A DNA stretch of 64,000 bases from Mobula hypostoma (GCF_963921235.1 NC_086107.1:98210001-98274000); one strand, 5' to 3'. Counted from the stretch's first letter, positions 1 through 64,000 are shown. The notes: generated by a model not told the origin, from the sequence alone. Numbers and translations are program-made.

Positions 1-468
1 AAAAGCGTTGGAAATGCCCGCAGGCCGGGCACAGCTCCAGAGATCTTCCAGTGGCGGTATTGCGGTGAAGCTGAGCGTGAGAGTGGGAATGTGGTCTGAG
101 GTTTCCTTTAGGCATGCTGGAGCCCATGGGATTTAACATGAAGTTCAACAGTTTCGCAGATCTCTCCTTACCTGATTTAAGGTCACGTGCTTGTCGTATT
201 AACTCTGCTTCTCTCTCCACAGATGCTGGCTGACCTGCAGGTTTCTGTTTACGTGTAATGCTTCCAGCATCTGCAGCGTTTTTAATCTCATAGTTTCTCG
301 ATTTTTGTTTCTTTCTCCTCTCTCGTTCATCTTGATATAAGAAACCTCCATATGTTCCCTCAGCTGGAACCTCTAGTCAGTCAGTCTCTCCCTGACACAC
401 AGATTCACTTTGTCCTCTCCACAACCCCCCGCCCCACCCCATCTCTACTGTACAAATATGTTCAGTTA

Positions 469-697
469 GCAACACACCCGAAATGCTGGAGGAATTTATC
501 AGCTCGGGCAGCATCTATGGAGGGGAATAAACAGTCAACACTTCAGACCGAAACCCTTCATTAGCACTGGAAAAGGGTTTCGGCCCATAATGCCAACTGT
601 TTATTCACCTCCATAGATGCCGCCCGACCTGCTGGGTCCCTCCAGCATTTTGTGTGTGCTGCTCAAGTTCTAAAGCATTTGCAGAACCTCTAGTGTG
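469..697. mobile_element. Old palindromic Penelope-derived mini-element with two decayed hammerhead arms
   Basis: Left arm gcaacacac..aaatgctggagg..cagcatctatggagg is the inverse of right arm cctccatagatgc..ccagcattttgtgtgtg. Same layout as 61866-62085. Confidence 0.7.
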
Positions 698-1835
698 TGT
701 AAATCTGTTCAGTTGTTAACTTCTCCTGGTTCAAATGGAATGTCTTTGACCTGAGGTGTTTCCTTTGCAGGGGCTGCCTGACTTGCTGAGAACTCCCGGC
801 ACCCTCTGTTTTTGTTGCAGGTTTTCAGCATCTGCGGCTTGGAAGCTGGAAACCGCCGTCCTGCGTCGCGAAAGGGCAATATGCTAACGAGCTGCTCTCC
901 GGCCCAGACCTGACTGGATGTTCAGCCGATGATGTAATTGGCAGGGCAACAAGATGAGCAATACTGATGCAACACGTTGCTCTGTGCCATGGCCTCGGGG
1001 TTGGGAACACCGCTCCCTGCACAAGGGAAGAGTGTTGTCTGGGACGTGCTCACCGGGTCCACTCTGTGACTGTGAGAATTGTTCCACACAGGTCAGACAG
1101 TGACTCCTTCAGCCACTGTGTCACTGCAGACATTACACCACTCACTGTGACCGGGGCAAAGATATCACCACAGGTAACCCACTATGCAGGGTCAGAATCT
1201 GTGTCACCAGACCTCTTCCACCCACTCAGGTGTACCATGACATCCCAACTCTCATTCTAAGTGCCCCAACGCACGGACACAAACGTTCTTCACCGCCCTG
1301 TCAGGATACATCACCAGTTTCAGGGAACTGTATACACATCTCTGGGGCTGTCTGTCCTACAAACAGTCCCCCGGAGCCCTGCCAATTCCTGCCCTGATAT
1401 AACTTTGCAAAATGCGTCTTTTCACACGAATCGAATTGACTTTATTCCTTACATCCCTCACATACACGAGGAGTAAAAATCTTTATGTCACGTCTCCATC
1501 CAAAAGTGCCGTGTGCAATCATAGTAATTTATAATAAACAGCCTGAGCTTTTATGATAAATTATAATAAATAGCCTCACTGGCCTGAGTGAAGCATCACC
1601 TGCCATTCATTTGCTCACTTTCGGATGATCTAGATCTTGTTGTGACCTTAGACAGCTTTCTTCACTGTCCACCACACCACCAGTTCTAATGTCATCCACA
1701 AACATACTAATCATGCCTTAGCACCAGTCCCTGTGGCATACCACTGATCACAGGCCTATATTCTGGAAAATAACCACCACCCCACTTTGACCCTTCACCC
1801 AGCCAATTTTGTATCTAATTGGCCAGCTCACCTTG

Positions 1836-2062
1836 TTAATGAGAGAGGTCGGAGGAGAACGGCCAGACTGGTTCAAGGTGACAGTCATGCAAATAACCAC
1901 GCGATACAACAGTGGTGTGCAGAACAGCACCTCAGAGCACGTAACACATCCAAACCTGATGTGGATGGGCTACAGCAGAGGAAGCCCACGGACATGCAGA
2001 AATGCTCTCAGTAGCCACTTTATTAGGTACAGGAGGGGCCCTATAGAGCAGCCACCGAGTGA
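1836..2062 (+). mobile_element. Tc1/mariner-derived non-autonomous element, 3' fragment
   Basis: Homologous to 57540-57768 (ggccagactggttcaag; ctcagtagccactttattaggtaca). Confidence 0.7.
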
Positions 2063-3009
2063 ACAATACTCAGAGTAAACACAATGTGCTGGCAACATCC
2101 TCCCAGTGACTTGTCAACCTTCACTCCCCGTCGCTGCACCATGTCTTTGGATCCAATTCAACCTTGGACAATGTGAGCTTTCACTATACTGACTAGCCCA
2201 CCATAATTTATCATATTTTCCTTTTTAAACAATGTCCCCACCAAGCCTGAAGCCGGACTGATTGAAAATTCATACAATTCCCTTCCTTGTTTAATTTAAC
2301 ATCCTGGGATATACAGTATTTCACCCAGGCCTGGTGATTTATTGATTGTCAAAGGTAACAAACCCCTAAATTTCCTCTTTTGCCTTGATTAACCCATCCT
2401 ATATTTCACACACATTCACCTGGACAGCCATCATCCCCTCTGCTGTGGAGACGAGCATAAACGTTGTTACCTTACCTGCATCCTCTATCTTCACACATGG
2501 ATTACCTTTAAGGTCACCAACACCTCGATTCTATCCTCAGAAATTATCTTCTTCTTTACATACAAAAAAAAACCTCAGACTCTGCTTTTATTTGCCAACA
2601 CATCTCATTTCAGTTCGGTTTCTTTGATATCAGAGAATGTATACAGTATACAACGTGAAATTCGTACTCTTCACAGACATCCATGGAACAAGAGATCCCA
2701 TGGAATGAATGATGGAATATTGAAGCCCCGAAGCCCCCACCCCCCCTCCACACAAGTAGCAGCTCCCATCCCTCCCACTACCACTCCCCCCCCCGACCAC
2801 CCGCACAAGCAGTAGCCCCTTATCAATACCTTCCATATACTCTCTTTGCTTTCCTGGATTTTCCTATCCTCCAAGCACCTTATCATCTGGGTGGGGAGGG
2901 GCTTCCTGGTCTGTCAGCCCCCTCTGTCGCTCTGTGGGAACAGGTGTACCCTGAACCCTTTGAAACTTCAATATCCTCCACTGCTCTGAAACTGATTTAC
3001 CGCCATCGA

Positions 3010-4810
3010 TTCAGAATCAGAATCAGGTTTAACATCACCAGCACATGTTGTGAAATTTGTTAAATTTGCAGCAGCAGTATCATGCAATACTTAATAATAT
3101 AAAAAACTGAATTGCAGTAGGTATGTATATGTATATTAAACAGTTAGTACAAATACAACTTCAACTACTGCACAGAGTCTTGTCATCTTCAGAAGTTTTT
3201 GGATGACTCTGCCATAGTTGGATGCATCAGCAAGGGAGATGAGGCTGAGTACAGGGCTACGGTAGGAAACTTTGTCACATGGTGTGAGCAGAATTATCTG
3301 CAGCTTAATGTGAAAAAGACTAAGGAGCTGGTGGTAGACCTGAGGAGAGCTAAGGTACCGGTGACCCCTGTTTCCATCCAGGGGGTCAGTGTGGACATGG
3401 TGGAGGATTACAAATACCTGGGGATACGAATTGACAATAAACTGGACTGGTCAAAGAAGACTGAGGCTGTCTACAGGAAGGGTCAGAGCTGTCTCTATTT
3501 CCTGAGGAGACTGAGGTCCTTTAACATCTGCCGGACGATGCTGAGGATGTTCTATGAGTCTGTGGTGGCCAGTGCGATCATGTTTGCTGTTGTGTCCTGG
3601 GGCAGCAGGCTGAGGGTAGCAGACACCAACAGAATCAACAAACTCATTTGTAAGGCCAGTGATGTTGTGGGGATGGAACTGGACTCTCTGACGGTGGTGT
3701 CTGAAAAGAGGATGCTGTCCAAGTTGCATGCCATCTTGGACAATGTCTCCCATCCACTACATAGTGTACTGGGTGGGCACAGGAGTACATTCAGCCAGAG
3801 ACTCATTCCACCGAGATGCAACACTGAGCGTCATAGGAGGTCATTCCCGCCTGTGGCCATCAAACTTTACAACTCCTCCCTTGGAGGGTCAGACACCCTG
3901 AGCCAATAGGCTGGTCCTGGACTTATTTCCTGGCATAATTTACATATTATTATTTAACTATTTATGGTTTTAATACTATTTATTATTTATGGTGCAACTG
4001 TAACGAAAACCAATTTCCCCCAGGATCTATGACTATGACTATGACCATAAATAGTGCAAAAACACAAACTTAAAAAAAAAAGTTGTGATGTAGTCTTCAT
4101 GGGTCCAATGTCCATTTGGAAATTGGATGGCAGAGGGGAAGAAGCTGTTCCTGAATCGCTGAGTGTGAGCCTTCAGACTTCTGTACCTCCTTCCTGATGG
4201 TAACAGTGAGAAGAGGGCATGTCCTTTCGAGTGGGGGTCATTAATGATGGACACCTCCTTCCTGAGACACCACTCCTTGAAGATGTCTTGGATACTACAG
4301 AGGTTAGTACTCATGATGGAGCTGCCTAAGTTAACAGCTCTTTGCAACTTACTTCGATCCTGTGCAGTAGCACACCATGCTCCCCCATACCAGACAGTGA
4401 TGCAGCCTGTCAGAATGCTCTCCACGATACATCTATAGAAGTTGTCGAGTGTTTTAGGTGACAAACCAAATCCCTTCAAACTCCAAATGAAATATAGCCC
4501 GCTGTCTTGCCTTCTTTATAGCTGCGTCAACATGTTGGGACCAGGTTAGGTCCTCAGAGATCTTGACACCCAGGAGCTTGAAGCTGCTCACTCTCTCCAC
4601 TTCTGATCCCTCTATGAGGATTGGTCTGTGTTCCCTTGTTCTACCCTTTCAGAAGTCCACAGTCAGCTCTTTGGCCTCACTAACATTGAGTGTCAGGTTG
4701 TTTCTGCGACACCACTCCACCAGTTGGTATATCTCACTCCTGTACACCCTCTCGTCACCATCTGAGATTCCGCCAGCAATGGTTGTATCGTCAACAAATT
4801 TATAGATGGC
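3010..4810 (-). mobile_element. Older Rex1/Babar-like LINE 3' fragment, interrupted by the insertion at 3146-4046
   Basis: Minus-strand ORFs ESILTGCITVWYG...LLPSGRRYRSLKAHTQRFRNSFFPSAI, and a (GATTCT)n-type tail at ~3010-3025. Confidence 0.85.
3146..4046 (+). mobile_element. Young 5'-truncated Rex1/Babar-like LINE 3' end (RT C-terminus) with (ACTATG)n tail, nested in an older LINE
   Basis: ORF 3199-3909 reads DDSAIVGCIS...LNVKKTKELVVDLRR...YKYLG...FLRRLRSF, with a tandem tail at ~4027-4045. A near-identical 3' end lies at 14893-15260. Confidence 0.9.
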
Positions 4811-5040
4811 ATCCGTTCCAATATTGACAAGTCACTCCCCAGTCTAATGCAATTGCAGTTTACAATATTTACTCCTATTTTGTCCTTCCCATTTCCCACA
4901 TGAGGTTCATTACATAACAACAGTGATCACAGAGGTGCTCCTCACTGTTACTCCTCCCTCCTGATCCACCTCATTCACCGAAACTGAATCTAGAAGTGTC
5001 TCACCACCCAACTCCCCCCAGCGTTGGGGTGGTAGCCAGT

Positions 5041-5120
5041 CAGGGGCTCCCAACCCTTTTTATGCCACGGACCCCTACCACTAACTGAGGGGTCCGTGTT
5101 CCCCATGTTGGGAGCCCCTG
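5041..5120. mobile_element. 80-bp hAT-type MITE (CAGGGG..CCCCTG TIRs); relatives at ~29395-29462, 33862-33941, 39394-39464 and 53513-53593
   Basis: caggggctcccaac / gttgggagcccctg inverted termini. The 53513 copy has an 8-bp TSD-like flank, gtatagag/gtagagag. Confidence 0.75.
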
Positions 5121-5313
5121 CTGCCAGGGAATTTATGAAATTTAGGAATCCTGGGTCTTTGTACCACTTCTATTGACTGCATCCAGTTAATATTGGTGTT
5201 GGAGGAGGGGGAACTGAAATCTTCTGCTGTTGCTGCCCTTGTGGGCAACATCACTGGGATTAGTTTGCCTCTGCTGACTTTGTCCACGTTATATCCATGT
5301 ATTCTTTGTCCAC

Positions 5314-5503
5314 GTCGGGCACTTTCATGCCTTACAAGGCGCAGATTGGAAGTCTGTGTGGGGCGCCACTCCTCACACAGACACCAGAGCAATGTGTGAT
5401 TAAGTGCCTTGCTCAAGGACACAAACATGCTGCCACAGCTGAGGCTTGAACTAGCGACCTTCAGATCACTAGACAAACGCCTTAACCACTTGGCCACGTG
5501 CCC
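5314..5503 (-). mobile_element. tRNA-derived SINE (V-SINE-like core)
   Basis: Minus-strand head GGGCACGTGGCCAAGTGGTTAAGGCG (A box) ... AGTTCAAGCC (B box), then the core TGTGTCCTTGAGCAAGGCACTTAA. Confidence 0.8.
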
Positions 5504-5557
5504 AACGCAGGCCTCTCGTGGTCTGAGTCGACGTTCCTTCCCCCTCGTTTGTCCACG

Positions 5558-5932
5558 TATAGACAATAAACAATAGGTGCAGGAGTAGGCCATTCGGCCC
5601 TTCGAGCCAGCACCACCATTCACTGTGATCATGGCTGATCATCCACAATCAGTACCCTTTTCCTGTCTTCTCCTCATATCCCTTCACTCCGATATCTTTA
5701 AGAGCTCTTTTTTGAAAGAATCCAGAGAATTGGCCTCCACTGCCTTCTGAGGCAGAGCATTCCACAGAACCACAACCTTCTGTGTGAAAAAGTTTTTCCT
5801 CAACTCCGTTCTAAATTGTCTACCCCTTATTCTTAAACTGTGGCCTCCGGTTCTGGACTCCCCCAACATCGGGAACATGTTTCCTGCCTCTAGCGTGTCC
5901 AATCCCTTAATAATCTTATATGTTTCAATCAC
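5558..5932 (-). mobile_element. CR1 LINE 3' end
   Basis: ORF IETYKIIKGLD...GHSLRIRG...RKNFFTQKVV.LWNALP plus a typical CR1 3' UTR. Same family as 44150-44799. Confidence 0.9.
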
Positions 5933-6070
5933 CTAGATCTCGTTATATAGTTTGCATAAGTTCGACATGTCACCAAAAACCTCTATAGATGCACAGTGGG
6001 GAGTATCTCACCTGGTTGCATTTTGTCCTGTGCTGAAAGCACCAATTCCCAGAAGTGGGAAAGACTGAAA

Positions 6071-6153
6071 TGTGACGGGGTCCTGAATTACCCCTATGAA
6101 CTGTGCTTTTGAAGAGAGAGAGAGAGATATTTAACACCAATATCTTGTTTTGA

Positions 6154-6192
<39 letters not shown>

Positions 6193-7020
6193 CTAACTTT
6201 TGGATTTCTGCTGAGTTGGAGAGAGAGAGAGAGCACCGAGCAGCTCGTAAGTTGCTATGGTGACCAAGGGCAGCGTTATTTGATGGACAATCGATGTTAC
6301 AGTTTCTCTGGAGTATGTTTATACTTTCTCCAAGGACATTTGCCTGCTCGTACACTCTTACACAGACAGAGATGGGAGGAGTTATTTGAATGAGAGTTGG
6401 TACTCAGTACGGTGAGATAAATAGAAGGTCAGATGATAGACCTGCAGCACGTGTTTTGGGACACTGAACGAGCTCTGTTGTGCCCACAGAAAAAGTGGGT
6501 TTTTGGAGAATTGATCAGGCAGATCAATCAGTGGCTCTTGCAATGAGAAAAGTGGGTGACCGGTGGGGAGTTGTCCATGTGTCCAACCCTTGTCTGGGTT
6601 GATAGCTCCACCACAGAAAAACGGAACCCTTTGTTGAAGTCACAGATGGTGACTTTTAAAGGATTTCGGAGGACAACTGGAAGATCGACGGCGTCAGCTC
6701 ATCTGAAGACTCAAATCTCTCCCTCTCTCTCTCTCCATCACTACTCAACTCAATACCACCAACTGGACTGAACTTTACTCATTATCGTAAGACTGTATCT
6801 ATTTACCCCTAGACTTGAAGAAGCTTGATTTTCATATATTTCCACACTTACAGATATACTTACTTATATATAATCATTGCTAACCTGTTTCATTCATCTG
6901 CATTTATTTTACTGTATTGCGTAGTTACTAATAAATATTATTAGTTAATAGCAATACCAGACTCCAAAGTGTTTTCCATTTCTGCTGGTTCTTTAACCCG
7001 TCACAGGGTACGTGACAACA
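6071..7020 (+). mobile_element. Solo LTR (~950 bp) inserted into a Rex-like LINE
   Basis: TG...CA termini, 4-bp TSD gaaa (6067-6070 / 7021-7024), TGTGACGGG with a near-terminal inverse CCCGTCACA, and AATAAA at ~6930. The host LINE resumes after it. Confidence 0.75.
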
Positions 7021-7299
7021 GAAAGTGGTGGACACAGCAAGGTCCATCACAGGCAAAGTCCTCCCCACCACTGAGTACATTTACAAAGAGCACTGCCACA
7101 AGAAAGCAGCGTCCATCATAAAAACCCCCACCAAGTAGGCCATGCAACTCCCATCGGGTAGGTGGCACAGGAGCCTTAGGTCCCACATCACTGGCTTCAA
7201 GAACAGTTATTACTCTACAACCATCCGGCCACTGAATTGGGGCAACTTCACTCCCCACTACTCTGAACTACGGACTCACTTACAAAGACTCTACAAAGC

Positions 7300-8010
7300 T
7301 CAAAGTAAATTAATTATCAAAGTACATACAGTATATGTCACCATATATAATGCTGAGGTTCATTTTCTTGGTGGCATTCCCAGCAGAACAAAGAAATACA
7401 ATTGAATCGGTGAAAAACTCAAACAAAGACTGACAAACAACCAATGTGCAAATGAAGACAAATACAAACAAAAACAAAAGTAATAAGTAAATATGTAAGA
7501 AAGTAAATAAGGCTGAGAACATGAGTTGTAGAGTCCTTGAAAGTGTGTCCTTAGGTTGTAGAATCAGTTCAGAGTTGAGGTGAGTGAAGTTATCTATGCT
7601 GGTCAGCAGCCTGATGGTTTGGGGGTAATAACTATTCCTGAACCTAGTGGTGTTAGTCCTAAGACTCCTGTACCTCCTTCCCAATAGCAGCAGGGAGAAG
7701 ACAGCATGTCCTAGATGGTGAGGTCCTTGATGGATTCTGCTTTCTTGTGGCAGCTCAGTGTAGATGTGCTCAATGGTGGGGAGGGCTTTTCCTGTCATAG
7801 TCTGGGCTGGATGCACCACCAGGCCATGATGTAACCAGCCACTGAGCATTGATAGAAGGTGGTCAAAATTCTAGATGATATGCGAAGCTGTGCAAACTTC
7901 TAAGAAAATAGAAGCACGGCCAAGTGTTTTTTTTTTGTAATGATACTTAGGTGCTGGTCCCAGGACAAATCCTCTGAAACGATAATGCCAAGGAATTCAT
8001 CTCACATTCT
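7300..8010 (-). mobile_element. Old Rex1/Babar-like LINE 3' fragment
   Basis: ORF 7310-7849 contains LLGRRYRSLRTNTTRFRNSYYPQTIRLL. Confidence 0.8.
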
Positions 8011-8470
8011 CAATATTATTCATTTTTTTCCTTTGCACAATTTGTCTTCTTTTGCTCATTGTTTCTCTGTCAGCCTCTGTTTGTTTTCAGGTTTTCACAA
8101 ATTCTATTTCTTTGTTTTCATGTAAATGCCTGCAGAAAATTGAATCTCAAGGTAGTGTGAACTTTGATATTCACTTTTACTTTGACTTTGTCACTCCTGG
8201 GCACCACACACTATCACTGGGGCACATGCTTACAGAGGCAAATTGCCACTGCGGATGCCTTATCACTGTCAGTAGCATCTCTCTCTCTCTGGGGTCTACA
8301 TCATTCATCAGGTATTGACTAAGTGCCGATTACCATATCGCTGCGGCAACCATGTATACTAAATGGTGGCGAGCACCATATCACCCCTGACAAACTAACT
8401 TCCATGGCATCATGTCAGCGGGCATAGAGGGCACTATTGTACTGTACTTAACCCCCACACCAATATATAA

Positions 8471-8775
8471 AGGCATCCGTTAGTCTTGCAAGACCATGGA
8501 TCTGTGCCTGGAAAGTCTTCACTCTCCAGGGCAGAGGCCTGGGCAAGTTTGTATGGAAGACCAGCAGTTGCCCATGCTGCAAGTCTCCCCTCTCCACGAC
8601 ACCCATGTTGTCCAAGGGAAGGGCAAGGGCCGATACAGCTTGGCACCAGTGTCGTCGCAGAGCACTGTGTGATTAAGTGCCTTGATCAAGGACGCAACAT
8701 GCCGCCTCGGCTGGGGCCCGAACTCACAACCTTCAGATCGCTAGTCGAACGCCTTAACCACTTGGCCACGTGCCC
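8471..8775 (-). mobile_element. tRNA-derived SINE, apparently full length (second copy at 58820-59111)
   Basis: Same A/B-box head and core as 5314-5503. The 3' part ending ...gactaacggatgcct is shared with the 58820 copy. Confidence 0.85.
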
Positions 8776-9539
8776 ACACCAATATACAACACTCAATATA
8801 CTATGAAAGCTTCATCACTGAGGGAACCATATCATGGTAGGCACCAGATCATCTGCACCCCATATTCCTAGGGGAACAATATCACTGGAACAACATGTCT
8901 CCATAGCAACAATATCACCGTGGAAACTATGTACATGGCATCAGTGCCCCCAGCTCAATAACTCGAGCTCTCTGTCCATTGAGAGCAGAATCAGAGTGGG
9001 GCACGGATCCGTGTGGACACCAAAGATCAGGGCACGCAGCGGATTCCTGGGAAGCACAACTCTCTAGGTCACACGTCACCACTCACCACAAAGTCTCAGT
9101 GGAACCGCGTCCTGTTGAGCATTGTATGCTAATGACAGGTGTAGCATGGAGTTAGAAAAGGGAAATCATGTTTGTCTAGTCTATTGGAGGTTGTTGAGGA
9201 TGTGATAAGTAGTGGATATATTAGAATATGGAGCAGTACAGTATCTGGCCCTTTGGCCCACGATGTTGTGCTGACCGATATCAATCTAACCCTTCCCTCC
9301 ATAACCCGCCATTTTTCTTGCATCCATGTGCCCATCTAAGAGTGTTTTCAGTGTCCTGGTTGTATCAGCCTCCATCATCAATCCCGGCAATGTGTTCACC
9401 ACACTCTCAGTTAAAAAAACACCCTACGTCTGACATCTCCCCTAAACTTTCCTGCAATGGATGTCCTCTGAGATTGACCACTGCCACCCTGGCTGTCCTC
9501 TGTGATACATTGACCCTTGTAGAAGGCATTCCACAAGGT

Positions 9540-10382
9540 CTCACACAGGGTTACAATGTTAGACATGATATGCTACCTACAGTGACAATATATGTATGTA
9601 CTTGCTCACTCTATTCTCTACTTCAGAAGACCTTGACTTTGTGGAGGAGCTTGTACTGCACACCTGCCAGAGAAAACTCAGCACCTGTCTACCTTCAGTG
9701 GACAGGTTGGACTCAAGGTCAGCCAGAGAAAGACTGGGACCATGACCTTCAAATGTAGATCCTCCTCCTCCCCCCCCAAGGCATTTGGCGTTGACTTACC
9801 GAGCGCCGGCAGATTCACCTACCTTGGCAGCATCTTTCAGCAGGATGGTGGGATCAAGGACCACATCCGGTGCAGACTTGGAAAACTTAGAAATGTCTTC
9901 AGATCAATGAACAACATATGGGGATTAAGGAAGTACAACGTCCATTATTAAGGACCTCCAGCATCCAGGACATGCCCTTTTCTCACTTTTACCATCAGGA
10001 AGGAGGTACAGAAGCCTGAAGGCACACACTCAGTGATTCAGGAACAGCTTCTTCCCCTCTGCCATCCGATTCCTAAGTGGACATTGAACCCGTGAACACT
10101 ACCTCACTTTTTAAATATATATTATTTCTGTTTTTGCACAATTTTTAATTTATTCAATATACATAAACTGTAATTGATTTACCTATTTATTTTTACTTCT
10201 TTACTTCTATATTATGTGCTGCATTGAACTGCTGCTGCTAACGACTCATGCTGGTGATAACAAACCTGATTCTGATTCTGACTCTGTACCGGAGCTGTGT
10301 TCAGCCCCCACTCTGGTATGGGTCAGAATACTTGCGCATGATGGAGAACGACCTTGCCAAGCTGTTGTCATTCCACACCGTG
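9540..10382 (+). mobile_element. Decayed RTE-clade LINE RT fragment, interrupted by a Rex-like 3' end (9950-10283)
   Basis: FTYLGSIFQQDGG..IRCRLGK and LYRSCV..LWYGSE...LAKLLSFHT are RTE-type RT C-terminal motifs. Confidence 0.65.
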
Positions 10383-13300
10383 AGCCAATGTGTATGTGTA
10401 GAAGGCCACAAAGCTAGCCAACAGGGAATTGGGGTCAATGCACTGACATGGACTGAGAGTAGGTTATGGGACAGATGACAAGGAATGGGAGGTTGGCAGG
10501 CTGTAACTAGTGGGGTATTGCAGGGAACTCTGCTTGGGTCCCAGCTATTCACAATCCATGTCAATTGCTTGACTGAGGAGCCAAATATCGCAGTTGGAAG
10601 CTTACTGGTGGTGTGGGAGAGGGGCTAGTTTTGCTGCTGTTGTCTGGTGTTGTGTTTTTGCTGTTGTTAGTGTTGTTCTGCTGAACACTGTGGGCCCGCT
10701 ATGTTGTCGTAAACACAAGAAGTTCTGTGGATACTGGAAAGCCAAAGCGACACGCACACAATGCTGGAGGAACTCAGTGGCTCAGCCATGAACAAACGGT
10801 CAACGTTTCAGGCTGAGACCTTTCTTCAGGACTGTAAAGGAAAGGGGAAGAGGCCAGAATAAAGAGGTGGTGGGGTGGGGGTTGGGAAGAAAGCTAGCTA
10901 GAAGGTGACAGGTGAGGCCGGGTGGGTAGGAAAAGTAAAGATCGTCGCGGGAATGCATGACGACACTTGCAGGCTGCGCCCAGCACATCCTCGGACGTGA
11001 TGGTTGTTAATGCAAACAAAGCATTTCCCTCCATATCCCGCTGTATATGAGAATCTGAATCATAAGGTGGCTCCAAGCGCAGTGAGCAAACAAGGTGGTG
11101 GCAGATTGTTCGCAAACGTGGGCTTGCCCGGTTTGGGGGCCTAAAGCAGAGTGTGTTTTAAACGGTGAGTTACTGGGCAATGCCACTAAAAGATAACGTG
11201 CAGGAGCAGCTGGCAGTCAGGAGGGCTGGCCTCTGCAGCACAGGAGCAAGGGTGCTTTTCTGCAGTGGTACGGGGCCGGAGCGCCGGGCTTTGTGAGTTA
11301 AAACTACATAATTGCCACAGAGGTAGTGAAGCACAGAATTACCAGACAAAAGAAGTAGGTTATTAAAAGTAGGTTATCCATGAGAGGAGAGATTGAATAG
11401 ACTGAGACTTCATTCTCTAGAGCTTATAAGAATGAAACCTGCAAAATTCTCACAGGCTCAATAAGGTGGATGCAGGGAAGGTGATTCCCCTGGCTGAGGT
11501 GTGCAGAACTATATTCACAACAGAGACATGTTTATTTCAAGATATTAAGGGAATTGCAGGATAAGGGGATAGCACAGGGAAATGGTGCTGAGGTTTGATG
11601 GACCGAATGGCCAACTCTTGCTCGCATTTCTCACGGTCTTCCCAAGTCATTGCCGCCCCCTGCAGCACTGGCAAAACACTGGAACAATTCACAGGACTTC
11701 TTTGGCAGCTCCTCCCAAACCTGTGACATCCAACGTCTGAAAGGACAAGGGCACGAGGATGCCAGCAATTCCAAGTTCTCCTCCAAGACCCTGCCTTTCC
11801 TGGCCTGAAGTCAGTTGCCATTCCCGCATTGTTTCACAGCCAACATCCTGCCTCGGAGTGGGTGGACCTTCCCCACACACAGAGCTATAGCACGCCTCAA
11901 GGTCAGATCAGGATGCTTCAATCTTTAAAAAAATCCTGCCTTACTACAAAGTTTCCTGATATTTTAGGTCATTTCCCCCGACCTGGTAGATTATTCCAAA
12001 AAAGGTTCCAAACAGAATCCCTTCAATGGAAGTGTTTGAAATGAACGTATCCCAAGAGCAGCTCTACATCCCCAGATCTCAATGCCTTGGCCAGGCTTGG
12101 GGGAATTGGACAAGTTCTCACTGTTGGCTCTGTGCTTGGAGCTGAGCAGATGAAGTCTACAGATGTTGCAAGTCAGCACCTGTGCATCGGGAGCTCAGGA
12201 AGCAACTTGCTCTGCTTTCTGCTGATAAGAGATTTCAGAACGTTCCAGAGGAAGCTCAGAGATCCCTGCACCTGTTTACGGATTTGTACCCCGTCCCTTC
12301 ATCCTCTGTAAAATCGCAGCTGGCCGGGTGACGTCACAATGTAATCTGGCTTTCCTTGTTTGTTTATCAGGTGGGTGGTTTATAAAGGTCTGCAGGGCAT
12401 CTGTAGGGACCCGTGCAGTAGTCCACAGCCTCGTTTGTCAGATCATGAAGGGCCCAGAGATGGCTTCCTTTGATGAGAGCTCTCACATAGATTCAGAGCG
12501 AGAGGCAGCCCGGAAGCAGGCCCACTGATTAATTCCCCCGCCTCCTAGATTCTACCAGTCACCCACAAACATGGTGGGGGTAATTTACAGCGGCCAATTA
12601 ACCCACCAGCCCGCATGCCTTTGGGGACGCGGGAGCAAACGAGAGCACCCGGAGGAAATCCATGTGGTCACAGAGAGAACTGCAAACTCCGCGCGGACAG
12701 CAACCGAGGTCAGGATTGAACCCTGGTTTCCAGAGCGGCTCTATCATCCGCTCCAAAGGTTCAATTTAATGTCAGAGAATGTGTACAGTATACAACCTGA
12801 AATTCTTACTTGTCACGGACATCCATGAAACAGGGGGAAAAAGCCCCAAAGAATGAATGACAGGAAAATTTAGAACCCCAAAGCTCCTCCCCCCCATCCC
12901 ACACACAAGTGGCAGCAAAAGCATCAACTCTCGCCCCCTCACTTACTTCAGCAAAAAGCATCAGCCCCCATCACCCACCAGAGTCCATGAGCTACAGTCA
13001 ATCAAAAACTACTGCAATCCTACCTCTTCAACATCTCAACTTACGAGGGAGAGAGGGATATGGATCTTGGTGCAGTGAGACGGGAGACCAACAACTCGCT
13101 GTTTCGACGTTACAGTGCGGCTTATTCGAGCTCCCCCCGACTCCAGGATCAGCAAACTCACTCTCACCATTGAGGGAGAGAGAGAGAGTGCAGAGGCCTC
13201 CGACAGCCGCGCCCTCTGTCCCGCTGTTTCGATCTCCCGCGGCGCCTCAGTCGCCGACTGGTGGGGAACTGGGTCGTCCTCGGCTGCACCCGGAAGGCGC

Positions 13301-13655
13301 GTGCCGTCCAAGCCGTTCCTGGAGATCCCGAAACGCAGGCTACTCGGTGAGTTCCGAAGAGCAAGAACCCACCGTCCGTGAAGAATGTAGTTTGAGTGCA
13401 GCTGTAGATTACGGACTCTGACAGAACCCCAGCCACCGTGACTCCTCTGAAACACTATGGTGTTTCATCTCCGCACTTCCTCAACTTCTCCATCAAAGCT
13501 TCACCATCTTAGGTGTGGGACTTATTGATGAAAATGATCCGTTCACTTCCACCTCATTAAAACCCATCCATACAGTTCCTATTCTCTCCCACTTTGCCCA
13601 ATACTCTCAACAGAGATGAGGGCCTCACTAAGGTGAGCTTTCAGAGGTTCAAGCA

Positions 13656-15765
13656 ATAGAAACATAGAAAACCACAAGCACAATACGGGGCCTTCGGTCC
13701 ACGATGCTATGCTGAACATGTACTTACTTTAGAAATTACTTAGGGTTACTCATAGCCCACTATTTTACTAAGCTCCACGTACCTATCCAGGACCCTATCA
13801 TATCCGCCTCCGCCATCATCGCGGGTAGCCCATTTCACGCACTCACCACTCTCTGTGTAAAAATCTTACCCCGACATCTCCTCTGTACCTTCTTCCAAGC
13901 ACCTTAAAACTGTGTCCTCTCGTGCTAGCCATTTTAGCCCTGGGAAAAAGCCTCTGACTATCCACACGATCAATGCCTCTCATCATCTTATACACCTCTA
14001 TCAGGTCACCTTTCATCCTCCGTCACTCCAAGGAGAAAAGGCCGAGTTCACTCAACCTAATTCTCATAAGGCATGCTCCCCAATCTAGGCAACATCCTTG
14101 TAAGTCTCCTCTGCACTCTTTCTATGGTTTCTACATCCATCCTGTAGGGAGGTGACCAGAATTGAGCACAGTACTCCGAGTGGGATCTGACCAGGGTCCT
14201 ATATAGCTGTAACATTACCTCTCGGCTCTTAAACTCAATCCCATGGTTGATGAAGGCCAATACACCGTATGCCCTCTTAACCACACAGTCAACCTGCGCA
14301 GCAGCTTTGAGTGTCCTATGGACTCGGACCCCAAGATCCCTCTGATCCTTCACACTACCAAGAGTCTTACCATTAATACTATATTCTGCCATCATATTTG
14401 ACCTACCAAAATGAACCACTTCACACTTATCTGGGTTGAACTCCATCTGCCACTTCTCAGCCCAGTTTTGCATCCTATCAATGTCCCGCTGTAACCTCTG
14501 ACAGCCCTCCACACTATCAATCTTTGTGTCATCAGCAAATTTACTAACCCATCCCTCCACTTCCTCATCCAGGCCATTTATAAAAATCACAAAGAGTAAG
14601 GATCCCAGAACAGATCTCTGAGGCACTCCACTGGTCACCAACCTCCATGTAGAATATGACCTGTCTACAACCACTCTTTGCCTTCTGTGGGCAAGCCAAT
14701 TCTGGATCCACAAAGCAAGGTCCCCTTGGATCCCATGCCTCCTTACTTTCTCAATAAGCCTTGCATGGGGTATCTTATCAAATGCCTTGCTGAAATCCAT
14801 ATACACTACATCTACTGCTCTACCATCATCAATGTGTTTAGTCACATCCTCAAAAAATTCAACCAGGCTTGTAAGGCATGACCTGCCTTTGACATAGTCA
14901 TAGTCATAGTCATACTTTATTGATCCTGGGGGAAATTGGTTTTCGTTACAGTTGCACCATAAATAATTAAATAGTAATAAAACCATAAATAGTTAAATAG
15001 TAATATGTAAATTATGCCAGGAAATAAGTCCAGGACCAGCCTATTGGCTCAGGGTGTCTGACCCTCCAAGGGAGGAGTTGTAAAGTTTGATGGCCACAGG
15101 CAGGAATGACTTCCTATGACGCTCTGTGTTGCATCTCAGTGGGATGAGTCTCTGGCTGAATGTACTCCTGTGTCCACCCAGTACATTGTGTAGTGGATGG
15201 GAGACATTGTCCAAGATGGCATGCAACTTGGACAGCATCCTCTTTTCAGACACCATCATCAGAGATGGTCATCAGGAAAAGTTATGCTGACTATTCCTGT
15301 TCATATTATGCCTCTCCAAGTGTTCATAAATCCTGCCTCTCAGGATCTTCTCCATCAACTTACCAACCACTGAAGTAAGACTCAATGGTCTATAATTTCC
15401 TGGGCTATCTCTACTCCCTTTCTTGAATAAGGGAACAACATCTGCAACCCTCCAATCCTCCGGAACCTCTCCCGTCCCCATTGATGATGCAAAGATCATC
15501 GCCAGAGGCTCAGCAATCTCCTCCTTCGCCTCCCATGGCAGCCTGGGGGACATCTCATCTGGTCCCTGTGACTTATTCAACTTGATGCTTTCCAAAAGCT
15601 CCAGCACATCCTCTTTCTTAATGTCTATCTGCTCAAGCTTTAGAGTCTGTTGTAAGTCATCCCTACAATTGCCAAGATCCTTTTTCATAGTGAATACTGA
15701 AGCAAAGTATTCATTAAGTACCTCAGCTCTCTCCTCTGGTTCCATACACACTTTTCCACTGTCAC
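13656..15765 (-). mobile_element. CR1 LINE ORF2 (RT) fragment with a nested Rex-like insertion at 14893-15260
   Basis: ORFs 15272-15829 (VVPLFKKG..PGNYRPLSLTSVVGK) and 14057-14986 (YMDFSKAFDK, GVPQ.SVLG, KFADDTK), plus an (ATAGAAAC) tail at ~13656. Confidence 0.93.
14893..15260 (-). mobile_element. Young Rex1/Babar-like LINE 3' end with a (CATAGT)n tail on the + strand
   Basis: Nearly identical to 3695-4045 (SEKRMLSKLHAILDNVSHPLH...LGGSDTLSQ*). Confidence 0.9.
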
Positions 15766-17059
15766 AATGGGGTGGATGATTGGAGAGTGAAAAGAAGTGA
15801 GTTGCGATCAGAGTCGTTAAACAAACCACTCACAGGGGCTATTTTTGGAGGCTGATGTATGCTCTCTGCTTCTTTTTTTAGGAGTTGGGGACATTCTAGT
15901 GACACAGATAAACAGGATGTTATATCAAATCTTCCAGAGTGGTATCTCTGGTCCCCAGGGCTGACTGTTGATCAAATTCATTTGTAAAGTGGAAAAATGA
16001 GGTGCCCTTCCTGAAAACAGGAATACAAAACTTGGTCTCTGGAATTTATAGCCTCATTGGGAGATACGCCCTGTTTCCCACCCAGCACCCACCCCCCCCA
16101 ACTCCATTTAAAGGGACAGTCCAGCCATACCACCCTTCCGCATTGCAAGCCACCCTTGGATGTCGGGGAGACTCTAGTTGTTTCACTTCCCTCAGATACT
16201 TTTTTGCTCAACTCAGTTACTCCATTTCAGCCCAAGTTTCCTCACAGAGCCAAGGGAACACACGCCACAGAGCCCACACATCCACTGGGCACCCCCATTG
16301 ACCTCTCCCCTTGCCCCTCGTCTCACTTCCTTCTTCCTGCCTCTTGCCCTCTGACTCCTGACCCCCATTCGGAGTTCCATCCTCTGTGCTGCACAGACAA
16401 GCTGCTTCTCAGGGTGCCTCTCCCAAGGGATAATCCCCCCCCATGAGATACTGTATAGCGGCTGGGAGGAGGGACAGACGAGAACTAGATGAGACCCAGT
16501 GAGAGAGGACCCAGGAACCAGAGGCAACCTCAGCCTTGAGGAACCTCATCAGGAATTAGGGTCCAAACAAACTGGGGGAGGGCCCACCAAGAATGGGACC
16601 ACAAGCCTGTGGAAGCTATTCAGGGATTCAAAACCAGGGGAGGGAGGGCCCAAACCAGGTGGGAGATGAGACTGAAGAGGATGCTAAAGGCGAAGGAGCA
16701 GGAAAATGTGGAAGGACCGAACCTGGAGCAGTCACTCCGATGGTGTTTCCATTTGTGGTTTTTTGCTTGAGTTTTGATCTCTTCAGATAGTCCAAACATC
16801 TCCCTGTAGCCATTGCAGGCAACGGTTAGCAAGTTGGAACAAGTGGAGGCTTCAAAGAGCCACTGAAAACCACGGGAATACTTGAGAGCTCCCAAAAGGC
16901 TCAAGATCAGCCTGAAGGCAGATATGCAAATGAAGCAAACCACAACAGCTTTTCAAGTGTCGAATTGGCATCGTTTACTTTTACTGCAAGGAAAGCTCGG
17001 CATCAAAGCAGACCCAAACTGAGAGAGTCAGCACGGCGCTGGAGAGAATAAATGTGACA

Positions 17060-18375
17060 GAGATGCGTTTAAGAGCAGAGTTGATAGTGGAGGAAGGGAA
17101 GCCCCTTTCTTTAAAAAAGGAAGACATCTCCCTCGTCCTAGAGTGAAAAGCCTCATCCTGAGAGCAGATGCGGCCGAGACGGAGGAATTGGGAGAAGGGG
17201 ATGGCGTTTTTGCAAGAGACAGGGTGAGAAGAGGAATAGTCCAGATAGCTGCTCTGCTCTTAAACGCATCTCCCCCATTTCATGTACATCTGCTCTCACT
17301 CCATCCTCCCGCCACCCCACTAGGAATAGGGTTCCCCTGGTCCTCACCTACCACCCCACCAGCCTCCGGGTCCAACGTATTATTCTCCGTAACTTCCGCC
17401 ACCTCCAACGGGATCCTACCACTAAGCACATCTTTCCGTCCCCCCTCTCTCTGCATTCCGCAGGGATCGCTCCCTACGCAACTCCCTTGTCCATTTGTCC
17501 CTCCCATCCCTCCCCACTGATTTCCCTCCTGGCACTTATCCGTGTAAGTGGAACAAGTGCTACACATGCCCTTACACTTCCTCCCTTACCACCATTCAGG
17601 GCCCCAAACAGTCCTTCCAGGTGAGGCAACACTTCACCTGTGAGTCGACTGGGGTGATATACTGCGTCCGGTGCTCCCGATGTGGCCTTTTATATATTGG
17701 CGAGACCCGACGCAGACTAGGAGACCGCTTTGCTGAACATCTACACTCTGTCCGCCAGAGAAAGCAGGATCTCCCAGTGGCCACACATTTTAATTCCACA
17801 TCCCATTCCCATTCTGACATGTCTATCCACGGCCTCCTCTACTGTAAAGATGAAGCCACACTCAGGCTGGAGGAACAACACCTTATATTCTGTCTGGGTA
17901 GCCTCCAACCTGATGGCATGAACATCGACTTCTCTAACTTCCGCTAAGGCCCCACCTCCCCCTCGTACCCCATCTGTTATTTATTTTTATGCACACATTC
18001 TCTCTCTCACTCTCCTTTTTCTCCCTCTGTCCCTCTGAATATACCTCTTGCCCATCCTCTGGGTCCCCCCCCCTTGTCTTTCTTCCCAGACCTCCTGTCC
18101 CATGATCCTCTCGTATCCCCTTTTGCCAATCACCTGTCCAGCTCTTGGCTCTATCCCTCCTCCTCCTGTCTTCTCCTATCATTTTGGATCTCCCCCTCCC
18201 CCTCCAACTTTCAAATCCCTTACTCACTCTTCCTTCAGTTAGTCCCGACGAAGGGTCTCGGCCTGAAACGTCGACTGCACCTCTTCCCACAGATGCTGCC
18301 TGGCCTGCTGCGTTCACCAGCAACTTTGATGTGTGTTGCTTGAATTTCCAGCATCTGCAGAATTCCTGTTGTTTG
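17060..18375 (+). mobile_element. Penelope-like retroelement 3' part (GIY-YIG endonuclease) with an inverted 5' segment at 17060-17251
   Basis: ORF 17495-17947 reads FTCESTGVIYCVRCSRCGLLYIGETRRRLGDRFAEH...QPDGMN. Hammerhead-like motif at 18241-18276. Confidence 0.92.
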
Positions 18376-19234
18376 CGTTATAATTTGTAATCATGTTGAC
18401 TTGGTTTGATTGAATTAAGTTTTTCCACATGATTAACTATTTCTCCTTTGATTATTGGCTCCAGCATCTTGTATCAGCAGATGTTAAACTTACTAGCCTG
18501 TAGCTTTTACCTTCCTCTTCTTGAACAAAGGAGTCATATTTGCCATTTTCCAATCCATTAGTACCAAAATTCACAGTAAATTTTATTATCAGGGTACATA
18601 TTTGTCACCAACATTCACTGTCCTGCAGGCATACTCTGCAAATCTATAGAATAGCAACTACAACAGGATCAATGTAGAGCATAGAAGACAATAAAGTAAG
18701 CAAATGTAAATATGAATAAATAGCAATAAATAATGAGAGCATTAAATATCAAGATAAAGAGTGCTTGAAGTGTGATCATTAGCTGGGAGAAAATCTCAAT
18801 GGATGAGTTGTATCCCAGAACTCACCACCCAGGGCATGGTCTCTTCTCACTGCTACAATCAGGTAGAAGGTACAGGAGCTTCAGGACTCGCACCACCAGG
18901 TTCAAGAACAGTCTCTACCCCTCAATCACCAGGCTCTTGGACAAAAGGGGATAGCTAAACTCATTTACACTAGATCTACACTAAATCTACACTAGATTTG
19001 CTGAGTGTGTCTGCAGAAAAAGGTCCTCAGGGCTGTAAGACCTTAACACATAGGAGCAGAATGAGGCCATTCAGCCCATCAAGTCTACTCCGCCATTCCA
19101 TCATGGCTGATCCCACTCAACCCTGTACACCAGCCTTCTCGCCATATACAAACTCTGACTGATCAGGAAATTATTAAGTATACCCACGGACTTGGCCTCC
19201 ACCACAGTCTGTGGCAGAGCATTCCATGGGCTCA

Positions 19235-19400
19235 TTCAACACACACAATATGCTGGAAGAACTCAGCAGGGCAGGCAGCGTCTATGGAGAAAAGCACAGT
19301 CGCTGTTTCGAGCTGAGACCCGGCCAAAGGCCTGCTGAGTCCTTCCAGCATTTTGTGTGTGTTGCTTGGATTTCCAGCATCTGAAGATTTTCTCTTGTTT
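19235..19400. mobile_element. Palindromic Penelope-derived mini-element inserted in a CR1 fragment
   Basis: caacacac..atgctggaagaactcagcagg / cctgctgagtccttccagcattttgtgtgtgttg inverted arms, with the long tail on the right. Confidence 0.7.
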
Positions 19401-20904
19401 GCCACAGATTCACCACTCTCTGGCTAAAAAAAAATCCTCCTTATCTCTGTTCTAAAAGGTTGCCCCCTCAATTTTGGGGCTGTGCCCTCCAGTTCTGGAT
19501 ACCCCCACCGTAGGAAACACATCCACCTTGTCTAGTCCTTTCAACATGTAATCTAGAGCATTATAGAGTCAAAGAGCATGGAAACAGGCCATTCGGTCCA
19601 CAATGTCCATGCTGACTAGAGACCACCATCTGTTCCAAACCCAAGTTCAGGCCCTTGACCATCTCCTTCCATGCTTTGGTGATTCAAGTGATATAAATAC
19701 CCCTTTAAGCACTGTCACTGACCCTCCTTATGTGGCGGCATGCATGTACCTTGATAATAAATTTTACTTTGAACTTTGGAGTTCAGTGAGTTTTGAAAAA
19801 CTTCAGCCAATGAACATAGAAGGAATGTCATAGAGTGAGGGAGGGGTTCTGACGGACAGAGGGAGAGATCAGTCACAGGTTTTCAGAAAGATAGGAGCAA
19901 GGACAAAGATAGACGGGAGAGTAATAATCAGATAGAGGGTTGTAGGGAAAGTCAGAGAGGAGCATGGAAACAAGAAAATAGGGATAAAAGGAGGCAGACG
20001 AAGACACAGAGACCAGGAAACAGAATGAGATGTCAGAGAAAAAGAGATGGATTGCAACAGTAGAAGAAAAGAAAAACAAACTGAAACAGAGATTTCAGAA
20101 CCAAGACAGAAATGCATAGGGGGAGTGACGAGACAGAGAATACCAGACAGAGAAAAATCAATCAAGGTGGATACTGAGAGAATCTTGTTTTCTTTCTGTC
20201 GTTTTCTGTTAAATATGTGATCAGGTTTCACTTACTACTGCAAATAGACGTTGCACAGGCCTCGCTGTTTCCCTTCTCAAGATGCCTTTTGGCCCTCATC
20301 GTCCCAGTTCTCTCTAGCTTTGAGACCGAGGTAGACAGAAAGTAGGGAGAGATATCGAGAGAGAGAGAATATTCTGCACCATTGACATCCTGGGGCCTCG
20401 AATGCTAAGTACTCAACGGGACAGTCAATAGACACAGCAGCAGGTCCGAGGCTGCACCAAGGAGAGTGTCTCCTGACACAGCAAAGCCTTTCCATCTACC
20501 GATCAGGAGTGAGATGGGACAGCGCTTGCCTGGATGAGTGCGATTCCACCGTCACCTCTGCACAACCCAGGACTGGTCTGATTGACTGCCCGTCCTCCAT
20601 CCCCAGTCCTTGCACAGGGTGACGGAGTTTGTTTGAGAGCTTTCAGTTGTCTACCCAGGCTACTCCAACAAGGGTCTTCCAAACCTGCGATGTCTACCAT
20701 CGAGAACAAGGCTAGCGCGCACATGGGAAAGCCACCGTGACACGTTCCCTTCCAAGTCGTGCTCCGTGTTGATTTGGACACACTGGTGCCAGTCCTTCAG
20801 TGGAGTTGGGTCTATGTCCTGGGTGTCCTTCCACGTCATCACTTAGATCCATCACGAGAAGGAGTGCAGTGATTTGAGAGAGCACCCACACCTCAAGGGG
20901 AACA

Positions 20905-21320
20905 TTACGGTATATTCTGGACTTAAGGTATAACGCAAAATATTAATTTCAGCGACTAACTACAGCAACCAATCTTTAAACCTGAACATGGACTGTAGGT
21001 TAAATTTAAAATGCAGCCCCGGACATTAGGTTCCTAGAGCTGCGAATGGCACTTAACTGAAAAACCAGGTCAACATTCATTTTGGGTGTCCGGAGTGTGG
21101 GTGCGAAGAAGGAGGTGTGAATGTTATATGTAAATCAAAGGAAGCATTGTAGATACGTCGTAACTACGTTTTAACCTTTGATCTCTAGCGTATAAGATGT
21201 CATGTAGTATTGGGTCGGACAGTCCTCTTCCTCCAAAAGGGTCTCAATAGGCCTGCGGCTCGTTTTTAATCAATAAACCACTAGCTTCAGTCCCTCTCCG
21301 ATGACTTTGTTCACAATACA
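20905..21320 (+). mobile_element. Possible short solo LTR (~415 bp)
   Basis: Interrupts an old repeat tail. TATAAG at ~21191, AATAAA at ~21272, ends in ..ACA. The termini and TSD are imperfect. Confidence 0.4.
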
Positions 21321-22819
21321 ACAGGGAGCAAGAAAGATCCCGTCAGGCACGGACTTGTCATGGGTATCTCAACTAAGGCCTTAAGAGTGAAAGCTATGCT
21401 CCGTGTATGCATTAAAAAATATTCACAGGAAAAGCAATAAAGTAGTTAATTAGAGGGGTGTATGGGGTGTGCAGGGAGGGGTAGCACATCTGCTGAGGGG
21501 GCTTATCGTGTCCATTCCAGAGCAGCTCGTTCACCTTCGGTCCCCACCGGACACTCAACTCTCACCTGTGGCTCCAAGTACCTGTATGCATGGGACAGTG
21601 GCCACACCCCGGTACACCACTTCAACAGGCAGGCTAGACCAGGCGAGAGTTGATTTATACCCTGGTGAGCTAGAGACATGCCTGCTCTAACGTACAAAGT
21701 CAGTTCTGGCAGACAGGGCGGATGAGATCCAATGGCTAGGAAGGCATATTGCAACGTTCCGTGGAGAGCAAAGGGCTTGTCAAGGCACAGAAGACGTCAT
21801 GGCCATCCACTGCAACCAAGGAAGACCCCAGTTTGTGACATTTGGAGCCAGACTTCTGAGGTCAAGAGAGTGGACCTGCCCCAGTGCAGCGGCTTTTCCA
21901 CTTTAAAAACTCTCCCGCACAGACCTGCCGCCATCGTCAGACGCGGCGGAGATGCACCACGGTTATATTAGAGCATTGTCGAGCTGTAGGATGCAGGACA
22001 GTACCTTCTCTCCCAAAAGGCCTCCAGAATGGACTTCCATCCAGAGAAGTGTAAAGCGACAGCTTTGGACGGCCGAACCCGAGGGGAGAGTACATGGTTA
22101 ACAGCGAGATTCTTAGCAGTGTGGTGGAACAGAGGGACACTGGGGTCCACGTTCACAGATCCCTCAAAGTTGCTGTGCAAGTTGATAGGGTGGTCCAGAA
22201 GTCAGCGATTGAGTTCAAGAGCCTCGAGGTACTATTGCAACTCTATCAAACTTTGATTAGATCACATGATTAGACTATACTTTGGACGGTCAAACCTGAA
22301 GGCAGAGTATACGGTTAATGGCAAGGTTCCTAGCAGTTGTGGTGGAACAGAGGGATTTTGGGGTCAGTTTTGGCTGCCTCATTATAGGAAGCTTTAGAGA
22401 GGGTGCAAAGGAGATTTATCAGGACGTTGTTGGATTAAGGAGCATGTCTAATGAAGATAGCTCGAGCGATCCAAGACTTTTCTACTTGGAGCGAAGGAGG
22501 ATGAGATAGAAGTGTATATGATGGTAACAGGCACAGATAGAGTGGATTGCCAATTTTTTTTAACCCCATAATACAGGAAGACATACTTCTAAGGAGATTG
22601 GAGGAAAGTATAGGGGGATTTCAGAGGTAGGTAAGGGCATGGAGCGCATTACGGAGAGGCAGATACATGAGGAACATTTCAGCACCTCTTAGGCACATGA
22701 ATGAAAGGAAACGGGAGGGCTGTGTGGGAGGGAAGGGTTGGATTGATCTTAGAGTAGGTTAAAGGGTCAGCACGACATTGTGGGCTGAATGGCCTGTAAT
22801 GCACTCGACTGTTCCATGA

Positions 22820-23570
22820 GACAGAAAGAAAGGGATAGAGTCCAGGATGAATTATGGAGAAGGGGATAGAGAAGCAGAAAGAGGGATAAAGGGAATGTTA
22901 CAGAGAGAAGAAAAGAGAGAGGATAGAGGGAAACTGACGAAGAGGAAGTGGGCACAGAAACAAGAGACAATGATAGTGAAATAGTGAGACAGAGACAGAA
23001 ACTATTGTCTGTTAAGGAGCAAGACAGTGGCATGGAGAAGCAAAAAACTGTTAAAGTGAGCGGAAGTGGGAAATAAAGTTGCAGAAGAGGAAAGGGAAAT
23101 AAGGAGTTGTACAAGGGACAGAAATAGCAAGGGAAACATAGTGAGAGTCAGAGACAGGAACAGGGAAACTTGCAAAACTGATGAACAGTAATACTGAATA
23201 TAAATAATGACGGACAAAGACAGAAACTGTGAGATCACAGGGAGGAGAGCGAAAGGGGAAAGAAATGATAGAGGGCAGCAGAGAGAGAGGGAGAGAGACA
23301 GATGAAACAGAGAAACAGAGAGATAGAGAGAGAGAGATCAGTGACAGAGAGAGATACAGAGACAGAGAGAGAGACAGAGGGAGATGAAACAGAGAGAGAG
23401 ACGAAGAGAGAGACAATGAGAGATACAGAGACAGGCAGACAGAGATTTAGAAACAGAGAGACAGACAGACAGACAGACAGAGAGAGGCAGTGACAGAGAG
23501 AGAGAGAGATGAGACAGAGAGTGTGATACAGATACAGATAGAGATAGAGATGCACAGAGAGAGAAACAAT
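22820..23570 (+). repeat. Purine-rich low-complexity tract, (GA)/(GACA)-like
   Basis: Strong A/G skew read directly. Similar tracts lie at ~19840-20180 and in the 5' UTR at 25530-25800. Confidence 0.9.
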
Positions 23571-25430
23571 AAAATGATACTGGAAATGTGAAGAAGCAGC
23601 ATGAGTTGTTAATAGATTGAGTGAATGGACAAAGAAGGAGGAACTGAAAGCAGGAAACGGAGAAGTAACTGAGGAAAATGCAGTGGGATTCATTTTCACC
23701 TAGGGCATAAAACAACCCTAACATGGACGGTCCCAACTCTAGCTGCAAAAGGAGGAGGGGTGGGCATATGGAGCACCTCAACCTGTACAGAAATGCCAGC
23801 AGAATCTCTGGAAACCTCATCTGTAGGAGAGGAAGGATCTCCGAAGTTGGGCTACACCTGGGGCAGCTTGAAAGATTGGCTTTGGGCAGATTACTCTGGC
23901 GAGCTGCTGTCCAGTAGGGGTGATGGGCTTGAGTAAATAAGTAAGGCATCACACGTGGGCGGCAGGAGATAAAGAATTAAAATAGTGCAGGAATAGAAAA
24001 AGAGGAAGGGCAGAGAGGTGTGGATATTTAGTCACTGGAACAGATCAGAATCACTGATTTTACAGTATGTTGTGAAATTTGTTATTTTGTGGCAGCAGTA
24101 CAGAGCAAACTGTAAAAACTATAAATTACAATAATAAATACATATTTTAAACAATTAATTAAATAAATACAGCAAAAATAGTGAGGTAGTGTTCATGAGA
24201 TGGCACGTTCGGAAATCTGATGGCAGAGGGGAAGAAGCTGTTCCTAAAACATTGAGTGTGTGTCTTCAGGCTCCTGTACCTCCTCCATGATGGCAGTAGT
24301 TAGAAGAGAGCATGTCCTGGGTGACGGGGGCCTTAATGACAGATGCCAGCTTTTTCAGGCATCACCTTTTGAAAACGTCCTCAATGTTGGGGTGTAAACC
24401 CTTTCGCCTTGTGGGTCCATTCTACCATCCCATATGCCTAACCCCCTCCCAACACCTGCTGTTGACAGGAAATCTGCTGATCCTGAGTTTAAAATTCATT
24501 AAGTGTCAAAGAAATACAAGGCAGATGGAATTTAACCCTGATGTGTGAGGTAATACATTTTGGGATAGGACATTCACAATGAATTGTATGTTCCAGTGTG
24601 TATAGGGAGACAGAGGGGCCATCGTGTACACCTACAGGTTCCTAGAGCTGGGGGCACAGGTAGGTAAGGTGGCGAAAGAGGCAAGAAAAGGGAGGATGCT
24701 TGCCTTCATTGGATATGAAATACAAGAAGTCACAATACAACTCTGTAAGCCCACGGCTGGAGCCAATTTGGTCACTACACTATAGGAGGGACATGAATAC
24801 ATTGAGAGGGTGCAGAGGAGATCTACCAGGATGTTACTTGGGATGAAAAGTGTCAGTTACGAGGAGAGACTGGATAGGCTGGCTTTGTTTTCCTTTAGGC
24901 TGAGAGGGGCATAGAGAAGATGGACAGTGAGAAACTTTCTCCCATAACATTGAAAACCAGAAGGCATAGGATTAAGGCAAGGAGTAAGAGGGGATCTGAC
25001 AGGGGGAAAAATCGGTTAGGACGATGAGATCAGCTTCTGGCAAATGGGGTTAGTATGGATGGGCTGAAGGACCTGTTTTTGAATAAGATGGGAGAATTAG
25101 AATCAGAGAGTTACACCTCAGGACAAGTGAGAAGCTGGTTGAATCTGAGGGAGGGTGAGAGGGGCGACAGTCAGTGGAGAGGCACAGAAGGCCCAGGCGA
25201 ATTCACTGGACCGGCGCCACGGGGTACCAAGTGTGAGGACAGAGGTGACCAGTTCAAGAATGCTGAGAGTAAAGAGCTCAGAGAGGAAGAGAATGTGCGC
25301 ACGCCGCGGCGTCCCGGACTGTCAGACTCTATTCACCGCTCCTCCCAGACCTGTCGCGCCCGAGTCCCCTCCAGGCACGCTTTCTCTCGGCTTCACGGCC
25401 CCACCTTCCCCGTCAGATTAGCCGCGGCGT

Positions 25431-25492
25431 GGGGAATCCCCGTGGCACATGCGCATTCCTCTGGCACACCTTCAGCAAGCCCTAGATATAAG
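25431..25492 (+). promoter_or_regulatory. Proximal promoter of the PDGF-B-like gene: kappaB-consensus GGGGAATCCC (25431-25440) and TATA-like TATAAG (25487-25492) in a CpG-rich segment
   Basis: Motifs read directly. CpG-rich region ~25290-26200, ~490 nt upstream of the exon 1 ATG. TSS inferred at ~25515-25520, not observed. Confidence 0.6.
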
Positions 25493-25981
25493 CGAGCCGG
25501 AGGAAGCGGGAGCTGAGGCTAACGCTGCTGGTAGAGAGAGATAGAGGAGCACACAGGCGCAGTCACTGTCAGAGAGACACAGACACAGAGAGAGGGGAAA
25601 ACGGACAGAGAGGGACAGGCACAGAGGTACAGTCGCAGAAAGAGAAATACAGAGAAAAGAGAGTCACAGAGAGGTAAAAAAGGTGGGAGAGAGAGAAACA
25701 CACACACAGAGTGTAGCAGAGATACATTGAGGTACAGTGTGCAGCGCACACATAGAAACACAGACGCATACACACACGGAGGCATACAGAGTACAGCACA
25801 GACGCAGCGGGTCTGGTACACGCAGTTACACGCAGTGACACCCAGGCACGGAACGGACAGTCGGGACCAGTGTCCGGAGCAAGAGCGCGCTCCGTGGATA
25901 TAACGTGCAGAGGGAGCCGGCGGCAGCCCGGGGCGATGAGCCGGTCAGGCGCTGCGCTGTGAGCGGGACCGAGGGCTGACC

Positions 25982-26035
25982 ATGAATTTGGGCATCGCAC
26001 TGCTCACCTTGTGGCACCTGTGGCTGGAGACCGAG
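25982..26035 (+). CDS. PDGFB: PDGF-B-like exon 1 coding part (signal peptide MNLGIALLTLWHLWLETE)
   Basis: ATG in good Kozak context (gaccATG), hydrophobic stretch, ends GAG|GTGAG in phase 0, like human PDGFB exon 1 (...VSAE|). Confidence 0.85.
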
Positions 26036-26692
26036 GTGAGAGCAGGAGGTGGAGAGGAGTGGGGCGATGGGGAGGGGAGCTGGGGTCGAGGTCAGGATGC
26101 AAGTGCGTGCGGGTGGGGTGAGTCAGGCGCCGGGTGGTCCATGTTTGACCCGGGCTGGACCGCGAGGAGTTCGGTCATCGGGGATATGTCATTTACCCCT
26201 AGTAGAAGGCCATTCGGCCCGGTGAGACTATACTAGGTCTCTGAACAAACCCATTCCCAGTAATTCTCCCTGTATTCGATTCAATTCATATTGCTACCGC
26301 CTCACCCCAACACCCTACAGCGGCCAAGTAATCGGGGGGGGGGGGTGCTGGAGCGTGGAAGGAAACGATATCATAACTTTGTGGGTCACCCGCAGCCCCA
26401 GGATGATCTCCACCACCACCTTGACGGTAGCTGTCTAGGGACAATTAAATATTTGCTCGGTCTGTGAAGCCCACGTCCTTTGAATGAATTATAAGGGAGA
26501 GCTTGCAAACTCCACACGGACGGTACCAGAAGCTGGGGTCGACCTGGCGTTGCCGGCTATTCCAGTGGCCCGTGGGGGGTGGGGGGGTTGATGATTGGAC
26601 TCCTTTCACCGCTCGTGGTGGGGGGTGGTGAGAGCCGGGAGTGGGTACTTTGGGACCTTGCCTCACCACGCGTGTTTCCTCGCCTCCCGCAG

Positions 26693-26750
26693 GGTGACTG
26701 GATCCCTCCTGAACACGGACACCGGAGCTTCCTCTTCCATCCGACACTGG
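26693..26750 (+). CDS. PDGFB: PDGF-B-like exon 2 (propeptide GDWIPPEHGHRSFLFHPTL+G)
   Basis: Pyrimidine tract with cag acceptor and G|GTAAGT donor. 58 nt, phase 0 to 1. GDWIPPE resembles PDGFB GDPIPEE, and RSF is retained. Confidence 0.8.
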
Positions 26751-27939
26751 GTAAGTGATTCCAGCGGTGCCCTGCAGGGGCTGGGAGCGGGGCGCGGGCA
26801 CTGAGGAACGGGAGGAAGGTGGTGCTGCGGTGGAGGAGACTCCACAGCTGCCTGGCAGAATATATCCACGGGGCTGTGACAGCGGAGTGGAGTCGCTGGG
26901 CAAACAGCCAAGTTCTAGACTATAGCTCCAGGGGCAAGAGTTCAAATCTCACTGGTGACGACAGTAGCTGGGGACCTTCAATTTAAGTAATTAATTAAAA
27001 CTAGGAGTGGGGGGGGGGGAAGGCTAGCAGGAGTAAGTCCAAATCTATTGGAAGCACGAGACTGCAAATACTGCAATCTGGAGCATCTGAAGGGACTGGG
27101 TGGGTCGAGCAGCATCTGTGGGCAGAGGGGAATGGTCGCAATTTCATGTGGAAATCTTTCATCAGGCAGACTATAGTACAGTACTGGATTGTGTACACGA
27201 AAAAATCCACCTGATTCCTTTCGTCTTTCAACTTCCAGACCCGCAAACGTGGTTAAATGTAAAAAAAAACAAAGTGCTGGAGGAACTCAACAGGTCAATA
27301 GGTTTTTAGTGTTTGTTGCTCCAGACTTCCAGCATCTGCAGAACATCTTGTGTTTAATATTCCACAGGTCAGGCAGCAAAAAGCAGTCGATAGTTCAGGC
27401 GGGTGACCCTGAGCCCAAAACTCCTTCTACAGGTGCTGCTTGTCCTACCACGTGTCCGCAGCGTTCCCCTGATTTTGTTTCGGGTTTCTGACATCTGCGG
27501 GTTTTTAGCATTTTTTTTATATAAAGAAAGAAATCCAACTGAAGGGTCGTTTCTCCTCAGTTTGGCAGTAAGGGTCAGCGGTGCCAGAGGTCACCATGTC
27601 CTGTGAATTAATTAAAAGCAATATGGTGGGTCTGGATCACTTTAGAGCAGAGATGCAGTGCGTGAAGCATATTGGTGGACAATGGTAACCGAAGATTAGC
27701 ATTGAAACCTACAGTACAGTGCATTGTTCCCATCAAATCTACTCAGCAAGGACTGTTCAGAGTCGCCGTGCCTGCGACAGCCCTAACCATATGTCTTCGG
27801 AATGTGGGATGAACCCGGAGCACCCGGCGGAAACCCATGCTGTCGCGGGCAGACCGAAGCGGGATTGAACCCAGGTTGTTGGCACTGGTAGTGTTATGTG
27901 AACCACTCCACTGCATTGCTGTGCGGTCCTGGGGCATCA

Positions 27940-28352
27940 CTCATGTTGCCCGTTCCACCGCTGGCATTTAGGACGGCAATGAAGCTCCTCCGTCCCTGAT
28001 GGTGGTCAGGGCTTCCTTCATCGTGTCAGTAGCTCGGTTTTCACTGTCAGTCATGCAAGTCCCGGGTGGAGACCCAGGAATACTGTCCCACGCAGATATA
28101 GAAGGATTCTTCGTTTTTGTTTCCATAACAGTTTTTGTTTCACCAGTCAGGGTTGTTAGCCCTGAGCTGACCCCTGAACCTGGAGGATTAGTGGACCACT
28201 CTTAGTCTGGCCTCTACCCTTCAACCGCTTTGGGATGGGTGACCATACTAAGAGCCAAAGCACGAGGCCCTGACTCCAGCCAACATAACTCCCCAGGTCA
28301 TTGAGGTACATGAGCCTCCAAACCCTACTGCAAGGTTGTGGTCCTCTTGTGG
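27940..28352 (-). mobile_element. Bipartite RTE-derived non-autonomous element (5' UTR joined to 3' end) in intron 2
   Basis: Reverse complement matches 63035-63377. Its 5' part resembles BovB/fish RTE leaders (ggaccacaaccttg...gtggtcc). Confidence 0.7.
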
Positions 28353-31300
28353 ATCCTGTGGAATTAGGGTGATAATTTTGCTGGCTTAAGGTGTTCTGTA
28401 GGTAGGGTCAGAGGTGCGATCCCTCCTCTCTGCAGCCAGGGCCCACTGTCCCCTTCATACCCAACGGTAACCATGGAAGGAATAGCTGACAAGATCTGCA
28501 CTACTTGTTCAGGTCACGACTCTGCTGGGAAGGGGACACCATGCGCTCCCTGGGCTTTGTGAGTGGGAAGGTGGGGAAGGCAGGAGGTTTCAGAAGAGAT
28601 TCCTGTCGTGTAGAGTTGCAGTGAGAGTGGATAAAGGTGAGAGGAGATGTGCACGTGAAAGGGGTGAGAATAAGCTTGCCATTGCAGCTCCTGGCATGGC
28701 AGCTGGAATTGCAGAGTTTTTTGTGGTCTGTGTTTTGAGATCAAGAGGCGGCGCTGAGGTGTGTACACGGGTCAGGACCTCCTCTACTCCCCATGCTACG
28801 AGCGCTCCTGAATGCATTTTTTTTTTTGAGTTCCATAATGACATTTCAATTCTTGCCTGTTATGTCTGCCAGCTATTGCAACCTCAGTTCAGTTGCTATC
28901 TAAGAAAGCCCAGTGTTTCCTGGAATTGTCTAGAAGTCCAAACGACTTTGGCGAGGTTCCACTGCCTCCTTACAGTCTAACAGCGCGGCATCACGTGAGG
29001 CAGCCGGGCTGCCCATGTTTCTGGGTTTTGTCCCACCATTGTTAAATGCCAGTCTCTCTCTTGTTTTTCAAATACAATGAATCTGCTTCTAAATATAGGC
29101 GCACTGTTTTAACATTCCAACTGTCCTGACCAGGATGGAATTTGTCGAATAGTTTCCTGAGAGTTTGTGTTTGCGATTGTCTGAAACATTTCAAATGAAC
29201 AAAGTTTCTTTCTTTTGCCCGCGGGTCTGACCTTCACATTAACATTTCTACTTCGTAAATGTGACACGATTAACATTTCAGTCCGCTCGATCCTTTCTCC
29301 GTGCTCTTAACCCTTGTGAGGCCGGAGTGACACACCCATTCTATGTGGAGCTGGATCTATGATGCGTGTTTAATGGGAGGGGATCATGCTTTCACCTGGG
29401 GTTTCCCAACCCTTTTTATGCCATGGACCCCCTACCATTAACTGAGGGGTCTGAGGACCCCTTCACTTTAAACGAATCACAGTTCTGTCACTTTGTGCAC
29501 CAGCAGTTTTAAATAGTTCTCCATCAGGGGCTCTGTCCCTGATCCCTGTCAGGCCCCCACCTCTACTTGGCGCTTATTTAATATTTTAGAAATGCAGTGA
29601 CCTGTGCCTCCCACCCATTTAACACCAGCCTAATCACAGGCTAACTTGCACTGGCCAATCAACCTGGCACGTCTTCTAACTGTGTGTGCCTGCTGGAAGA
29701 AGGATCTCAGGGTTGTGTGTGGTGACATGTATGTACTCTGATAGTAAATTTTACTTTGAACTTTGAATTGTGGGAGGAAAGGGGAGTATCCGGAGGAAAC
29801 CCTAGTACGTTCTCCCGGTGAACTGCGAGCTCCTTGCGGACAGCATCGGAATCAAACTCTGAACTCCAGGACGCCGTGAGCTGTAATTATGTCACGCTAA
29901 CTGCCACTGTGGTGCCCAGTACTGTACCGTAGTACTGTCCTTAAACCTATCCGGACCAAAATTTTGTTCACCCGTCCTAATATTTCTCCCTCACCTCTTT
30001 GTTAAAAATACTCCTAAGACAGAACTTTGGACTCGGTTGTGTCAGAAGTTTTATAGGAACTGGGTCGATTATAGTGCCAGTGGATGACCGTTCCCCTCCC
30101 ATTGTCTCCTGATCCCCATCCTGCGCCTGTGTCACACTGACATTTCCAGAGTGCAATTCGCTCTGGTGTGGAATATTTGCTGGCTGGATCCACCCCCCCC
30201 TCCCCCCCCCCACAACCAACCTGTAATCCCCTCATCTGAGGCAGGCATCCCCTGGGATTTGGCCCCTAGGTTCCTGGTAAGAATTTATTTTGACCAACTT
30301 TGCAACTTCCTTTGTGAGCTGATGAGAGAGAAAATTGATGTTTGTTGAAACATCCTGATTACAGGCCAAGGGGACAGGTGTTTAAATTCAGAAAGAGTAA
30401 CAAGGTATTACCAGTGTCATACATTCCATGGACTGGGTGATCATTAGAGAGAATGTTTGTATAGGAGATATTGAAATTGAGCAGGAGGAGGAGGAGGAAT
30501 CTTCCCACATTCAGAGCTGTGAGACTGTGGTGTCTATCACCAGGTTCGTGACTGAAGCAAAGTTGCTGCCAAAATCAATGATTGGATTTGATTGTTGGAT
30601 CAGGGAAGGAGAATGGAATGGATAGAAAGGCAGAGCTTGTAAACGTTCCCTCAACTCGCTGTTTTTGAGGAACAGCAAAAAAAATCCTGCAGATGCCAGA
30701 ATACTGAAATAAAAGCAAAAAGAGCTGGAAATAATCAGTGGATTAGGCAGGTTTAGAGTTTCAGGTGGATGAGCTTTCAAGTCAACACAGTACTGATGAG
30801 AACTCACATTTTAACCTGTTACTCTGTCCGCAGATGCTGCCTGATCCCCTGAGAGTTTCCATTGAGCTCTGTTGCCCAAGGAAACAATTCTGCTCTGTTT
30901 TTTCCTATAACCGGCTCTCAGGATCTCTCCACCTGAAAGCTCGAACCTTGTCTTTTGATTGAAGACTTGCACTGAGACAGGTAGATTTTTGTTTGGTGGA
31001 TAGTACAGATCACGTCTGATGGGCTGAGTGGCCACAGCTGGGACAACACTACAACAGAGAGGCAACAGCAGCGTGAAGTTGGTGCATCCCTCTGCCTGAC
31101 GTGCCGGTGCCTGCCGCTGTCAGTGGTTCCCAGGTTAAATGAGGTATTGGATGACTCCTGGCGGACAACATTTTGGGAACCGGGCCACGTTGACAACCCC
31201 AGTCAGGTCCCTAATCCCATTCGGTATTCAGCTGCTGACCCAAGATGTGTGATCTCTCCAAAGCCATGTCATTATGGAGGTAAAATGAGTTATCCCTGGC

Positions 31301-32049
31301 ATTTCACACTTTTTATCCCTCTGGAGGAAGATGTGTATTAAATGATCTGGATTCAGTGGAAGGCTGTTACTGATAGTGACTTCAAGACACCAGCTGTGGT
31401 AACCAACTCCTGGGCCAGCACACTCTGGTAATTGGATCACGAAGAGGCTGGAATTAGCTCTGGAAGTCAGCTACGGAAACTTTTCTCACGGGCTTCGGAC
31501 ATTGCCTTCGTGAGCACCTCTCCACTTCTTAACCTGCAGCTGTTCCCTCAACCTTGTGGCATGAGCCCTGGAATTTTCAACTTTCAGATGCTCTTAAAGC
31601 TCTCACTTTCTTATCTCCATGCCAAAGCAAAGGGCAATGAGATATGAATGGGAGGTGGCCATTCAACCCCTCTGATCTATCACAGGAGGCGACCACTCAA
31701 CTCCTCTGATCTATTACAGAGCCCTCAACCCTTTGGAAATGGCCTGTGTGGCCGACCTTCATTACTTTCGTCAGCTTTCCTGCATTAACTCCCACAGGCA
31801 GTTAAGAAAATTAGAACTAGCAGGCAAAAAATGAGGTGCAGGAGGAACTCGGTGAGTCAGGCAGCTCCAGGGGAGGGAAATGGAGAGTTAACATCCGGAA
31901 TAAAATATAACACCATTCCGCTTTTCTAATTTGAAGGACGAGGTGAAAATAATTTGCGTTAGTCTACAACTGACCTGAAAAGTGAATAACTTTTTAATAT
32001 ATAATTTCTAGACTGGTGTGGATGGTAACCAGCTTGTGTTTGGTTTCAG

Positions 32050-32139
32050 ACACGGACATCAATAATTCTGACGACCTTGATTTGGTGTCTGTAAACGAAG
32101 GTGATCGTGCGAAAGTGGTGCGTGTGACCCGTAGTACAG
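32050..32139 (+). CDS. PDGFB: PDGF-B-like exon 3 (propeptide (D)TDINNSDDLDLVSVNEGDRAKVVRVTRST with RxxR convertase site)
   Basis: tttcag acceptor and AG|GTAAGG donor. 90 nt, phase 1 to 1. Contains an N-N-S sequon and RVTR/S at the position of PDGFB RGRR/S. Confidence 0.85.
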
Positions 32140-34782
32140 GTAAGGGGTGTTTCTGTAACAATTGCCTAGGGCCATATTTACTTATTTGGCAATTCAACAC
32201 GGTGTAGGCCATTCCATGCATTCCACAGGGAATTCGTCATGGAACAGTGCCGGAATTCAACTCTTAAACTCCGGAACGCCCTGATCTGTGATGGGGTCAC
32301 GCAAACCGCCAGGCCGCTGCGGTGCGTTTTGGCAAACGTTTCCAGTCTATCGTTACCTGGCCAGGGTGACCAGTGGCCCAAGCGGAGGCTGTGATGCTTG
32401 CCGCATGAGTAGTTCGTCAGGGTCCCAGGGGTGCTGGGGTACTAGTAGTCAGGGTCAGGCGGGAGTGCGGTCATCAGGAAGAAGGCATTTAAAGAGGAAA
32501 TTCCCATGATTGGGGCTTTGATACCTGGAAACATGGCCACCAGTTGGCTAGCATGTAGCAGTTAGTATGATGCTAACCCAGCGTAGGGTAGTCCAGAATT
32601 CAGTCCAGAGTTCAATCCCGGGGCGGTCCCATAAGGATCTTGTGCGTCCTTCCCGCTGGTTTTCCCCAAGTGCCCTGGTTTCCTTCCACAGTCCAAAGAT
32701 GTACGGGATAGATTAATTAGTCATTGCAAAAAAAGAAAAAGGGAACACCTCTTTTCCCCTTATTAGGGATTGAGAGAGCCTTTGTGGTATGTCAAATTAC
32801 CGGGTGAACGAGTAATCTTTGGACTGCTGCGAGTCTGTGTCTTTATTGATGGTTGAGTGCTTGGTGGAGGGTGCTGATGCTTTTTTGCTGGTGGGGGAGA
32901 GGGGGTGTTGCTTTACTGCTGCTTATGTGTGGGGGGGAGCTGGGGGGGACTTGGGGGTTTAACATTTAACTGTCATTCATTCTTTGGGGCACTCCTCTGT
33001 TTTTGTGGATATTTGTGAAGAAAAAGAATTTCAGGATGTATATTGTATACGTTTCTCTGGCATTAAATGTACCTATTGAAACCTATTAAATTGTCCTGTG
33101 ATTAGCTTAGGGGTGATCAGGGCTGTAAGGTTGCTGGGGCAGTGTGACTCAGAGGGGTGGAAGCACCTACTTCACGCTGCATCGCTAGATAGGTAGTAAG
33201 AGGTCGGGAGGAAAGCAACACGGAAATATTAGAGAGGGTCATAAGCAGGATGCGGTTAACACGCGAGGAGTGGGAGGAATCTGAGGGTTTGAAAGAATGG
33301 GAGTCTGCGGACAGAGGTGTAAGTAACTGGGGGTTGATTGATCCTAATCCATGCCAACTCATCTCCATCCACACCCACTTGGGTTTAGTGATTCACAGTG
33401 CTGACGTTTGTCGCATGTCCCTAATTTCCCCTGAATGAGGGGGAGGCGAAGTGTCAACCACATTATGGGCCTGGAGTTATCGACCAGCTCGCTATCTGAC
33501 AGACGTTAGTCATGAGCCACACTGGTTTTTCCAGCATCGATCTCTTGGGTTTCTGGTCACTGGTACCAAGTTAGTTTGCAGTTAGTCGACTCCAACCATC
33601 CCAAATTTAGCTGCAAAGGTGGGACTTCAACTTGTGCTCCGGACTGTTTCCATTGTGAGTCCATTAACAGTCCCTATGTCGTGTCCCCAGTCTCCAGTTA
33701 AAATATTCCTTTTCATAGACCGCTCCCCTCCTGTCCTCGCCCCTCCCCTGCAACCCCTCCCATAGACACCCCAAGCTCTGGTGTATCAGTGCCATCCCGG
33801 TGGTACCTGAAGCCAGGGGCTGCCACAACACCTTCATCCTCTCACCTTAATGACTGTAAGCTAGGGCTTCTCATCCTGTGGTCCATGGACCCCTTGCTTA
33901 ATGGCATTGGTCCATGGCATTAAAAATGTTGGGAGCTCCTGGTCTAAGCTGACAGGGTCAAATGTCCATGCCTGCCCTGACCTTCCCTCTTTTTGATTTC
34001 AGAATCAGGTTTATTATCATAAGGCATAGGAGCAGAATTAGACCACTCAGCCCATCGAGTCTGTTCCACCATTCAATCATGGTTGATTTATTTTCCATTT
34101 CGACCCCATTCTCCAGCTTTTAGCACCCTTGACAGTCAAGAACCTATCAACATCTGCTTTAAATATACCTAAAAAATTGGCCATAAATTCCACAGATTCA
34201 CCACCCTTTGGCTAAAGAAATTCCTCCTCGCTGTTCTAAAGGGACATCTTTCTATCATGGTCCTAGACTCTCCCACAATTGGAAATATCCTCTCCACATA
34301 CCCAGTCCTTTCAATATTCGACAGGCTTCAATGAGATCTCCCCTCATTCTTCTAAACTCCAGCGAGTACAGGCCCGGAGCCCTCGATCACTCCTATAGGT
34401 AGATATTAACGTATGTTAACCCTTTCATTCCCAAGGTCACAGTCATACATTGTGAAATTTGTTTTGTAGCGGCAGTACAATGCGAACCATAAAAATGACT
34501 ATAAACTGCCAGATTATTAGCGCAAGATACTGAGGTGATGTTCATGGACGGTTCAGAAAAATGATGATGAAGGGGGAAGAAGCTGTCCTTAAAATGTTCT
34601 TAAACCTCCATGTCTCTTCCTGATGAAGAGGAGATGTCCCAGGTGAAGGTGGTGTTGTCATGGTGCTCAGTGAGGCAGTGTGGGGGTGGGGGGTCAGCCT
34701 GCCTTGTCCAATTGAGGGAGGGGGAGAGTGCCTCAGGCCCAGCTGACTGGTGACCCTGTCCACCCATTCCTGTCTCCGCCAG

Positions 34783-34976
34783 AGGTGGAAATGGCCAAGC
34801 CAGCCGAGTGCAAGGTCCGGCCGGAGGTGGTGGAGATAACGCGGGGCATGGTGGACCCCACCAGGGCCAACTTCTACCTGTGGCCGAGCTGCGTGGAGGT
34901 CCAGCGCTGCTCGGGCTGCTGTAACTCCAGGATCTACAAGTGCCAGCCCACCCAGGTACAGAAGCGACGAGTGAAG
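34783..34976 (+). CDS. PDGFB: PDGF-B-like exon 4, PDGF/VEGF cystine-knot domain
   Basis: (E)[64 protein letters not shown] contains the P-[PS]-C-V-x3-R-C-x-G-C-C family signature. ccag acceptor, AAG|GTGAGG donor, 194 nt, phase 1 to 0. Confidence 0.95.
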
Positions 34977-35849
34977 GTGAGGATTGGCTGTGGGGGTGAG
35001 GGCTGGGCTCCATTGGTGGCGGGATGCTGGGGGGGCTGGGCGGCCAAAGATCTGTGCACCTGGGGTGTTACATCATGTGCTGGGATTTGTTGGTGCGCTG
35101 GGGCTTTGTGGAGGATTCTGGACGTCGAGGGCTTGGCTGGGAGGAGGGTAGTGTGGTAGAGATTCAGTGGTGGCAATAATAATTATTATCACCGACCTAC
35201 AAATGTCATTTATTGTTTTGTGCTAGTGGTACAACACAAGATATAAAATTATGTGAAGATGCAATACAAGTAAACAGTGAAGAAGAGGAATAGTGAGAAA
35301 GTATTCATGGTTACAGGGACCATTAAGAAATCTGATAGTGGAGGAGAGGCTTTTCCTAAATCACTTCGTGTGTGGCATTGGGCTCAAATGTGCTGATGAC
35401 ACAAAAATAGGTGAAAGAGCAAGCAACATTGGGGACGTTCACATTCTGCAACCGGATATTGATCAGTAGTTTGAGTGGGTGAGAAGTTTAAATTAGGAAA
35501 CGGAGGTCATATGCTTCAGTACCAGGAACCTCGGCACAGACGTCAAAATGGAAAGAGATGTTAGATTAACAAAGTACAAAGATCCGTATCTTACTGCGAG
35601 AAGTTTGAAATTGGGGAGTATTGTTACAAGAGTACATTTGTTGATAGAATGGTCACAGCCAAAGTATTGTTCATGGTTCTGGTCATCTTATTTAAGAGGC
35701 AGACCAAAAGAGATTCACTTGGCTAATTCCTGATCTATCAGGAGTGATAAGAAGAAATTAGAAACCTATTCTTTAGCATTTACGAAAATAAGAGGTGTTC
35801 TTACTGAAAAATGAAATCTTAAGGGAGCACAACATTAGTGGGAGGATCA

Positions 35850-36430
35850 CAAGTGAAAAAATCTGCTGATGATTGAAGTCCAAAGCAACATACACACAAA
35901 GACACACTCAAAATGCTGGAGGAACTCAGCAGGCCAGGCTATGGAAAAGAGTAAACAGTCCATGTTTTGGGCAAAGACCCTTCATCAGGACTGGAAAGGA
36001 AGGGGAGAAGTCAGAATAAGAAGGCGGGGGGAGGGGAGAAAGAAGTACAAGGTGACAGGTGAGACCGGAAGAGGGGAAAGTGAAGAGCTGGGAAGTTGAT
36101 TGGTGAAAGAGATAAAGGGCTGGAGAAGGGGGAATCTGATGGGAGAGGACAGAAGGCCATGGCAGAAAGGGAAGGGGGAGGAGCAGCAGGAGGAGATTGG
36201 GCAGGTAAGGAGGTTAGTTGTGAGAAGGGACGGAGGCATTTGCTGGAAGTTTGAGAAGTCAATGTTCATGCCATCAGGTTGGAGGGTACCCAGATGGAAT
36301 ATAAGGTGTTGCTCCTCCAACCTGAGTGTGGCCTCATTGCGACAGTAGAGGAGGCCATGGACTGACATATCGGAATGGGAAGTAGAGTTAAATTGGGGTG
36401 GCCACCAGGAGATCCCGCTTTTTCTGGATC
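35850..36430 (-). mobile_element. Older Penelope-like 3' fragment in intron 4
   Basis: ORF HFNSTSHS-like FNSTSHSDMSVHGLLYC..RLEEQHLIFHLGTLQPDGMN and a mutated hammerhead at 35957-35992. Confidence 0.85.
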
Positions 36431-36649
36431 TCATGGGACAAGGTAAGGGGATAGGGACAGTCTTAAACTGTTGTGCAGGGATTTCTTCTCGGATTGGCGG
36501 TGAACCTCTGGAAGGTCCTATCTCTAAGATTTGCAGAAGTGAGATCGTCACCACCTCAAAAGGGAAGTGGATTGTTGTTTTATGGAAGATCAAATACTTA
36601 AGGGCTTTGAGGAAACGTCCCAGAAGTGGAGATGGAGTCTAGGACAGAT

Positions 36650-37190
36650 TATTCAAAATCAGATTTAATATCACCGGCATATGTTGTGAAATTTGCAACT
36701 TTATGGCAGAAGAACAATGAACTACATGATAAATAAATATAGAGAAAAACCTGAATTACATTACGTGTGTGTATATGTATGTATACTTTTTTAATAGCTA
36801 AGTTAAAATAAGTAATGCAAAAAAAAAAATTTTTTTTTAAAATAGTGAGGTAATGTCTATGGGTCCATTCAGAAATCAGATGACAGAGGGGAAGAAGCTG
36901 TTCCTGAATCGCTGAGTGTGAGCCTTCAGGCCCCTGTACCTCCTTCCTGATGGTAACAATAAAAAGAGACCATGTCCTGGGTGGTGGTGGACCCTAATAA
37001 TGGACACCACCTTTCTCAGGTACCATTTCTTGGCAGTGTCTAGGATACTACAGAGGCCAGTATCCATGATGGAGCTGAATAATTTTACAAGATTCTGCAA
37101 CTTATTTCAATCTTGTGCTGTAGCCCCCCCCCCCACCCCCATACCAGATGGTGATGCAGCCTGTCACAATGCTCTCCATGGTACATATGA
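36650..37190 (-). mobile_element. Rex1/Babar-like LINE 3' fragment (others at ~24050-24390, 39715-40200 and 62370-62800)
   Basis: HHPGHGLFLLLPSGRRYRGLKAHTQRFRNSFFPSVI. Confidence 0.85.
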
Positions 37191-37671
37191 TCCTATTGAA
37201 TGGTGGGATAGGTTTGAAGGGCTGAATGGCCGACTGCTGCTCCAAGTCCTTGTGTGCGCTGACAGTTGGGGAGCTGTGACCCAGACAAGTGCCTCTGTGG
37301 CTCCCTCACCTCTTGGCCCTCCCCGATCAGCTATCTAAAAATAGCCCGAGCTAAATGTGCACGTGGGTCAGAGGTCAGTCCTACTGGCCCAGGAAATTCC
37401 CAGCATTTTTCCACAATTAATCAACGAGGGTTGGCGGGGAGGGCTGAGACTGGGGGCTGGCACTGTGAGTGAGTGAGTGTCGTTTATCGAGCTGTGCTGA
37501 ATGGGTTGGGCTCAGTCTACATTCATGGCAAAGGTGTGCCTTGCTCCTAAAGTTTTTGGACAAAGGTCCTCAGGATGAAATTTCTTGTAGACTTTCAGCC
37601 ATGGATGGGCAAGCTTGCTGTGTGCTCAGACTGGGCGACAACCCTGCTTGAATTGTCCTTGCATCCCTCAG

Positions 37672-37795
37672 GTCAGGAAGCAGGTGTACCGGCGGAAGAG
37701 CAGCGTGATCAAGATGGTGGAGGTGGTGTTACTCGATCACGTGGCGTGCAAGTGCATGACTGCAGCTCAGTCTGCAGACTCTCAGGGGAGAGAAG
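37672..37795 (+). CDS. PDGFB: PDGF-B-like exon 5 (VRKQVYRRKSSVIKMVEVVLLDHVACKCMTAAQSADSQGRE+G)
   Basis: DHVACKC matches PDGFB DHLACKC. ctcag acceptor, AG|GTGAG donor, 124 nt, phase 0 to 1. Confidence 0.93.
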
Positions 37796-38284
37796 GTGAG
37801 CATCCAACAATCTCAACTTACACCCAGTCTCTGCAACCGAGGATCTGTAGTTAGAGGGTTCAGTAGGGGGATAGATGATGGGTCCTTGAGTTATGTTTGG
37901 TTCACCAACGGACATCTGCCAAGAGTCTGTGTTTTCCAGCTTAGACGACCGCATCCTGTTTTATCTCTGGGCAATAGGTGTCAGAGGTGGGTTGGAATTA
38001 CTTGAGTGTTTGGGAGGATCACAAGTTGACCTGTGTTTGGCTGGTGGGTGCCTGGCGTTGGCCAGTGGTCATCTCGTGTTGAGCTTTGGTTTGGTCCATG
38101 GGTGGTTGGGGCTTGGTCTGTGGGCATCTAGGGTTTGGCTAGTCAGTATCTGGGTTGCAGTTGCTCTAGCCACGAAGCCAGGAGTCTTCCCTCTTCCTAG
38201 TAAATGTAGGTTCGGTGAGTTGGACCAGTTGCTCAGAGGGGGCTTTTGCAGATTTGGAGTCTGACGCACATCTCTTCCCGTCAG

Positions 38285-38400
38285 GGTCCTTGGTCTCTCA
38301 AGCGCCCACCGTAGTCCGGGCCCGCAAGTACCTCAGCAAAAAGCGGAAACATCGGACATCCAAACACATTGCTGGGGAGGAAGGATTCCACCAAACATAG
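38285..38400 (+). CDS. PDGFB: PDGF-B-like exon 6 coding part: basic C-terminal retention motif and stop
   Basis: (G)SLVSQAPTVVRARKYLSKKRKHRTSKHIAGEEGFHQT* aligns with PDGFB VRVRRPPKGKHRKFKH. Candidate donor CAG|GTGGGG after 38417. Total CDS is 636 nt = 211 aa + stop. Confidence 0.85.
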
Positions 38401-38589
38401 CAAGCCTCGAGATTCAGGTGGGGAGCTCTGAGCACCACACTCTCCCTCTCTGGACAAGGGGGATGGTGAGTGAATGGGGCTTGGGGACGGAATGCCCAAA
38501 GGTCTGAATTGTGCCACGTGAAAGCAGCTTCCATCATCAAAGACCCCCAGCATCCAGACCTGCCCCTTTTCTCACTACTACCATCACTG

Positions 38590-38920
38590 GGTGGAGAAAC
38601 GTCTCTACCAAAGGAGGTTTAAGGTGCTCCTTCCCTCTGCTAGCCTGCAGGTCACCCTTGGGCAAGGTGTAACAGCTGCCTAACCCCCCCCCCCGCCATC
38701 CTGATCGGGGTCACGTGGAGCAGGAGGTGGATGGTCGTATGAGCAGCTGGTGCATATTACAAGTCCTAGTTGTGCGACCACTGACAGCAAGCAGACCATT
38801 TCTGAAGAGTATTGATACTGGCTGGCATCACTGCTCAGAAGAAAGCAATGGCAAAAAAACTTCTATGGAAAAATTTGCTGAGAAAGACCATGATCACCCA
38901 TGTCTTATGATATGGTACAT
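38590..38920 (+). mobile_element. SINE-like element with an RTE-type 3' part (copies at ~50335-50530 and 55355-55730, both minus strand)
   Basis: Three similar copies. Contains a gcaatggcaaa(cc)acttc motif like Bov-A/RTE partners, with an (ATG)n tail in the other two copies. Confidence 0.65.
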
Positions 38921-40372
38921 AACAAACAAAAAACCACTACTACTGGCGGCCTAGGTCCTAAACCACCAGGTTCAGGAACAGTTATTACCCTTCAACTGTC
39001 AGGTTGCTGAACTAGTATGGTTAACCACTAAGAACTGCTTCAATGAACTACAGATTCACTTTTAAGAACTTTTTATGTCTCATGTTCTGTGTATGATTTT
39101 TGATTACATAGTTTTGTCTTTTCTATATTGTGTTTACTAGTCTTTGTATCTTGTTTTTATAAAATTCTATTGTATTTCCTTGTTCCCTGTAATTACTGCA
39201 ATGAAACAAATCTCAGTAGCATTTTGTAATGGGTACTTGGATAGTAAACTTACTTTGAAGTTTTGAACAGTGGGAGGGAGGAAAGTCAGTCATACAGCAT
39301 GAAAGCAAGCCCCTCGGCCCATCTTGTCTATGCTGACCAGGATTCCCTTCCAAGCGAATCCCATTTGCCCATATTTGGCCCATGTCCCTCTAAACCAAAT
39401 GTCCCAATTTCGGTCTGTGGACCCCTTGGTAGGGGATCCTTGACATAAAGGTTGAGAACCCCAGCTCTGAGCCTTTCCTATCCATGTCAAGAGCCTTTTA
39501 AATGTTGTTAATGTACCTACCTTAACCCACTTCCACCGGCAGCTTCTTTCATACACTGTCCACACTTTACGTGACAACATTACCCAGGCTCTTGTTAACT
39601 TTCTCCCTCTCATCTTAAATCTATCCTCTCTAGTTCTAGATTCCCTAACCCTGGGGATAAAGACTGTGTTCATTAACTCTCTCTGTACCCTTTATGATTT
39701 TGTACATCTCATTCTCAAAGTTCAAAGTAAATTTATTATCAAAGTGCATGTATGACGTCATATACAACCCTGAGATTCAACTTTGTGCACGCACACTCCA
39801 TAAAGAAAAAAATAATAAATAAGCAGTAAATATTGAGAATATGGGATGAAGAGTTCTTGAAAGTGAGCCTGTAAATTGTGGGAACAATTCAGAGATGGGG
39901 CAGGTGAAACTGAGTGAAGTTATGAAGTTATCAAGAGCCTGATGATTGAGGGGTAATCATCTGAACCTGGTGGTGTGGGTCCTGGGGCTCCCGTAACACC
40001 TTCTTGGTGGCACCAGCGAGAAGAGAGCACGTCCTGGGCGGCGGGGTCCCTTGTGATGGGTGGCGCTTTTTTCTGTGACAGCACCCCATGTAAGTGTGCT
40101 CGATGGCGGGGAGAGCTCTACCCGTGATGCCCTGAACAGCATCCACGGCCTTCTGTAGGATTTTCCGTTCAAACCGATGGAAGAAGCTCCAACCCGCGCA
40201 AGCTCTCTGTGTCTCACTCCGGGCTAGTGGATCTCCCGTACACTCTTTCCATCTCAGAGCGTGGACTGGGGCTGGGGCAGGCGGGAGAGAGTGTGGAGGG
40301 TTCGGCAAGCAGCTTGAGCGGAGTTTCAGTGGTAAGGCACTCATTCTTCCCGGTTTCTTTCTCTCTCTGTAG

Positions 40373-41385
40373 ATATCTTCTCCGACGATGTGATGCTGCA
40401 TTTCCAAGGCAGACCTGCTTTACGCAGCCAACGGGAAATAATACGACGCCCTCTGGGAACAACGTGCTTTTTGTGTAAAGGGACGAATCCAACACCACTG
40501 TGCACTAAAGACCAAAATATTGACTTTCAGCAAATGTTTTCTAAGTAACGACCACTGGATTTTATTGAGCAAAGACTGGAGCCAAACGGCATTGTGTTGT
40601 CCGTAGGGCTGAGGCAAGCTGGCTTCTGCTGGAGACCGTTTTCAGACTTAGCTCTTTGCACTGTATATTGTGCTTTTCTGTGTTAATGTTTGACATTTAA
40701 TATTCGTTTCTGTGGGCTGACTGAAGAGAACAGGAGGCCCGTCCTCCTGCTACTGGCTGGCTTTGCCAGTTCGTGTGGTATTTCGAGAGGTGCTCTGGCA
40801 GATCCTTTCCGGCAGATTCCAGACCGGTCAGGAGCCCCTCTCCAAAGGCAACCGCACAGATCCCAGGTTCCCTCGGGATTGGAGCCTCCTCTCCCCCCGG
40901 ACAGAGATGGAGCCCAGCTCCCTGCTCCCCCTATCCCTGACTGGGAATGTGTCGGCTCGGTTCTGTGACTCTCTGCCCCGACTCCTGGGCTTATGATGTG
41001 TCAGCGTTAAACGGGTCGGGGACGGAGCCAGAGAGAGTGAGCCCGAGGCGGGGGTGGGGGGGGGGTGGTTGCTGCCACGTTCTCCATCCGACTGCCGCCG
41101 CCTCCTCCTGCTTGTTTACGCACTTCAGGGACCGGAGACCCGCCGGTGCTACAGCCGGTGCAGGAGGCAACACTGGGGCAGACCGCGGAGATCGATCGCT
41201 GTTCAATTGAGATCGCAGGTGGTGCCTGGATCAAGGTCAATGATGCAGAGAGGATTGCTAGGTTACTGCTGTAAATATTGAATCTCAACTGTTTTTAAAG
41301 TTAAACATAGACTAATTATTTATATATTTAAAGTTGTAAAAGTTTCTATGAAGTATAATAAACGGCTGTTTGTGGTAATGGCTGA
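40373..41385 (+). other. PDGFB: Probable non-coding last exon (exon 7, 3' UTR) of the PDGF-B-like gene
   Basis: Strong pyrimidine tract plus tag acceptor at 40371-40372, then ~1 kb with no recognisable repeats. ATTTA at 41318 and 41326, AATAAA at 41357-41362, followed by GT-rich sequence. Mammalian PDGFB also has a non-coding exon 7. Confidence 0.6.
41357..41362 (+). terminator. Polyadenylation signal AATAAA
   Basis: Canonical hexamer with an AU-rich upstream region and a downstream tgtttgtggt element. Confidence 0.6.
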
Positions 41386-42233
41386 TCCTGTGAAACCAGG
41401 TGTGGGTGAGTCACGCATTCCAGCCACAGGGACTCGCGAATGTGCATGGGGATATTTGGACGCTGATTCACGTTGCTAATTGTCTTAATTTGCTGCTGAT
41501 AACCAGAGGCTTGTGTGCCGATAAGGAGGACTTTCCCCTCTCTGATGCAATGTCTGTTGTCCCCTTCCCTGCACAACACAATCGCCAGATGGTGCGGGTC
41601 TGACATTTGCCTCGCTGACTGCCAGGTGCGATTGTGCGCAGGTAGCAACAGGCTGCCGGGTGACCGCCCGCACTTCACTCAGGCAGTTTGGGTGGGACAA
41701 ACAGCGAGCCGTGGCCGTGGCTCTGACACACACTGCGGAAGAATCTGGGTTCTGTACCGAACCGGGACTGACCACGCACCCCCCCCCCCCGGGTTTGTTC
41801 AGCGGGGCGAAACGACGGAATCTGCTCGCCGTTCTTCAGAGTCGAAGCCTGCTGATAGCAGGGAAAGAGGACGCTGAACGGGAAAGCTTGAGTAACATGC
41901 GCAATGAAGGGTCTCGGCCTGAAATGACTCTTTATTTTCCTCCATAGGTGCTGCCTGACTTGCTGAGTTCCTGGGGCACTCAGCAATATCAGCACTATAT
42001 CAGTACTGTATGTGTAATCAAGCTATTCCCAGTTAACCTTATCTCTACCTGGGCTGAGTCTGTAATCTGATTAGAATTGGTTTGTTATTGTCATATACAG
42101 TGTTGTTTCTAGGGAGAAGATTTTACTCATGTGCATCCAGACAGGTTATTCCATACATAATCATGCTTGCGTTTCTTATCGTGGGGGAGCCTAGGACCAG
42201 AGGGCGCAACCTCAGAACAAAAAGATGTCCATC

Positions 42234-43504
42234 TCACCCTGTCTCTTGCAAAAACGCCATCCCCTTCTCGCAATTCCTCCGTCTCCGCCGCATCTGCTCT
42301 CAGGATCAGACTTTTCATTCCAGGACGAGGGAGATGTCCTCCTTTTTTTAAAGAAAGTGGCTTCCCTTCCTCCACCATCAACTCTGCTCTCAAACGCATC
42401 TCCCCCATTTCATACACATCTGCTCTCACTCCATCCTCCCGTCACCCCACTAGGAATAGGGTTCCCCTGGTTCTCACCTACCACCCGACCAGCCTTCGGG
42501 TCCAACATATTATTCTCCGAAACTTCCACCACCTCCAATGGGATCCCACCACTAAGCATATCTTTCCCTACCCCCCCCCCGCCCCCGCTTTCCGCAGGGA
42601 TCGCTCCCTATGCGACTCCCTTGTCCATTCGTCCCTCCCCACTGATCTCCCTCCTGGCACTTATCCTTGTAAGCAGAACAAGTGCTACACATGCCCTTAC
42701 ACTTCCTCCCTTACCACCATTCAGGGCCTCAGACAGTCCTTCCAGGTGAGGCGACGCTTCACCTGTGAGTCAGCTGGGGTGATATACTGCGTCCGGTGCT
42801 CCCGATGCGGCCTTCTATATATTAGCGCGACCCGACGCAGACTGGGAGATCGTTTCGCTGAACATCTACGCTCTGTCCGCCAGAGAAAGCAGGATCTCCC
42901 AGTGGCCACACATTTTAATTCCACGTCCCATTCCCATTCTGATATGTCTATCCACGGCTTCCTCTACTGTCGAGATGAAGCCACACTCAGGTTGGAGGAA
43001 CAACACCTTATGTTCCGTCTGGGTAGCCTCCAACCTGATGGCATGAACATTGACTTCTCTAACGTCTGCTAATGCACCACCTCCCCCACGTACCTCATCC
43101 GTTATTTATTTATATACACACATTCTTTCTCTCTCTCTCCTTTTTCTCCCTCTGTCCCTCTCACTATACCTCTTGCCCATCCTCTGGGCTTTCCCCCCTC
43201 CCCCTTTTTCTTTCTCCCTGAGCCTCCTGTCCCATGATCCTCTCATATCCCTTTTGCTAATCACCTGTCCAGCTCTTGGCTCCATCCCTCCCCCTCATGT
43301 CTTCTCCTATCATTTTGGATCTCCCCCTCCCCCTCCCACTTTCAAATCTCTTACTCACTCTTCCTTCAGTTAGTCCTGATGAAGGGTCTCGGCCTGAAAC
43401 GTCGACTGTACCTCTCCCTAGAGATGCTGCCTGGCCTGCTGCGTTCACCAGCAACTTTGATGTGTGTTGCTTGAATTTCCAGCATCTGCAGAATTCCTCG
43501 TGTT
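42234..43504 (+). mobile_element. Penelope-like retroelement 3' part (GIY-YIG), inserted in a CR1 fragment
   Basis: ORF to 43072 contains GVIYCVRCSRCGLLYI..RRRLGDRFAEH, with an intact hammerhead core at 43372-43407. Confidence 0.93.
43372..43407 (+). ncRNA. Minimal type I hammerhead ribozyme motif
   Basis: agtc-CTGATGA-agggtctcggcct-GAAAC-GTC-gact: stem I agtc/gact, stem II agg/cct, palindromic ACGT stem III. Confidence 0.8.
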
Positions 43505-44149
43505 TCCATTTTAGGACAGGTGGGGAGGAATTTCTTTAGCCAGAAGGCGGTGAATCTGTGGAATTCATCGCCACAGATGGCTGTGGTGGTCAAGTCATTG
43601 GGTGTATTTAAACCAGAGTTTGATGGGTTCTTGATTAGTAAGGGCGCCAACGGTTACGGGGAGAAGGCAGAAGAATGGGGTTGAGGGGGATATCAAATCA
43701 GCCATGATGGAATAGCAGGGCAGACTCGATGGGCTGAATGGCCTAATCTTGCTCCTACATTTTATTTAATTTTAATCTCATTTAGAGAATACGGAATAAG
43801 TGCGCTACCCAGCAACTCCTGGTTTAATCACAAACAAGAGGAGATCTGCAGATGCTGGAAATCTGAGCAATGAGCACAAAATGCTGGAGGAACTCAGCAG
43901 GCCAGGCAGCATCTATGGGGGTGGGGTGGAAAGTACAGTCGACGTTTCAGGACGAGACCCCTCGGCAGGACTGGAGAGGGGGAAAAAAAGCCCAGAATGC
44001 AGGGCAGAGTGTTAGAGTGAAAGGGAAGATGCGATGCAGGTAGACAAATGGTGTGAGAAACACAGCAAGGTAAGTCAGGAGACCTTTAGCATATAAGGTC
44101 CATGTCATGTGTCCTTGAAACTGGTGGTACACATTCTCAGGTTTTTTGT

Positions 44150-44799
44150 GAATGGTATGCTGGCATTTATAGCGAGAGGATTCGAGTACAGGAGCAGGGA
44201 GGTACTACTGCAGTTGTACAAGGCCTTGGTGAGACCACACCTGGAGTATTGTGTGCAGTTTTGGTCCCCTAATCTGAGGAAAGACATCCTTGCCATAGAG
44301 GGAGTACAAAGAAGGTTCACCAGATTGATTCCTGGGATGGCAGGACTTTCATATGAAGAAAGACTGGATGAACTGGGCTTGTACTCATTGGAATTTAGAA
44401 GATTGAGGGGGGATCTGATTGAAACGTATAAAATCCTAAAGGGATTGGACAGGCTGGATGCAGGAAGATTGTTCCCGATGTTGGGGAAGTCCAGAACAAG
44501 GGGTCACAGTTTGAGAATAAAGGGGAAGCCTTTTAGGACCAAGATTAGGAAAAACTTCTTCACACAGAGAGTGGTGAATCTGTGGAATTCTCTGCCACAG
44601 GAAACAGTTGAGGCCAGTTCATTGGCTATATTTAAGAGGGAATTAGATATGGCCCTTGTGGCTACGGGGATCAGGAGGTATGGAGGGAAGGCTGGTGCAG
44701 GGTTCTGAGTTGGATGATCAGCCATGATCATAATAAATGGCAGTGCAGGCTTGAAGGGCCGAATGGCCTACTCCTGCACCTATTTTCTATGTTTCTATG
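44150..44799 (+). mobile_element. Young CR1 LINE 3' end
   Basis: Uninterrupted ORF LYKALVRPHLEYCVQFWSP...RKNFFTQRVVNLWNSLP and a (TTTCTATG)2 tail. Confidence 0.95.
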
Positions 44800-47700
44800 T
44801 ATCACCTGTATGACCTGAGGTGGAGTGGCGTGAGATTGACCAGGGTGGGAAGGGTCTTTGATTATACTGGTGTTTTATTAAAGAGACTACTTCCAACCCA
44901 TGCTGGTCAAGGTAGTCACTGGCACAGATAAAACTGTTGTAAAATTAACTAACAAGTCTGTTAAGGAAGTTTTAACAGACGATATTTATACCAGCGACTA
45001 GAAATAATTTAATATTCTACACAAGAGACTGCTGGCAAAATGTGAGTGTGTGGAATGGGAGGCCCACCTGAGCAGGGAGTTTGGTTAGGCAGCCAGGACA
45101 GGCTTGGGTACTATCTGAGACTGTGCTCTGCTTCGTGTGGAGCTTTACATTGCAATTCCATGGAAGTGACAAGAACTGCAGCAGAAAATTGCAGACAGAT
45201 GCATGGGTTAGGTGAGTGGTCAGACTGTGGTCAGTGCTGTCCAATTTGGAACTAAGAAAGGGAGGTCAGTGTATCCTCTAAACAGTGAGCTATGAAGTAT
45301 AGGTACATGAAGGACAAGAAACTAGATGCAGAAATTGACAGGGAGTCACTGGCCGGTGCAAAGTCTTGCCAAACATTATGTTGGAAGGACACTGGCCAGA
45401 CCTGGTTTGTCTGCAGCTGGACCACTGCATATCTTCCAGGGAGCAGCATCTCAGGGGTGGGAGGGGATAGGATGTCATCGGAAGGGCTGCAGCACAGACT
45501 GGGGGTAAAAAGGGGTTAAATACAGAGACATGTCCTGTAATTCCCAAGGAAAGGGTGAATTAGTGGGAAGCGTGTGACAAACAGAAATTATTTCTCTGTA
45601 AAACTAGTGCTTGGAAGTTCTGGCTAATACAGGACACAGGAAGGACGTGGTAGCAATGAAGTGCTGAGGAGCAAAACACACACAAAATGCTGGAGGAACT
45701 CAACAGGTCAGGCAGCATCTATGGAAAAGAGTACAGTCGACGTTTCGGGCCAAGATCCTTCGGCAGGACTAGAGGAAGAAAAGATGAGGAGTAGATTTAA
45801 AAGGATGAGGAAGTCCTCCAGCATCTTCTGTGTGTGTGTCCAGAAATCAAAGGGCTTTTTCCTGTGCTCTTTGTGTCGGGTGAGGGTTAGGACCAATGGG
45901 AATGGACACATTTAACTCTCATCTTAGCCGTGAGCCAACTGGATGACACAACAGTATCCCACTGTCCTTGGAGTGTTGGTGGGCAGCGTGGACATTACTG
46001 GGCTACATTGTGCCCACACATTGCTGGCACACGCTGGGGAAAGATGAGATAACCTCGGGAGACATTGGAGAGGGTGTTCACCAGGGTGGAGGGGCTCTAG
46101 TTGTTTGGAGAAGCTGATGACGTTCCTCTTGCCACCGGTAGGGGTGGGTGATAGGACGAGAGAAAACAATTCCTTTGAAGTTGGGAGGAATGGCTGGATG
46201 TCCGGCACTTTTTTTCTCCTTGGGTGGAAAGGAGCAAAAGCAGAGGACATCCTTTCAATGTGAGTGGAGAGAAGTTTAGGGGAGATAGAATCTTAGAAAA
46301 CTGCAGTGCAGAAACAGGCCCTTTGGCCCATTGAGTCCATGCTGACCCATTTAAACTGCCGACTCCCATCGACCTACACCCGGACTGTAGCCCTCCATAC
46401 CCCTCCGGTCCAGCTAACTATCCAAACTTCTTTTAAGTATTGAATTTGAAATTGCACGCGGAACCCGCACTAGCAGCTTGTTCCACCTTCTCTCCAGCCT
46501 CTGAGTGAAGAAGTTTCTCCCTCATGCTCCCCTGAAACATTTTACCTTTAGTGGGATGTTAGAGGTAGTGGCAGCAGAGGCTGATACATTAGGGATGTTT
46601 ATGAGACTGTTAAATGGGCACTGGGTGAAAGAACATTGGAGGATTATGGCATTTGTAGGAGGAAAGGATTATATTGATTGAGGAGTAGGTTAAAAGGCTG
46701 GCACAGCATCAGGTCTAAGGCCCATACTGTGCGAAACCATTCTGTTCTATGTTTGACAAGTGCATTGATAAAAGGAGCTCACAGATCCAAGAGTTGAACC
46801 ACAGGATATCAAAGAATATCTTTGAGAAATCATGATAATCTATGGTGTCATAGTTGGAAGGCATTCGTTTCCCGAGGGAATTTTCAGACGTTATTTTACT
46901 TGGGCTTTTTGGCCTATTCTTAAGCCATTGTACAAGCTGGTTCTCCGAGTAGCTCCTATTTATTTCTTCATAATTGATTCCCTCACATAATAGATCGTGA
47001 GACCCTAAGATAGAGGAGCAGAATTAGGCCATTTGGCCCATCAAGTCTGCTCTACTGTTTCATCATGGCTGATCCATTTTCCCTCTCAGTCCCAATTGCC
47101 TGCCTTCTCTTATCCCTTCATGCCTTGACTAATTAAGAAGCTATCAACCTCTGCCTTAAATATACCTAATGATTTGACCTCCACAGCTTCCTGTGGCAAC
47201 AAATTTCACAGATTCACTGCTCTCGGGCTAAAGAAATCTCTCCTCATCTCCATTCTAAAAGAACTCCCCTCTATTCTGTGTCATCTGGTCTTAAACTCCC
47301 CCACCATAGGAAACATCCTCACCACATCCACTCTATTGAGAACTTTCAACATTCGATATTTTTCAATGTGGTCACCTCTTATTCTTCTCAATTCCAGTGA
47401 GTAGAGGCCCAGAGCCATGAAATGCTCTTCATATGACAAGTCTTTCAATCGTGGAATCGTTTTTGTGAACCTCCTTTGAACCCTTCCCAATGTCAGTATT
47501 GTGAGCAGTTTTGGGCTCACAGTGTTGTGAGCCTAAAACTGCTCTCAATACTCATGTGAAGCCTCACCAGTGCTTTATAAAGCCTCAACATTACATCCTT
47601 GCTTGTATATTCTAGTCCTCTTGATATGAATGCTAATGTTGCATTTACCTTCCCCAGGCTGACTCAATCTGAAAATTAACCTTTAGGGAATCCTGCAGAA

Positions 47701-48092
47701 GGACTCCTAAGTCTCTTTGCACCTCAGAGCTAGAAAATAGGCTACCCTTTATTTCTTCCACCAAAGTGCATGACCATACACTTCCCAACACTGTTCTATC
47801 TGCCAATTCTTTACCCATTTTCCTAATCTAAGTCCTTCTGTAGCCTCTCTACTTTCTCAAAACAACCTGTCCCTTCACCTATCTTCATATCATCTGCAAA
47901 CTTGGCCACAAAGCCATCAATTCCATCATCCAAATCATTGACATATAAGGTAAAAAGAATTGGCCCCAACACTGACCTCTGTGGAACACCACTAGTTACT
48001 GGCAACCAACCAGAAAATGTTCCTTTTATGCAACACACATCAAAGTTGCTGGTGAACGCAGCAGGCCAGGCAGCATCTCTAGGAAGAGGTGC

Positions 48093-48128
48093 AGTCGACG
48101 TTTCAGGCCGAGACCCTTCGTCAGGACT
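48093..48128 (-). ncRNA. Minimal type I hammerhead ribozyme motif
   Basis: Minus strand reads agtc-CTGACGA-agggtctcggcct-GAAAC-GTC-gact. Confidence 0.8.
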
Positions 48129-49159
48129 AACTGAAGGAAGAGTGAGTAAGGGATTTGAAAGTTGGTGGGGGAGGGGGAGATCCAAAATGATAGGAGAAGA
48201 CAGGAAGGGGAGGGATAGAGCCGAGAGCTGCACAGGTGATAGGCAAAAGGGGATACGAGAGGATCATGGGACAGGAGGTCCGGGAAGAAAGACAAGGGGG
48301 GGGGACCCAGAGGATGGGCAAGAGGTATATTCAGAGGGACAGAGGGAGAAAAAGGAGAGTGAGAGAAAGAATGTGTGCATAAAAATAAGTAACAGATGGG
48401 GTACGAGGGGGAGGTGGGGCCTTAGCGGAAGTTAGAGAAGTCGATGTTCATGCCATCAGGTTGGAGGCTACCCAGACGGAATATAAGGTGTTGTTCCTCC
48501 AACCTGAGTGTGGCTTCATCTTTACAGTCATTCCAGGTGAGGCAACACTTCACCTGTGAGTCGACTGGGGTGATATACTGCGTCCGGTGCTCCCGATGTG
48601 GCCTTTTATATATTGGCGAGACCCGACGCAGACTGGGAGACCGCTTTGCTGAACATCTACGCTCTGTCCTCCAGAGAAAGCAGGATCTCCCAGTGGCCAC
48701 ACATTTTAATTCCACATCCCATTCCCATTCTGACATGTCTATCCACGGCCTCCTCTACTGTAAAGATGAAGCCACACTCAGGTTGGAGGAACAACACCTT
48801 ATATTCCGTCTGGGTAGCCTCCAACCTGATGGCATGAACATCGACTTCTCTAACTTCCGCTAAGGCCCCACCTCCCCCTCGTACCCCATCTGTTACTTAT
48901 TTTTATGCACACATTCTTTCTCTCACTCTCCTTTTTCTCCCTCTGTCCCTCTGAATATACCTCTTGCCCATCCTCTGTGTCCCCCCCTCCGCCTGTCTTT
49001 CTTCCCGGACCTCCTGTCCCATGATCCTCTCGTATCCCCTTTTGCCTATCACCTGTCCAGCTCTTGGCTCTATCCCTCCCCCTCCCGTCTTCTCCTATCA
49101 TTTTGGATCTCCCCCTCCCCCTCCAACTTTCAAATCCCTTACTCACTCTTCCTTCAGTT

Positions 49160-49195
49160 AGTCCTGACGAAGGGTCTCGGCCCGAAACGTCGACT
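49160..49195 (+). ncRNA. Minimal type I hammerhead ribozyme motif
   Basis: agtc-CTGACGA-agggtctcggccc-GAAAC-GTC-gact. Confidence 0.78.
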
Positions 49196-51538
49196 GCACC
49201 TCTTCCTACAGATGCTGCCTGGCCTGCTGCGTTCACCAGCAACTTTGATGTGTGTTGCTTGAATTTCCAGCATCTGCAGAATTCCTGTTGTTAATGTTCC
49301 TTTTATTCCCACTCTGTCTCTTGTCAATCAGCCACTTCTTTATCCGTGCTAGAATCTTTCCTGTAATACCATGGGCTCATAACTTGTTAAGCAGCCTCAT
49401 GAATGGCATCTTGTCAAAGGCCGTCTGAAAATCCCAGTACACAAAATCCACCAATTCTCCTTTGTCTATCCTGCTTGTTAGTTCTTCAAAGAATTCCAGC
49501 AGGTTTGTCAGGCAAGATTTTTCCTTCAGGAAAGTATGGTCTATTTTATCATGTGCCTCCAAGTACCCTGAAAGCACATCCATAACAATCAATTCCAACG
49601 TCCTCCCAACCACTGAGGCCAGACGAACTGGTCTATGTTTTCTTTTCTTCTGTGTCTCTCCCTTCTTGAACAGTGGAGTGACATTTGCAATTTTCCATTC
49701 CTCCAGAACCATGCTAGGATTAATTGGTTCTTGAAAGATCATTACTCATGCATCCACAATCCTTTCAGCTGCCTCTTTCATCCCCATTAACTTTTCTCAA
49801 TTCACCTCACTGGGGGACAATTGACAAAAGCAAGTTTACCTGCAAGTTTTTGGGATGTGGGAGGCGATTGGAGCACCCGACAGAACGTGCAAATTCCACA
49901 CCGACAGCACCCGAGGTCAGGATGGAGCCTAGGTCACCGTGAGTCAAGGGCACTACCTGCCGCACGCCCCGCTCCTCTTGGCTGATAATGGTGATCAAAA
50001 AAATCTGTCAGGTTAAATCCGACTGGTTTATCAGGAGACATTGCAAGGCAACTGGACCTTCTGTGGATATAATAGGAAGTGTGGGTGTAAAATGGAAGAG
50101 AATTTGGGGAAAGTGAACGGCAGGTCTGAGGAAACACTGGGCAGTAAAATCAAAGAATATCTTGAAATCTTCAATTGTATGCAAGGAACAAAGAGGGAAA
50201 GAATAGGACTAAGAATACAATCTTGGTCTCAGGGGAGAATTGGTTAAAGCTCAGACTGAGGCCATTTGGCCCATTGTGCCTATATCAGCTCTCTATCAGA
50301 GTTTTTCTCCAGTTTCATTTCCCGGTCTGATCACCATCATCATTATGTGCTGTGTCGTATGACGAGGGGAATCACGGGCTTATGACCATGTTTGTTCTGG
50401 ACAATATTTTCTGCAGAAGTGTTTTGCCATTCCCTTCCTCTGTGCAGCACCCTTACAAGACGGGCGACCTCCAACCGTTATCAATACTCTTCAGAGATGG
50501 TCCACCTGGCGTCGGTGGTCGCATAGCTGATCTCCATAACTTTACAATTTTCTTTGTACATTATCTAGTTCCATTTCTTAAAGGCGACAATAGGACTGAC
50601 CCCACCACATCTGCAGGCAAGTGAGTTCAAGGCTCCGACCACACGCTGTGCAAAGAAAGTTTCTTTCCTTATGTCACTCTTGTGTCTCTTCCCCTTTATT
50701 TTACAGCTCTGACTTCTAACCCCCAACCCCTCTACCTGAGGGAACAGTCTCCTATTATCCACTCTGGCCAAGTCCCTTGTCACTTTATGCACTTGTGACA
50801 GAGCTCCTGTCTGCCTTCTCTAAAGTAAACAGTCTCAGGCTTTCCAATCTGCCTTTGTTACTGTCGTCCCTCATCCCAGAAACCATGCTCATAAATCTTT
50901 CTTGGACTCTCTCCAATGCCTTCACATCCTTCCCATAATGTGGTAACCAGAGTTGAACACAATGCTCCACTGGTGGCCAGAGCAGAGTTTCGCGAACTTT
51001 CAGCATGACTTCCTGCATGACACAATAACCAGGGTGAAGAGGCAGTGTGCAGGTTAGGTTCTTGTTGTTCTGTGACTGACTGTCTTCATGAAAGTCGGGG
51101 TGATACCAATTTACATTTAAGGCGGAGCAGGAATGGCACATTGGAGGAGATAAATAAACAAAAGGAGAAAGAATTTGTGTCTTTGTTAAAGGATTGAGGA
51201 AGGAAGCTTCAGAAGCCCTGGCCACCATTCTTCAAACCGCTCGAGGGATAGGAGTGATTCCAGAGAAAGGATCCCATAGCACCTTTGTTTAAAGAGGGTG
51301 GAAAGAATAAATGAAGAAGTTGCTGGAAGTTATTTCTTTTCTTTGGTGAACAAATTATTGCAAGCAGTTGATGGAGTAGATAAACCTTCTTGTAGAAAGG
51401 CACAGATAATCAGGGTGTAGTTAAGGGATCATAAACGTTAGAGATCCTGCAGGTGCTGGCAATCCAAAGCAACGCACACAAAATGCTGGCGGAACTCAGC
51501 AGGCCGGGCAGCATCTGTGGAAAAGAGTAAACAGTTGA

Positions 51539-52045
51539 CACGAGGAATTCTGCAGATGCTGGAATTTCAAGCAACGCACACAAAAGTTGCTGGTGAATGC
51601 AACTCTAGGAAGAGGTACAGTCGACGTTTCGGGCCGAGACCCTTCGTCAGGAGTAACTGAAGGAAGAGCTAGAAAGAGATTTGAAAGTGGGAGGGGGAGG
51701 GGGAGATCTGAAATGACAGGAGAAGACAGGAGGGGGAGGGATGGAGCCAAGAGCTGGACAGGTGATTGGCAAAAGGGATATGAGAGGATCATGGGACAGG
51801 AGGCCTAGGGAGAAGGAAAAGGGAGAGAGGGGGAGAAAAACCAGAGGATGGGCAGGGGGTATAGTGAGAGGGACAGAGGGAGAAAAAGGAGAGAGAGATA
51901 AAGAATGTGTGCATATAAATAAGTAACAGATGGGGTACGAGGGGGAGGTGGGGCATTAGCGGAAGTTTGAGAAGTCGATGTTCATGCCATCAGGTTGGAG
52001 GCTACCCGGATGGAATATAAGATGTTTCCATGCCATCAGGATGGA
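51539..52045 (-). mobile_element. Penelope-like 3' fragment nested in an older Penelope-derived element (~51440-52290); hammerhead at 51619-51654
   Basis: Same 3' UTR as 43070-43504. The host element is split between cagttgac (51532-51539) and tttcaggccgagaccct (~52046). Confidence 0.8.
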
Positions 52046-55000
52046 TTTCAGGCCGAGACCCTTCTCCAGGACTGAGAAGGAAGGGTGGGGGAAAGATGCC
52101 AGAATTAAAAAGGTTGTGGGGGGGGGGAGGAGAAAGAGGCTAGCTGGAAGGTGATAGGTGAAGCCAGGTGGGTGGGAAGAAAAAAGAACCTGATAGGAGA
52201 GGAGAGTGGACAATAGGAGAAAGGGACGCAGGGGGAGGTGCTAGGCAGGTGAAAAGAAGTAAATGGTCAGAGTTGGAATACAGGAAAGGTGGGGGGGGCG
52301 GGAGAGATTGTTGATTCCTTAACTACACCCTGGTTATCTGTCCCTTTCCACAAGAAGGTTCATTTAGTCCCTCAACTGATTCCAATAATTTATTCACCAC
52401 AGAAAAGAAATAACTGCCCTCAGCTTCATTTATTTGTTCACCGGAGGAGAAAGGGATGGTTGTGTTTGATCAGTTTGACTGGAATTTTTTAAGGAGACCA
52501 CAAGGAGAATTGATGAGGGTGGGGCAATTGACAGACTCTGTGTGGGGGGAGGCTTTTCTTGCGTGGTGAGAGCCGATGGGAGAGTGGCAATTGGACATGA
52601 AGCTAGTTCAGTGGCAGGAAGCAGAGGGTAATGGTTGACGAGAGCTTTAGTGGCAAGATGGGTGTTACCAGTGGGTTCACAGGTCTCTGTCCCTCGCTGT
52701 GTGTATTGTGTATTAACGATTTAGACTGAAATGTAGGGTGTGTGATCAAAGAAGTTTCCAGAAGGTACAAAAACAAACTTTATGTGATTGAAAGTCAAGG
52801 GGAATAATTTACACTGCAGAGAGGCAGAGATGGTTTGGTCAGTTGGGCAGAAAAGTGGGAAATTGGACCGTAATCTGACAGAGGGTGCGGCAGCATGTAT
52901 TTTGGGGGAACGACAGCAAGGAGAAAAGTTGTGCAAAAGATGAATAGGGGAAATTCTGCAGGTGCTAGAAATCCAAAGGAACGCACTCAAGATGCTGGAG
53001 GAACTCAGCAGGCCAGGCAGCGTCTGTGGAAATGAGTAAACAGTCAACGTTTCAGGCCGAGACCCTTCTTCAGGATTATGTAATAGATTGAATGCTGAGA
53101 GGTGTGAAGGAACAGAAGCCTCGCAGTGTCCAGCCACAGATCCTTAAACTCGGCAGATGACGGTTAAGAAGAGGTACATGACTGGAGGGGAGACGAGGAA
53201 AGGTTCTTCACCAGCACATGGTGAGGGTCTTAAATGCACTGCCTGAGGGGGCAGGGGGGAGGTGGTGGCACAAACTCTCGTCGTGTTTAATCTGGTCTTG
53301 AAAAGCTGTGACCTGCAGGACTGCAGACACATTGTGGAGTGGCCGCAGAGCTCGTTATTGACACATGGCCTTTGTGCCAAAAAATTTTCAAATGATACTG
53401 AGATTTAAAAATTTGCATCTCACCCCAATTGCAGCTGTGGTGAGAGTGTGTGATGGGGCGGTTTGTCCTGTGCTGGGTCTGCCCTGGGAGCGTGTGATGG
53501 GATGGTATAGAGCAGGGGTTCCCAGTCTGGGATCTATGGGCCCCTCGCTTATTGGTAGGGGTCCATGGCATTAAAAAATGTTGGGAACCCCTGGTAGAGA
53601 GGGAGCTTTACCCTCTGTCCAAACCCTGCTGTCCCTGCCCTGTGAGTGAGTCATTAGACAAGGTAAGGAACGATTGCTTGAGAAGACGAGCACAATCTGC
53701 GCAGCTTTGGTTGAACCTTATGTAGGATTCTTCACAGAAAGTTGATAGTGTGTGAGGAATCCACAGCACCTGTAGGTCAAGACAATCACCGCCATCCCCC
53801 TCCTCTGCTCTCTCCCCAAAACACTGGAATAATCTTTCCTTTCAAGAACGCTCTTCCGTCTGAAGGACCAAGTTCAACGTTCAAGGGCTTCGAAAGAAAA
53901 TTCAAAGAATAAATTTTGCTGAGATTGGAGCCTATCTGATGTTTGCAAACGTCTGCTCACACCCACCTGTTTGTGTCTACCTCGCTCTTGTGAACGAGCC
54001 CCTCTCATGTGGGACATTCCTGGAGCTGGTGTCATCTCAAGTTCTTAGACTGGGGCTGGAGTGTTTCAAAACCAGCTGCCTTTCTGCTCCACCGTGGAAT
54101 GTCACCGCGGGGAAGTACTTCCAGGCGAGCGGCTTCCTGCTGCGCGTCCTAACCCCACCTGTAATGCTGGTGTAGGCTGTGCTCTGTTGCTCCCTACTCC
54201 CAGTGAAGGTAAGGGTTAACGCTGAGGAGCGGAACACTCAGCTATTCTGTCACCACAAGTGTTTCTTCGCCAGATTTAGCAGCTCCGTGCTACAATTCAG
54301 GGAAGAGAAAATAGCCTTTCTACGCTGAAGCAGGGGGAATCAAATCACATGAGACACTAACAGGAGACAGCGAGGGTGTAGTGCAGGTGGACCTACTTCC
54401 TCCCAGCACCAGGGAACCGAGTTCAACCCCAACCTCCCGCGCTGTCAGAGGGGAGTTTTCACATTCTCCCTCTGATCGTGAGGGTCTCCCCTGGGTGCCC
54501 TGCACAGATGTGGGGGTTGGGAGGTTAGCTGGCCACTGTAAATGGCCCTTCATGTGTCGATGGGTGATGGAAACCTGGGAGTGGATGTCAAAGTCCAAGT
54601 AACTTTATTATCAAAGTATATATAGGTCACCATATACTGCCCTGAGATTAATTTTCTTATGAGTATTTACAAGAAAATAAAGAAATACAATAGAATTTAT
54701 TAAAAACTATACATAAACAGAGACTGACTAATGACCAATGTGTAAAAGAAGACAAGTAATGCAAATAAAAAATAATTAACAAGTAAGTAATATTGCAAAG
54801 ATGAATTGTATAATTAGACTATAAGACATAGGAGCAGAATTAGACCATTTAGCCCATTAAATCTGCTCCTCCATTTCATCATGGCGGATCCATTTTTTCT
54901 CTCCTTTGTACTGAGGGAGAATTAAAATTGTGGTTGTTGTAGATTGATTGTCAGCACAGACTTGATGGCCCACATTGCCTCTTTCTGTGCTGGAAAGACC

Positions 55001-56194
55001 CTGTAACACTAGGGCTGCAGAGACTGATCCGAGGGGGCCCCCGGCATCTGTGGCTTATGCTTGTTGGGATTAGGATGGTGCCATGGTAGCTGCCGTGACG
55101 GGATTTGTTTTGTTAATGGACAGAGGTTGCGTTACTTTGGTGAGGCTGACACCTGATGTTCTTCTGTCTGTACTTCTCCTGCACCAGCCCCAGTGAGAGG
55201 GTCCGATAACCAACAAGCAATCTGGCTTCCAAGTGTAGAATCTAATTCCATGTTCCCAAGTGTGGAATTGTACCACCTTGCTCTTCCTCCAGTTGGAGCT
55301 GGTTTTCCACTGCATAGTCACTACTCGTCTTAGGAAGTCTACTGAATTATCACATCACCATCATCATTGTTGGCTGTGTCATATGACATAGGCGATCATG
55401 GTCCTTCCATGAACATGATTGTTCTTGGCAAATTTTTCTACAGAAGTGATTTGCCATTGCCTTCCTCTGGGCAGTGGCCTTAAAAGAAAGGCGATCCCAG
55501 CCATTATCAATACTCTTCAGAGATTGTCTACCCGGCGTCATCAGATGCATAACCAGGACTTGTGATGTGCACCAGCTGCTCATATGACCATCCACCACCT
55601 TCTCCCATGGTGTCACGTGACCTTGATCATGGGGCTAAGCAGGTGCCACACCTTGCCCAAGGTTGACCTGCAGGCTAGCAGAGGGAAGGAGCACCTTACA
55701 CTTTCTTTGGTAGAGACATATCTCCACCCCACTCTTTTGATCAGGTCACTCGTCTGAGTGCTACTGGTACCATGTAACCCAGTACTACCTGTCACATGGC
55801 CGGGGGGTTGGCGACTAAACCGGCTCCCCCACCGGGCTTGCCTGGTGAGGAGGGTGGCTAGACACCCTGCAGGACGAAAAACAAGACCTGTCAAAGGGCG
55901 GATGAACCCTCTCGCAGGGTCAACGGCCATCTAGCAAACACGTGCTGTGAAGCGCGGAAAGGACGTCCCTTGCATCGAAACTTGGTCTGGCCATTCACTG
56001 CAACAGAACTTCCCCCAGCCGTCTCAGACCTCACCATGCTGCTGGATCTGGGAGGGGATGTCGAGAGGGTGGGTCTGGACCTGTGCAACCCCCTACTCAC
56101 CTAAAATCCATTTACGCACAAGCTATTCCTTTCTGGGGAGTGGGGTCCCACTAACTGACTGAAAGGAAAAATCATCATCCTATGGGATGGATAG

Positions 56195-56230
<36 letters not shown>

Positions 56231-57193
56231 CCACCCCACCACCCTAGAAGTCTAACAACACCTCCCAAACTTGAGGTCTTTATCACCAAGACGGACAAAG
56301 ACAGTGAGTGCAGGGGAAGTTTGTAAGTTTATAAGTTCAAGTTTAATTGCCATTCACCCATACATGAATACCCATGAATACAGCCAAATGAAACAGCATT
56401 ACCCTGGGGCCAAGGTGCAAAACACGGTGTCAACAGTCACACACAGCACAAAGCACATGTAAGATTGCAAACACATATAAGGTATCAGTAAAATACAGTC
56501 ACACGGAAAAAAATGTAGTCCAAGTCCCTGATTCCATGAATGTTGCAGCAGTCTGCAGTTGAACATGATATGGCTTGTCTTCTGCTGAATGAACAGTGGG
56601 TGAGGGGGAGTGGGGGCAGCACTGACTCCAAGTGGGACACCATGCCACATTGCCCCTGGCACTCTGGTGGAGTACACCGACTCCAACGCCTCTCTGCTGG
56701 GTGACTGTAAATAGGTGACACCGTGGCTTGAGGCCTAGTCCTTGCTATGAGCGAGGCCATGCAGCTCCCCTGCTGTCCACCAATAAATCAGTGAATTGGA
56801 CTTGCAGCATTCCATATTAACAATGTCCAGCAGGGCCTTGCGATCACGAGAAGCGACTAGGACGATCACTTGTTACTAGAGTGCAGAGCGCCTTCTCACG
56901 CTGACACCATGATGCCTCTCTGACGCAGGCAGTGGCACGATTCGCACCCAGTCTGGCTCCTTCAGTTTCTCTGCCTACAAGCAACTCGCTGATGGGGTAG
57001 ACCTGCAGGAGTTTAAGTCCTTAATGTCCAGTGGAGCCTTGCAATTGTAAAAAAAGATACATTTACAAAAGGCAATGACACCTTTGGATGGCCCCGCAGA
57101 ACCCTGAGCTTGACTGAGGAAACCGCCGTCATATCTGAACACCGCTACCTGCAGGTTCCTCTCCGAGACGCACACCAACCTGACTTCGAAATA

Positions 57194-57768
57194 CACTCAG
57201 TAGCCACTTTATTAGGTACACTAGTACTCCTGCTCGTTAATGCAAATATCTAATCAGCCAATCGTAGAACTGTACCATTGAGTTGTGGTAGCAACTTGGT
57301 GAAGAAAAGCATGCCGACGTGGTCAAGAGGTTCAGTCGTTGTTCAGACTAAACATCAGAATGGGGAAGAAATGTGATCTAAGTGACTTTGACCATGGAAT
57401 GATTGTTGGTGCCAGATGGGGTGGTTTGAGTGTCTCAGAAGCTGCTGACCTCCTGGGCTTTTCACGCATAGCAGAATGGTGTGGAAAACAAAAGAAAAAC
57501 GGTCCAGTGAGCGGCAGTTCTGTGGGCGAAAATGCTTTGATAATGAGAGAGGTCAGAGGAGAATGGCCAGACTGGTTCAAGCTGACGGGAAGGTGACAGT
57601 AACTCAAAGAAGCATGTGTTACAACAGCGGTGTGCAGAGGAGCATTTCTGGACGCACAATACCTCGAATCCTGAGGCGGACGGGCTACAGCAGCAGAAGA
57701 CCCCGGACATACACTCAGGGGCTACTTTATTAGGTACAGGATGTAGCTAATAAACTAGCCACTGAATA
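57194..57768 (+). mobile_element. Non-autonomous Tc1/mariner element with a transposase HTH remnant
   Basis: TA-flanked TIRs cactcagtagccactttattaggtaca / tgtagctaataaactagccactgaata. ORF MGKKCDLSDFDHGMIVGARWGGLSVSEAADLLGFSR is a Tc1-type HTH. Confidence 0.85.
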
Positions 57769-58213
57769 TATATCTCCAGTCATTCATTTTGTTGAGTCAA
57801 AATCCTGGAACACCATCCCAACAGTGTCATAGGAGTATCTCTACCACACGGACTGTAGTGACACAAGAAGGCAGTTCACATCCATTTTCTTAGGGCAGAT
57901 AAGAATGGACAATAACTGCTGGCCTTGCCAGACATGCCCAGGTTTTGCAAAACACCAGAAAGAATTTTCTTTCTTTAACTCTACACTATCTCTCTGTGCT
58001 CTGTGTCACGTTGCTCCTTCAGTCACCTCCTAACCCATATTCTCCCCGTTCTCTTGTGTTCCTGCAGAGTCTCTGTCGATGAGCCCTGCTAGCATCAACC
58101 CACCCCATCTGGCCCTCCTTGTCCTCCTCAATCTTCAACCACCATCCTGAGGAACTCAATCAGACTACGGAATAAGCACTCACTCTTACTGCTTGGGGGA
58201 TTTGAGGCCTTTA

Positions 58214-59166
58214 CAGTACTATGCAAAAGTCCTAGGTATGAGGCTGAGTCTTTATAAGGCACTGGTGAGGCCTCACCTTTGAGTATTTTGAACACTTTTG
58301 GGCTCCTCATCTAAGAAAAGATGTGCTGGCATTGAAGAGGGTTTAGATGAGGTTCACAAGGATGATTCCAGGAATGAAAGGATTATCATACTAGGAATGT
58401 TTGGCTCTGGGTCTGTACTTGCTGGAATTTAGAAGGATGAGGGGGGATCTCATTGAAATCTTTTTGAATGTTGAAAGGCCGAGACAGAGTAGATGTGGAA
58501 AGGATGTTTCCTAGGGTGGGAGAGTCTAGGATAAAAGGGCACAGCCTCAGGATAGAGGGGCATTCATTTAAAACAGTGATGCGGAGAAATTTCTTTAGTC
58601 AGAGGGTGGTGAATTTGTCGACTTTGTTACCACAGGCAGCTGTGGAGGCTAGGTCATTAGGTATATTTAAGGCAGAGATTGATAGGTTCTTGATTGGATA
58701 CAGTAATGGGGAGAAGGCCAAGGAGTGGGGCTGAGGAAGGGAAACAAGGATCAGCCATGATTGAATGCCAGAGCAGACTCGATGGGCCAAATGGCGTAAT
58801 TCTGCTCCTATGTTTTTATAGGCATCCGTTAGTCTCGTGAGACCATGGATTTGCGCCTTAGAAGGTTTCCAGGGCTCAGGCCTGGGCAAGGTTGTATAGA
58901 AGACCGGCAGTTGCCCATGCTGCAAGTCTCCCCTCTCTACACCACCGATGTTGTCCAAGGGAAGGGCATTAGGACCCTTCAGCTTGGCACCGGTGTTGTT
59001 GCAGAGCAATGTGTGGTTAAGTGCCTTGCTCAAGGACACAACACGCTGCCTCAGCTAAGGCTCAAACTAGTGACCTTCAAATCACTAGACGAATGCCTTA
59101 ACCACTTAGCCTATGTCTTATGATCTTGTATAGAGCTACGGAGCCTAAGACTTTAGCACAGTACTG
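58214..59166. mobile_element. Tc1/mariner-type MITE containing a CR1 3' end (58237-59125, +), which itself contains a SINE (58820-59111, -)
   Basis: TA-cagtactatgcaaaagtcctagg ... cctaagactttagcacagtactg-TA. An empty 67-bp relative lies at 59595-59661. Confidence 0.75.
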
Positions 59167-59278
59167 TAGTAATTTTATGTATTACACTGTACTGCTGCCA
59201 CACAAAAAAACAAATTCCATGATGTGTGAGTGATGATAAATGTGATTCTGATATGGGTCTTTATTGTGGTCTGAGAGT

Positions 59279-59365
59279 GGGAAGGAGGCAGGGAGAGGGG
59301 AATCGTGGTTGGGAAAAGGGGAAGGAGGCAGGGAGAGGGGAATCGTGGTTGGGAAAAGGGGAAGG
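59279..59365 (+). repeat. Perfect 40-bp tandem duplication, G-rich
   Basis: gaaggaggcagggagaggggaatcgtggttgggaaaaggg repeated twice. Confidence 0.9.
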
Positions 59366-59706
59366 GAGAGGAGATGAAGTGGCAAGAGAGACATTCTGTA
59401 ATGATCAATAAACCAATTGTTTGGAATCAAATTACTTTACCTGGTGTCTCTGCACCTGCACCATCCCCTCCCCTGGCACTCCTTCTCTGCCACCTGTCCC
59501 ACACCCCTCCCGTGGTGCTCCACCTTCACCATTCTCAACATCCTTTGCTCCCACCAGATTTACAAACTCACTCTCCGCTCCACATTGACAAATACAGTAT
59601 CGTGCAACATTCCTAGACGTTCCACCTGTACATATGTGCCTAAGACTTTTGCACAGTACTGTATGTCATTAAGTTTGTGGGAGCTTAGTGTGCACACATT
59701 GCCTGC

Positions 59707-60286
59707 AACACACATCAAAGTTGCTGGTGAATGCAGCAGGCTAGGCAGCATCTCTAGGAAGAGGTACAGTTGACGTTTCGGGCCGAGACCCTTCGTCAGG
59801 ACTAACTGAAGGAAGAGCTAGTAAGAGTTTTGAAAGTGGGAGGGGGAGGGGGAGATCCAAAATGATAGGAGAAGACAGGAGGGGGAGTGATGGAGCCAAG
59901 AACTGGACAGGTGATTGGCAAAAGGGATATGAGAGGATCATGGGACAGGAGGCCCAGGGAGAAGGAAGAGGAGGGGGGGGAAAAAACCCAGAGGATGGGC
60001 AAGGGACAGAGGGAGAAAAAGGAGAGAGAGGGAAAGAATGTGTGTATATGAATAAATAACGGATGGGGTACGAGGGGGAGGTGGGGCATTAGCGGAAGTT
60101 AGAGAAGTCAATGTTCATGCCATCCGGTTGGAGGCTACCTAGATGGAATATAAGGTGTTGTTCCTCCAACCTGAGTGTGGCTTCATCTTTACAGTAGAGG
60201 AGGCTGTGGATAGACATATCAGAATGGGAATGGGATGTGGAATTAAAATGTGTGGCCACTGGGAGATCCTGCTTTCTCTGGCATTT
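59707..60286 (-). mobile_element. 5'-truncated Penelope-like element with a 13-bp TSD; hammerhead at 59768-59803
   Basis: TSD acacattgcctgc at 59694-59706 and 60287-60299. ORF RKQDLPVATHFN...QPDGMN. Confidence 0.92.
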
Positions 60287-61865
60287 ACACATTGCCTGCT
60301 GCAGGTTCTACATGCAAGTGGTGCTAATATTTCACAAGAGATAACCCAATCAATGGGCCTTGAGGTTGTAGAAGAGTAGAAAGGGTTGATATTGTCAGGA
60401 GGGCTGTGTTTCCCTCACCATTTGTTCTAGGAGATGGTCATTCCACAGGCAGAGGGAATCCTGCATAATATAGGGTTGGAGTCATCCAGAAGAGCAGGAA
60501 GAGTTAGGAACCTTCAACATATCTTCCTCAGACCAGTGCTCTGCTCAGATAGCATGGAGTGATGTGACGGCCTGAGGCTGTGGACCACAGGGATCAGAAA
60601 GTGTTGAAAAGCAGTAGGCAGAGCTTTCGGAGGCTTTTCTATGACCTTCGGCAAGTGTCCCACATGATGTGTTCTTTCCCTAATACCAGGGTAAAGAACG
60701 TCACAGGGAAGGTGTGGAGCATTCTGCAAGGAAAGTGAGTGAGCCAGAGACAACACTACATGTTTGTGTCGAGGGCACACGCAGAGCAGGAACTGAAGTC
60801 TTTACAAAGTCAAAGCGGAGTTTATTGTCCTACGCACAAGTCCACGTCTGCACAGGTGCAATGAAAATCTTACTTGCAGCAGCATCTCAGGCACGTGGCA
60901 CCAGATAAACAGCGTCCACAAGAAAATATGAATAAGACATTAATTATATACAGTTTTTACATGAAAAAGCACAAACAGAGCAAATTGGAAGTGAAGCCCA
61001 TTTAATGCGCAGTGATCAAAGTAATCAATCTTTCAGTGCTGTAGTGCTCAGGGTTTTGCCAGCTGGAGGGAAGTAACTGTTCTTGAACCTGGTGGTTTGG
61101 GATTTAAGGTATTTTATTTATTTATTTGTCTATCTATCTATTGAGATACAGTGCAAAATAGGCTGTTCCAGCCCAGCAACCCCGCCAATTTCGTTCCTAG
61201 CCTAATCACTGGACAATTTACAATGACCAGTTTACCTACCGACTGGTATGTCTTTGAAACCCAAACTCCTCAGAGGAAGCAGCAGGAATTGAACCTGGGT
61301 TGCCGGTACTATAAAGCGTTGTGCTACTGTGCTGCCCTGATGCTACATGTGGTGGTGGGGATCCTTGATGATAGATATTGACTTGCTCCCTGTCAGGAGC
61401 TGGGGAGGAAGGTGTAAAATGGGACCTGAAAGCTGGTGATCTCTGAGTTACTCCCAGCGCCTGGCACGAGCAAGAGTAGAACAATGATCAGCAGATTAAG
61501 GCGAGGCTACAGACAGAGTGGAGGAGGGTGGGGAATTGGGACTAGACTTGAGGCGGGGGGGGGGTGGTCCTGGTTAAAAATACGGTTCACATTTCCACTG
61601 GACTGGTATCAATGTTGTCCTGGAGCATTAGCGTGTTGGGAAGGACAATGGACAGTGTGGAAAAGTAGCAAAAGGAGCATGAGATACGGGACAGAGCTGG
61701 AGGAGGAAGTAGCAGATTAGACTGGAACAGCTGAGGGGAGGGCGACAAGGAACACAGAGTCAGGTTCTGACAGTAAACATGGAAACGTACAAAGTGTGAG
61801 GAACTGCAAGCACCTTGTGTGCGGGATTTTAATGTAGTGGTGGTAACCTGGTTTAAAATGGCGAA

Positions 61866-62085
61866 CAACAGGAATTCTGCAGATGCTGGAAATTCAAGCA
61901 CACACAGCAAAGTTGCTGGTGAACGCAGCAGGCCAGGCAGCATCTCTAGGAAGAGGTACAGTCGACGTTTCAGGCCGAGACCACCCAGTCCTGACGAAGG
62001 GTCTCGGCCTGAAACATCGACTGTACCTCTTCCTAGAGATGCTGCCTGGCCTGCTGCGTTCACCAGCAACTTTGATGTGTGTTGC
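61866..62085. mobile_element. 220-bp palindromic Penelope mini-insertion with a 13-bp TSD; hammerhead at 61987-62022 (+)
   Basis: TSD ttaaaatggcgaa (61853-61865) / ttaaaatgacgaa (62086-62098). Arms are near-perfect inverted repeats. Confidence 0.9.
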
Positions 62086-63034
62086 TTAAAATGACGAATA
62101 CGACTACTTTAATATTGTGAAGTGCAAAGTGTTTAGGGTGGGTGGGGGAATGGGAAAGAGGGAGGTGGGACTGTACTGATCAGGAGAGATTTTGTTGTGC
62201 CTGGGGGAGGGGAGGTCGTTGCGGTGGGGGGTGGGGGTGGGGGTCGGTGGGAGAAGGGGAAATTCCATTTGGTTAACGTTAAGAAGCCAGAAGGGAAGGA
62301 TTTGTTCCAGAATTCTCCAACTTCTACAGAGTGGAGCAGATCAAAGGGAGGGACGTTCCAAGTGTGTCAACTTTGTTAGCTCTGCGGCAGCAGCACATGA
62401 AAATATAGAAAAAAACTGTGAGTTACAGTAAATATATATAATAGGTCTGTCAATTAAATAAGTAGGGCAAAAACAGAAATGAAAAAAAAGTGAGATGGTG
62501 TTAATGGATTCATTGTCCATTCAGAAAATGGACGGCAGAGGGGAAGAAGCTGTTCCTGAATCGTTGAGTGTGAGCCTTCAGGCCCCTGTACCTCCTTCCT
62601 GATGGTAACAATGAGAAGAGGGCACGTCCTGGGTGGTGGGGGTCTTCATGGTAGATGCCACCTTCCTGAGGCATGGCTCCTCGAAGATGTGTTGGATACG
62701 ATGGAGGCTATTATCCATGATGGAGTTGACTAATTTTACACCTCTCTGCAGCCTTACTTTTGATCCTGTGAAGTAGCCACCCACCACCCCCCCCCCATAC
62801 CAGCCGGGGAACGAGGTGGATCATTTGGACCATGCCTGAGGCCAAATGTGAACACTGCATCGTAGTGTTGAGATTGTCAGTGGAGACAATTGTCTCACAG
62901 CTTCAGCGACCTGGCTTCAGTCCAGATCTCCAGTGCTATCTGTGTTGAGTGGACTTCTCCCAGGTGTCTTCCCGTATCCCAAAGGTGTGGGTGTGTGGGG
63001 GAACAATGGGAATATAGGGTGACTGAAGTTGAAG

Positions 63035-63377
63035 GTTCCTCCAAGAGGACCACAACCTTGACGTAGACTTTGGAGGCTTGCATGCCTCAATAACCCAGAG
63101 AGCTACGTTGGCTGAAGTCAGGGCTTTACGCTTTGGCTCTTGGTAGGGTCACCCATGCCAAACAGGTCAAAGGGTAGAGGTCAGACCGAGAATGGTCCAC
63201 CAGTCTTCCAGGTTTTGGGTCCATCTCAGGGCTAATGACCCTGACAGGCAAAGCAAAACTGTTACAGAAACATCAATGAAGAATCCTTCTACATCTGAGT
63301 GGCCAAGGACAGTCAGAGATGGAGGACCTTCATTGCTGCCCTAAACACCAGTGGTGTAGCAGGCTGGAAGTAAGTAT
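63035..63377 (+). mobile_element. Bipartite RTE-derived non-autonomous element
   Basis: An RTE-type leader is joined directly to a 3' end encoding AKDSQRWRTFIAAL, with a (AAGT)n tail. Confidence 0.7.
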
Positions 63378-63559
63378 TAATGGCCAGCTTGGACTCGGTG
63401 GAGTCAGAATCTGCTTGAGTGCTGTGGGAAACTACAAAGTTGAACTTTATACGAGAAGACTTCAGATGAGAGGAGATTTAGCCACATGAAATGGAACAAA
63501 GGATTAACGGGAAAAACTATTGGGCCAATTGGTGATCTTTGAGGCCGAGTTTCAGGCTT

Positions 63560-63930
63560 TCTCTATAGAGAGAAACGGACACTCAATCGTTTGGGTTGAG
63601 ATCCGTTAGACTGGATGAGAGTGTAAAGGGACTGGACATCCATGGTGAAAATGTAGCAGTCAGATATATGGAACTGGAAGTCGTTAAGGTGAGTATGTGA
63701 GGTGTCCCAGTTGTAAGTGGGAGGAGACCAGACCAGGATGACAAGAAGAGTCGACGTATGAGGAGCTGAGCTCAAGGCAAGAACAGTCAGATACCTTGGG
63801 CCTACCAGGCTGATTTTCTTGTGAACCTTGGGTGGAATTAGAAGCAGGCAGTGCAGTTGGGGAAATCTCAGGTTGCAGGCTGTGGCGGGGAGATCTCCAG
63901 CTGTGACGGTAAGGAAGACGATGCTCTGAC
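63560..63930 (-). mobile_element. Decayed Penelope-like reverse transcriptase fragment
   Basis: IFTMDVQSLYTLI (RT motif A of Penelope-like elements) and PGRPKVS.CSC in minus-strand ORFs. Confidence 0.7.
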
Positions 63931-64000
63931 ATCAGTAAGACCGAAGAACTGACTGTGGATTTCAGAAAGGGTAAGATGAGGGAACACGCACCAGTCCTCA

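What the first reader, a model, noticed from the sequence alone, without database searches (positions are those of the whole stretch)
25982..38400. Complete but divergent PDGF-A/B-type gene with mosaic A and B features: possible third PDGF-A/B paralog
Seen: six exons with canonical GT-AG sites and phases 0,1,1,0,1 splice to an intact 211-aa ORF with 8 cystine-knot cysteines. Known: this is the PDGFA/PDGFB exon layout. B-like traits are GDx[23 protein letters not shown], DHxACKC and a long basic exon 6. A-like traits are VDPTxANF, KCQP, exon 4 ending in VK, and a short spacer after the convertase site. WPSCV replaces the WPPCV of human PDGF-A and -B, and the receptor-contact loops differ (ITRGMVD vs ISRRLID; QVYRRKSSVI vs IEIVRKKPIF). 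Inference: either a fast-evolving PDGFB ortholog or a retained ohnolog lost in mammals, possibly with different PDGFR preference.
Basis: partly seen in the sequence, partly recalled or inferred. Interest (0 to 1): 0.72.

Follow-up and report, generated by a model that had tools for sequence, protein, structure and literature searches.

The report
Ray PDGFB gene, not a third paralog
This is the cartilaginous-fish version of the ordinary growth-factor gene PDGFB, already present in public annotation, while a real extra PDGF gene missing from mammals sits on another chromosome of the same genome.

Summary
Six GT-AG coding exons (phases 0,1,1,0,1) splice to a 211-aa protein with eight cystine-knot cysteines. 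That protein is letter-for-letter identical to a RefSeq model named 'PDGF subunit B-like' from a devil ray. Spliced contigs from public runs confirm all five coding junctions and add a seventh, non-coding exon.

The 'third paralog' reading does not hold for this locus. The genome has three PDGF-A/B-type loci. The window gene lies between a SUN gene and the genome's only MGAT3-type and ADSL-type matches, as human PDGFB does at 22q13.1 (human map recalled). Its exon-6 tail carries the PDGFB-type KRKHRKFK motif. ML trees group it with bony-vertebrate PDGFB (99/99 and 97/95), although AU tests do not reject the alternatives. Its domain divergence from mammalian PDGFB (57.7%) is normal for PDGFB (gar 59.8%, coelacanth 61.9%).

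Real lineage-specific oddities are a propeptide with no PDGF_N signature and a basic loop 3 in which the receptor-contact Ile75 is K/R/Q/S in 14 of 14 cartilaginous-fish sequences.

The genuine extra gene is on contig C68, between FAM20 and PRKAR1-type genes (human 17q24.2-like). It was found in all cartilaginous-fish groups and in no bony vertebrate.

The parts
25507..26035 (+). Exon 1: 5' UTR of at least 475 nt, then the start codon at 25982 and the signal-peptide coding part 25982-26035 (18 codons, phase out 0).
   Evidence: ATG and GT donor read directly. Spliced contigs begin at 25507, 25523 and 25599 and join 26035 to 26693.
26693..26750 (+). Exon 2 (58 nt, phase out 1). It encodes GDWIPPEHGHRSFLFHPTL, a short and diverged start of the propeptide.
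   Evidence: The joint 26750|32050 is seen in X1, X2 and X3. No PF04692 match.
32050..32139 (+). Exon 3 (90 nt, phase out 1). It encodes the rest of the propeptide and ends in RVTR|S, a minimal R-x-x-R convertase site.
   Evidence: The joint 32139|34783 is seen in X1, X2 and X3. Cleavage is inferred, not tested.
34783..34976 (+). Exon 4 (194 nt, phase out 0). It encodes the first six knot cysteines and loops 1 and 2. An alternative donor at 34955 gives the 204-aa isoform X4.
   Evidence: The joint 34976|37672 is seen in X1, X2 and X3.
37672..37795 (+). Exon 5 (124 nt, phase out 1). It encodes the basic loop 3 (VRKQVYRRKSSVIK) and the last two knot cysteines (CKC).
   Evidence: The joint 37795|38285 is seen in X1, X2, X3 and X4.
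38285..38417 (+). Exon 6. It encodes the basic C-terminal tail (ARKYLSKKRKHRTSKH) with the stop codon at 38398-38400, followed by 17 nt of 3' UTR before a GT donor.
   Evidence: The joint 38417|40373 is seen in X1, X2, X3 and X4.
40373..41392 (+). Exon 7. It is non-coding in the 211-aa form. If exon 6 is skipped it is read to a TAA ending at 40548, giving the 231-aa isoform X1 (P0002) that lacks the basic tail. An AATAAA or ATTAAA signal (the scan did not say which) lies at 41357.
   Evidence: Contigs cover 40371-41081 and 40371-41392. Exons 1-5 plus exon 7 translate exactly to P0002. The 5|7 joint itself was not among the joints shown.

Best explanation
The locus is the cartilaginous-fish ortholog of PDGFB. 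It is a seven-exon gene with six coding exons.

Inferred from family knowledge, not tested here: the product enters the secretory pathway through an 18-residue signal-type N-terminus, is cut by a furin-type convertase after RVTR, and forms a disulfide-linked cystine-knot dimer that signals through PDGF receptors. The exon-6 basic tail would hold the factor on heparan sulfate near the producing cell, and an exon-6-skipped isoform would be freely diffusible.

Compared with bony-vertebrate PDGFB, the lineage has a shortened propeptide that no longer matches the PDGF_N family. It also has a more basic loop 3, in which two hydrophobic receptor contacts (Ile75, Phe84) are replaced.

Shown here: gene structure, splicing, family membership, genomic neighbourhood, conservation across cartilaginous fishes. 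Inferred: secretion, cleavage, dimerisation, receptor use, matrix retention.
For: 1. Synteny on contig C45.
- A SUN-type gene lies at 98.066-98.077 Mb.
- The window gene lies at 98.236-98.251 Mb.
- A FAM20-type gene lies at 98.365-98.379 Mb.
- The genome's only Glyco_transf_17 (MGAT3-type) match lies at 98.686 Mb (1 match, 4 candidates scored).
- The genome's only ADSL_C match lies at 98.913 Mb (1 match, 3 candidates scored).
- An RPL3-type gene lies at 106.86 Mb.
- In human, SUN2, PDGFB, RPL3, MGAT3 and ADSL all lie in 22q13.1 (recalled).

2. The other two A/B-type loci have their own paralogous neighbourhoods.
- C36: SUN, then RIIa (PRKAR1-type), then PDGFA, then FAM20. This is human 7p22-like.
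- C68: FAM20, then PDGF, then RIIa, then Peptidase_M54. This is human 17q24.2-like.

3. The exon-6 tail motif [KR][KRG]K[HNY][RQ][KT][FS]K was counted.
- 12 of 15 window-type proteins have it.
- 5 of 11 sarcopterygian PDGFB have it, and 2 more (P0197, P0042) have near-variants; the remaining four rows have truncated or different tails.
- 0 of 29 PDGFA and 0 of 13 third-type proteins have it.

4. ML trees.
- 86 rows x 97 columns: the split {PDGFA + third} | {bony PDGFB + window-type} has support 99/99*.
- 49 rows x 227 columns: the same split has 97/95*. Inside the window-type clade the chimaera is basal and rays and sharks are each monophyletic, as expected for orthologs.

5. Best solved-structure matches are human PDGF-B (117.7 bits) ahead of PDGF-A (106.1 bits).

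6. Domain identity to mammalian PDGFB is 57.7%, against 59.8% for gar PDGFB and 61.9% for coelacanth PDGFB.

7. The stop codon lies in exon 6 and exon 7 is non-coding. This is the human PDGFB layout (recalled).

8. Orthologs with intact ORFs come from at least 14 cartilaginous-fish species.
Against: - AU tests do not reject trees that hold window-type with PDGFA (p 0.207, p 0.216) or with the third type (p 0.282). The sequence tree alone is therefore not decisive.
- PF04692 (PDGF_N) is found in 0 of 4 window-type proteins at E<=0.01, against 4 of 4 bony PDGFB.
- Only 1 of the 6 hydrophobic PDGFR-beta contact residues of human PDGF-B is identical in the window protein. Trp40 is kept; Leu38 is Y, Ile75 is Q, Ile77 is Y, Pro82 is S and Phe84 is I (contact list from passages of PMC4909612, which cites Shim 2010).
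- Domain identity to tetrapod PDGFA (52.6%) is only 5 points below that to mammalian PDGFB.
- Of 6 columns that separate A from B, the window protein has the B state in 3, the A state in 1 and another state in 2.
- A FAM20 gene lies next to the locus, and human 22q13 has none (recalled). RPL3 is 8.6 Mb away rather than adjacent.
- Human map positions come from recall, not from a tool.
Confidence: 0.87

Rival explanations
1. Hidden paralogy. The window gene is a fourth 2R ohnolog, the sister of PDGFB. Cartilaginous fishes would have lost true PDGFB and bony vertebrates would have lost this gene.
For: - In both trees the window clade is a separate long-stemmed clade on the B side (stem 0.62, 0.42), and its position relative to bony PDGFB groups is unresolved.
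- The propeptide and loop 3 are unlike any bony PDGFB.
- An adjacent FAM20 gene has no counterpart at human 22q13 (human map recalled).
Against: - It would require the single-copy MGAT3-type and ADSL-type genes and the SUN gene to have undergone the same reciprocal loss.
- The exon-6 motif is shared in detail with amphibian, mammalian, coelacanth and sturgeon PDGFB.
- No fourth A/B-type locus or remnant was found: 3 matches of 11 candidates scored, and 10 PF00341 loci of 46 candidates.
Confidence: 0.07
2. The gene is a PDGFA-derived or chimeric gene, a true A/B mosaic made for example by gene conversion or exon exchange between paralogs.
For: - Reader-listed A-like traits were counted. KCQ[PA] is in 12 of 14 window-type, 16 of 28 PDGFA and 0 of 40 bony PDGFB. 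An exon-4 end in VK is in 4 of 14 window-type and 28 of 28 PDGFA.
- The AU test does not reject window-type plus PDGFA.
Against: - The A-like states are scattered single residues and not a contiguous block.
- VDPT also occurs in 4 of 11 sarcopterygian PDGFB.
- QRCSGCC and AECK are B-type, and the exon-6 tail is B-type.
- The split with the B side has 99/99 and 97/95 support.
- A separate, highly conserved PDGFA exists on C36. In a related elasmobranch PDGFA (P0094), domain identity to tetrapod PDGFA is 81.4%.
Confidence: 0.03
3. The gene is non-functional or decaying, with an open reading frame by chance.
For: The propeptide has lost its family signature. Several receptor-contact residues are replaced.
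Against: - The ORF is intact with canonical splice sites.
- All 8 Cys are kept in 14 of 14 window-type sequences across chimaera, sharks and rays.
- The rest of the domain is strongly conserved: 70% identity between ray and catshark.
- Fully spliced contigs were found in three runs of one study and partly in a run of a second study.
Confidence: 0.02

Closest known systems
PDGF-B (PDGFB) of bony vertebrates; human structures 1PDG and 3MJG
   Same: - The PDGF/VEGF cystine-knot domain has all 8 Cys and aligns without gaps.
- [12 protein letters not shown] and PTQVQ are shared.
- A convertase site lies before the mature domain.
- The exon-6 basic tail carries the KRKHRKFK-type motif.
- The stop codon is in exon 6 and exon 7 is non-coding (human layout recalled).
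- The neighbourhood is SUN, MGAT3, ADSL.
   Different: - Exon 2 is only 58 nt and the propeptide gives no PF04692 match.
- Loop 3 is more basic, and Ile75 is K/R/Q/S in 14 of 14 cartilaginous-fish sequences against I or V in 40 of 40 bony PDGFB.
- Phe84 is T/S/I/N/P.
- WPSCV replaces WPPCV.
- A RefSeq isoform skips exon 6.
- A FAM20 gene lies next door.
PDGF-A (PDGFA)
   Same: Same fold and exon phases. VDPT, KCQP and an exon-4 end in VK are shared. Optional use of the basic exon 6, as in PDGFA long and short forms (PDGFA splicing recalled), resembles isoform X1 here.
   Different: - A separate, highly conserved PDGFA gene lies on C36 with PDGFA-type neighbours.
- RCTGCC is in 27 of 28 PDGFA and 0 of 14 window-type.
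- The PDGFA tail motif (GKKRKRKRLKPT type) is absent here.
- The trees put PDGFA on the other side of a 99/99 split.
Third PDGF-A/B-type gene of cartilaginous fishes (RefSeq 'PDGF subunit A-like'; P0031, P0098, P0210, P0222)
   Same: Same family and the same WPSCV...QRCSGCCN core. It is also restricted, as far as these searches show, to cartilaginous fishes in its present form.
   Different: - It lies on a different chromosome (C68) between FAM20 and PRKAR1-type genes.
- Domain identity to the window protein is only 42.3%.
- It falls on the A side of the trees on a very long stem: 2.26 and 1.7.
- Its tail is short and non-basic (...PRFPSKYYKQSTDN).

Membership tests
PDGF/VEGF cystine-knot growth factors (Pfam PF00341) | PDGF/VEGF homology domain with eight characteristically spaced cysteines | tested here: met
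   PF00341 matches at E 2e-21 over residues 77-160 and profile positions 1-82 of 82. All 8 Cys align with mammalian PDGF-B Cys16, 43, 49, 52, 53, 60, 97 and 99, in 14 of 14 window-type sequences.
PDGF-A/B subfamily | Six coding exons with phases 0,1,1,0,1, and a convertase site between the propeptide and the mature domain | tested here: met
   Exon model and phases. Junctions seen in spliced contigs. RVTR|S lies at the end of exon 3. The human exon layout is recalled. Cleavage was not tested.
PDGF-A/B subfamily | N-terminal propeptide homology (Pfam PF04692, PDGF_N). This is typical of the subfamily but is an accessory feature, not one that defines orthology. | tested here: not met
   0 of 4 window-type proteins (P0001, P0002, P0014, P0190) match at E<=0.01. 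4 of 4 bony PDGFB and the hagfish PDGFA match.
PDGFB orthology group | Position in the conserved PDGFB chromosomal neighbourhood | tested here: met
   On C45 the order is SUN 98.07 Mb, gene 98.24 Mb, FAM20 98.37 Mb, the only MGAT3-type match 98.69 Mb, the only ADSL_C match 98.91 Mb, and an RPL3-type gene at 106.86 Mb. The human 22q13.1 map is recalled.
PDGFB orthology group | Groups with PDGFB of other vertebrates in a phylogeny | tested here: met
   The split {A + third} | {B + window-type} has 99/99* support with 86 rows and 97/95* with 49 rows of full-length sequence.
PDGFB orthology group | Alternative placements rejected by a topology test | tested here: inconclusive
   AU p values are 0.207 and 0.216 for window-type plus A, and 0.282 for window-type plus third. 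The alignments are short (97 and 227 columns).
PDGFB orthology group | Exon-6 basic retention tail of PDGFB type (K-R/G-K-H-R-K-F-K-H) | tested here: met
   The motif is in 12 of 15 window-type proteins. The window protein itself has the variant KRKHRTSK. It is in 5 of 11 sarcopterygian PDGFB with close variants in 2 more, and in 0 of 29 PDGFA and 0 of 13 third-type.
PDGFB (function) | Hydrophobic PDGFR-beta contact residues Leu38, Trp40, Ile75, Ile77, Pro82 and Phe84 | tested here: not met
   The window protein has Y, W, Q, Y, S and I at these positions, so only Trp40 is identical. Position 75 is K/R/Q/S in 14 of 14 window-type. The contact list comes from passages of PMC4909612, which cites Shim et al. 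2010.
PDGFB (function) | Binds and activates PDGFR-beta and PDGFR-alpha as a disulfide-linked dimer | not testable with these tools

The most novel reading that the evidence does not exclude
Cartilaginous fishes keep three 2R-derived PDGF-A/B genes, each still paired tail-to-tail with a FAM20 gene. In that three-ligand setting their PDGFB ortholog, the window gene, has changed how it works. It lost the conserved propeptide module, and its receptor-binding loop 3 became basic, with Ile75 replaced by K/R/Q/S in every species sampled. It may therefore bind PDGF receptors with a different preference or mode from bony-vertebrate PDGF-B, while part of the ancestral role is carried by the third ligand that bony vertebrates lost.
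Probability: 0.25. Interest if true: 0.55.

Novelty: already known. Interest (0 to 1): 0.25.

Why it matters
For this locus, little changes. It is the expected PDGFB gene of a ray, already in RefSeq under an automatic 'B-like' name, and the 'mosaic' look comes from comparing it only with human sequences.

The useful outcome is a firm orthology call from synteny, tail motif and tree. That call prevents the gene from being counted as a new paralog.

Two by-products may matter more.
- The clade-wide remodelling of the propeptide and loop 3 gives a testable case of ligand-receptor co-evolution in the PDGF system.
- The real extra ligand on C68 sits in the FAM20-PRKAR1 interval, which holds no PDGF gene in human (recalled). 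[quoted passage not shown]

Tried and rejected
1. First guess for exon 3. An ORF at 33435-33506 reading MRGRRSVNH looked like a convertase-site exon. Its phase does not fit, and an enumeration of AG..GT intervals with R-x-[KR]-R gave only two implausible candidates. The true exon 3 was found from P0001.

2. RNA evidence. No RNA holder was listed in the run search. The runs are of unrecorded kind, guessed to be RNA. I rely only on the intron-skipping GT..AG joints in their contigs. The exon 5|7 joint of isoform X1 was not among the 15 joints shown; 152 more were not shown.

3. AU topology tests were inconclusive.

4. Pfam scan of all 261 stop-to-stop ORFs of at least 70 aa in the flanks (1-25513 and 38673-63998). 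It found no cellular gene, only transposon-type hits. Exons shorter than 70 aa would be missed.

5. Earlier findings of this scan: nothing near the place.

6. Literature. Six searches found no paper that describes cartilaginous-fish PDGFB or a third PDGF-A/B ohnolog. Only PMC10328876 touches on it, and I read passages, not its supplements, whose Fig. S2 may list these genes.

7. The protein atlas look-up of the third-type protein gave only generic PDGFA, VEGF and other family clusters.

8. No structure or complex prediction was run. Homology to solved PDGF-B is already clear and no binding claim rests on a prediction.
Full report
OBSERVATION

The window is G000:C45:98210001-98274000. Reading the sequence and joining exons in a script gives six coding exons: 25982-26035, 26693-26750, 32050-32139, 34783-34976, 37672-37795 and 38285-38400. 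Every exon has an AG acceptor and a GT donor, and the phases out are 0,1,1,0,1. The CDS is 636 nt and encodes 211 aa with eight Cys.

The translation is identical to P0001, a RefSeq protein named 'platelet-derived growth factor subunit B-like isoform X3 [Mobula hypostoma]'.

My own first guess for exon 3, an RGRRS ORF at 33435, failed on phase. The true exon 3 ends in RVTR|S.

TRANSCRIPT EVIDENCE

Contigs of three runs from one study (X1, X2, X3; kind not on record, guessed RNA) carry all five coding junctions as GT..AG joints. They also carry a sixth joint, 38417|40373, which leads to a further exon covered to 41015-41100 by those spliced contigs and to 41392 by the X4 contig. A run of a second study and a second, closely related organism (X4) shows the 5|6 and 6|7 joints.

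The stop codon lies in exon 6 and exon 7 is untranslated. That is the layout of human PDGFB (recalled). Contigs start at 25507-25599, so the 5' UTR is at least 475 nt.

Two further RefSeq isoforms are explained by the DNA.
- P0002 (231 aa) is exons 1-5 joined to exon 7. It lacks the basic tail.
- P0004 (204 aa) uses an alternative donor at 34955.

HOW MANY PDGF-A/B GENES THE GENOME HAS

A six-frame search of the 3.48-Gb assembly with exon 4 gave three loci out of 11 candidates scored. PF00341 gave ten loci out of 46 candidates: five with the strongest PF00341 scores (which I read as VEGF-type, not classified here), the same three A/B-type loci, and two weak ones.
- C36:144.31 Mb is a plain PDGFA. 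Its exon 4 reads [28 protein letters not shown]....
- C68:39.23 Mb is a divergent gene, [42 protein letters not shown].... It matches the RefSeq 'PDGF subunit A-like' proteins P0031-P0034 and P0210.

SYNTENY

Family searches of the genome place the following.
- C45: SUN 98.066-98.077 Mb, the window gene 98.236-98.251 Mb (+), FAM20 98.365-98.379 Mb (-), the only MGAT3-type match 98.686 Mb, the only ADSL_C match 98.913 Mb, and an RPL3-type gene at 106.86 Mb.
- C36: SUN 143.65 Mb, RIIa (PRKAR1-type) 144.04 Mb, PDGFA 144.31 Mb (+), FAM20 144.83-144.85 Mb (-).
- C68: FAM20 39.183-39.206 Mb (+), PDGF 39.218-39.299 Mb (-), RIIa 39.394 Mb, and the only Peptidase_M54 match at 40.27 Mb.

From recalled human maps these correspond to 22q13.1 (SUN2, PDGFB, RPL3, MGAT3, ADSL), 7p22.3 (FAM20C, PDGFA, PRKAR1B, SUN1) and 17q24.2 (AMZ2, PRKAR1A, FAM20A, with no PDGF gene). 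Passages of PMC4043752 confirm that AMZ2 and PRKAR1A share a 3.9-Mb interval at 17q24.2.

In all three ray loci the PDGF gene and the FAM20 gene are tail to tail. That fits duplication of a block. The window gene therefore occupies the PDGFB position, and the C68 gene occupies a position that is empty in human.

SEQUENCE EVIDENCE

An exhaustive profile search found 836 proteins at E<=0.001, and the best 150 were listed. With the earlier hits I held 182 proteins. Of these, 142 covered the domain, and 131 were distinct and free of X.

I built a careful IQ-TREE on 86 of the 131 rows. The 45 rows left out were:
- P0004 and P0010 (window-type) and P0036 (a PDGFB row), all of which lack part of the domain;
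- 6 PDGFA rows;
- 36 further PDGFB rows, mostly teleost representatives, to fit the time limit.

The split {29 PDGFA + 3 third-type} | {40 bony PDGFB + 14 window-type} has 99/99* support. The window-type clade has 100/100*.

A second tree on 49 full-length proteins (227 columns) gives the same split at 97/95*. Inside the window clade the chimaera is basal and rays and sharks are each monophyletic. The B side is a polytomy of coelacanth, tetrapod, ray-finned and cartilaginous clades.

Against this, AU tests do not reject holding window-type with PDGFA (p 0.207, 0.216) or with the third type (p 0.282). The tree supports the B placement but does not prove it.

The exon-6 tail is more telling.
- The KRK[HY][RQ]KFK-type motif is in 12 of 15 window-type proteins; the regular expression also accepts the window protein's own variant KRKHRTSK.
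- It is in 5 of 11 sarcopterygian PDGFB, with near-variants in 2 more (P0197, P0042). Sturgeon has a close form, RRKHRKLKH.
- It is in 0 of 29 PDGFA and 0 of 13 third-type proteins.

PDB matches rank PDGF-B (117.7 bits) above PDGF-A (106.1 bits).

IS IT UNUSUALLY DIVERGENT OR MOSAIC?

Domain identities are as follows.

| Comparison | Identity |
|---|---|
| Window protein vs mammalian PDGFB | 57.7% |
| Gar PDGFB vs mammalian PDGFB | 59.8% |
| Coelacanth PDGFB vs mammalian PDGFB | 61.9% |
| Elasmobranch PDGFA vs tetrapod PDGFA | 81.4% |

PDGFB is simply the faster-evolving paralog everywhere.

- Shared ancestral states or states also seen in some bony PDGFB: VDPT is in 4 of 11 sarcopterygian PDGFB, and WPSCV is in frog PDGFB, in teleost pdgfba and in 3 of 3 third-type.
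- Genuinely shared with PDGFA: KCQ[PA] is in 12 of 14 window-type, 16 of 28 PDGFA and 0 of 40 bony PDGFB.

Only 6 columns cleanly separate A from B. The window protein has the B state in 3, the A state in 1 and another state in 2.

WHAT IS REALLY DIFFERENT

1. Propeptide. Exon 2 is 58 nt. No window-type protein (0 of 4) matches PF04692, while 4 of 4 bony PDGFB do. The IRSFDDLQRLL-type segment is missing from the alignment.

2. Loop 3. Passages of PMC4909612, citing Shim 2010, list six hydrophobic PDGF-B side chains at the PDGFR-beta interface. One search compares them.
- Trp40 is kept in 14 of 14 window-type sequences.
- Position 75 is K/R/Q/S in 14 of 14, against I or V in 40 of 40 bony PDGFB.
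- Position 84 is T/S/I/N/P, against mostly F or Y in bony PDGFB.
- Position 77 is mostly Y or F, as it is in ray-finned PDGFB and in PDGFA.

These are clade-wide changes and not a peculiarity of this ray.

MECHANISM

Shown here: a conserved, spliced, intact PDGF-family gene at the PDGFB locus.

Inferred from family knowledge:
- secretion;
- convertase cleavage after RVTR;
- a disulfide-linked dimer, since both interchain Cys are present;
- PDGF receptor activation;
- matrix retention through the exon-6 tail, with a diffusible form when exon 6 is skipped.

Whether the basic loop 3 changes receptor preference is open.

THE THIRD GENE

The C68-type protein was found in rays, skates, sawfish, sharks and chimaera. 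One search returned 26 hits of this type, from P0031 to P0223, before the first window-type hit. One search named P0098. No bony-vertebrate member appeared. One search finds only relatives that share short words, and one search lists only the best 150.

The third type sits on the A side of both trees on a very long stem: 2.26 and 1.7. It has a short, non-basic tail.

FLANKS OF THE WINDOW

Among 261 ORFs of at least 70 aa outside the gene, only transposon-type Pfam hits appear. An (AG)n-like tract lies at 23280-23568, inside a strongly purine-skewed stretch.

VERDICT

The locus is the PDGFB ortholog of cartilaginous fishes, is already annotated, and is not a third paralog. Interest is low for the locus itself. 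Interest is moderate for the clade-wide loop-3 and propeptide changes and for the separate C68 ohnolog.

Noticed in passing
Outside the window: G000:C68:39218218-39299269 (-); exon 4 in L002/L011: A genuine third PDGF-A/B-type gene (RefSeq 'PDGF subunit A-like', P0210). It lies between a FAM20 gene (39.183-39.206 Mb) and a PRKAR1-type RIIa exon (39.394 Mb), with the genome's only Peptidase_M54 match at 40.27 Mb. This is a human 17q24.2-like neighbourhood, which has no PDGF gene in human (recalled). Orthologs were found in rays, sharks and chimaera, and none in bony vertebrates.
   Followed up: partly
Outside the window: G000:C45:98364602-98379114 (-), about 116 kb downstream of the gene: A FAM20 gene lies tail-to-tail with the PDGFB ortholog. 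The genome has four FAM20 loci (C36, C45, C68, C50) against three in human (recalled). All three PDGF-A/B genes are paired with one, which suggests an ancestral FAM20-PDGF block copied in the vertebrate genome duplications.
   Followed up: partly
window 38417|40373 and 40373-40548: Exon 6 is spliced 17 nt after its stop codon to a seventh exon. RefSeq isoform X1 (P0002, 231 aa) skips exon 6 and reads 58 residues of exon 7 to a TAA ending at 40548, which removes the basic retention tail. The 5|7 joint was not among the joints displayed.
   Followed up: partly
window 34955/34956: An alternative GT donor inside exon 4 removes 21 nt (VQKRRVK) and gives RefSeq isoform X4 (P0004, 204 aa). This cuts into the knot domain, so it is probably a minor or non-productive form.
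   Followed up: partly
window 23280-23568, within 22000-26000: An (AG)n / AGACAGAG-type imperfect repeat. It lies in a strongly purine-skewed stretch (GC skew 0.39, AT skew 0.33 at 22-24 kb), about 2 kb upstream of the 5' ends of the transcript contigs.
   Followed up: no
window 14060-14992 (-), 17426-17944 (+), 47826-48263 (-), 48426-48860 (+), 57449-57730 (+), 3148-3906 (+): Transposon remnants are the only Pfam hits in the flanks. They are two reverse-transcriptase ORFs, two weak GIY-YIG ORFs (one of them just below the Pfam cut-off; the pairing could be Penelope-like, from recall), a weak sub-threshold Tc3-type transposase HTH, and a 253-aa ORF with an ALKBH8_N match of unclear origin.
   Followed up: no
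window 35646-37247 and 38316-39917 (introns 4 and 6): Contig word depths in the thousands to tens of thousands in all four laid runs mark high-copy repeats inside the introns.
   Followed up: no
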